The notes beneath the pieces were generated by a model. It was given only the letters and a program-made list of their open reading frames with translations. It did no database searches and was not told where the DNA came from. A stretch of DNA of 32,000 nucleotides from Archaeoglobus fulgidus DSM 4304 (lineage in GTDB: Archaea > Halobacteriota > Archaeoglobi > Archaeoglobales > Archaeoglobaceae), in contig NC_000917.1 in NCBI RefSeq assembly GCF_000008665.1, positions 1,950,001-1,982,000 of the forward strand, given 5' to 3'. The position numbers and the translations under genes were made by a program. This document shows, one piece after another, positions 1-32,000 of the stretch (positions within the stretch are counted from its first letter, which is position 1; each line of letters starts with the position of its first letter).

Positions 1-645
1 TCCCCATGTAGTTCCTCAGAATCATCAGGCTTCTCACCGCAACATGCCTGAACCTCCTCCTCAGAATCTCTGTCCTGTCCAAAGCTTTTCTCAGATGGCC
101 CTCAAACTCAGGGATGACGAAGAGCCCCTCAATCTCCGCATCGCTGAGCCTTTTGTAAGATGGAAGGATGAGGACAAAGCCGTTATCGTTTATCCCCATC
201 TGAACGTTGCAGTTCTTGATTAAACCTGCCCTGTAGGCAAAAACCCTCGCAATTGCGCTGTTCGCCCTTCTCCCAATCAGAGTGTGGAAGAAGTAGTAGT
301 TCCTCTCCGCTTCGTACTTCTCCACCACCAGCTTGCTGTCAGTCGGAATTTCGCTGAATAGCTTCTGCTCCATGAAGTAGCGGTAGATGGCGTTGGCAGC
401 GTTTCTCTCAATCTCGAAGTTTTCCATAAGAATGGCAATAATTTCCTCCCTGCTTTTCTTCTCAAGCATTTCCTCCATCCAGCCCCTGAACTTCCTTATC
501 CTCTCAGCTAAATCGTAGCTTAAAGGCAGCTGCTCGCTGAACCAGCTTGGGACGGTGGGCTTCTCCCCCTCAACCTCCTCGACGATGATGCTCATTCCCT
601 TGGCCTTCAAAAACCTGAAGGTCTTTCCTGCAAGACGAAAATGTC
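1..645 (-). CDS. lhr: Lhr-type helicase, C-terminal portion in the -1 frame relative to 607-2262; 3' end lies beyond the window start
   Basis: Minus-strand frame is open from about 676 to position 1 (over 210 codons without a stop). It reads ..LAGKTFRFLKAKGMSIIVEEVEGEKPTVPSWFSEQLPLSYDLAERIRKFRGWMEEML...HTLIGRRANSAIARVFAYRAG...RRRFRHVAVRSLMILRNYMG. It is absent from the ORF track because it runs off the edge. Confidence 0.7.
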
Positions 646-2262
646 TCCCGGCAGTAAATTCTCGGCAAACTCTTCCTCAACCTTTCCAACTCTCTTTCCG
701 TCCTTTGTGATTACCTTCACAGCCACCTCGTCGGGAATCGTGCCAGTGTTGAGGTAGTAAATCGGCCTGATCATCTTCCCTCTTCTTCCGAAAACGCCCT
801 CTTCCTCGTCAAACCAGATTTTCGCATAAACCTTCTTCTTTTCCAGCTCGGAGAAGTTGCCGGAGAGGTATCTCAGCACGGAGAGAAACTCCTCCCTCGT
901 TAACTCTCTGTAGGGATAGGCGTTTCTGATCAGGGCAAGGGCCTCATCAACGCTCCAGACTTTCTCAATGGCCATTCCAACGACATGCTGGCACAGCACA
1001 TCGAGACACTTCCTCGGTATCTTTACTCTGTCCAGCCTCCTCTCCCTCGCCTCTTTCGCCAAAACTGTGCACTCAACGAGGTCGTCCTGATCAACGACCA
1101 CAATTCTGCCAACACTCACCTCATGCAGCCTGTGCCCGCTTCTCCCGATTCTCTGCAAAGCCCTGTTTATGCTCTTGGGCGAGCCCAGCAGAATGACGAG
1201 GTCGATGTATCCTATGTCAATGCCGAGCTCAAGGCTCGTTGAGGAGACAACGCATCTCAGCTCCCCGTTCTTCAGCTCGTTCTCCACCTCAAGCCTCACT
1301 TCCTTGGAGAGGGAGCTGTGGTGAGCTTTTATTGGGAAATCCTTCAACCTCTTCTTGAGGTGGTAAACCACTCTCTCTGTCGCGCTACGCGTGTTTGTGA
1401 AAATCAGCGTGGTTTTCGAGCTTTTTACGTACTCCGCAAGCAAGTCGTAAAGCCTGTCGCTTATTTCTTCAGCACTGGCGGAGAAAAAGTCGTTTATAGG
1501 AGAGACAACCTTTATGTCCATCGGCTTCTCGAAGGTGACATCAGCTATCACGCAGTCTCTCTCCTCACCGTAGTTGTATCCCACCAAGAACCTCGCAATC
1601 TCCTCAAGGGGCGATATGGTGGCAGAAAGGCCTATTCTTACCATCTCTCCCTCCTGAATTCTCTGCAGCCTCTCCATTGAGAGGGTTAGGTGAACTCCCC
1701 TCTTGTTCTCCGCAATTGCATGGATTTCGTCAACGATGAGAAATCTGACGTTCGTGAGGGACTTGCTGAACTTGGGGCTGCAGAGAACGATTGCGAGGGT
1801 TTCTGGAGTTGTAATCAGAATGTGAGGTGGTTTTCTCGCCTGCTTCTGCTTTTCAGCAGCATCCGTATCGCCTGTTCTGACAGCAGCTCTTATTTTCTGC
1901 AGCTTGATTCCCTTTTTCTCAGCAAGGGCGTAAATCTCCTCAAGCGGCTCCTCAAGGTTCTTCCTTATGTCGTTGTTTAGGGCTTTAAGGGGAGAGACGT
2001 AAACGACGTAAACTCTATCCTCAAGCTCCCCCTTCTCAGCTTTCTCAACAAGCATGCTTATTGCAGCAAGAAAAGCTGCAAGAGTCTTCCCGCTTCCTGT
2101 TGGAGAGGTTATAAGCACGTTTCTGCCTTTGAAAGCCTCCACTATAGCGTATTTTTGCGGAGGGGTAAATTCAGAGTACTTTGAGAGAAACCACTCCCTC
2201 ACTAAGGGATGAAGCGAGTTCAGAATCTCCTCGTCGCTGTAGGGCTTTCCCCGAATTATCAC
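607..2262 (-). CDS. lhr: Lhr-type (large helicase-related) superfamily-2 DExH helicase, N-terminal about 550 aa, ending at a premature-looking stop
   Basis: Motif I ITSPTGSGKT, motif II VDEIH, motif III SAT, motif VI QRIGRSGH. Start is placed at GTG 2262 (MIIRGKPYSDEEILNSLHPLVREWF), because the track start at 2598 would overlap the divergent methyltransferase by 300 nt. Confidence 0.85.
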   Translation of the reverse strand: MIIRGKPYSDEEILNSLHPLVREWFLSKYSEFTPPQKYAIVEAFKGRNVLITSPTGSGKTLAAFLAAISMLVEKAEKGELEDRVYVVYVSPLKALNNDIRKNLEEPLEEIYALAEKKGIKLQKIRAAVRTGDTDAAEKQKQARKPPHILITTPETLAIVLCSPKFSKSLTNVRFLIVDEIHAIAENKRGVHLTLSMERLQRIQEGEMVRIGLSATISPLEEIARFLVGYNYGEERDCVIADVTFEKPMDIKVVSPINDFFSASAEEISDRLYDLLAEYVKSSKTTLIFTNTRSATERVVYHLKKRLKDFPIKAHHSSLSKEVRLEVENELKNGELRCVVSSTSLELGIDIGYIDLVILLGSPKSINRALQRIGRSGHRLHEVSVGRIVVVDQDDLVECTVLAKEARERRLDRVKIPRKCLDVLCQHVVGMAIEKVWSVDEALALIRNAYPYRELTREEFLSVLRYLSGNFSELEKKKVYAKIWFDEEEGVFGRRGKMIRPIYYLNTGTIPDEVAVKVITKDGKRVGKVEEEFAENLLPGDIFVLQERPSGF

Positions 2263-2298
2263 CGAAGAACATATCCGTCGGGAAAGAAAAGTCTTGTC

Positions 2299-3387
2299 GT
2301 GAGGTTCTATGCCACTCTCACCCCGGGTCTTGAGGATGTTGCAGCCAAGGAAGTGGAGAGTTTCGGGTGCAAAGTGGAGGAAATCAGAGAAAGAAGGGGC
2401 AGGATCTTCTTTTCCGGGGAAAAGTCTGCAATCCCCCTGCTGAACCACTTTTCGAGAACTCTGGAAAGGCTGAACGTGTTGCTGCTGAGGTGCGAAGTTG
2501 AGGGGCTTGATGACATCTACGCAGCGGTAAAGGGGCTGGATTTCAGCTTTGTTAAAGGAAAAAGCTTTGCCATAAGGAGCTTGAGGGTTGGGGAGCACGA
2601 TTTCACGTCAATGGACATAGCGAGAGTAGCGGGGCAGGCTGTGATTGACAGCTTCATGGAGAGCTACGGGGAGAGGTTGAAGGTAAATCTCAATCAACCA
2701 GACGTGATTATTAGGGTTGAGCTTGTTGATAGCGAGCTCTTCGTTGGGGTTGACACCACAGGAGATGATGCGATGCATAAGCGGTGGTGGAGGGTTTACA
2801 ACCATCCTGCTCACCTCAACGCTGCCATAGCGTGCGGGATGTTGAGAATCGCCGATTGGAAGGTTGACGAATCCCTCATCGACCCCATGTGCGGCAGCGG
2901 AACGATTCCAATCGAGGCTGCCTTAATGGTGAGGAATGTTCCGAACTTGAGGGATTTTGCCTACAAAAAGCTTTGCGAGTGGGAGCTGGCTTTTGAGCCA
3001 AATGAAGTCAGGCTGAAACTTTACGGAATGGAGAAGTTTCGAAAGCACCTTGTTGGTGCTATCAGAAACGCCGTAAATGCGGGAGTTGCAGACACCATCG
3101 AGTTCAGGCAGGGAGATGCAACGGAGATGACAGGAGAGTATGACGTTATAATCACAAACCCGCCATATGGCCTTAGAATTCACCGAAAGGGCGCAATTGA
3201 AAGGCTGTATCACAGCTTTGCCAGAGCGGCAAAAAGGTGTATGAACCAGAACTCGAGGCTTGTTATCATAACGGCTGAGCACAGGGTCTTTGCAAATGCC
3301 GCTGAGGAAGCAGGACTGCAGTGCACTCACGAGAGATTCGTGAAATATGGCGGGCTTTTAACAAAAATTATGGTTTTCATGATTTAG
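2299..3387 (+). CDS. THUMP-domain RNA (guanine-N2) methyltransferase, Trm14/COG0116-like
   Basis: SAM motif I DPMCGSGTIPIEAA and amino-methyltransferase motif IV ITNPPYG. The N-terminal half looks THUMP-like. Start is placed at GTG 2299 (MRFYATLTPGLEDVA); the track ATG at 2209 would overlap the helicase start. Confidence 0.8.
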   Translation: MRFYATLTPGLEDVAAKEVESFGCKVEEIRERRGRIFFSGEKSAIPLLNHFSRTLERLNVLLLRCEVEGLDDIYAAVKGLDFSFVKGKSFAIRSLRVGEHDFTSMDIARVAGQAVIDSFMESYGERLKVNLNQPDVIIRVELVDSELFVGVDTTGDDAMHKRWWRVYNHPAHLNAAIACGMLRIADWKVDESLIDPMCGSGTIPIEAALMVRNVPNLRDFAYKKLCEWELAFEPNEVRLKLYGMEKFRKHLVGAIRNAVNAGVADTIEFRQGDATEMTGEYDVIITNPPYGLRIHRKGAIERLYHSFARAAKRCMNQNSRLVIITAEHRVFANAAEEAGLQCTHERFVKYGGLLTKIMVFMI

Positions 3388-4096
3388 TTCTCTCGGCATC
3401 GTGCACCCAAACCTCTCCATCCTCGTAAACCTCCTTCTTCCAGATTGGAAGCTCCTTTTTCATCAACTCCACTGCCTCCTTCAAAGGCTCCCAGATGTCC
3501 TTCCTGTGCTCTCCCATAACGGTGATGTAAACTATGTCCTCCCCCGGCAGCAGAATCCCCCTCTTGTGGTAAACTCTGGCATTTACAATTCCGGGCATCT
3601 GCTTTACTCTCTCCTCAATCTCCCTCGCCTTCTCGTTCAGCATTTCATCATAAGCCTCATACTCAAGCCTGCTTACCGTCTTCCCGTCAGACTCCTTCCG
3701 CACAAAGCCTATGAAAATGCCAATTGCTCCGCATTTCTCCACTCCTTCAACGCACTTTGTTTTGAGAACGATGGATTTTAGGGACTCCACTTCAGGAGCC
3801 CTCTCAACCTCCTCCACGCTCTTTACCTTTGGAATCTTGAATCCGAGGCCCTTTTCAAGCCCCTCAAGCTCCAGCTCGAAACCAATGATAGCAGCATAAT
3901 CAAACCCCAGATCTGCGAGGGTTTCCAGCGCCTCCCTCATGTTCTTAGGGCCTGCTGTCATCCTGAGGGACTTTCCAATGAAGGCGCAGCACTCCTCCTC
4001 TCCATCTCCCTTCCTCACCTCTACAACTCTTCCCCTCTCAGCCAGCTTTCCCTTCAGCTCATCCCAGTTCTCGGGAACGAAAACCTTCATCCACAC
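3377..4096 (-). CDS. moaE: MoaE (molybdopterin synthase large subunit) domain protein with an extra N-terminal domain of about 110 aa
   Basis: C-terminal half carries GAIGIFIGFVR, LEYEAY, VMGEHRKD and PIWKKE. The likely true start is ATG 4090, which forms an ATGA overlap with the upstream stop. Confidence 0.8.
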   Translation of the reverse strand: MWMKVFVPENWDELKGKLAERGRVVEVRKGDGEEECCAFIGKSLRMTAGPKNMREALETLADLGFDYAAIIGFELELEGLEKGLGFKIPKVKSVEEVERAPEVESLKSIVLKTKCVEGVEKCGAIGIFIGFVRKESDGKTVSRLEYEAYDEMLNEKAREIEERVKQMPGIVNARVYHKRGILLPGEDIVYITVMGEHRKDIWEPLKEAVELMKKELPIWKKEVYEDGEVWVHDAERTKS

Positions 4097-4617
4097 CCCT
4101 CCAGCTTCTCGTAAACGTCCATACCGCAGAAAAGCGGCTGAACAACATGATATTTAACATCAACCTTACTTCCATCAACAGCAATCTCAGCACAGCTCGC
4201 AACCGACATTCTTGGCTGCGTTGGGCTGCCGGGACAAACAAGAAGCTTTCCTCTAACCTCTTCAAGAACAAAACGGTGTAAGTGGCCGAAAACAAGCACA
4301 TCAACACCAAGCTCCATTGCCTTATAGCCAAGGTCGTGGAACTGGTTGATGAAGTTGCCCTTGTGCACTAAACCGAATCTAACCCCCTCAACCTCAAAAA
4401 CCAGCTCTTCATCAAGCTCCTCCTTAATTTTATCATCGTCGCTGTTTCCAGCTACAGCATAAAGCTCGTAATCTGAGAACTTTTTGTAAACCTTGTAGCT
4501 TTCAAAGTCCCCTGCGTGAACGACAAAATCTGCTCCTTCCATAAGCTCTATGAGCTTCTCCGGAAGATTCCATTCTTTCAGGTGCGTGTCTGCCACAGCC
4601 AGAATTCTTTTCATCAA
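4087..4617 (-). CDS. YfcE/MJ0936-type metallophosphoesterase
   Basis: Calcineurin-like motifs are present in order: ADTHL, HAGD, GNSD, GHLH. Confidence 0.8.
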   Translation of the reverse strand: MMKRILAVADTHLKEWNLPEKLIELMEGADFVVHAGDFESYKVYKKFSDYELYAVAGNSDDDKIKEELDEELVFEVEGVRFGLVHKGNFINQFHDLGYKAMELGVDVLVFGHLHRFVLEEVRGKLLVCPGSPTQPRMSVASCAEIAVDGSKVDVKYHVVQPLFCGMDVYEKLEGCG

Positions 4618-4664
4618 TTAAAGTAAAACAATAAGGTTTAAAATGTTGATGTCAACACCTTGCG

Positions 4665-5303
4665 ATGATTAAGCTCAGCTACCTCACGAGCTACATCACC
4701 TGTCCTAGACTGTGCTACTTCCGGGTTCATGTTGGCGAAAAGCGTTTTACCGAGCTTACTGCGGTAAGGGAGATATACCTTTCCCTGAAACAGGGATTTG
4801 ACCTCGATTGGGCGAAAAAGAGGGCTAAAGCTCTACATGGAGCATTCGATGAAGAAGCTTTCAGGAGTGCGGCAAATAAATTCATCTTTCCTCAAATTGA
4901 CTGCAAAAGCGTCGAAGTGGATGCAACGATAAAATCCAAGTCGCTCGGTCTTCTGGTTAGTGTGGATGAGATAGTTGAATGTGATGGAGAGCTGCTCCCC
5001 CTCTTTCTTGGCCTAAATCCACCAGAAAATGGTGTTTGGTTTAAAGACATGGTAAAGGCCGGTGCAGCCGCCTTGGCTGGAAACTACAGCAAAGCCCTGA
5101 TTTACTACGGATACACGGGCGATCTTAGGCCTGTTGAGGTTACCTTCAGCCTCAAAAAGAAGGTCATCAAGCTCATTGAGCGAGTGAAGCTCATACAAAG
5201 AGGTTTTCTTCCCGAAAGGAAGGAGAGCAGATACTGCAATTACTGCAGCTTCAGTGAGGACTGTAAGAGCAGGGCTGAAACTTTCGCATCAAAATTTCTC
5301 TAG
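4665..5303 (+). CDS. Cas4/DUF83-like PD-(D/E)xK-fold protein with a four-Cys cluster, not CRISPR-associated
   Basis: N-terminal ITCPRLCYF and C-terminal CNYCSFSEDC (C-x2-C-x5-C) match the Cas4 Fe-S cysteine pattern. The central GLLVSVDEIV resembles RecB motif II. Confidence 0.6.
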   Translation: MIKLSYLTSYITCPRLCYFRVHVGEKRFTELTAVREIYLSLKQGFDLDWAKKRAKALHGAFDEEAFRSAANKFIFPQIDCKSVEVDATIKSKSLGLLVSVDEIVECDGELLPLFLGLNPPENGVWFKDMVKAGAAALAGNYSKALIYYGYTGDLRPVEVTFSLKKKVIKLIERVKLIQRGFLPERKESRYCNYCSFSEDCKSRAETFASKFL

Positions 5304-5578
5304 TCTATGAAAAATCTCGCATCCTCAATCCACTGGCTCTTGCACTTAGGACACTTAGAAGCTTTAATTCTGTCAAACTCAAAGCCACACTTCTTGCAGC
5401 GGGGAGGTTGCATCACAAGCCTTTTACCCTTCCTCCTCAAAATCTTGGATGCTTTCAGCAATGCTGAGTAAACATCATCTTCCCTTTGCGGTTCAAGGTT
5501 GAGCAATTTGCATATTTCCTTTGCCGTAAGGCCATCCTGCTGCTCAAGCAAGGATATGACGTCCTCGACTAAAGCCAT
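5300..5578 (-). CDS. Small transcriptional regulator, winged-HTH fused to a C-terminal Zn-ribbon (COG3357-like)
   Basis: N-terminal GLTAKEICKLLNL looks like an HTH. C-terminal CKKCGF...CPKC supplies four Cys. Confidence 0.6.
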   Translation of the reverse strand: MALVEDVISLLEQQDGLTAKEICKLLNLEPQREDDVYSALLKASKILRRKGKRLVMQPPRCKKCGFEFDRIKASKCPKCKSQWIEDARFFID

Positions 5579-5626
5579 GAATCTAGTTTACTACTGGATA
5601 TAAAAAATTCAAGGAAAAAAGAGAGC

Positions 5627-6199
5627 TTACGTTAAAGCATTAGGTATTGCCTTGAACAGCTCCATCATGAACTTTACGTTGTCCGTTATCGTGTTCGCCA
5701 GTGCTTCGGCGTAAGCCTCAACCAGCGGCACCTCGACTCCGGTAGAGTTGGTGGTTGTTATCGACGTGTTCTGCAAGGCCTTTACCTGGTACTTCATAAG
5801 CGCTGCCAGTCCCTGGCTGCCCTCAGTGTCGCCGAAGACAACGGAGGTGTTGGTCGCCATCATCCTTATTGATTCGCTGATGTTAGTTCTCTGGGATGTC
5901 AGGTTATCGCTGTCTGCCAGCGTTTCCAGAACCTCCGCCGTCACCTGGTTGTTCCAACCCGCAACAAGAACTCCACCGTAAACCAGCCCCCAGAGGTTCT
6001 GGAAGAGGTTGGAGTTTGTGTCAGTGTCGTTCACCTCGTAGAGCAGGTGCAGGAACTTCGCTCCCAGATCGAGGTTTGAAACCGTGTTTTTTATGAATGC
6101 AGCCGCAAACTCCGTACCGTTCATGCTGAAGTCTTCTGCCATTGCCGGTGCAGTTACCAGCATTAACGCCAGCACCAATCCCACTACATACCCCCTCAT
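5627..6199 (-). CDS. Secreted hypothetical protein rich in N-glycosylation sequons
   Basis: An internal ATG at 6199 gives the signal-like N-terminus MRGYVVGLVLALMLVTAPAMA-ED. Seven N-x-S/T sequons are present. A TTTAAATA-like box lies about 45 nt upstream. Confidence 0.6.
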   Translation of the reverse strand: MRGYVVGLVLALMLVTAPAMAEDFSMNGTEFAAAFIKNTVSNLDLGAKFLHLLYEVNDTDTNSNLFQNLWGLVYGGVLVAGWNNQVTAEVLETLADSDNLTSQRTNISESIRMMATNTSVVFGDTEGSQGLAALMKYQVKALQNTSITTTNSTGVEVPLVEAYAEALANTITDNVKFMMELFKAIPNALT

Positions 6200-6307
6200 A
6201 AATACTACCCCCAATTTTGACAATAATTCCGGAACTTCTATGTATTTAAATTTTTCGTAATTAATCGATAATAATGTCATCAATTGTTATAATAATGAGA
6301 AGAAACC

Positions 6308-6934
6308 TTATGGGCGAAGCAAATAGTAACTTTCCTTCCTGTCTGAGGAAGTCAGATTCCCAATTACTTCCATTTCACCAAAATCTGGGCTCTCCCCATC
6401 TCCCTCCTTGTGAACAAACAGCACAATTCCACCTTTTTTCAGCAGCGGAAGAAATCTTCGCATTGCACGAAAGGATGAGGAAAAAGGCAAAGTGAGGTCA
6501 TTAAGGATTAAATCAAGCTCGGGCAAAAGTGAAATGTCGAAGGTGAAGGCATCGGCAATGAAAACCTTAACGTTTGGCCTTTGCCTCTCAATTTCCCTCA
6601 AGCCTTCCTCAAACTCCCTGCTGTACTCTATACCGTAAACCTCCTTTGCTTTTTCGCTGGCGTAGAGCAAAAAACCCCCAGCAGAGCTTCCGAGGTCAAG
6701 AACAACCTCATTGCCGGAAAAAAGGTTGAAGTGCTCGTCGATTTCCTTCAGCTTCCAGTATCCCCGCGGCCTTTCCGGCTGGAGAACTTTTATCTCCGCC
6801 TCAAAGTCAACCTCCGCTGAAGGCTTCGTCACCTTTTTTCCATCAACCAAGACGAAGCCTTTCTTTATTGCCTCCTTCGCTCTGCTCCTTGAGCTGAAAA
6901 AGCCCCTCCTGACAAGCAGAATGTCGAGCCTCAT
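6308..6934 (-). CDS. tlyA: TlyA-like rRNA 2'-O-methyltransferase (S4 domain plus FtsJ fold)
   Basis: S4-like [34 protein letters not shown], then SAM motif [11 protein letters not shown]. It overlaps sucD by 4 nt. Confidence 0.75.
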
Positions 6935-7794
6935 AGAATTTCCGCAACCAGCTCAGCCACCTCCATCGGCGTCTTCCCCACTCTCGCTCCCGCAGCTTCA
7001 AGTGCTTTAATCTTCGACTCCGCCGTTCCAACTCCCCCTTCAATTATCGCCCCCGCATGCCCCATTCTCTTTCCGGGTGGGGCGGTTAAGCCTGCAACGT
7101 AGCCTACAACCGGCTTCGACATTTCTCTGATAAACTCTGCCGCAACCTCCTCATCCCTGCCTCCAATCTCACCCACCAAAACAACAGCCTTGGTTTCCTT
7201 GTCATCCTCAAAGAGCCTTAGCACCTCCACAAAGTCCGTGCCTATTATCCTGTCTCCTCCTATTCCAACAACCGTTGACTGACCCAATCCGAGCTTTGTG
7301 AGGTTGTAGGCAATCTGATACGTCAGAGTGCCGCTTCTTGACACAATCCCAACATTCCCCGGCTTGAAAATCTGAACGGGCATTATGCCGAGGTGCGTTT
7401 TGCCGGGGCTTATGATTCCGGGGCAGTTGGGGCCTATTAGCGTCGCTCCCGCCTCTTTCACCCTCCAGTACATTTTCAGCTCATCGTGAACGGGAATGCC
7501 TTCCGTTATGCACACAATAACTTTGATGCCAGCATCAGCCGCCTCCATCACGGCATCAGCAGCGAAGGGAGCGGGAACGAAGATTACGGATGCGTTTGCG
7601 TCAGCCTCCCTCACTGCCTCCTTAACAGAGTCATAGACCGGCACCCCAAGGACTTCCGTCCCGCCCTTTCCGGGAGTAACTCCGGCAACAATTTTTGTGC
7701 CGTAGTTGAGCATTCTCTCCGTGTGAAACTTGCCTTGATAGCCAGTTATTCCCTGAACTACCACCTTCGTTCTTTCATCAACGATAATTGCCAT
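6931..7794 (-). CDS. sucD: Succinyl-CoA synthetase alpha subunit
   Basis: [16 protein letters not shown] and the phosphohistidine loop MGHAGAII. Confidence 0.92.
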
Positions 7795-7797
7795 AAT

Positions 7798-8940
7798 TCA
7801 CACCTCCTCAGCAAGCTTTACGGCCTTCTCCGCCCCTTCCTCCATCGTCTCGACAATGTGGAAGTTTGGCCTATCCTTTGCAAACTCATCCATGATTTTC
7901 CTCCCCTCCTCCTCGTTTGTGCCTGCGAGTCTCACAACCACCGGAGTTGATACGTCTGCCAAAGCCTCTTTAAGCCCCTTCGCAACTTCATCGCACCTCG
8001 TTATCCCGCCGAAGATGTTGATGAAGACCACCTTAACATTCTTGTCGCTGAGAATTAGGTTAATGGCCTCCCTCACAACCTCTGCAGAGGCTCCACCTCC
8101 TATGTCGAGGAAGTTCGCCGGCTTGCCACCGTAAATGTATATCAGGTCCATGGTTGCCATGGCCATCCCGGCACCGTTTGCAAGCACGCCAACGTTCCCA
8201 TCAAGCTTGACGTAATTCAGCCCCTTTTCCATTGCGATTCTCTCCATCTGGTCAGCTTCGGTATAATCCCTCAGTTTCTCCAAATCCCTGTGCCTGAAAA
8301 GTGCACTGTCGTCAATGTTAAGCCTCGCATCCGCAGCAACAAGTCCATCAGGTGTAACAACAAGGGGGTTGATTTCGACAAGCTCAGCCTCGTAGTGAAC
8401 CATAATCCGGTAGAGGGTTTTGAGGATTGAAGCGACCTCCTTCCAGTACTCCCTCGGCATTTGCGAATTCAGCAAAAGCTCCCTTATCTGATAATCCCAG
8501 AGCCCCCACTTCGGATTCACAGCGATCCTGGCTATTTTCTCAGGATGCTTGACGGCAATTTCCTCAATATCCATACCACCCACAGAACTCAGAATTGCCG
8601 CGATACCTTTATTGGCTCTATCAATTGTTAGCCCGGCATACATTTCTCGCTGAACTTCAATCATTTCCTCCACGTAGATTTTCTCAACTATGTGGCCTTT
8701 TAATACGGAACCAAACATTTCCTTAGCCTTTTCAACGGCCTCTTCAACGCTGTAGGCCTTCTTTATACCACCTGCCTTTCCCCTCCCGCCAACAAGAACC
8801 TGAGATTTCAGTACCACCTTGCCCCCTAGCTCCTCAGCAATCCCCCTAACATCCTCGACAGAGGTTGCCAGCTCTCCTCTTGCAACTCTTATTCCGTGCT
8901 TGGAGAAAATCTGCTTCGCCTGATATTCGTGAAGTCTCAT
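7798..8940 (-). CDS. sucC: Succinyl-CoA synthetase beta subunit
   Basis: ATP-grasp N-terminus MRLHEYQAKQIF, then GGRGKAGGI and NIFGGITRCD. It lies 3 nt upstream of sucD. Confidence 0.92.
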   Translation of the reverse strand: MRLHEYQAKQIFSKHGIRVARGELATSVEDVRGIAEELGGKVVLKSQVLVGGRGKAGGIKKAYSVEEAVEKAKEMFGSVLKGHIVEKIYVEEMIEVQREMYAGLTIDRANKGIAAILSSVGGMDIEEIAVKHPEKIARIAVNPKWGLWDYQIRELLLNSQMPREYWKEVASILKTLYRIMVHYEAELVEINPLVVTPDGLVAADARLNIDDSALFRHRDLEKLRDYTEADQMERIAMEKGLNYVKLDGNVGVLANGAGMAMATMDLIYIYGGKPANFLDIGGGASAEVVREAINLILSDKNVKVVFINIFGGITRCDEVAKGLKEALADVSTPVVVRLAGTNEEEGRKIMDEFAKDRPNFHIVETMEEGAEKAVKLAEEV

Positions 8941-9005
8941 GTTTTAATGTTGCGAAGTGGTAAATTAAGTTTAGGTTTTAAGGTTCTAAATCGATCTGCC
9001 TTTCT

Positions 9006-9781
9006 TCAAAAGCAGCTGAGATCTCTGTCAGCATCTCCTACGACTGTTGCTTTAACATCGTACTCTCCTCTCATTTCCCTATGGCTCTCGTTAATCCCAA
9101 CGATAACGCTTTTTCCAGCGATAACCTTTACATCGAGCTTCTTACTTCTCTTAGCATGGAGCTTTGTTCCATCAGCCGAAACAAAGCTTTCGTATTCGAA
9201 TTTCGACTCATAGCTTAATTCCTGCATCCTCCTCCATATCGTGAGGTGTGAAGGAGACTCTGTCAGTCTCTCAAGCCTCTGCCTTGATTCCCTGTAGCTC
9301 ATGGATAAAGCATAATCGATGGCTATTGCTGCTATATCTGGCTGATATAGCCTTTTCTCGTCGAATTCTATTAAGTTGTAGAGGGGGCAGAAGGTTCTGC
9401 CTATTGATTTGTCTTTGAGTCTTGTAACGGTTTTTCTAAGCAGCGTTACGATCGTTCTCTTTTCTCTGCTGTGTTTATGGTAATCGTTTTTGTCGTATCC
9501 TTTCTATGCATTGAGGAGATGAGAACGCTGTCTATCTCCTCCAGAACCTTTCCCAGAATTGAAGCTTCAATTCCTTTTAAAGCAGATGTGATTTCTTGGA
9601 TGGGAATCTTTTTATTCTGGATGTCAATTGTTAGCCATAGTGGGATTTCTATTTGCAGCTGCATGGGTGGGGTTGAATCCCTGCCCTTTTTGATTTCCAA
9701 GGAAAGATGTAACAGCACCAAAAAATTAAACTGCCGATTGGTTTGGCCGTAGTTAGCATCCCTTTTGAGTTGAGAGGTCAA
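9006..9781 (-). pseudogene. Transposase remnant, ISLre2/UPF0236-like, frameshifted and C-terminally truncated
   Basis: ORFs 9446-9781 and 9006-9302 join through an open -1 frame (9303-9503). The joined reading is ..ILGKVLEEIDSVLISSMHRK/..DYHKHSREKRTIVTLLRKTVTRLKDKSIGRTFCPLYNLIEFDEKRLYQPDIAAIAIDYALSMSYRESRQRLERLTESPSHLTIWRRMQ..FVSADGTKLHAK. The layout resembles UPF0236 transposases as I remember them. The sequence stops about 45 aa after the ADG motif. Confidence 0.5.
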
Positions 9782-9971
9782 ACGAGATTGAGCGAGTTTG
9801 GTTTCGCCCCTAACAAGGCAACGGTTTGGGGGAGAGAAACTGCCGCATCGCCATTTGGCATAACTCTCGGCAGAAAGCTACTCGTTGCAGCAGCTCAGGG
9901 GTTTTATGGAGGAGGTGGAAAAAGCTTAGTTCTGTGACAAAACTTATTAAAAATGCCATACAATTAAAGCT

Positions 9972-10190
9972 ATGAGCATCGAAGTAAAAAAACTGGACAG
10001 ACACGGAAGGATTGTCATCCCCAAGGAGTGGAGGGAGAGGCACGGGGATGAGGTTGTGGTTGTGGTTTACGAGGACAAAGTTGAGATTCTCCCGAGGAAG
10101 GGGAACGTGATGAGGTTTGCAGACAGCATCGAGGTTGAGGAGCTGAAGGACTGGGAAGAGATGAGGAGAGAGCTTTATGAGGTTCGTTGA
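9972..10190 (+). CDS. vapB: AbrB/SpoVT-type antitoxin (VapB)
   Basis: LDRHGRIVIPKEWRERHG swapped-hairpin motif. It overlaps the downstream PIN gene by 14 nt. Confidence 0.8.
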   Translation: MSIEVKKLDRHGRIVIPKEWRERHGDEVVVVVYEDKVEILPRKGNVMRFADSIEVEELKDWEEMRRELYEVR

Positions 10191-10587
10191 TTCCAACGTC
10201 CTGATTTACGCCCTGCTTAAACCAAAGAAAGAACCAGATGACAGGATTGCAGAGATGAAGGGGAAATCCGTCGAGATTCTCAGGAGGATCCAAGAGGGAG
10301 AGAAAGTTGCGACGACTGTTGTGCATCTGAGCGAGGTTGCCAACGTAATTGCGAGCAGGAGTAACGAAAAGCTGTCAGCAGAATTCGTGAAGGAATTTCT
10401 TACCCTCAGGAACGTGAAGGTTTTTGAGGTTAGTGCCGAAGACTACCTGAAAGCCTCTCTTCTCGCAGTGGAGAAGGGCGTTGACGTTAACGACGCCCTT
10501 GCTTACGTCAAGATGAGAGAGCACAAAATCGAGGAAATTTACACCTTTGACAAACACTTCGTGAAGATGGGGGTTGTGGTAGTTTGA
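10177..10587 (+). CDS. vapC: PIN-domain ribonuclease toxin (VapC)
   Basis: N-terminal MRFVDSNVLIYAL, mid-region SEVANV, C-terminal DALAYVKM....IYTFDKHF. The acidic PIN residues are in the expected places. Confidence 0.85.
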   Translation: MRFVDSNVLIYALLKPKKEPDDRIAEMKGKSVEILRRIQEGEKVATTVVHLSEVANVIASRSNEKLSAEFVKEFLTLRNVKVFEVSAEDYLKASLLAVEKGVDVNDALAYVKMREHKIEEIYTFDKHFVKMGVVVV

Positions 10588-10890
10588 ATGAGGCTGGCAG
10601 GGAATGCCTGAAAGATGATCTTTTCTGATGGTTTTGAGCACGTATTGGTCTTCTCCCCGCGATAGGGGACACAGGCATCTTTGCAGGGCTGATTCTCAGA
10701 GATGAGGCGAATCACCGCTTTAATTTCCCACCTCAATCCAGGTGAGACTGTAACAGTCCTCACTCACAGTGACGGCGACACATCAACTGACCTGTTGGAA
10801 CAACGGTCACAACATTGACTCATCTCTACGACCTTGCAGGACCAGGGCTGGGTGGCAGGTGACATGAGACTCTTACTGCAGTAAAAAGCA

Positions 10891-10974
10891 TGCGGGGGGC
10901 GGGATTCGAACCCGCGGACCCCTTCGGGACAGGGTCTTAAGCCCTGCGCCTTTTCCTGGCTCGGCAACCCCCGC
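10891..10974 (-). tRNA. tRNA-Leu (anticodon UAA)
   Basis: Reverse complement is GCGGGGGTTGCCGAGCCAGGAAAAGGCGCAGGGCTTAAGACCCTGTCCCGAAGGGGTCCGCGGGTTCGAATCCCGCCCCCCGCA. It has a 7-bp acceptor stem, anticodon loop CTTAAGA, a long variable arm and a GTTCGAATC T-loop. No CCA is encoded. A T5 run follows the 3' end. Confidence 0.92.
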
Positions 10975-11032
10975 TTGGAAAAATTTGAGAATTGCTGTTT
11001 ATGTGCTTTATGGCCGAATATTTTTTAATTCA

Positions 11033-11045
11033 GGAGTTCAACTCC
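11033..11045. promoter_or_regulatory. Palindrome GGAGTT-C-AACTCC between an AT-rich TATA-like box (11017-11030) and the ccmE start
   Basis: A 6-1-6 inverted repeat read directly from the sequence, 5 nt upstream of ATG 11051. Confidence 0.3.
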
Positions 11046-11050
11046 TAAGC

Positions 11051-11380
11051 ATGGCAGACAAAAAATTCAGCTTAATCGCACTGGTTTCTTTCACAGCATT
11101 GGCGATTATCGTTCTCTACCACAACATTTCTCCTTACTTAACACCTTCTGACCTGATTGCGCAAGGGAAAGCGGAAAACGTTCAGGTTGTTGGTAAGATT
11201 GTATCTGTCAACGGCAACACCTTCCAGCTTTCTGATGGCAAAAACACCATAACTGCTGTTTACAACGGGACGGTTCAGCGGTACGATGCCGAGGTCGTGG
11301 TTGTGGGGAACTGGGATGGAAAAGTTCTGCATGCCACGAAAGTGCTTCAAAAGTGCCATACTGAGTACAAAGGTGGTTAG
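11051..11380 (+). CDS. ccmE: CcmE-like heme chaperone, variant with CxxxY in place of HxxxY
   Basis: Start is at the internal ATG (MADKKFSLIALVSFTALAIIVLY membrane anchor). An OB-fold-like body follows, and the protein ends ..LQKCHTEYKGG. It directly abuts ccmF. Confidence 0.75.
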   Translation: MADKKFSLIALVSFTALAIIVLYHNISPYLTPSDLIAQGKAENVQVVGKIVSVNGNTFQLSDGKNTITAVYNGTVQRYDAEVVVVGNWDGKVLHATKVLQKCHTEYKGG

Positions 11381-12892
11381 TTGGAGCCAGGCTTCCTGCT
11401 GCTGGCAACTTCTTTTGTAGCTACATTTTCGGCATTTTCACTGTTTCTCGCGAAAAAAGAAAGTCTGGGTGAGTTCTCACTTTACCTTGCAACCTCCACG
11501 ACTTTTGCTGCCCTGCTGCTGCTTGTAAACTACTTTGTTACCGACACGTTTTCGATATGGTACGTTTATGCTAACTCCAATGCCGAAATGCCGCTGGCCT
11601 ACAAAATAAGCGCGGTTTGGGCCGGGAAGGAAGGCAGCCTCCTCTTGTGGGTTGTGCTCAATCTGATGGTGACCTCACTCTACATTAACTGGGGGGTTAA
11701 GGACAGAAAGAAAGCCAAGGTGGCTGCTGTAATGACTCTTTTCACGTCTTACCTCCTCCTTAACCTTTTGATTTTCTCAAATCCCTTTACGGTCTTACCT
11801 TACACACCCCCAGATGGAGCAGGACTGAATCCTCTGCTGAGAACTGTGGAGATGATACTCCACCCTCCAGTGGTATTCCTCGCCTACTCGCTTGCCGCTC
11901 TGCTGTACTCCGTAATCGTTGCAAATTCGGAAGGGGAAAGAACCATCGCGAGGCTCACGTGGTTATCCCTAACCCTCGGCATTCTTATCGGAAGTTTGTG
12001 GGCATACAAAACTCTTGGATGGGGAGGTTTCTGGGGATGGGATCCGGTGGAGAACGCTTCCCTACTTCCGTGGCTAACTCTTACAGCCTACTTCCATCTC
12101 ACTAGGGGCAGAGACTTTTTCGCTTATCTCACCTTCTCACTCGTTCTTTTTGCAACCCTAGTCACGAGAAGTGGCATTATAAGCTCAGTGCACAGTTTTG
12201 GAGGGGAGGTTAGTGATTACAGCTACGTAATTCCGATTCTGGCCTCTTTAGCTCCTTTAGTTGTCAGGGCGAGACAGTTTTCGATTTCAAGTCTCTGCAA
12301 TCAGAATTTGCCAATCCTCTTTTTGTCAGCAGTTATTGTGGTTTTTCTAGGAACGATTGCCGGCGTTTCTGTTGAGGTGAGCAGAGAATACTACTTCGTC
12401 ACGTTTCTGCCGGTCTTCGCCTTAATAGTGCTGCTGGTTGTGCTTAAAATAAAAAAAGTCTCGATGCCCGCGACGCTGCTTCACCTGGGCGTAATTTTCC
12501 TCTTTGTCGGAGCAACTTCCGTTTGGCTTTTCGAGGAAAGCAAGACCATCACTCTTGACTCAGAGGGTTACAAGCTTCTCGATTTAAGCATTAGCGAGGA
12601 TGCGGAAAAGTACACTCTCACAGCGATAGTCAAAACCCCGGATGGCGTAATAGCACCGAAAGTTTACTTTTACAAAGTTGCTGGGAACAACAGAGTTTCT
12701 TCAGTTGAGATAATTCCGACAGTATTGTGGGACAACTATTACTCAATCAAGAGCTTCGATTTGGACAACAACGTTGTAACGCTTGAGTACTACCGCGTTC
12801 CGCTGATAAACGCCGTCTGGTTGGGCTCAGCCCTAATGCTTCTTGGAGCTCTCCTCAGGTTCTCAGGTAAAGTTTTTAAATTGGGAGGCTGA
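11381..12892 (+). CDS. ccmF: CcmF-like cytochrome c heme lyase/heme-handling membrane protein
   Basis: Polytopic membrane protein with the tryptophan-rich motif WGGFWGWDPVENASLLPWL. It has a TTG start immediately after the ccmE stop. Confidence 0.8.
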   Translation: MEPGFLLLATSFVATFSAFSLFLAKKESLGEFSLYLATSTTFAALLLLVNYFVTDTFSIWYVYANSNAEMPLAYKISAVWAGKEGSLLLWVVLNLMVTSLYINWGVKDRKKAKVAAVMTLFTSYLLLNLLIFSNPFTVLPYTPPDGAGLNPLLRTVEMILHPPVVFLAYSLAALLYSVIVANSEGERTIARLTWLSLTLGILIGSLWAYKTLGWGGFWGWDPVENASLLPWLTLTAYFHLTRGRDFFAYLTFSLVLFATLVTRSGIISSVHSFGGEVSDYSYVIPILASLAPLVVRARQFSISSLCNQNLPILFLSAVIVVFLGTIAGVSVEVSREYYFVTFLPVFALIVLLVVLKIKKVSMPATLLHLGVIFLFVGATSVWLFEESKTITLDSEGYKLLDLSISEDAEKYTLTAIVKTPDGVIAPKVYFYKVAGNNRVSSVEIIPTVLWDNYYSIKSFDLDNNVVTLEYYRVPLINAVWLGSALMLLGALLRFSGKVFKLGG

Positions 12893-12901
12893 AAATGGGG
12901 C

Positions 12902-13087
12902 ATGGGTAAGACAGGCAGCGTAACGTGGGTGAAGATTAAGAAGAGGAACAGCAACGAGTACAGGCTCGTGCCTACCAAGTGGCAGGACTACAAAAAGCCA
13001 GGACCAAATCAGAAGTACACGTCCGACGGAAAGAAGAGAAGGAGAATTAGAAGGTCACAGAAGTCGATATTAGGAGTGAGGTCCTAA
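12902..13087 (+). CDS. Small, highly basic hypothetical protein (61 aa)
   Basis: GGAGG lies 12 nt upstream. About one third of residues are K/R (KKRRRIRRSQK), and codon usage matches neighbouring genes. I do not recognise a family. Confidence 0.5.
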   Translation: MGKTGSVTWVKIKKRNSNEYRLVPTKWQDYKKPGPNQKYTSDGKKRRRIRRSQKSILGVRS

Positions 13088-13626
13088 ACCTTTTTGAAAG
13101 CTGCCAAGTAGTGGTAGCTCAAATTTTCGCTTTTTACAAGTTTCATTTTGCTCAGATTTTCAAGCTCCTCAAGGCTTAACCTCTCCTCAACCGGTGGGCC
13201 GAACTCAGTTTTCTCTTTCTTCCACTCAGCAACCACCACGTAGTCGGCCCTTGAGGCCCACTCCAGATACTCCTCCGGATTGTCCATCTCGTGAAGCACG
13301 TTGGAGAAAAGCACAACGTCAACTCTGAAGTCCACCTCCGGCGGTTTCTCGGAGACGATTATTCCGATGTTGAGCAACCCCTCCTCCTCTACTCTCCTCC
13401 TGAGAACTTCCGCCATTTCCTCGCTTATCTCTACAGCGTAAACCTTCTTGAAAACCCTCGCAAGGGGAATTGTGAGGTAGCCTGTTCCTGCTCCAACGTC
13501 GAACAGAACGTTTTTCTTCGGCCTGAGGCTTTCAATGAACTCCACGACCTTCTCCGGAGGAAAAATCTTCCTCCTCCACTCCGAATCGAGAATATGAGCT
13601 TTTTTAGGGTCAAATTTGTGCTTCAT
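13084..13626 (-). CDS. Class I SAM-dependent methyltransferase
   Basis: Motif I VLFDVGAGTGYLT and post-I YAVEISEEM. Confidence 0.75.
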   Translation of the reverse strand: MKHKFDPKKAHILDSEWRRKIFPPEKVVEFIESLRPKKNVLFDVGAGTGYLTIPLARVFKKVYAVEISEEMAEVLRRRVEEEGLLNIGIIVSEKPPEVDFRVDVVLFSNVLHEMDNPEEYLEWASRADYVVVAEWKKEKTEFGPPVEERLSLEELENLSKMKLVKSENLSYHYLAAFKKV

Positions 13627-13668
13627 GCTCCGTCTCGGTTTGGCTAATAAAAATGGTTTCGGGCTTTT

Positions 13669-14574
13669 TCACGACTCCCCACATCTGTCCAGCAGGTAGG
13701 CGTAGAGCATTGGCAGAGCTATAGTTGCGTCGCAGTAAACCGTTACAGCCTTGGCGTCGGGCTTTAGCTTGCACCAGCTTTTAGCCTCTTCAAGCGTTGC
13801 CCCACTCAGCCCGCCCCACTGCGGTGAGTCTGTTGTTATCTGCACCGCGTAGTCAAATCCCTCCGCCAGAAGCATCGCCTGCAGTGTGAAGTTTTTTGGC
13901 ACGCCTCCTCCAACGACAATGACACCCATCTTCCTTTTCTGGAAGCAGAAGTCTATAATTCTGCTGACATCCCTGAAGAAGTCAATCTGAAGGTTTTTTC
14001 GGTAAATCGTCATGTGCAAGCCGGCTATTGAGTCGTGCAGGGTGGGGCAGAAGACTGGAATCTCTCTCTCCGCGGCAATTCTGAGGAACGACCTTTCATC
14101 CGGGATTCTTTTTCCTACCTCCCATAGAAACTCGTAGGTTGTGTAAATCCCATCAAGCCCTTCAATTATGCCTGAAAGAAACTCCTCGACCCTCTCAAAA
14201 GCTTCCTGCCCAACAAAAACGTCGTAAATTCTGTTAATGCTCTCCTCAGCCAGAGCTGTGTCATCGACGTAGCAGCTTCCAATCTCGTGACCGATACCGA
14301 GAGATTCGACTATTTCGTGAACGATGTTGGCTCCAGTGGTTACAAGACTGCTTATAAATCCGTTCTGCATCATCCCGGCCACGATTTTCCTCATCCCGGC
14401 GGGAATCATCGCTCCTGCCAGAGTGAGGAAAACAAACGAGTCGCTTTTAACCATCTCCTCACAGATTTTTGCAGCCTCTCCAAGTCTTCTGGCATTGAAT
14501 GCCGTGCTTCCAAACATATCGAGCAGCTCAGAAACTTTGATTCCGCGCTGTATTTCTGGACTCGTCACTCTCAT
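13669..14574 (-). CDS. dys: Deoxyhypusine synthase
   Basis: LAGAMIPAGMR, TTGANIVHE, VVGGGVPKNF and WGGLSGATLEEAKSWCK, with the lysine retained. Confidence 0.88.
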   Translation of the reverse strand: MRVTSPEIQRGIKVSELLDMFGSTAFNARRLGEAAKICEEMVKSDSFVFLTLAGAMIPAGMRKIVAGMMQNGFISSLVTTGANIVHEIVESLGIGHEIGSCYVDDTALAEESINRIYDVFVGQEAFERVEEFLSGIIEGLDGIYTTYEFLWEVGKRIPDERSFLRIAAEREIPVFCPTLHDSIAGLHMTIYRKNLQIDFFRDVSRIIDFCFQKRKMGVIVVGGGVPKNFTLQAMLLAEGFDYAVQITTDSPQWGGLSGATLEEAKSWCKLKPDAKAVTVYCDATIALPMLYAYLLDRCGES

Positions 14575-14645
14575 GACTCTGCATTGATGTGAGTGTTTAA
14601 ATCTCTTTCAAAAGGCATATATACCATCTCAAAGTCCGACCTTTT

Positions 14646-15353
14646 ATGAAGGTACTTGTAAGCCCCATGAGTGTTGCGGAAGCGATTGAGGCGATCGAGG
14701 GAGGGGCTGACATCATCGATGTGAAGAATCCTGCTGAAGGCTCGCTTGGTGCTAACTTCCCCTGGGTGATTAGGGAAATTTCGGAGCTCGCCAAGAAATA
14801 CGGTAAGGAGATAAGCGCAACAACGGGAGATATGCCGTATAAGCCCGGAACGGCGAGCCTTGCAGCGCTGGGTGCTGCAGTTGCAGGTGCGGATTACATA
14901 AAGGTCGGTCTTTACGGAGTCAAAAACGCTGAAGAAGCTTACGAGATGATGGTTGGCGTTGTGAGAGCTGTTAAGGACTTTGATTCGAGCAAAAAAGTCG
15001 TTGCTGCTGGCTACGGCGACTATTACAGAATTTCGTCAGTATCCCCCCTCGATTTGCCTGAAGCGGTTGCGAAGGCTGGAGCGGACATTGTGATGGTTGA
15101 CACCGCCATAAAGGATGGCACTTCCCTGTTCGATCACATGAAAATCGGAGATATTGAGAGTTTTGTGAAGCTGGCGAGAGATAACGGCCTGATGGTGGCT
15201 CTAGCCGGAAACATAAGCTGGAATCACATTGAGACGCTAAAAGAGCTCTCACCCGACATAATAGGAGTTAGGTCTATAGTTTGCGAGGGAGACAGAAGCT
15301 CGATGATAAAGAGGGAGCTTGTGGTAAAGCTTATGGAAGCGGTGCACGGGTAG
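14646..15353 (+). CDS. mfnB: (5-formylfuran-3-yl)methyl phosphate synthase, MfnB/MJ1099 family (methanofuran biosynthesis)
   Basis: MKVLVSPMSVAEAIEAIEGGADIIDVKNPAEGSLGA and the later IKVGL and VMVDTAIKDG are typical of the DUF556/MfnB TIM barrel. Confidence 0.75.
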   Translation: MKVLVSPMSVAEAIEAIEGGADIIDVKNPAEGSLGANFPWVIREISELAKKYGKEISATTGDMPYKPGTASLAALGAAVAGADYIKVGLYGVKNAEEAYEMMVGVVRAVKDFDSSKKVVAAGYGDYYRISSVSPLDLPEAVAKAGADIVMVDTAIKDGTSLFDHMKIGDIESFVKLARDNGLMVALAGNISWNHIETLKELSPDIIGVRSIVCEGDRSSMIKRELVVKLMEAVHG

Positions 15354-16518
15354 AGCAGAGCTTTAACAGCTCGCTCTCACCCTCCCTCGTTCCTTTTGCA
15401 ATCAGAACATCCCCACTGAAAATCCTTGTGTTGGCAGTTGGCTTTGTTATCCACTCGTTCTTTCTTTTAATCGCCACCACATGCATCCCGGTGTTGCTTT
15501 CGACCCTTGCCTCTCCAAGAGTTTTTCCGTTGAGCGGGGATTCTTCGGATACTGTAATCAATGTCAGCACCTCATCGGTCTCTCTCATTGCCTCCTTGAA
15601 TATCGCGGGAATCTCCATCTTGTCCAGCAGTACCTGAGCGATGTCCCTCGCTGCATCCGCTATAAGCTCGGAGCAGTAGGCTATTTCGACAATGGCCATT
15701 AAAGGCATAAGCTGCTCGTCGTTGAAGTGGCGACTGCACTTGAGCACGCTCTTCTCAATTTCAAACTTGGTGTTGTCGATAACCTCCTCAAGGTATACGA
15801 CTTCCAGCGCAATTTCGTCATTTCCGTAAATCAATGAGGAGTACGCGAGGTCTACCGAAAGCTCGGAGAGGTTCTTCACCTCTATAAGCAGGTCAACGGC
15901 CCTGTCGAGCTCCTCTATTTTGATGTCCGGAGGTTCGGGCGGAGGGGGTATTTGCTTCCCCGCAACTACTTCGTAAAATCTCGGTAGAGCTGCCGGGTCG
16001 CCCTTTGCAAAGAGCAAATCGCCCTTGTAAACCATCGTGTCCCTGTCGGGATTGAAAATCCAGCTGAACCCGCGCTTTATCGCAATCACCCTCATTCCCG
16101 TTCTGGTGTGGAGCCTAACTTCACCAAGAGTTTTTCCTGCAATCTCTGAATTTTCGGGAACCTCAAGCTTTACGACCGTCTCCTCGGAATGGTAGAGCAT
16201 CAGCTTGACCATCTCGTCCGAGAGTCTGATGTTTCTCAGGACAAGCGAGGAAATGTCTGCTGCTGCGCTGCTTATCTTCTGCCCCGCGTTGGCTATCTGC
16301 AGGATTGATGAAACCTTCTCCGCCTCCTCCACCCTTCTTGCAGCGAGGATTGAAACGACTCTTATCTGCTTGAGCAAATCGAGAACCCTTCCTTCCAGCT
16401 CCAGAACCTCTTCAGCAATATCCTCATTGTTGTAAAGAATTGCGGAATAGGCAAGGTCAACCATCAGCTCGGTAGTATCTTTAATTTCAACGAGCAGATC
16501 CTTTACGGTACGAGGCAT
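15331..16518 (-). CDS. Tandem PhoU-like plus TrkA-C (RCK_C) domain protein, COG3273-like
   Basis: Two repeated halves are visible. ELMVDLAYSAILYNNEDIAEEV pairs with ELSVDLAYSSLIYGNDEIALEV. GKTLGEVRLHTRTGMRVIAIKR pairs with GKTLGEARVESNTGMHVVAIKR. Confidence 0.7.
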   Translation of the reverse strand: MPRTVKDLLVEIKDTTELMVDLAYSAILYNNEDIAEEVLELEGRVLDLLKQIRVVSILAARRVEEAEKVSSILQIANAGQKISSAAADISSLVLRNIRLSDEMVKLMLYHSEETVVKLEVPENSEIAGKTLGEVRLHTRTGMRVIAIKRGFSWIFNPDRDTMVYKGDLLFAKGDPAALPRFYEVVAGKQIPPPPEPPDIKIEELDRAVDLLIEVKNLSELSVDLAYSSLIYGNDEIALEVVYLEEVIDNTKFEIEKSVLKCSRHFNDEQLMPLMAIVEIAYCSELIADAARDIAQVLLDKMEIPAIFKEAMRETDEVLTLITVSEESPLNGKTLGEARVESNTGMHVVAIKRKNEWITKPTANTRIFSGDVLIAKGTREGESELLKLCSTRAPLP

Positions 16519-16546
16519 TTCAATTTTCTCTATTTCTCATCATATA

Positions 16547-16912
16547 TTAATCTTTTTCAACCACTTCCAGCTCCACTTCCTCGCCCTTTCTGTTGTAGCA
16601 CTTCCAGCTGTTCTCGTCGTAGGGATAGCAGACTATGATGTGGTACTTGCCAAAGCGGGTGAAGAGGGACAAGTCTTCCTCCGATGGCCTGCAGCTCGGC
16701 GAGGGGTGGCTGTGAACAGTCCCGAAAACCTTCATGCCGATGGGTAGCATGTCGAGGTGAATAACTGCAGACACCGAGCCCGAAACGAAGGGAAGGAAAA
16801 TGAGCTCATCCATTACATCCTTGCTTCCGCTCAGCAGAGCTATGAACTCATCTGGGTGAGCGCTCTTCGCAGCTTCCAGAATTGTTTTGAGCAATCCTCT
16901 GGAGATCTTCAC
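16547..16912 (-). CDS. JAB1/MPN/JAMM metalloprotease (AfJAMM-like)
   Basis: JAMM motif HSHPSPSCRPSEED (HxHP-x6-S-x2-D) with an upstream Glu. The sequence matches my recollection of A. fulgidus AF2198. It has a 4-nt ATGA overlap with the upstream gene. Confidence 0.85.
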   Translation of the reverse strand: MKISRGLLKTILEAAKSAHPDEFIALLSGSKDVMDELIFLPFVSGSVSAVIHLDMLPIGMKVFGTVHSHPSPSCRPSEEDLSLFTRFGKYHIIVCYPYDENSWKCYNRKGEEVELEVVEKD

Positions 16913-18159
16913 AGGAACTCCCTCGGGTCTGCTATGTATCCCTTAACAGCACTTGCTGCAGCTGTAGCTGGTGAGGCAAGGAAAATTTCCGCGTTCGGAT
17001 TGCCCATTCTGCCCTTGAAGTTTCTGTTTTGAGTGGAGATGCAAACCTCGCCATCAGCCAGAATTCCCTGATGGATTCCCACACACGGCCCGCAGCCGGG
17101 GTTGAGAACCATTCCTCCAGCCTCAACGAAAACTCTTATCAGCCCCTTATCGAGGGCCTGCAGATAGACTCTCCTGCTTGCAGGGACAACAATCAGCCTA
17201 ACACCCTCCTTAACCTTCCTGCCCTTCAGGATTCTTGCAGCAACCTCTAAGTCAGAAAGCCTGCCGTTTGTGCATGTTCCGATGTAAACCTGATTTACCT
17301 CCGTGCCCTCAACCTCGCTAATCTCTGCAACATTGTCAACGTTGTGGGGCTTTGAGACAACCGGAACGAGGGAGGAAACGTCCATGTAAATCTCCTTTTC
17401 ATACTCTGCATCCTCATCCGCCTTTACCTCTCTGAAATCCCCCTCCCTCCCAAGCTCGGCGAGGAATTTCCTCGTGTTCTCATCGCTCTCGAAAATTCCC
17501 GCTTTGGCTCCGCACTCTACCGCCATATTGGCTATTGTGAGCCTCTCCTCCACAGTCATGTTCTCAGCACACTCCCCGTGGAACTCAAGGGCCTTGTAGG
17601 TTGCTCCGTCAACACCAAGATCACCTATGAGCTTCAGTATCACATCCTTGGCGAAAACTCCTTTGGGGAGAGAGCCGTCAAGCTGAACTCTGAAGCTCTC
17701 AGGAACTCTGAACCAGTTCTTGCCGAGTGCGATGGCAACTGCAACATCAGTAGAACCCATTCCCGTGGAGAAAGCTCCAATTCCTCCGTAGGTGCATGTG
17801 TGGCTGTCAGCCCCAACGGCCAAATCTCCGGGCTTGACGTACCGCTCTACCATAATCTGGTGGATTATCCCCTCTCCGGGCGGGTTGAAGTCCGCCCCAA
17901 CCTTTTTTGCAAACTCGTAGATGAACTTCTGGTCGTTGCTCAGCTCCCTTCTTGGCGAGGGAGCGGCGTGGTCAACGAAAAAGTGTGTCCTGTCTGCTGC
18001 TCTAACCTCCGTTCCGAGCTCCATCAGCTGCCTTATTGCCAGAGGAGCCGTGCCGTCCTGCAGGGCTATCTGGTCAATCTCGGCAACAACAATGTCACCG
18101 GCGTAAGCGTCACTCTTCGATTTTTCGCTGAGTATTTTTTCTGCAATAGTTTTGCCCAT
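16909..18159 (-). CDS. leuC: Aconitase-family dehydratase large subunit (3-isopropylmalate or homoaconitate dehydratase, LeuC/HacA)
   Basis: DSHTCTYG, IGTCTNGRLSD and NPGCGPCVG cluster-ligand motifs. No small subunit is adjacent. Confidence 0.88.
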   Translation of the reverse strand: MGKTIAEKILSEKSKSDAYAGDIVVAEIDQIALQDGTAPLAIRQLMELGTEVRAADRTHFFVDHAAPSPRRELSNDQKFIYEFAKKVGADFNPPGEGIIHQIMVERYVKPGDLAVGADSHTCTYGGIGAFSTGMGSTDVAVAIALGKNWFRVPESFRVQLDGSLPKGVFAKDVILKLIGDLGVDGATYKALEFHGECAENMTVEERLTIANMAVECGAKAGIFESDENTRKFLAELGREGDFREVKADEDAEYEKEIYMDVSSLVPVVSKPHNVDNVAEISEVEGTEVNQVYIGTCTNGRLSDLEVAARILKGRKVKEGVRLIVVPASRRVYLQALDKGLIRVFVEAGGMVLNPGCGPCVGIHQGILADGEVCISTQNRNFKGRMGNPNAEIFLASPATAAASAVKGYIADPREFL

Positions 18160-18241
18160 ACTGCAAGTTAGTTCGGTGCTTTTTAAGTTAACCGTTTGTT
18201 TCTTAGAAAAGCCTTAAATACTTTTTTAATGAACTCTCAAA

Positions 18242-18781
18242 GTGTTGGTTAAGAGGCTTGGAGAGCTGCTGGACAAAAAAGTCTCTAAAAAGACGGATGC
18301 CGCCGTGGTGGTTCCGGTTTTTGATGAGAAGTGCCCGAAAATTGTGATGATAAAGCGCTCGAAGGGTTTGAACAGGAGCGCGGGTCACATAGCCTTTCCC
18401 GGTGGGATGATTGAGGATGGCGAGAACGAGGTTGAAGCAGCTTTGAGAGAGTTTGAGGAGGAGCTTGGAATAAATCCCGAATGTGTTGATGTTCTAGGAT
18501 TTTTAAGGCCGCGGGAGGTTCACGAGTACAGGATAATGATTTGCCCCGTTGTGGGGATGATAAGGACGCTCGATTTCGTACCTGATGGGAGAGAGGTGAG
18601 CAGAGTTCTGGTCGATGAACTCAGAAAGGTTCTCAAGTCGAGAAGAATCACGGACTGGGGGCCGAACTTCGAGTGTGCAGGGCAGCTCGTTTGGGGAGCG
18701 TCGAGCAGAGTTCTGGACGACCTTTATTTGAGGATCGTTAGGCGATACGGCTCTGTTGATGCGTTTTTTGAGGGGATTTAG
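18242..18781 (+). CDS. NUDIX hydrolase, CoA-pyrophosphatase-like
   Basis: Nudix box GGMIEDGENEVEAALREFEEELGI. GTG start. Confidence 0.8.
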   Translation: MLVKRLGELLDKKVSKKTDAAVVVPVFDEKCPKIVMIKRSKGLNRSAGHIAFPGGMIEDGENEVEAALREFEEELGINPECVDVLGFLRPREVHEYRIMICPVVGMIRTLDFVPDGREVSRVLVDELRKVLKSRRITDWGPNFECAGQLVWGASSRVLDDLYLRIVRRYGSVDAFFEGI

Positions 18782-18838
18782 GACTCATTGGTATGTGAAT
18801 CGGGGTAAAGTACTTATTTTTTGATTTCTAATTAGGGC

Positions 18839-19393
18839 ATGCTTCTCAACGAGAAGGATTTCAAAAATGAAGGTGTGAAAATAGCAGCCCTCATCATGGC
18901 TGAATCGGCGAGAACGGCTCCTAAGTCCAAGGGTGAGGACACCATCGAAATCGTTTACGTTGACGGCGAGGAAATGGAGAAAATTGCTGCAAAAATGGAG
19001 GAAATGGCTGAAGGAGGGGATAAGGATTTTATCAGAGATGCTGAAAGCGTAAGAAAATCTCAGGCGATTTTGTTGATAGGGGCCAAGGGGGACAGAACGG
19101 TGGGTGTTAACTGCCAGGCATGCGGCTTTGAAAGCTGCTCCGAATTCAAGAAGGCTGATAGGAAGGGTGAGAACTTTGTGGGGCCTAACTGCGCCTTCAG
19201 AATGATTGACCTCGGCATCGCTCTCGGCTCGGCGGTGAAAGTTTCAGCGATGCTCGGGATTGACACGAGAATCATGTACAGAATTGGAATTGCGGCAAAG
19301 AAGCTTGGAATGATTGATGCGGACGTTGTGATGGGCGTTCCGCTGTCAGCACTGGGCAAGAGCCCCTACTTCGACAGAGCGCCCAAAAAATAA
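18839..19393 (+). CDS. DUF2148/COG4739-like protein with a ferredoxin-type domain
   Basis: VNCQACGFESCSEF and GPNCAFRMIDLGIALGSA resemble this family as I remember it. Confidence 0.55.
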   Translation: MLLNEKDFKNEGVKIAALIMAESARTAPKSKGEDTIEIVYVDGEEMEKIAAKMEEMAEGGDKDFIRDAESVRKSQAILLIGAKGDRTVGVNCQACGFESCSEFKKADRKGENFVGPNCAFRMIDLGIALGSAVKVSAMLGIDTRIMYRIGIAAKKLGMIDADVVMGVPLSALGKSPYFDRAPKK

Positions 19394-19397
19394 TTTT

Positions 19398-20084
19398 TCA
19401 AAACTTATCTGGAATTCCAGCATTGTAGAAAAGTCTCAGTGCCATTAACGCGACAATGAGCAGATGCACCAAAGTAAGAGCTTTGACCCCCTTGGTTGGA
19501 AATCGTGTTAGCATTGGCTCCTTTGAGATGATAAGAGTCATTAGCGGCATAATGGACATAGTGAGGAGTGGTAACAGGACTGCTCCTGTAAACTTGTCAG
19601 TGTAGCTGTCGGGTCGTCCGGTTATGTCGAAGTGTGTGGCAATAGATTTGGGCAAGTTATTCCAGAGGGCAAGAAGGAGAATAAGATACGCAGCTAACGA
19701 AATCAGCTGGATTAAAAGATGTCGCTCGACTTTTACAGGCTCAAGCTGTTTTTTGGCCTTTGCAGGCATTCGCAGGTCCTCCTTTTCATAGGCTTCCTTG
19801 CCCACTCTGTAGCTTAGAAATGCTACTGCAACGATTATAATTAGGAATACAATAAGAAAAACTTGATCGGGGAGGTTTAGCAGCATGTTCATTGCAATAA
19901 GCACCAATCCTGCCATAACGCAGAATATGCCAGCAAAGGTGTTTGCTTTTCTCCACGCTTCTTTTGAAAGGTAGGTGTATCCCATTCTTACTCCGACATA
20001 CGGATTAGGTCTGTTTCTGAGAGCATAGGTGAGCAGCCCTATAATTATCAGCAAAAAGGACAGAAAAGTTTTCAAATCTTCCAT
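19398..20084 (-). CDS. Polytopic membrane protein with SdpI-like and DUF1648-like halves
   Basis: PYVGVRMGYTYLSKEAWRKANTFAG resembles the SdpI motif. LPKSIATHFDITGRPDSY resembles DUF1648. Six or more hydrophobic spans. It overlaps the upstream PadR gene by 13 nt. Confidence 0.6.
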   Translation of the reverse strand: MEDLKTFLSFLLIIIGLLTYALRNRPNPYVGVRMGYTYLSKEAWRKANTFAGIFCVMAGLVLIAMNMLLNLPDQVFLIVFLIIIVAVAFLSYRVGKEAYEKEDLRMPAKAKKQLEPVKVERHLLIQLISLAAYLILLLALWNNLPKSIATHFDITGRPDSYTDKFTGAVLLPLLTMSIMPLMTLIISKEPMLTRFPTKGVKALTLVHLLIVALMALRLFYNAGIPDKF

Positions 20085-20431
20085 TCTTTCACCTCCTCTA
20101 CTTTCTCAATTACGTTTCTTAAAATGCTAATTTCTCTTCTTAAATCCTTCAGAACAACTTTTCCGAGTTCTGTTAGTCTGTAGCATTTCCTTGGTCTCGT
20201 ATCCTCAACCCAGAAGCTCTCCACAAGACCCTGCTTTTGCAGACGCTTCAGAAGGTCGTACAGTGCACCCTCGGAGGGGACGAATTCTCCAGAACTCAGG
20301 TTTTCGAAAGATTTTCTTATGGCGTATCCGTGCATTTCACCGTTTTCCAGAATGTTCAGGACTGCATAGGAGTAGATACCCGACCTTATTTCTTTTCTTA
20401 GCCTCTTCAACACCTTTTCCCTGTTTCCCAT
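20072..20431 (-). CDS. PadR-family transcriptional regulator
   Basis: YAVLNILENGEMHGYAIRKSF...SEGALYDLLKRLQKQGLVESFW. The ATG at 20431 is preferred over the track GTG at 20440. Confidence 0.85.
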   Translation of the reverse strand: MGNREKVLKRLRKEIRSGIYSYAVLNILENGEMHGYAIRKSFENLSSGEFVPSEGALYDLLKRLQKQGLVESFWVEDTRPRKCYRLTELGKVVLKDLRREISILRNVIEKVEEVKEWKI

Positions 20432-20442
20432 AAACACCACTA

Positions 20443-20460
20443 ACTACGATACATCGTAGT
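20443..20460. promoter_or_regulatory. Perfect 8-2-8 palindrome ACTACGAT-AC-ATCGTAGT, candidate PadR operator
   Basis: Read directly from the sequence. It lies between a TATA-like ACATATAC (minus strand, about 20466-20473) and the padR start. Confidence 0.45.
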
Positions 20461-20480
20461 AAGTAGTATATGTAACTTTC

Positions 20481-20501
20481 GTATAACAATTGTATAACAA
20501 T
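20481..20501. repeat. Direct repeat GTATAACAAT x2 separated by one base
   Basis: 20481-20490 and 20492-20501 are identical. The repeat sits just upstream of the T-rich box at 20507-20515. Confidence 0.6.
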
Positions 20502-20538
20502 CCTAACTTTTTTAGAGCTCCTCACACCTGTATTTTTC

Positions 20539-20619
20539 ATGCAGGCATACCGCTACGAGTGCAAAGCTGAGGGAGGGCTGACGCATTACGTTGCTCTGGA
20601 TGAGGAAACACCCTTTTAA
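20539..20619 (+). CDS. Unannotated 26-aa ORF MQAYRYECKAEGGLTHYVALDEETPF, candidate precursor peptide
   Basis: ATG 20539 to TAA 20617-20619, ending 15 nt before the radical SAM start. A T-rich TATA-like box is centred about 28 nt upstream, which fits a leaderless transcript. The evidence is positional only. Confidence 0.3.
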   Translation: MQAYRYECKAEGGLTHYVALDEETPF

Positions 20620-20634
20620 TTTTTTGGTGGGACT

Positions 20635-21873
20635 ATGCTGAAAGAATTGGAGGTAAATGGTAAAAGGTTTTTCTTGGCTCCCGAATCCAACTTTTGGGCC
20701 ATAGGTGAGAGAGAGGAGGTGGAGAGGTTCTACAGAGAAAGAAAGGATGCTCTTCTGGAGGAAATGCAGAGATACCGATTTGAGGTTGACATCAGGACTG
20801 CTTACATCAACCCTACCGAGAGCTGCAACAGAAACTGTCCGTACTGCTACATCCCTGCCGAAATCAGAGAAAGGGGGACAAAGATGAGCTACGAAAAGCT
20901 TGAAGAGATCCTCACGGTGCTTGCCGAAAATGGTGTGGAGAGAGTCATTTTTCACGGAGCGGAGCCCTTAATGGTAAAGGATGAAATCTTCAGAGCAATG
21001 GAGGATTTCGATTTCAAGTACGGCATCCAGACTAACGCAACGCTGCTGGAGGAAGAAGACGCTGAGCTTCTCATGAAGAAGGGGGCAAGCGTTGGAATTT
21101 CCCTCGACAGCCCATACAAGGAGACGAACGATTATCTGAGGGGAAAGGGGCATTACGATGCTGTTATGAGGGCTCTCGACTTCTTTGATGGTTATAGGAG
21201 CTTAAATATTATAATGACGGTTAACAAGCACAACTTCCAGCATCTGCCTGCAATGGTTGACTTTCTCGCCGGAAAAGTTAGTGTGATGCTCGCAAATCCT
21301 GTAAGAGGGACAAGTCCGGGTGGAAGGGAGTTGAGACCGCCGGAAGGATTCGAAGATTACTACATCAAAGCCATTGATAGGGCGATCGAGAACACGAAGA
21401 GCGGTAGGAGGATAGTTATCGGCGATTTTGCCAACATTCTCCTCGGGCTGGTCGCACCCACGTCCAGAGTTCTGCAGTGCGACATTTCTCCCTGCGGCGG
21501 CGGGAGAAGGTTTTTCGCAGTAAGTGCGGACGGCATATACCCCTGCGGGGAGTTCATCGGTATGGAAGAGTTCAGAGCAAATCTTTCGGCCCTATCCGAC
21601 TGGAGCAGCTTGATTGAGAAGTTTGAGGTAGTCAGAAAGAGGACCGTTGAGCAAATTGAGGAGTGCAGGAATTGTGAGTTCAGAAATCTCTGCGGAGCCC
21701 CCTGTCCGGCGGAAATTTACGCCGAAAGTGGAACAATGCTCAGGAAAAGCCCATACTGTGAGTTCTACAAAAAACTTGCCCTGAAGGCCATGGACGTCAT
21801 AGCGAGGGGTGATGTAAGGAACGTTCTGAAGCTTGAAAGGATGAAGGCTATCTACAGGGTTGAAGATTTTTAA
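20635..21873 (+). CDS. Radical SAM enzyme with a C-terminal SPASM-type auxiliary-cluster domain (peptide/protein maturase class)
   Basis: CNRNCPYCY (CxxxCxxC) after an N-terminal extension of about 60 aa. C-terminal cysteines are CDISPCGGG, YPCGEF, CRNCEFRNLCGAPCPAE and PYCEF. Confidence 0.85.
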   Translation: MLKELEVNGKRFFLAPESNFWAIGEREEVERFYRERKDALLEEMQRYRFEVDIRTAYINPTESCNRNCPYCYIPAEIRERGTKMSYEKLEEILTVLAENGVERVIFHGAEPLMVKDEIFRAMEDFDFKYGIQTNATLLEEEDAELLMKKGASVGISLDSPYKETNDYLRGKGHYDAVMRALDFFDGYRSLNIIMTVNKHNFQHLPAMVDFLAGKVSVMLANPVRGTSPGGRELRPPEGFEDYYIKAIDRAIENTKSGRRIVIGDFANILLGLVAPTSRVLQCDISPCGGGRRFFAVSADGIYPCGEFIGMEEFRANLSALSDWSSLIEKFEVVRKRTVEQIEECRNCEFRNLCGAPCPAEIYAESGTMLRKSPYCEFYKKLALKAMDVIARGDVRNVLKLERMKAIYRVEDF

Positions 21874-21910
21874 GCGTTAAATTTTTAACTGAAAATAATC
21901 AAAATTTTTT

Positions 21911-23437
21911 GTGAGGAAAAGGTATGCTGCCCTGGCAATTGTCCTTGCGCTGATTTTGTCTCTGGCCCTACCAGAACTGCTTTTCCAGCTCTATCCCTCT
22001 TCTGCTGTACTTAATGTGGATAAGCTCTTAAATCCCCCACCTGAGAACCCAAATCCCTTCGCTGCGGAGCCTCCAGCCAACAAATACCTCGATTCGGTGT
22101 GGGCTGAGAGCCACAGAAACAGCTACTGTCAGGCAAGCTCCCCATTCGAAGCTCCAAGGTTTCCGGAAAAGCTGAGATTTGAGTACCTCACCCTCCGCGA
22201 TCTCCCCATAACAATAGCGTTCTCCGAGCCCTACGAAGACGGCAAGAGGGTTGCGTGGGTCTCAACAGTTGGCTTTACCGGCAAGATAGCCAAGATAGAC
22301 CTCGAAAACTTCAGCTTGATAGATGAAATCACTCCTGAAGGGCACAGAATGGGCATAAGCGGCGCCTATAGCGTTCTCGCGAATCGCACCTTCTTCGTTC
22401 CAAAGCTGAACAGGATATACGCTTACGGTGATAACGGCAGACTTTCCAGAATCGAGCTGAAGGGTGTCTTTGAGCTACCTGAAGTGTGCAGCGGAGAGGA
22501 GATAGTTGGAATAACGCTTACCTACGACGGAATGATAGCCTTTGCAACGAACTTCGGCAGGGTTGGTGTAGTATCGCCCAACTTTGGCGATTACGCCCTT
22601 TACCCAATAAACCAAAACTGCGAGATTGCCGAGACGATTTCCAACTCCATAGCCGCAGATGAGAGCGGTGGGATATACGTCGTGACAGATAAGGCGGTGT
22701 ACAGAATAAACTGGGACGGCAAGAGTTTGAGACTCGGCTGGAGGGCCGAATACCAGACTGGGGAGCAGAGGGGAGGGAGGCTCGGAAAGGGCTCCGGCTC
22801 CACCCCATCGCTTATGAACTGCGGCGAGGACAGGTTTGTGGTTATAACAGATGGACAGAGGCTCATGCACATGGTTCTTTTCTGGAGGGATGAGATTCCA
22901 GAAGACTGGAAAGGGATTGAGGGAAGAGACAGGAGGATTGCTGCTGAAGTCCCCGTAACATTCGGCTTTGAGAAGGATGAGAGCTACTCCGAGCAGTCGG
23001 TGCTTGTTAGAAACTGCTCTGCAGCGATAACAAACAACAGGCTTGGCTTGAGGTTGCTCGACCTCCTGCCAGAAAGGCTTCAACCATTCTCTATGCTCCT
23101 CTCTAACGTCCCAGGAATCGCTCCTTACGGAGTTGAGAAGTTCGAGTGGGATGCTGAGAAAAGAGCACTCAGAAGCGTGTGGGCGAGCAACGTGAGCATT
23201 CCAAACGCCATACCGACAATGAGTGACAAAACGAATCTCCTCTACGCCATAGGCCAGAGAGGTGGATTCTGGACTCTCGAAGCTGTGAACTGGGAAAGCG
23301 GTGAGGCTGTGTGGTATGCGCGAATCTCTCCCCTCCCTGCTCACAACAGCTTTTACGCTGCAACTGAAATCGGCCCGGATGGCTGCATCTATACGGGCAT
23401 GCTCTGGGGTGTGGCGAGGCTCTGCAACGCGGATTAA
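21911..23437 (+). CDS. Secreted or membrane-anchored hypothetical protein with beta-propeller-like repeats (508 aa)
   Basis: GTG start. N-terminus MRKRYAALAIVLALILSLALP is hydrophobic. Recurrent blade-like segments include GGIYVVTDKAVYRINWDGKSLRLGW, NLLYAIGQRGGFWTLEAVNWESGEAVWY and DGCIYTGMLWGVARL. Confidence 0.7.
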   Translation: MRKRYAALAIVLALILSLALPELLFQLYPSSAVLNVDKLLNPPPENPNPFAAEPPANKYLDSVWAESHRNSYCQASSPFEAPRFPEKLRFEYLTLRDLPITIAFSEPYEDGKRVAWVSTVGFTGKIAKIDLENFSLIDEITPEGHRMGISGAYSVLANRTFFVPKLNRIYAYGDNGRLSRIELKGVFELPEVCSGEEIVGITLTYDGMIAFATNFGRVGVVSPNFGDYALYPINQNCEIAETISNSIAADESGGIYVVTDKAVYRINWDGKSLRLGWRAEYQTGEQRGGRLGKGSGSTPSLMNCGEDRFVVITDGQRLMHMVLFWRDEIPEDWKGIEGRDRRIAAEVPVTFGFEKDESYSEQSVLVRNCSAAITNNRLGLRLLDLLPERLQPFSMLLSNVPGIAPYGVEKFEWDAEKRALRSVWASNVSIPNAIPTMSDKTNLLYAIGQRGGFWTLEAVNWESGEAVWYARISPLPAHNSFYAATEIGPDGCIYTGMLWGVARLCNAD

Positions 23438-23480
23438 GTGGAAAAAAGGTTAATAAGTCCCTAACACTCAATTATATACC

Positions 23481-23927
23481 GTGAAGGTCGCACTTGGTGG
23501 AACCTTCGAGCCGTTGCACGAGGGGCACAAAAAGCTGATTGACGTGGCGATAAAGCTTGGAGGAAGGGACATAACCATAGGCGTTACCAGCGACAGAATG
23601 GCGAGAGCGAGAATCAGGAGCGTCCTACCCTTTGCCATAAGAGCGGAGAACGTGAAAAGGTACGTCATGAGAAAATACGGGTTCGAGCCGGAAATTGTTA
23701 AGATAACCAACCCCTACGGAAAAACGCTCGATGTTGACTTCGAGTACCTCGTTGTATCGCCAGAAACCTACGAGATGGCTTTGAAGATTAACCAGAAGAG
23801 GGAAGAGCTCGGAAAGAGAAAGATAACCATAGTAAAGGTTGACTGGATGATGGCAGAAGACGGGAAGCCCATTTCTTCAACAAGAATAAAGAGGGGCGAG
23901 ATAGACAGGTACGGCGGGATTATCTAA
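23481..23927 (+). CDS. coaD: Archaeal phosphopantetheine adenylyltransferase (cytidylyltransferase fold)
   Basis: GGTFEPLHEGHKKL (HxGH) and ISSTRIKRGE. GTG start. Confidence 0.85.
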   Translation: MKVALGGTFEPLHEGHKKLIDVAIKLGGRDITIGVTSDRMARARIRSVLPFAIRAENVKRYVMRKYGFEPEIVKITNPYGKTLDVDFEYLVVSPETYEMALKINQKREELGKRKITIVKVDWMMAEDGKPISSTRIKRGEIDRYGGII

Positions 23928-23929
23928 GC

Positions 23930-24260
23930 TGAGGTTTCCAGAAGGAAAAGCTCGTCGAGCGTGTTAAGGAAAAGGGCTTCGTAAAGCTCAGGCTGCATTT
24001 CCAGTACAACTTTCCCCCTAGTGAGCACATAATGTCTAAACTTGGCTGGCAGAAGGATACAACATCAACGGGGAGAGAAAGCTCATCCTCAAGCCTCACT
24101 CCGAGCCTTAGATAGAATTTGAGGCTTTTGTTTGTTGAGTAACGTGATAATGTTGTATCTCACCGCAAGCCTTTCAACCTTGCTCATGCTTTCAAAATCC
24201 TTTGAAGTTATCTCTCTGATGGACTCAATGGAGTCGTAAATGTTCCTTTATCAGCCTCTT
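23930..24260 (-). pseudogene. Decayed ORF remnant, MNT-type nucleotidyltransferase-like
   Basis: Three minus-strand frame segments read NIYDSIESIREITSKDFESMSKVERLAVRYNIITL.., ..LRLGVRLEDELSLPVDVVSF.. and ..AKFRHYVLTRGKVVLEMQPELYEALFLNTLDELF. Stops and frame changes separate them, and the catalytic GS/DxD region seems to be missing. Confidence 0.35.
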
Positions 24261-24373
24261 AACGAAATTCCGGTTTATTACAAAGTTAAATCACTTCAAT
24301 CTTTAAAAATTTTCCAGCTTGCAAAAATAAAAAGATTTAAATCGCTTCTACCAAACAAAAAGCAGGTGATAGT

Positions 24374-25267
24374 ATGAAAGTGAATGGTGTTGAGGTTGAG
24401 GAGACTTTTGCTGAGGCCTTCGATATAAAAATTGCGAGGGTTTTGATAACGGGCTACGACTATTACTGGGCCTGGGTTGCTGCCAACGAGGCTACGGGGT
24501 TTGGCACCTCGGTAATTATGTGCCCTGCCGAGGCTGGAATCGAGATTAAGGCCAAGCCCTCAGAAACTCCCGATGGGAGGCCGGGATACTACATCCAGAT
24601 CTGCCACATGAGCAAGAAGGGGCTTGAGGAGCAGCTTCTGGCCAGACTCGGCCAGTGTGTGCTTACGGCTCCAACTACGGCAGTGTTTAACGGTTTGCCA
24701 GACGCTGAAGAGAAGTTCGACACCGGCTTCAAGCTGAAGTTCTTCGCCGATGGCTACGAGAAGGAAGTTGAGGTTGGAGGAAGGAAGTGCTGGGCCGTGC
24801 CAATGATGGAAGGAGACTTCATAATCGAGAACGACATCGGCTACACAAACGGAATTGCTGGAGGAAACTTCTTCATTATGGCCGAAACGCAGCCATCAGC
24901 CCTTGCTGCCGCAAAAGCTGCTGTTGATGCGATTAGCGACGTTGAGGGCGTAATCACTCCGTTCCCTGGTGGAATCGTCGCCTCTGGCTCGAAGGTTGGG
25001 GCCAACAAGTACAAGTTCCTGAAAGCATCAACCAATGAGAAATTCGCTCCGAGCATCAGAGACCAGGTCGAGGGAACGCAGATTCCTGAGGGAGTTAAGG
25101 CGGTTTACGAGATTGTCATCAACGGTCTCAACGCTGATGCAATAAAGGAGGCCACGAGAGTCGGAATACTCGCTGCTACAAAGATTCCGGGAGTCGTGAA
25201 GATTACTGCCGGCAATTACGGTGGGAAGCTCGGAAAGCACATCATAAACCTGAACGAGCTCTTCTAA
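24374..25267 (+). CDS. ftr: Formylmethanofuran:tetrahydromethanopterin N-formyltransferase
   Basis: MKVNGVEVEETFAEAFDIKIARVLITG...ATGFGTSVIMCPAEAGIE is typical Ftr. GGTGA Shine-Dalgarno at 24364-24368. TATA-like boxes at 24301-24313 and 24334-24343. Confidence 0.9.
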   Translation: MKVNGVEVEETFAEAFDIKIARVLITGYDYYWAWVAANEATGFGTSVIMCPAEAGIEIKAKPSETPDGRPGYYIQICHMSKKGLEEQLLARLGQCVLTAPTTAVFNGLPDAEEKFDTGFKLKFFADGYEKEVEVGGRKCWAVPMMEGDFIIENDIGYTNGIAGGNFFIMAETQPSALAAAKAAVDAISDVEGVITPFPGGIVASGSKVGANKYKFLKASTNEKFAPSIRDQVEGTQIPEGVKAVYEIVINGLNADAIKEATRVGILAATKIPGVVKITAGNYGGKLGKHIINLNELF

Positions 25268-25279
25268 ATTTTTATTTTT

Positions 25280-26011
25280 ATGAAAACTATTCTAACAATC
25301 TCTGGCCTCGACCCGTCTGGTGGGGCTGGTGTTAGCGCCGACATAAAGACTGCTAAGGCAATTGGCCTTTATCCCGCTTCAGTAATCACTTCTCTGACCG
25401 TTCAGAACACATGTGGTGTAAAGGCGGCTATTCCCGTGGAGGCGGAGGTTATCAGGGAACAGCTCAGAGCGGTCATTGAGGATATGAAAATCGACTGCAT
25501 CAAAATCGGCCTGATCACATCTGTCGAGATTGCTAAGGTTTTGGCTGCTGAGCTTGTTCCTCTTAACGCCCCCAAGGTACTCGACCCCGTAATTTTTGCC
25601 GGTGCGGGCGGTAAAATAGGCGATGAGGAAGCTTACAAAATGATCCTGAAGCATGTTGATATCGTCACACCAAACCTAACGGAAGCCATAACGCTGCTGG
25701 AATCAACCAAGGAGGCAAGAGAGCTCGCTCTGGAAATGAACAAAAAGTATGGCTGCGATGTCGTGATTACCGGTGGAGAGCTTGGGGGAAAGGATGTTGT
25801 CTGCGAGGCGGGCAGAACATACACCGTCTCAGCAGAATTCTCACCCGTAAACATCCACGGCACGGGCTGCGTTTACAGCACCGCCCTCGCCTGCTATCTC
25901 GGCTTGGGAAATTCGCTGGAAAATGCTGTCAGAAAGGCAAGAATTTTTGTTCTTGAGAGTGTAAAAAAGGCTTTGAGGCCAGGAAGCTGTTTCCCTGTCG
26001 TCAATCCTTAG
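25280..26011 (+). CDS. thiD: Hydroxymethylpyrimidine/phosphomethylpyrimidine kinase
   Basis: ILTISGLDPSGGAGVSADIKT, TVQNT and HGTGCVYSTALA. Confidence 0.88.
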   Translation: MKTILTISGLDPSGGAGVSADIKTAKAIGLYPASVITSLTVQNTCGVKAAIPVEAEVIREQLRAVIEDMKIDCIKIGLITSVEIAKVLAAELVPLNAPKVLDPVIFAGAGGKIGDEEAYKMILKHVDIVTPNLTEAITLLESTKEARELALEMNKKYGCDVVITGGELGGKDVVCEAGRTYTVSAEFSPVNIHGTGCVYSTALACYLGLGNSLENAVRKARIFVLESVKKALRPGSCFPVVNP

Positions 26012-26772
26012 AACAAGATCCTCTCTAAGTCGTCCCCTCCGTAGAAGATTTCCTGAATTGCATCGTATATGTCCTCCATTCCGTAGCCCGTAAGCGCTGA
26101 TGCCGGAATGAGCGGTCTGAACAGCCCAGCTTCCTTCAGCAGGAGAAAGAGCTCAAGGTTCAGCGTTTTCCGCTCCAGATTAAGGCTATCGTAGAGGGTT
26201 TCAGGGTCCTCGCTCCATTCCACAATCCTCTCAAGCTCCCTCTCCGAAAGAATATCCGATTTAGACAGAACGAGCACCTGCGGTATTTCAAGCCTGAATA
26301 CGGCCGAAGACGCCATGAACAGCATTGAGAGAAATCCGGATGGTGTTTTGGACACAACGGGGTCGAAAAGATAGACCATAACGCTTCTTTCGGGGTTGAG
26401 AGCGTTTACGAGTACTCTGCTGCTCTCCCTGAGCGTGAAAAGCTCCAGCTGGCCGGGAGTATCTATCAGAACGTATTCTGACGAGGAGAGCTGAATTTCA
26501 TCTCTAATGTCATCGATAAGGGTTGACACGAGGTCTGCTCCAATTATCTGCGCTCCGTTAGGCCCAACGTTGTACCTCCCCATGATATCCTCAAGCGTGA
26601 ACCACTCCCTGACGTCGATGTCTGCAGAGTACGGGAGGAAGTCCGCGCCGGGGTCGAGGTTTACGGTCAGGTAATCCAGCTTCTTCAGGTCAAACCAGTC
26701 TGCAAGAGCCTTCGTCATGTAGGTTTTTCCAGAACCAGCTGTGCCGGTGAAGTATACGAAAATCTGCTCCAT
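26008..26772 (-). CDS. GPN-loop GTPase (Npa3/XAB1/PAB0955 family)
   Basis: Walker A GTAGSGKT, GPN loop NVGPNGA, and DTPGQLE. Confidence 0.88.
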   Translation of the reverse strand: MEQIFVYFTGTAGSGKTYMTKALADWFDLKKLDYLTVNLDPGADFLPYSADIDVREWFTLEDIMGRYNVGPNGAQIIGADLVSTLIDDIRDEIQLSSSEYVLIDTPGQLELFTLRESSRVLVNALNPERSVMVYLFDPVVSKTPSGFLSMLFMASSAVFRLEIPQVLVLSKSDILSERELERIVEWSEDPETLYDSLNLERKTLNLELFLLLKEAGLFRPLIPASALTGYGMEDIYDAIQEIFYGGDDLERILF

Positions 26773-26779
26773 GAAAAAA

Positions 26780-27028
26780 CTAAGGGTTGGGGTTCAAAAC
26801 CTCTACTCTGTACTTGGTTTTCAGCCCCTGAACGTATCTTTTGGCATCCACAACAAAGGGGCAGTAACTCGGACAGCCTGCCCCCTTAACCCCCTGAATG
26901 CGGCAGTTTGTGCTGTTAGTGCAGTCAACAACCTCTATCTTGCTTTCGTTAACGTAGATGACTGCGGTGTGTCTCCTGTTTTTCACCTGGAGGATCGTGC
27001 TTTCGACAGTAACCATCATTTTAATCAT
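26780..27028 (-). CDS. Small cysteine-containing hypothetical protein (82 aa)
   Basis: Four Cys in VDCTNSTNCRIQGVKGAGCPSYCP. Its stop lies 7 nt upstream of the GPN GTPase start on the same strand. No family recognised. Confidence 0.5.
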   Translation of the reverse strand: MIKMMVTVESTILQVKNRRHTAVIYVNESKIEVVDCTNSTNCRIQGVKGAGCPSYCPFVVDAKRYVQGLKTKYRVEVLNPNP

Positions 27029-27081
27029 GTCTAATTACCGCATAAAAAGTTTTCCATTTTTCGTATTCTACGTAAAAAAGT

Positions 27082-27564
27082 TCAGTGTTTATGAAACGCG
27101 GGGTATAACTTGTCATAGGTCTCCTCCAAGGCCTCTGGAATGACCTGCACGTCCGCCAAGACAGGCATGAAGGACGTATCGCCATTCCACCTCGGCACGA
27201 CGTGAATGTGGAGGTGGGCGGCAATTCCAGCCCCTGCAACCTTGCCTATGTTCACCCCCACATTGAAGCCATCAGGGTTCATTACTTCCCTTATTGCCTT
27301 CAGCGAGAGCCTGACGAGCTTCATGGCCTCCACAATCTCCTCTTCCGTCATGTCTTCGATGGATGGAATGTGGCGGTAGGGATTGACCATCACGTGACCG
27401 GGATTGTAGGGATTTCGGTTCATTATGACGTAGCAGGTTTTGCCCCTGTAGAGTATCAGGTTCTCCCTGTCTCTGTTCTCCTTAGGAGCGGTGCAGAAAA
27501 CGCATTCTTTCGGCTTTGGAGCGAGAACGTATCTTATTCTCCAAGGAGCAAAAATTCTCTCCAT
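27082..27564 (-). CDS. HIT-family nucleotide hydrolase/transferase
   Basis: Histidine triad AAHLHIHVVPR and an N-terminal CVFC. Confidence 0.85.
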   Translation of the reverse strand: MERIFAPWRIRYVLAPKPKECVFCTAPKENRDRENLILYRGKTCYVIMNRNPYNPGHVMVNPYRHIPSIEDMTEEEIVEAMKLVRLSLKAIREVMNPDGFNVGVNIGKVAGAGIAAHLHIHVVPRWNGDTSFMPVLADVQVIPEALEETYDKLYPAFHKH

Positions 27565-27607
27565 GACGGTAATATTTTCTGAGGTATAAATATTTTGTTT
27601 GGTCGCA

Positions 27608-27790
27608 CACTAGGAACATGTCCCCATTACCAAAACCAATCTAAAAAAAATATGTATTCGGTAAAGGATATTGTTAAGGAGCTTAAAGTCTTTGAGATGT
27701 ACCTCTCGAAATTAAAGGGAATATCAACCTACATTCAAAAGAAAACTTTAATTACAGGATTTCAGAGACTGTAAACAAACTGCTAGACTT
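27608..27790 (+). mobile_element. IS6-family-like element, 5' fragment (copy A)
   Basis: Terminal GGAACATGTCCCC at 27613-27625. 27664-27697 is 33/34 identical to 29153-29186. A residual 40-codon ORF at 27652-27774 reads MYSVKDIVKELKVFEMYLSKLKGISTYIQ.., parallel to copy B. Confidence 0.55.
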
Positions 27791-27837
27791 TTTTAGGACT
27801 GGAAAAACGGCAGAATTAAGGATTTTAAGGATAGAAA

Positions 27838-27911
27838 TGCCCGGACCCGGATTTGAACCGGGGACTATGCGGTCTTCAGCCGCACGCTCTCCCTGGCTGA
27901 GCTACCCGGGC
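27838..27911 (-). tRNA. tRNA-Phe (anticodon GAA)
   Basis: Reverse complement is GCCCGGGTAGCTCAGCCAGGGAGAGCGTGCGGCTGAAGACCGCATAGTCCCCGGTTCAAATCCGGGTCCGGGCA. It has a 7-bp acceptor stem (one G-U pair), anticodon loop CTGAAGA and a GTTCAAATC T-loop. No CCA is encoded. Confidence 0.92.
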
Positions 27912-27992
27912 TTAACCTATTGTATCCCATTAGTATTTTAATCTTTTTGGTTGGGTTTGCTCGTATGGCATCCCAATTATTTTTACATCTCT

Positions 27993-28179
27993 TCAATCTG
28001 GAGGAAGCTTGCACCAGAACGCATTGCAGAGTTCATCCCACTCCAAACTTATATGAGGCTTAATCTCGTTATGCCACCTTACAACTGCTTCAACTGAGCC
28101 AAGCTTTTCACTTTCTCTCAACCTTTACGTTAGTTTCCTCACATGAAGTGGGTCTAGGGTTGTGAAATAATTTTGGATA
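27993..28179 (-). pseudogene. Remnant of an rve (retroviral-integrase-type DDE) transposase/integrase C-terminus
   Basis: Two minus-strand frames read YPKLFHNPRPTSCEETNVKVERK (compare P-x-TNGKVER) and SEKLGSVEAVVRWHNEIKPHISLEWDELCNAFWCKLPPD* (compare wYN-x2-RPH-x-SL). Stops are present and no N-terminal catalytic part remains. Confidence 0.5.
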
Positions 28180-28297
28180 CTACACCTAAGCCTAACTTTA
28201 CAATTCCACAACTCAGCAACACTTCCACCTCCAACCCATTCAAATCTACAAACCCCACCTACGAAACCCCTTTCTTCTTCCAAGGCAAATCATCAAA

Positions 28298-28483
28298 ATG
28301 CCAAAAATCATCGAAGCTGTTTACGAAAACGGAGTCTTCAAGCCTTTGCAGAAGGTTGATTTAAAGGAGGGGGAGAGAGTGAAGATTAAACTCGAACTAA
28401 AAGTAGAACCCATAGATTTGGGTGAACCTGTTTCCGTTGAAGAAATAAAGAAAATCAGGGATGGGACATGGATGTCTTCGTAG
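28298..28483 (+). CDS. DUF104/AF2212-like antitoxin
   Basis: [32 protein letters not shown] is the family signature as I remember it. It overlaps the PIN start by 16 nt. Confidence 0.8.
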
Positions 28484-28912
28484 ATACTTCGTTTGTGATA
28501 TCCTACTAATAAAAACAGATAAGACAGAAAAAGCTATTGAGCTCTTCAACCGTTTAAATCCGATTGCAAGCGTAACGGTCTACGAGGAGTCCTTTTACAC
28601 AGGCCTTCGAATTATAGCCCAGAAAAGGCTAAATATTAAAAATATGCTTATGCTCTCAGGGATTTTGTAAAGAAAAACGGATACGGCTTTGCAATGGATT
28701 TTGTAAAAGCTCTACATAATTTTTATGATGAAATTTACGTTGTTCAAGATTCGAGGGACTTGGAGTTAATTAAATCTGTCGCAGAGAAGTATAAATCACT
28801 CCCAAACGACGCCCTAATCGCTGCCACATGCAAACATTACGGCATCAAAAAGATAGCCACCTTCGATGAGGATTTCAGGAGGGTTGACTTTCTGGAGGTT
28901 GTTGGGCTTTAG
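28468..28912 (+). pseudogene. PIN-domain toxin gene broken by two frame changes
   Basis: Segment 1 reads [13 protein letters not shown] from ATG 28468. Segment 2 is track ORF 28461-28670 (..LLIKTDKTEKAIELFNRL..). Segment 3 reads YAYALRDFVKKNGYGFAMDFV...LPNDALIAATCKHYGIKKIATFDEDFRRV (track ORF 28694-28912). Junctions lie at about 28503 and 28640-28667, next to an A5 run. Confidence 0.75.
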
Positions 28913-29118
28913 GTTTTGGTATAACGCTTCAATCTCTAATCTTGCAATCCCGTTACAAATCCTGAAGTCAAGTCAAACAACCCTCTAACAACCTTTCTTC
29001 TTTCGAAACGAATTATTGGGGGTGTTCGGCCCCTATATCTGTGATATCTGCTTGGCGGTCGGTCACACAAAGAAAATCTATGAGAGGCTGGAAAAAGCTG
29101 AATTTGATTAACCTTCAT

Positions 29119-29690
29119 CCAAAGGGAACGTGTCCCTTACTAAAACAAATAAAAGGATATTGTTGAGGAGCTTAAAGTCTTTGAGAGGAACAACTCGAAA
29201 TTAAAGTTTTGGGAATAGCAATCTACATCCAGATATCATCGGCGAGAAGAACTGCTAAAATTCTGTCGGAGTTGCATCCTGTTTCCAAATACTCCGTTCA
29301 CCGATGGATTAAGAGGTTTGAGGAGAAATTGTCCATCTCACCGGAGAAAAAGCCAAGAAGCCAGAAACTATCTGACTACAAAGTCCTTATATCAAAGAAG
29401 TGCTTGAGTACTGCGAAAACAAGCCGAAATTTGTGGTGGATAAGGCTCCCTGGCTGGTTCAGTTTGGAGAGTCTTGGATTGGAGTACTAGCATCAAACCT
29501 TTCAGTGAGAGAAGTAAGGTTGAATCCGTGTTTTCTTCGCTGAAGCAGCGAATTTAAGTCTTTTTCTGTTTGATTAGCTGCCATAATCCAGTGAGAAACT
29601 GGAATTCTGTTCTGTAAGCTTTTCATGCTTTACTACAATTCGATTGAGTGGTTTTTGTTAATTAGACTCTACCCTGTTTTTTAGAAACAT
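29119..29690 (+). mobile_element. IS6-family-like element, internally deleted and frameshifted (copy B)
   Basis: Terminal GGGAACGTGTCCC at 29124-29136. The N-terminal HTH part reads LGIAIYIQISSARRTAKILSELHPVSKYSVHRWIKRFEEKL. Other frames read KEVLEYCENKPKFVVDKAPWLV and SLGLEY.HQTF..ERSKVESVFSSLKQRI, typical of an IS6 transposase C-terminus. The central DDE region is absent. The right boundary is uncertain. Confidence 0.55.
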
Positions 29691-29719
29691 TTATTTAATC
29701 TAAATTTTAAATTCAAAAT

Positions 29720-30385
29720 GTGTCTCAACAAATTGACCCACAACAAATTGACCCAGAACTGAAGTCAGGACAAATTAAAGTTTTATTAGAGCAATACAAA
29801 ATTCTAAAAAACGAGATACATTTAACTTCCCAAAAAATGACAGGAAATATTAGAATTGGGCTCATAGTTTTAAGCTTAATTGGGAGTTATATACTTCATT
29901 CTCTGATAAAAAATGAGATTACAAAGAGTGTCATAGATAACACTACGGATGCAGTTATGTACACTATTTCTATCCTGCTAATCATTGGATTGTGGACAAA
30001 CGTATTTTCAAGCCTGAGCGCGATCGCTAGATTAGGAGGGTACCTGATTTACTTAGAAAAAACAATAAACGAATTAATTGGAAAAAACTTAATGATTTAC
30101 GAAAGTGAATTTGTTCCAAAATTCTTCACGGGAAGTGCTATACTAGCTTACGATTTACCAAATGTCTTGGTATTTGGATGTACATCACTTTTTGTAATAT
30201 CTTTTTTGGGTTATAAAGTTCTTGTAACAATCAATACTCCAGATTTTAACTTGATTTTGAGAAGTTTCATAATTTTAATTTTAGTTATATCAACAATATT
30301 ATTTTTAGTTAATTTATTTACAATATTGAGAGTTAATAAAGTAAAAGATGAAATTGTTACTTTTTGTACTAAGAAAATTAAATAA
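29720..30385 (+). CDS. AT-rich hypothetical membrane protein (221 aa): hydrophilic N-terminal helix plus 4-5 TM segments
   Basis: GTG start. Hydrophobic spans include IRIGLIVLSLIGSYILHSL, AVMYTISILLIIGLW, VLVFGCTSLFVISFLGY and FIILILVISTILFLVNLF. Codon usage is strongly A/T-biased, unlike the neighbours. Confidence 0.6.
   Translation: MSQQIDPQQIDPELKSGQIKVLLEQYKILKNEIHLTSQKMTGNIRIGLIVLSLIGSYILHSLIKNEITKSVIDNTTDAVMYTISILLIIGLWTNVFSSLSAIARLGGYLIYLEKTINELIGKNLMIYESEFVPKFFTGSAILAYDLPNVLVFGCTSLFVISFLGYKVLVTINTPDFNLILRSFIILILVISTILFLVNLFTILRVNKVKDEIVTFCTKKIK
29726..29755 (+). repeat. Perfect 15-bp tandem duplication CAACAAATTGACCCA x2 (encodes QQIDP QQIDP)
   Basis: 29726-29740 equals 29741-29755, read directly from the sequence. 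Confidence 0.9.
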
Positions 30386-30402
30386 TAAAAAATAATAAAA
30401 AA

Positions 30403-32000
30403 TCAGAAAATCTCGGGAGCCCTGAACTCCCCGAAAACATCTCTTAAGGCGTCAGTCATCTCACCCAGCGTTGCTCTCGCCTTCACAGCATCAAGAACGT
30501 AGGGCATTAAATTCTCATCCTCTTTCTCTGCAGCCTTTCTGAGCCTGTCAAGAGCCTCCTCCACCTTCTTCGCATCTCTGTTCTTCCTGAACTCCTGCAA
30601 CCTCCTTATCTGCTTCTCCACCACTGCTTTGTCAACTCTCAGTAGCTCAATCTGTATCTCCTCCTCAATCTGATACTTGTTCACTCCAACTACAGTAATC
30701 TCTCCCTCGTCAATGGCCTTCTGCTTCTCGTAGGCGGACTTCTGAATCTCCCTCTGCACGTAACCGCTCTCAATCGCCTTAATCATTCCTCCCATCTCGT
30801 CTATCTTCTCAATGTACTTCATTGCCTCCTCCTCTATTCTGTCCGTAAGCCATTCAATGTAGTAGCTCCCGCCCAGCGGGTCAACGACGTCAGCAACACC
30901 GCTCTCTTCAGCAATAATCTGCTGCGTTCTCAGAGCAATCCTCACAGCCTTTTCAGTTGGCAGGCAGAGAGCTTCGTCAAAGCTGTTGGTGTGCAGAGAC
31001 TGACATCCGCCAAGCACCGCAGCTAAAGCCTGCAGAGCAACTCTCACAATGTTGTTTTCGGGCTGCTGTGCCGTCAGTGTACAACCAGCGGTTTGAACGT
31101 GGAAGCGAAGCATCATGGACCTCGGATTCTTCGCGTTGAACCTCTCCTTCATTATCCTCGCCCAAAGCCTTCTTGCAGCCCTGAACTTAGCAATCTCCTC
31201 AAGGAAGTTGTTTCCTGCAGCAAAGAAAAAGCTCAGCCTTGGAGCGAAGCTGTCAACATCCATGCCTCTCTCTATAACCTTCTCAACGTAGGTGATGCCG
31301 TCGGCAAGGGTAAAGGCAACCTCCTGAACGGGCGTGGCTCCAGCCTCCTCCATGTGGTAGCCTGAAATGCTAATGGAGTTCCACTTGGGCATCTCTTTTG
31401 CACAGAACATGATTATGTCAGTTGCAAGCCTCAACGACGGCTCGGGCGGGAAGATGTAGGTGCCACGGGCGATGTACTCCTTAAGCATGTCGTTCTGCAC
31501 CGTTCCCCTCAAATTCGCCCTCTCAACCCCCTGCTTTTCCGCAACGGCCACATACATGCTGAGAATCTGGGCGCAGGTGGAGTTGATGGTCATTGAGGTC
31601 GAAACTTTCCCCAACGGGATGCCGTTGAAAAGAATCTCCATGTCCTCAATGGTGTCTATGGCGACTCCAACCTTCCCGACTTCGCCAAGGGCCATTGGAT
31701 GGTCGGAGTCGTAGCCTATCTGTGTCGGCAGGTCGAAGGCAACGCTTAACCCCGTCTGTCCCTGCTCAAGCAGGTAGCGATATCTTCTGTTAGTCTCCTC
31801 GGCAGTGCCAAAGCCAGCATACTGCCTCATCGTCCAGAGCCTTCCCCTATACATTGTGGGATAGACTCCCCTCGTGAAGGGGTAAACTCCGGGATAGCCC
31901 AGCTTGTTCTCGTAATCAATCTCCACATCCTCAGGCGTGTAGAGGCGGTCAACCACTATGCCCGAGGATGTTTTGAACTCCTTCTTCCTTTCGGGGGATC
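30403..32000 (-). CDS. Methylmalonyl-CoA mutase, catalytic (substrate-binding) subunit; 5' end beyond the window
   Basis: [23 protein letters not shown] and HVQTAG. The frame stays open upstream of the track GTG (..[25 protein letters not shown]) to position 32000, so the true start is off-window. Confidence 0.9.

Follow-up and report, generated by a model that had tools for sequence, protein, structure and literature searches.

Five genes of Archaeoglobus fulgidus are divergently arranged about a region of roughly 194-195 nt that holds a palindrome and a repeat. They lie in the window, the 32-kb stretch of DNA that was analysed. An initial annotation read them as one undescribed peptide-modification cassette. 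All of the open reading frames and sequence features that it described are present, including the perfect 8-2-8 palindrome and the 10-bp direct repeat of the control region:

19398..20084, minus strand: sdpI/DUF1648, 228 aa, polytopic membrane protein, second gene of the padR-sdpI operon
20072..20440, minus strand: padR, 122 aa, PadR-family regulator (Pfam E=7e-25), first gene of the padR-sdpI operon
19404..20473, no strand: strain-variable segment, 1070 bp with padR, sdpI and the palindrome; 12 bp in the related locus L018
20443-20460, no strand: perfect 8-2-8 palindrome ACTACGAT-AC-ATCGTAGT, 3 nt upstream of the padR start and inside the variable segment
20481..20517, plus strand: putative cbpA promoter region, a tandem repeat followed by a T/A-rich, TATA-like TTTTTTAGA
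20539..20619, plus strand: cbpA, 26-codon ORF, modified-peptide precursor MQAYRYECKAEGGLTHYVALDEETPF
20635..21873, plus strand: cbpB (AF_2204), 412 aa, radical SAM/SPASM peptide-modifying enzyme
21874..21910, plus strand: cbpB/AF_2205 spacer, 37 nt, with T-runs and a TATA-like TTAAATTTTTAA at 21877-21888
21911..23437, plus strand: AF_2205, 508 aa, GTG start, probably an exported or membrane-anchored propeller of about eight blades

The cbpA-cbpB pair

The system is not undescribed. Judged by matches to curated equivalog models, the small ORF and the radical SAM (rSAM) gene belong to the CbpA/CbpB family, which is already named in databases. CbpA scores 59.8 bits (E=1.3e-16) against NCBIfam TIGR04164 (cobo_pep; cut-off 35 bits) and CbpB scores 623 bits against TIGR04163 (rSAM_cobopep; cut-off 375 bits). 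The RefSeq entry that matches the 26-aa peptide exactly is WP_081423283.1, "modified peptide precursor CbpA", and the protein identical to AF_2204 is named CbpB. A literature search found no publication on CbpA/CbpB chemistry or role.

The small ORF is a real gene rather than a chance one, because it matches TIGR04164 and its changes are exclusively synonymous. Compared with a 79%-identical orthologous locus (L001), cbpA has seven differences in 66 coding nt, all in the third position of a codon, and encodes an identical peptide. This is the pattern of a peptide under purifying selection. The peptide MQAYRYECKAEGGLTHYVALDEETPF contains an invariant Cys8 and the stretch G13-L-T-H-Y17, and a leader is essentially absent; no leader peptide was found on CbpA in Archaeoglobi. 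One suggestion had been to look for a small ORF upstream of orthologous rSAM genes. A CbpA-like ORF with the motif C-x4-7-G-L-S/T-H-Y/F is present upstream of CbpB at 88 of 95 loci, which upholds the original view of a precursor-type peptide with the rSAM/SPASM enzyme as its dedicated partner. Five of the seven exceptions have short upstream sequence, one has a frameshift-split motif and one (L098) is unexplained.

CbpB contains a Pfam Radical_SAM domain (residues 58-211) with the motif C64-x3-C68-x2-C71. Eight more Cys (C282, C287, C304, C344, C347, C353, C357 and C375) include C-x2-C-x5-C-x3-C and make up a full SPASM set, for a total of eleven invariant Cys (39-42 homologues). Pfam and these Cys confirm the CxxxCxxC motif, the Cys-rich SPASM C-terminus and the N-terminal extension of about 60 aa noted at the outset. 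The proposal that this extension is a peptide-recognition element (RRE) is not supported. The roughly 57 residues ahead of the rSAM core are conserved and are predicted to form three beta strands and one long helix, whereas the canonical RRE has three helices. The AF2 model of CbpB has a pLDDT of 94, and among solved structures CteB is nearest to it (TM 0.70-0.72; profile E 2.8e-34), with anSME second. Among NCBIfam models TIGR04163 ranks first, followed by TIGR04083 (uncharacterised peptide-modifying) and the thioether maturases PapB and StsB, with anSME, DynA and others close behind. Orthology of CbpB to anSME, AhbC/D or NirJ was rejected on scores of 60-87 bits against cut-offs of 349-650.

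The propeller and padR-sdpI neighbours

AF_2205 is probably an exported propeller, as first proposed. Its AF2 model (pLDDT 91, pTM 0.90) has a hydrophobic N-terminal helix (residues 2-27) and then an all-beta propeller. The protein matched no model of Pfam or NCBIfam; its family is broad and uncharacterised, with 924 cluster representatives. Foldseek matches it to 8-bladed PQQ-type, BamB, tetrathionate-hydrolase and WD40 propellers (TM 0.46-0.56, 9-16% identity). It also adjoins cbpB in close A. fulgidus relatives, and the two genes, which lie on the same strand, may be co-transcribed in A. fulgidus. The spacer could hold a terminator and a separate promoter, its TATA-like TTAAATTTTTAA lying about 25 nt ahead of the GTG start.

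The claim that the propeller is a partner of cbpAB is not supported by co-conservation. A homologue of AF_2205 occurs near CbpB at none of the 94 other loci. Of six contexts of AF_2205 homologues, only L018, a near-identical copy of the locus, has an adjoining rSAM gene. AF_2205 therefore appears to lie outside the cbpAB unit, its position reflecting local Archaeoglobus synteny near methylmalonyl-CoA mutase genes. This bears on a second reading of the locus, in which a CbpA-derived product would be the cofactor of the propeller in the manner of PQQ. PqqA and PqqE are likewise a small peptide and a SPASM rSAM enzyme, and PQQ-dependent dehydrogenases are among the best structural matches of AF_2205. 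However, these fold matches are generic, with BamB, tetrathionate hydrolase and WD40 propellers equally good, and the propeller and CbpB families co-localise only in A. fulgidus among the contexts examined. CteB and anSME are nearest to CbpB, and no PqqE chain is among the solved-structure matches. A PQQ-like system is thus extremely improbable. The general idea of a peptide-derived factor, as opposed to a toxin, survives, but its link is to cobamide operons and not to the propeller.

The padR and membrane-protein genes overlap by 13 nt, and Pfam bears out both identities. The membrane protein matches SdpI over residues 25-92 (46.8 bits) and DUF1648 over 130-175 (54.6 bits), and is 100% identical to "SdpI family protein [Archaeoglobus fulgidus]". 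A role as regulator and immunity protein of a cassette is not supported. A padR gene lies directly upstream of, and overlaps, SdpI/DUF1648 homologues elsewhere (L019, L020/L021 and L022) with no rSAM gene nearby. Moreover, the pair is missing from a close relative. By blastn, the window and L018 are 99.83% identical over 12853-19403 and 99.59% identical over 20474-28050, and between the aligned blocks L018 has only 6552-6563. L018 keeps cbpA, cbpB and the propeller gene and lacks padR-sdpI, which is a separate operon, present or absent among close strains.

The control elements divide in the same way. The palindrome (extended arms 20436-20467) occurs once in the window, against a chance expectation of 0, and is missing in L018. 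A different, 11-4-11 palindrome occupies the same place ahead of the padR homologue in L019. The A. fulgidus palindrome is likely a PadR autoregulatory operator, still a candidate, and the padR-sdpI operon is probably autoregulated. The direct repeat GTATAACAAT, with two exact copies at 20481-20490 and 20492-20501, is retained in L018, which has no padR. The TATA-like TTTTTTAGA lies about 22-26 nt ahead of the cbpA ATG. A TATA-like box is found at equal distance in seven Archaeoglobi loci, and a related motif, GTATnACA..GTAnTACAA, in two loci (L002, L006). We infer that 20481..20517 is a putative cbpA promoter region.

Could the five genes nevertheless form one RiPP cassette, with precursor, maturase, exported propeller, PadR regulator and SdpI-like immunity protein, making a toxin-like peptide? 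They adjoin one another in two divergent arms, the region between the arms holds a palindrome and a repeat, the SdpI domain is genuine and only 37 nt separate cbpB from AF_2205. However, homologues of the propeller, of PadR and of SdpI are all missing from the 94 other CbpB loci, so orthologous loci lack the propeller gene that the cassette calls for. The 99.6-99.8% identical relative lacks padR-sdpI and the palindrome and has the other three genes, padR-sdpI recurs alone elsewhere, and the five propeller-homologue contexts other than L018 have no rSAM gene. No exporter or protease gene is present at the A. fulgidus locus, and no conserved neighbour of cbpAB of any kind was found across 14 genome loci. 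A single cassette is therefore very improbable. Three independent units, cbpA-cbpB, AF_2205 and padR-sdpI/DUF1648, probably lie side by side in A. fulgidus by chance.

Cobamide context and proposed chemistry

A clue to the role of cbpAB comes from bacteria, where cbpA and cbpB lie within operons for cobalamin biosynthesis and cobalt transport. Genes of the cob type flank 31 of 94 CbpB loci. At 74 metagenome loci, the Pfam families most often represented among the 150 nearest neighbours include CobT (9), CbiD (9), CbiB (7) and CobQ/CobB (7), followed by TP_methylase (7), CobO (6), CobU (5), CbiQ (5) and CobC-type (4); ABC_tran accounts for 10, and the member identified directly (L061) is CbiO. 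Examples of gene order are CobC-CobU-CobT-CobS-CbpA-CbpB-CbiB-CobD, CbiM-N-Q-O-CbpA-CbpB-CobO and CobU-CbpA-CbpB-CobT-CobS-CobQ. A cobalamin (B12) riboswitch heads the operon at five of eight bacterial cbpAB loci tested. Because the bacterial pair sits in riboswitch-controlled cob operons, its role is most likely tied to cobamide or cobalt handling and not to antibiosis. Archaeal cbpAB loci lie outside cob operons, with CobT adjacent in one only (L031) and no cob genes in the A. fulgidus window, so a cobamide role in archaea would be an extrapolation from bacteria.

Perhaps the cob-operon location is incidental, or merely reflects B12-responsive regulation, and CbpAB is a minimal two-gene cluster for a secreted or antimicrobial RiPP. 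Sactipeptide and ranthipeptide maturases are the closest characterised enzyme families, and an ABC-transporter gene lies immediately 3' of cbpAB at one locus (L014). A secreted product fits poorly with the two ABC genes that were identified directly at loci within cob operons: L061 has the CbiO of a CbiMNQO cobalt transporter and L080 an ABC ATPase associated with BtuF, both of importer type. Archaeoglobi CbpA has no leader, no gene for a protease, exporter or immunity protein is conserved, and the pair lies inside riboswitch-controlled operons, with a 4-nt start/stop overlap of cbpB and cbiB in L013. A secreted product is therefore unlikely. The same context might instead suggest that the substrate of CbpB is a corrinoid or tetrapyrrole intermediate, with CbpA as a small accessory or carrier subunit. 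The AhbD, AhbC and NirJ models do match CbpB (E 1e-17 to 1e-21), but at 60-77 bits against cut-offs of 500-650, weaker than peptide maturases. With a peptide gene strictly coupled to cbpB, an invariant Cys/His core and CteB as the best structural match, this too is quite unlikely, and slightly more so.

The preferred reading is that cbpA-cbpB is a self-contained two-gene module in which the 26-aa CbpA would be the substrate of CbpB. After cleavage of SAM, CbpB would most likely take a hydrogen atom from CbpA and install a single intramolecular cross-link in the C-x4-7-G-L-S/T-H-Y/F core. A thioether formed by the invariant Cys, closing an 8-11-residue macrocycle, is the best guess. The residue after His may be Tyr or Phe, and Ser and Thr also interchange, so the acceptor is not pinpointed. 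The thioether guess is weakened by the eight invariant CbpB Cys, which could ligate both auxiliary clusters and leave no open Aux-I site. In anSME eight SPASM Cys fully ligate both clusters, whereas in CteB an open Aux-I site binds the substrate Cys. The modified CbpA would probably be retained in the cell, because leader peptide, protease and exporter are all absent.

Comparison with known systems

The window pair are members of the TIGR04163/TIGR04164 family, defined by bioinformatics only; they share its order of small ORF then rSAM gene and show no family-level difference.

The likeness to Bacillus SdpABC/SdpRI is the Pfam SdpI domain. However, the A. fulgidus regulator is a PadR protein whereas SdpR is ArsR-type, the membrane protein has an extra DUF1648 half, and padR-sdpI is found elsewhere without a peptide or rSAM gene, and a near-identical strain does without it. 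With PqqA/PqqE and the PQQ-dependent propeller dehydrogenases, the locus shares a small peptide, a SPASM rSAM enzyme and a quinoprotein-like fold in AF_2205. In contrast to the PQQ system, propeller and cbpAB are not co-conserved, and the fold similarity is generic (9-13% identity). No PqqB, PqqC or PqqD gene is present at the A. fulgidus locus.

anSME (PDB 4k36-4k39), the second-best structural match (TM 0.67), resembles CbpB in its SPASM fold, in having eight Cys to hold two auxiliary clusters and in lacking a large RRE. However, TIGR03942 gives CbpB 87 bits against a cut-off of 349, and the sulfatase motif C/S-x-P/A-x-R is absent from CbpA; the partner of CbpB is a dedicated 26-aa peptide and not a sulfatase. 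CteB, the SCIFF thioether maturase (PDB 5wgg, 5why), differs in several respects. Identity to CbpB is about 19%, and TIGR03974 gives CbpB 67.7 bits against a cut-off of 425. CteB, whose N-terminal domain is an RRE, has about 95 residues ahead of the aligned rSAM core, and CbpB has about 57, with one helix. CteA has six Cys and CbpA has one and no leader. Nevertheless, both systems combine an rSAM core and a full SPASM domain with a small Cys-containing peptide.

The core pair and its family

The sequence features described for this locus in the initial annotation are all there: five ORFs, the cysteine motif of a radical SAM (rSAM) enzyme, a palindrome and a repeat. Both the 8-2-8 palindrome (20443-20460) and the exact tandem GTATAACAAT (20481-20501) are real and not expected by chance. 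The ORFs are given here with other features of the window.

Features of the window
19398-20084, minus strand: membrane protein, ORF; Pfam SdpI and DUF1648
20072-20440, minus strand: PadR, ORF with a 13-nt overlap with the membrane-protein gene; Pfam
20539-20619, plus strand: cbpA, ORF of 26 codons; TIGR04164
20635-21873, plus strand: cbpB (AF_2204), ORF of 412 aa; Pfam Radical_SAM and TIGR04163
21911-23437, plus strand: AF_2205, ORF of 508 aa, after a 37-nt gap from cbpB
30403-31956, minus strand: methylmalonyl-CoA mutase large subunit, 7 kb from AF_2205
10891-10974, minus strand: tRNA gene; Rfam
27838-27911, minus strand: tRNA gene; Rfam

The observation is confirmed, and the interpretation placed on it is partly supported. 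These genes had been read as an undescribed cassette, but a new archaeal five-gene peptide system does not hold. "Undescribed" is wrong at the family level, since the small ORF and the rSAM gene match the curated NCBIfam pair CbpA/CbpB and are so named in RefSeq. By exact sequence identity the window belongs to Archaeoglobus fulgidus. The enzyme scores 623.1 bits against TIGR04163 (E 2.1e-187, profile 1-428 covered; equivalog cut-off 375) and is entered as WP_010879693.1 (AF_2204), "peptide-modifying radical SAM enzyme CbpB". The 26-aa product scores 59.8 bits against TIGR04164 (E 1.3e-16; cut-off 35) and is entered as WP_081423283.1, "modified peptide precursor CbpA". By these matches the pair at the core belongs to a family that has already been curated. 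The short name "cobopep" probably stands for cobalamin-operon peptide, to judge from the name itself. A literature search for the chemistry or function of TIGR04163/TIGR04164 found no papers, and one candidate (PMC10878394) does not mention CbpB. An alternative 26-aa ORF (20490-20570) has no family match.

The five genes are not conserved together. Homologues of the propeller AF_2205, PadR and the SdpI-like protein occur in none of the 94 other CbpB loci (tblastn), and the padR-sdpI pair is gone even from a near-identical copy of the locus (L018). The locus is three units side by side: cbpA-cbpB, AF_2205 and padR-sdpI. What is most interesting in it is the association of CbpAB with cobamide operons, rather than the five-gene layout.

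The CbpA peptide and the CbpB enzyme

The comparison covered 95 loci: 14 from species-representative genomes, 80 from metagenomes and the window itself. If the small ORF is a genuine partner, it should be conserved upstream of orthologous rSAM genes, and it is: of the 95 loci, the window included, 88 have a CbpA-like ORF 5' of CbpB. Five of the remaining seven have too little upstream sequence, one has a motif split by a frameshift and one (L098) is unexplained. The frameshift, at about 116-260 of L028, could be an assembly error or mark a pseudogene. The CbpB homologue of L098 (758-2043) has an unusual N-terminal region. The window cbpA ends 15 nt 5' of cbpB, and all seven differences from a 79%-identical locus (L001) fall at third codon positions (66 coding nt compared).

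Across 71 distinct peptide cores the invariant features are one Cys followed, 4-7 residues on, by G-L-(S/T)-H-(Y/F). The window core, C-x4-G-L-T-H-Y, agrees with these. In most cores the Cys is preceded by (S/A)-(Y/F)-(R/H)-x-x. Archaeal peptides are almost leaderless, with -SPF or -TPF as their last residues; those of bacteria are rich in Lys at the N-terminus and in the tail. Double-glycine leader cleavage, suggested by the GG before LTHY, was rejected. The residue before that G varies (G/A/N/T/V), cleavage would put the invariant Cys into the "leader", and the vicinity has no C39 peptidase. One peptide subtype, SYRRRC...GTGLSHYILL, belongs to a Thermodesulfobacteriota MAG (L014) and lies outside a cob operon. 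There a 558-aa ABC-transporter gene (7398-9074; Pfam ABC_tran at residues 321-470) is directly 3' of cbpB, and export of this subtype is possible.

The cbpA ATG is preceded in seven Archaeoglobi loci by a TATA-like box, at a distance of about 22-26 nt, which suggests that the mRNA is leaderless. Just 5' of the box, three Archaeoglobi loci have in common the motif GTATnACA..GTAnTACAA (window 20481-20501; about 5810-5835 and 5800-5825 in comparison loci L002 and L006). It is not evidently a PadR site because it persists where padR is absent; it may be a binding site for some other regulator. The window copy includes the palindrome ACAATTGT.

The enzyme has the rSAM motif C64-x3-C68-x2-C71 and eight more C-terminal cysteines, including C344-x2-C347-x5-C353-x3-C357, all invariant in 39-42 homologues. 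The eight, with their canonical spacing, make up a full SPASM set for two auxiliary clusters, beside the CxxxCxxC motif. Pfam Radical_SAM matches at 92 bits, and Pfam SPASM matches homologues but not the window CbpB itself. The possibility that CbpB is really an anaerobic sulfatase maturase (anSME) or a tetrapyrrole enzyme of the AhbC/D type, which would have undone the peptide reading, finds no support in its profile scores. These are 87 bits against the anSME model TIGR03942 (cut-off 349) and 77.4, 65.3, 60.2 and 64 bits against AhbD, AhbC, NirJ1 and NirJ2 (cut-offs 500-650). The nearest structures to the AF2 model (pLDDT 94) are CteB (TM 0.70-0.72) and then anSME, ChlB, TigE and SuiB; the family profile likewise finds CteB (E 2.8e-34) and anSME (E 1.6e-25).

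The N-terminal extension had been noted as lying where RiPP maturases carry a recognition element (RRE), which in its canonical form is PqqD-like, about 85-100 aa long, with a three-stranded sheet and three helices. The prediction does not fit this form. The extension is 57 aa, too small for a canonical RRE, and is modelled as strands 3-7, 10-15 and 20-23 with a single helix (26-49). Pfam PqqD has no match in CbpB at E<=0.01. Nor does the N-terminal domain of CteB align in sequence, the alignment beginning at CbpB 53 and CteB 95. Within the 57 residues P16, F20, W21 and R48 are conserved, and the modelled strands might bind the peptide by strand addition.

What does CbpB do to the peptide? The favoured prediction is that CbpB forms one cross-link from the Cys of CbpA to its G-L-S/T-H-Y/F segment, because there is one invariant Cys and thioether-forming maturases are among the nearest characterised relatives. 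A caveat is that the eight invariant SPASM cysteines might suffice to ligate both auxiliary clusters completely, as happens in anSME. The acceptor residue is left open because Tyr/Phe and Ser/Thr alternate. A C-C link, a C-N link or oxidation of the Cys are possible alternatives. Because there is no leader, protease or exporter, the product is more likely to stay in the cell than to be secreted as a toxin.

CbpAB in cobamide operons

A census of the 150 genes closest to CbpB in 74 metagenome loci found as the commonest Pfam families ABC_tran (10), CobT (9), CbiD (9) and CbiB (7), followed by CobQ/CobB (7), corrin methylases (7), CobO (6), CobU (5), CbiQ (5) and CobC-type phosphatase (4). One ABC ATPase, that of L061, was identified directly; it is the CbiO of a CbiMNQO cobalt transporter. 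Overall, cob genes occur in the flanks of 31 of the 94 loci. Three bacterial gene orders illustrate the arrangement: riboswitch-CobC-CobU-CobT-CobS-CbpA-CbpB-CbiB-CobD; riboswitch-channel-CbiM-N-Q-O-CbpA-CbpB-CobO-methylases; and riboswitch-BtuF-...-CobC-CobU-CbpA-CbpB-CobT-CobS-CobQ. Of the eight bacterial loci tested, five have a cobalamin riboswitch at the head of the operon. In L013, L061, L080, L085 and L096 it precedes a cbpA-cbpB operon with cob, cbi and cobalt- or B12-transport genes.

Examples of cobalamin riboswitches (Rfam)
L013 2550-2752: cobalamin riboswitch
L080 1854-2026: cobalamin riboswitch

Archaeal cbpAB loci lie outside cob operons, the sole exception being L031, where CobT is 27 nt downstream. 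A tblastn search of the window with bacterial Cob proteins found no cob genes, a search that divergent archaeal Cob forms could escape, and the only RNAs found there at Rfam gathering thresholds are the two tRNAs. Archaeoglobi depend on corrinoid enzymes. Among the archaeal loci no other neighbour of cbpAB is conserved beyond lineage synteny (all-vs-all BLAST and Pfam; 137 neighbours, 14 genome loci). Examples of that synteny are eRF1-domain or deaminase genes, each common to two loci.

Perhaps, and we offer this as a doubtful proposal, modified CbpA assists anaerobic cobamide metabolism in bacteria and archaea as an accessory factor hitherto unrecognised: a cobalt- or corrinoid-binding peptide or chaperone, or a peptide-derived ligand. 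CbpB would make the factor, whose expression in bacteria would be governed by the B12 riboswitch. Binding of cobalt or corrinoid would fall to the invariant Cys and His of CbpA, and in Archaeoglobi the genes would persist as a stand-alone module. What draws attention is a conserved peptide, presumably rSAM-modified, within the B12-riboswitch-controlled cobalamin and cobalt-transport operons of many anaerobic bacteria, kept in Archaeoglobi and other archaea. If CbpAB does act in cobamide synthesis or cobalt handling, a ribosomal-peptide component would be added to a well-studied pathway.

The neighbouring units

The padR-sdpI pair had been assigned the regulator and immunity roles. A 1070-bp presence/absence polymorphism among sequences of the A. 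fulgidus type speaks against this. On the two sides of the indel L018 matches the window at 99.83% and 99.59% identity, and it has 12 bp (6552-6563) where the window has 19404-20473. Exactly padR, sdpI and the palindrome are taken out. DUF2148, cbpA, cbpB, AF_2205 and the genes downstream are kept, as are the GTATAACAAT repeat and the putative promoter region of cbpA. A transposon-like insertion was considered and rejected, the indel ends having no convincing target-site duplications or terminal repeats. The DUF2148 ferredoxin-domain gene (18839-19393) adjoins cbpA once the padR segment is gone.

PadR scores 87.3 bits against Pfam PF03551 (gathering score 27), and its partner, "SdpI family protein [Archaeoglobus fulgidus]" in the database, 46.8 bits against Pfam SdpI. 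Homologues of the membrane protein (40-52% identical) occur in three independent contexts, including Geoglobus acetivorans, with an overlapping PadR gene directly upstream and no rSAM nearby; in loci L019-L022 the pair recurs with neither rSAM nor peptide gene. In L019 a palindrome also stands at the corresponding place by the padR homologue, but a different one (11-4-11). The pair is a self-contained operon, probably autoregulated, and not an arm of cbpAB.

AF_2205 (O28078) is annotated as "hypothetical protein", and nearly identical members of its cluster as "YncE family protein". Its AF2 model (39-sequence alignment; pLDDT 91, pTM 0.90) has a hydrophobic N-terminal helix (2-27) and, from residue 87 to residue 506, some 32 strands. 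The fold is modelled as a beta-propeller, a ring of repeated four-stranded blades; the strand list can be read as about eight blades. Foldseek returns 1308 propeller matches in the PDB at E<=0.001. Among them, with TM near 0.5 and an identity of 9-16%, are PQQ dehydrogenases, BamB, tetrathionate hydrolase, YxaL, Rv3035 and WD40 proteins, which on the model is generic fold likeness. In sequence there are sub-threshold propeller repeats and no Pfam or NCBIfam match. The family is large (924 cluster-50 representatives at E<=1e-3) and well conserved. AF_2205 and its homologues agree at 51 positions across 39 sequences, an R290-x-G-x-G-S-G-x-T-P loop among them. Bacterial members are 45-50% identical; that archaeal and actinobacterial sequences agree to this degree suggests horizontal spread. 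A probably exported propeller family of this kind without a Pfam or NCBIfam model deserves to be flagged.

The homologues nearest to AF_2205 among archaea (78-81% identical) come after methylmalonyl-CoA mutase genes and have no rSAM gene close to them; bacterial homologues likewise stand alone. In two other Archaeoglobi contigs, L016 (4286-5932) and L017 (3962-5607), the mutase large subunit is directly 5' of the homologue, a synteny without cbpAB. Because the window itself carries that subunit, AF_2205 appears to be part of local Archaeoglobus synteny. T-runs occur in the spacer after cbpB, as does the TATA-like TTAAATTTTTAA, some 25 nt ahead of the GTG start. On this layout AF_2205 could have a leaderless transcript of its own.

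Other genes flank the locus. A NUDIX CoA pyrophosphatase-like gene (18242-18781) and pantetheine-phosphate adenylyltransferase (23481-23927) both belong to CoA metabolism; neither these nor DUF2148 is near CbpB at other loci. Long antisense ORFs inside AF_2205 (22475-23344, minus strand, 289 aa) and across cbpA/cbpB (20512-20955, minus strand, 147 aa) probably do not code for proteins and only shadow the sense genes.

SdpI-type immunity and signalling systems have an SdpR-type partner and a cognate toxin locus. The window pair has the SdpI domain, but its partner is PadR, and in L019-L022 it occurs without a peptide gene. The second reading of the initial annotation, a peptide-derived cofactor serving a PQQ-type quinoprotein, is not borne out by gene context: AF_2205 adjoins cbpAB only in the A. 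fulgidus cluster, and in the other loci examined the propeller never co-occurs with the peptide and rSAM genes. Profile searches find no relative of AF_2205 in the PDB, its Foldseek identity to PQQ dehydrogenases is 9-13%, and BamB and other propellers score equally.

Follow-up and report, generated by a model that had tools for sequence, protein, structure and literature searches.

A 26-codon reading frame at positions 20539-20619 of a 32,000-nucleotide stretch of Archaeoglobus fulgidus DSM 4304 DNA (the whole stretch analyzed here, hereafter the window) is identified, on comparative evidence, as a real cbpA gene that is under purifying selection and paired with the gene for the radical SAM/SPASM enzyme CbpB, and not as a chance ORF. 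In our overall reading, which we hold with high confidence, cbpA is the gene for a 26-mer peptide on a leaderless mRNA; the peptide would be modified by CbpB, and the product would remain intracellular and serve cobamide metabolism. The parts of this reading that we infer are translation, where the transcripts begin and end, which residues are modified and how, and the B12 role in the archaeon. Judged by profile matches, the window pair is a member of the already curated CbpA/CbpB family, and the finding as such is hence already known. What is added to the known annotation is the conservation of the pair at 95 of 100 loci, the architecture of promoter, terminator and Shine-Dalgarno signals, a putative archaeal operator and the narrowness of the curated peptide model. 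The two genes are arranged as follows:

20539..20619, forward strand: cbpA, encoding the 26-aa peptide MQAYRYECKAEGGLTHYVALDEETPF, the predicted CbpB substrate, with the core C8...G13-L14-T15-H16-Y17

20635..21873, forward strand: cbpB, encoding the predicted CbpA-modifying enzyme, a radical SAM/SPASM protein of 412 aa

The sequence places the cbpA start codon (ATG) at 20539-20541 and the stop codon (TAA) at 20617-20619, with a 15-nt gap between the stop (20619) and the cbpB ATG (20635) on the same strand. The frame is open from 20476 but holds no ATG, GTG or TTG between there and 20539; therefore, CbpA is exactly 26 aa and cannot be longer. The peptide contains a single Cys (C8), three Tyr (Y4, Y6 and Y17) and an acidic D21-E22-E23 stretch near its C terminus. 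An earlier, sequence-only reading of this DNA, prepared without database searches, had correctly described the position of the ORF, its ATG start, the gap to the radical SAM/SPASM gene, a T-rich box at 20507-20515 and the composition of the peptide. Its implied view of the ORF as a precursor or substrate peptide gene for the adjacent enzyme is supported, and profile searches placed both genes above the curated cut-offs of NCBIfam equivalog models. The 26-mer reached 59.8 bits (cut-off 35, E = 1.3e-16) against TIGR04164 (‘modified peptide precursor CbpA’), its residues 1-24 spanning the profile from position 1 to 25 of 25, and CbpB matched TIGR04163 (‘peptide-modifying radical SAM enzyme CbpB’) at 623.1 bits (cut-off 375). 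A Pfam scan of the CbpA peptide gave no match, and a search across the window for a second CbpA copy found none. The description of the ORF as unannotated is accurate for the annotation track that was available to the sequence-only reading but not overall, as the identical 26-aa sequence is already present in an NCBI-derived protein collection, on four contigs. NCBI also already labels homologues of the enzyme ‘peptide-modifying radical SAM enzyme CbpB’. In the literature searched, we found no published characterization of CbpA/CbpB in terms of product, reaction or phenotype. The identification of cbpA is a correct call on a gene below the size cut-off of the track, one whose family was curated years ago.

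CbpB loci for comparison comprised 14 from reference genomes, with 40-79% identity, five further genome loci obtained by exact protein look-up and 80 metagenome loci. The 14 reference loci span Archaeoglobi, Hydrothermarchaeota, Nezhaarchaeales, Methanobacteriota, Omnitrophota and Thermodesulfobacteriota. A first pass, which used C-x(2-10)-G-x-[STA]-H-[YFW] as the search motif, retrieved a candidate small ORF at 89 of 100 loci, and a wider look added six. In total, 95 of 100 archaeal and bacterial loci from at least six phyla have a homologous small ORF immediately 5′ of cbpB and in the same orientation; at the remaining five, contigs end before the expected cbpA position. The pairing of peptide and enzyme genes, for which a synteny check in relatives had been suggested, is thus conserved. 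Stops or indels in relatives, named by the sequence-only reading as evidence that would speak against the gene, were limited to just one of the 95 loci, where a 1-nt frameshift inside an A-run splits CbpA (L024). A radical SAM enzyme and a predicted substrate of about 26 residues are conserved as a pair from Archaeoglobi to Omnitrophota and Thermodesulfobacteriota.

The peptides share the core C-x(4-7)-G-L-[T/S]-H-[Y/F], represented in the window by C8-KAEG-G13-L14-T15-H16-Y17. An alignment of 30 representative peptides shows no variation at C8, G13, L14 and H16, only T or S at position 15 and only Y or F at position 17. By comparison, some relatives have F, V or I in place of Y4, and Y6 falls into an unconserved alignment column. 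Selection thus acts on C8, G13, L14, T15 (T/S), H16 and Y17 (Y/F) but not on the three Tyr as a set, which had previously been highlighted among residues of a kind that rSAM/SPASM enzymes modify. The acidic C terminus, likewise highlighted, is a feature of archaeal peptides, which end in ...[D/E][D/E]-S-P-F, but not of the bacterial ones, which have basic tails, for instance ...KKKMPL, and are extended at the N terminus by a variable stretch rich in Lys. Overall, conservation spans ~20 residues, with the C-terminal tail included within each domain of life. Comparison with the closest relative (L001, with 79% identical CbpB) revealed seven differences over 22 shared codons, all of them synonymous third-base changes and none non-synonymous. 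Moreover, among 83 distinct DNA versions, every synonymous codon is used for the invariant Cys, Gly, Leu and His residues. The use of all synonymous codons together with exclusively synonymous change indicates selection on the protein sequence and not on an RNA or DNA element.

These data bear directly on the possibility that the ORF is a chance frame in an untranslated 5′ leader or a regulatory upstream ORF with irrelevant amino acids. Its location directly upstream of the enzyme gene would suit either case, and 26 stop-free codons are expected by chance with a frequency of ~29%. The earlier estimate of this value, (61/64)^26 ≈ 0.29, is arithmetically correct. Given such a value for an isolated ORF, the case for cbpA rests on comparative evidence, and here homology overrides the chance estimate. 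The match to a curated peptide model (E = 1.3e-16), amino-acid-level conservation across phyla with free use of synonymous codons at invariant residues, the purely synonymous divergence from the closest relative and a promoter positioned for a leaderless start at the cbpA ATG all argue against a chance or merely regulatory frame. We regard this explanation as extremely improbable and, judging from the comparative data, as effectively refuted already.

Sequences around the real gene contain several candidate expression signals:

20470..20498, forward strand: operator-like repeat upstream of the promoter, consisting of a dyad and a weaker third half-site

20507..20515, forward strand: TATA-like box cttttttag, centered ~28 nt before the cbpA ATG

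20620..20625, forward strand: T6 tract directly 3′ of the cbpA stop, with the local sequence TTTTAATTTTTT (20614-20625)

20626..20631, forward strand: Shine-Dalgarno-like GGTGGG, located 3 nt ahead of the cbpB start codon

Counted from the ATG, positions -27 to -25 consist exclusively of A/T (100%) in each of the 15 short-form archaeal loci, and in 13 of these, a stretch of 6 nt or more between -36 and -16 is made up of A/T only. An archaeal TATA box at such spacing corresponds to a transcript that starts at or beside the ATG. The placement of the box, from which we position the start site, implies a leaderless or near-leaderless cbpA mRNA, a possibility that the sequence-only reading had considered plausible. 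Of 30 non-redundant archaeal loci, 24 have five or more consecutive T residues within 12 nt downstream of the cbpA stop, and about half of the bacterial loci contain a GC-rich hairpin with dG ≤ -20 kcal/mol at the same place. Archaeal transcription terminates at oligo-T tracts, and leaky terminators are common for precursor genes. By analogy, the T6 tract is a candidate leaky oligo-T terminator that may yield more peptide mRNA than enzyme mRNA, and the bacterial hairpin can likewise be read as a leaky terminator that raises the peptide-to-enzyme mRNA ratio. Alternatively, the T6 tract could be mere spacer composition. At 29 of the 30 non-redundant archaeal loci, GGTG, GAGG or GGAG stands ahead of the cbpB start, and the Shine-Dalgarno-like site in the window marks cbpB as a putative internal, co-transcribed gene. 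Upstream of the promoter, the exact dyad GTATAAC-AATT-GTATAAC at 20481-20498 is accompanied by a weaker half-site, ATGTAAC, at 20470-20476, 11 bp further upstream. Twelve distinct sites in the 0.96 Mb of fetched DNA fit the pattern GTRNNAC-N4-GTRNNAC, and 11 of them are located 40-57 nt upstream of a cbpA start. The window contains no exact match other than this dyad. From this distribution, the dyad looks like a putative operator for some regulator.

Beyond its own family, the next-best NCBIfam model for the enzyme scored only 98 bits, and the PapB, StsB, anSME and DynA models all fell between 72 and 98 bits. Pfam detected only Radical_SAM and Fer4_12. Alignments of 16 and 40 sequences revealed an invariant CxxxCxxC motif (C64-x3-C68-x2-C71) and eight invariant Cys residues in the C-terminal half of CbpB (C282, C287, C304, C344, C347, C353, C357 and C375), a set that would be sufficient for two auxiliary 4Fe-4S clusters. 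An AlphaFold2 model of CbpB, built with the 40-sequence alignment, reached a pLDDT of 93 and a pTM of 0.91. Searched against the PDB with Foldseek, this model retrieved CteB (TM 0.71) and anSME (TM 0.66-0.76) as well as SkfB, ChlB, TigE and SuiB, all of them SPASM enzymes that modify peptides. The nearest solved proteins by sequence were anSME (E = 1e-14) and CteB (E = 1.7e-13), with alignments beginning at CbpB residues 54-58. The first 55 residues, in which P16, F20 and R48 are invariant, were modeled as three short strands and one long helix. Pfam and NCBIfam scans found no PqqD-type recognition domain in CbpB or its neighbors, with a divergent mini-domain being possible.

Among characterized systems, the SCIFF peptide and maturase pair CteA/CteB offers the best structural match to the CbpB model (CteB 5why/5wgg, TM 0.71, E = 2e-17). 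As in CbpA/CbpB, a short Cys-containing peptide is encoded beside the enzyme. CteB links Cys to Thr, and the invariant Thr/Ser downstream of the Cys in CbpA can be likened to this linkage. However, SCIFF peptides contain six Cys and a leader that is bound by an N-terminal RRE of ~96 residues, whereas CbpA has one Cys and no leader, and the N-terminal module of CbpB, with its three strands and one helix, comprises only 55 residues as compared to the RRE domain of CteB. RRE-guided RiPPs have leaders of at least about 15 residues; in the window peptide, only M-Q-A precedes the conserved Y-R-x-E-C. On these sequence features, CbpB is predicted to work like a SPASM peptide maturase, while the pair falls outside the leader- and RRE-dependent RiPPs and lacks accessory genes of the bacteriocin type.

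A second point of reference is anSME, the closest solved relative by sequence (4k36-4k39), with TM values up to 0.76 to the CbpB model. Like the process proposed for CbpB, anSME catalysis targets a Cys within a short motif without leader recognition. The leaderless nature of CbpA together with the apparent lack of a PqqD-type domain in CbpB suggests that CbpB may recognize the conserved CbpA core directly, as anSME does with its substrate. The targets differ: anSME acts on large sulfatases, in whose C/S-x-P/A-x-R motif it turns Cys or Ser into formylglycine, whereas CbpA is a free 26-mer lacking this motif, and CbpB scores far under the anSME NCBIfam cut-off (87 versus 349 bits).

The relationship to anSME also raises the question of whether the true substrate is a protein, as for anSME and QhpD, with the small ORF being incidental. 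A candidate in the window would be a 508-aa ORF encoded on the same strand 37 nt downstream of cbpB (21911-23437), and the sequence similarity to anSME (E = 1e-14) as well as the shared lack of a recognizable PqqD-type domain would be in agreement with a protein substrate. Yet, a homologue of the 508-aa ORF occurs beside CbpB at none of the 100 loci, the downstream neighbor in the nearest relative L001 is encoded on the opposite strand and CbpB has no universally co-conserved partner other than the small ORF. We consider a protein substrate highly improbable. The 508-aa ORF itself gave no Pfam, NCBIfam or PDB sequence match.

With CbpA as the substrate, we propose the following route. Transcription of cbpA from its own TATA-type promoter would give a leaderless mRNA, whose translation would yield a peptide of 26 residues that itself has next to no leader sequence, while cbpB, located after the T6 tract and preceded by its own Shine-Dalgarno site, would be co-transcribed by read-through. 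The three-cluster radical SAM/SPASM enzyme CbpB would then bind the CbpA core directly and cleave SAM, and the resulting 5′-deoxyadenosyl radical would abstract a hydrogen within the C...G-L-(T/S)-H-(Y/F) segment, leading to the installation of an intramolecular crosslink. The modified peptide is proposed to stay in the cell and act in cobamide (vitamin B12) metabolism instead of being secreted as an antibiotic; candidate roles for the product are cobalt or corrinoid handling or service as the precursor of a small factor.

For the crosslink, our tentative first choice, short of an even bet, is a thioether between the sole invariant Cys and a carbon of the T/S-H-Y/F segment. This choice was made by analogy, because the Cys is the only invariant nucleophile and PapB, StsB and CteB, the characterized enzymes closest to CbpB, form thioethers, and because the restriction of position 15 to T/S recalls the Cys-Thr link made by CteB. 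A C-C or C-N bond between the His and the aromatic residue is a less likely candidate, and our remaining belief is assigned to other reactions. Similar sequences among SPASM enzymes are, however, not predictive of the reaction catalyzed. If the Cys and His instead function as metal ligands, the Cys might not be the crosslinked residue. An anSME-like conversion of the Cys to formylglycine was considered and, given that CbpA lacks a C-x-P-x-R motif, kept as a minor possibility only.

In the window, cbpAB is flanked by genes for a PadR protein (20072-20440, reverse strand) and an SdpI/DUF1648 membrane protein (19398-20084, reverse strand) in addition to the downstream 508-aa ORF (forward strand). 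We evaluated all three as system components and rejected them, as tblastn finds none beside cbpAB at other loci. An NCBIfam scan of 80 neighboring ORFs from L001-L014 revealed no family common to more than two of them, and no exporter, protease or immunity gene was found to be conserved beside cbpAB. In A. fulgidus, cbpAB is a stand-alone two-gene cassette, and archaeal cassettes hold just these two genes.

Such a neighborhood could at first sight suggest a secreted antimicrobial RiPP of the sactipeptide or ranthipeptide bacteriocin type, in which the PadR protein would be the regulator and the SdpI-like protein would confer immunity. The gene for a short Cys-bearing peptide adjoins that for a SPASM enzyme, to which the thioether former CteB is the closest relative by structure, and the SdpI/DUF1648 and PadR genes are located divergently upstream. 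SdpI is an immunity protein in Bacillus. The PadR and SdpI-like proteins and the 508-aa ORF, however, adjoin cbpAB nowhere else, and neither an exporter nor a leader protease recurs nearby. CbpA also differs from bacteriocin precursors in having no leader, with just three residues ahead of the conserved core, and this core is kept between archaea and bacteria, unlike in fast-evolving bacteriocins. Furthermore, bacterial cbpAB pairs reside in riboswitch-controlled cobalamin operons. Taken together, we find a bacteriocin-type function quite improbable.

The bacterial operons point to a function within cobamide metabolism. At the bacterial-type locus L013, the gene order is riboswitch-cobC-cobU-cobT-cobS-cbpA-cbpB-cbiB-cobD, and at L064, it is cbiMNQO-cbpA-cbpB-cobA. 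Nucleotide-loop cob genes flank cbpAB at 33 of 65 bacterial-type loci and at 15 of the 23 with at least 3 kb of sequence on both sides. A cobalamin riboswitch was present at the operon head in seven of eight bacterial loci tested. Eight long bacterial loci surveyed with Pfam contain whole cobalamin operons encoding corrin methylases, CobQ/CbiA, CobS, CobT, CobU, CbiB, BtuR, CbiM/Q and TonB receptors. The model names ‘cobo_pep’ (TIGR04164) and ‘rSAM_cobopep’ (TIGR04163) presumably refer to this cobalamin-operon context. As bacterial cbpAB pairs lie inside riboswitch-headed cobalamin operons, the system most likely serves cobamide metabolism, and on this contextual evidence, the function of cbpAB is probably tied to it and not to bacteriocin production.

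The window pair shares gene order, spacing and core motif with the CbpA/CbpB family but lacks the bacterial cobalamin-operon context. A tblastn search of the window for CobC/U/T/S, CbiB and CobD gave no match, and no cobalamin riboswitch was found in it. To our knowledge, archaea do not have B12 riboswitches. Only 3 of 35 archaeal-type loci feature an adjoining cobalamin gene; among archaea, cobT borders cbpB solely in Methanoliparum, where it follows cbpB, and in one relative. Given the missing riboswitch in the window and the lack of an adjoining cobalamin gene there and in most archaea, the proposed cobamide role in this archaeon is extrapolated from the bacterial loci. In a more specific form, CbpA/CbpB could be a peptide component of anaerobic cobamide metabolism, either as a crosslinked Cys/His peptide that handles cobalt or incomplete corrinoids or as a precursor of a small ligand, with the archaeal cassette being controlled by a regulator at a GTATTAC-N4-GTAATAC operator; we offer this version as a speculative possibility. 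If the B12 link proves true, it would bring a peptide-derived player into the B12 biosynthesis or cobalt handling of anaerobes, and interest in the system would be greater still if the link became a defined function.

The cobalamin context also accommodates a different fate of the peptide, in which CbpA would be a sacrificial precursor like PqqA or MftA from which a small molecule, such as a cofactor, a cobamide lower ligand or a cobalt binder, is excised. The PqqA/PqqE and MftA/MftC systems resemble cbpAB in that the gene for a very short, leaderless or almost leaderless peptide directly precedes that for a SPASM radical SAM enzyme and in that they are housekeeping, vertically conserved systems not belonging to antibiotic clusters. 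In addition to the embedding of bacterial cbpAB in cobalamin pathway operons, potential tailoring enzymes are available. A Dph6-like ATP pyrophosphatase gene was found at ten further bacterial loci and often comes right after cbpB, as at L066, L079, L081 and L091, and an AsnB-like synthetase domain recurs as well. PqqA/PqqE and MftA/MftC, however, need a PqqD/MftB chaperone, a peptidase and tailoring genes, none of which is conserved with archaeal cbpAB, and their key residues (Glu and Tyr in PqqA or a C-terminal Val-Tyr in MftA) differ from those of CbpA. Near bacterial cbpAB, no peptidase was seen, and across the loci, neither a protease or peptidase nor a PqqD/MftB-type chaperone is conserved. 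Archaeal cassettes consist of two genes only, and the ~20 conserved residues including the tail suggest that the whole peptide matters. We consider excision of a small molecule unlikely.

Lastly, we assessed how well the curated peptide model covers the family. Applied to the CbpA peptides of ten relatives, TIGR04164 gave 13-31 bits for nine and left one unmatched, with all of them below the 35-bit cut-off, and the peptides of five tested relatives were absent from the NCBI-derived protein collection. The curated CbpA model is narrow, and most relatives of cbpA are, therefore, probably still uncalled in genomes where CbpB is annotated.

An operator-like dyad, GTRNNAC-N4-GTRNNAC (consensus GTATTAC-N4-GTAATAC), is shared by nine non-redundant archaeal loci, in each of which it lies immediately 5' of the TATA box of cbpA. 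Across the 0.96 Mb of loci searched, 11 of its 12 occurrences had this placement. It was located as follows, with L handles denoting fetched cbpAB loci:

window 20470-20498, operator-like dyad
L002 3807-3824, operator-like dyad
L006 3782-3799, operator-like dyad
L016 5843-5860, operator-like dyad
L022 934-951, operator-like dyad
L023 7839-7856, operator-like dyad
L028 205-222, operator-like dyad
L031 3553-3570, operator-like dyad
L035 7794-7811, operator-like dyad

The PadR gene adjoining cbpA in the window showed no co-conservation with the dyad. It overlaps a membrane-protein gene by 13 nt (19398-20440, minus strand):

20072-20440, minus strand, PadR-family regulator
19398-20084, minus strand, 228-aa membrane protein with SdpI and DUF1648 domains

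Synteny points to these genes as a regulator/membrane-protein pair unrelated to cbpAB. A perfect inverted repeat, CTACGAT-AC-ATCGTAG (20444-20459), sits 4 nt away from where the divergent PadR gene begins (20440, minus strand) and is followed by an outer repeat, TACAT...ATGTA, at ~20450-20474. These repeats probably represent a PadR autoregulatory operator.

TIGR04164, the curated CbpA model, is narrow. When peptides encoded in L002, L007, L009, L013, L014, L018, L020, L041, L060 and L066 were compared to it, nine of the ten, all clearly homologous, scored 13-31 bits against a cut-off of 35 bits, and one gave no match. Moreover, the peptides of the Geoglobus, Methanoliparum, Methanonatronarchaeum and Nezhaarchaeales loci had no exact copy in a 15-billion protein collection. 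On the basis of these sub-cut-off scores and missing entries, cbpA itself is probably uncalled in most genomes with annotated CbpB. A single disrupted gene was detected among the 95 cbpA homologues (L024 177-261), caused by a 1-nt frameshift in an A-run that splits the reading frame into MVLAYRLECTPKMEG* and ...SENGGLTHYVMLDEKSPF; the break is due to misassembly or marks a pseudogene.

Roughly half of the bacterial loci carried strong GC-rich hairpins in the first 60 nt past the cbpA stop (dG -20 to -39 kcal/mol; for example, L076, L088, L065, L071 and L073), at the same position relative to the stop as the archaeal oligo-T tract. Downstream, in several bacterial cobalamin operons, the start of a Dph6-like ATP pyrophosphatase (PF01902) falls within a few nt of the cbpB stop, and an AsnB-like synthetase domain is also recurrent near cbpAB. 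Dph6-like/AsnB-like neighbors included:

L079 9290-9949
L081 9263-9901
L066 4581-5237
L091 2417-2974
L013 7282-8874 (additional entry)

Either protein might carry out additional tailoring within the CbpA/CbpB system. The Dph6 substrate is a modified histidine, alongside which we note the invariant His of CbpA.

The remaining window features were:

21911-23437, plus strand, 508-aa ORF starting 37 nt past cbpB, N-terminal segment hydrophobic
10891-10974, minus strand, tRNA gene (Rfam)
27838-27911, minus strand, tRNA gene (Rfam)
30403-31956, minus strand, ORF resembling the B12-dependent methylmalonyl-CoA mutase large subunit

The 508-aa ORF is an orphan, with no match in Pfam, NCBIfam or PDB sequences and no homologue adjoining cbpAB in other loci; its product is possibly secreted or anchored. 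At the gathering threshold, Rfam scanning of the window returned no RNA families besides the two tRNA genes. The ORF at 30403-31956, ~9 kb from cbpAB and with no evident link to it, looks like a methylmalonyl-CoA mutase large subunit, judged solely from the first part of its translated sequence. If it encodes a B12-dependent mutase, the organism would be a cobamide user.
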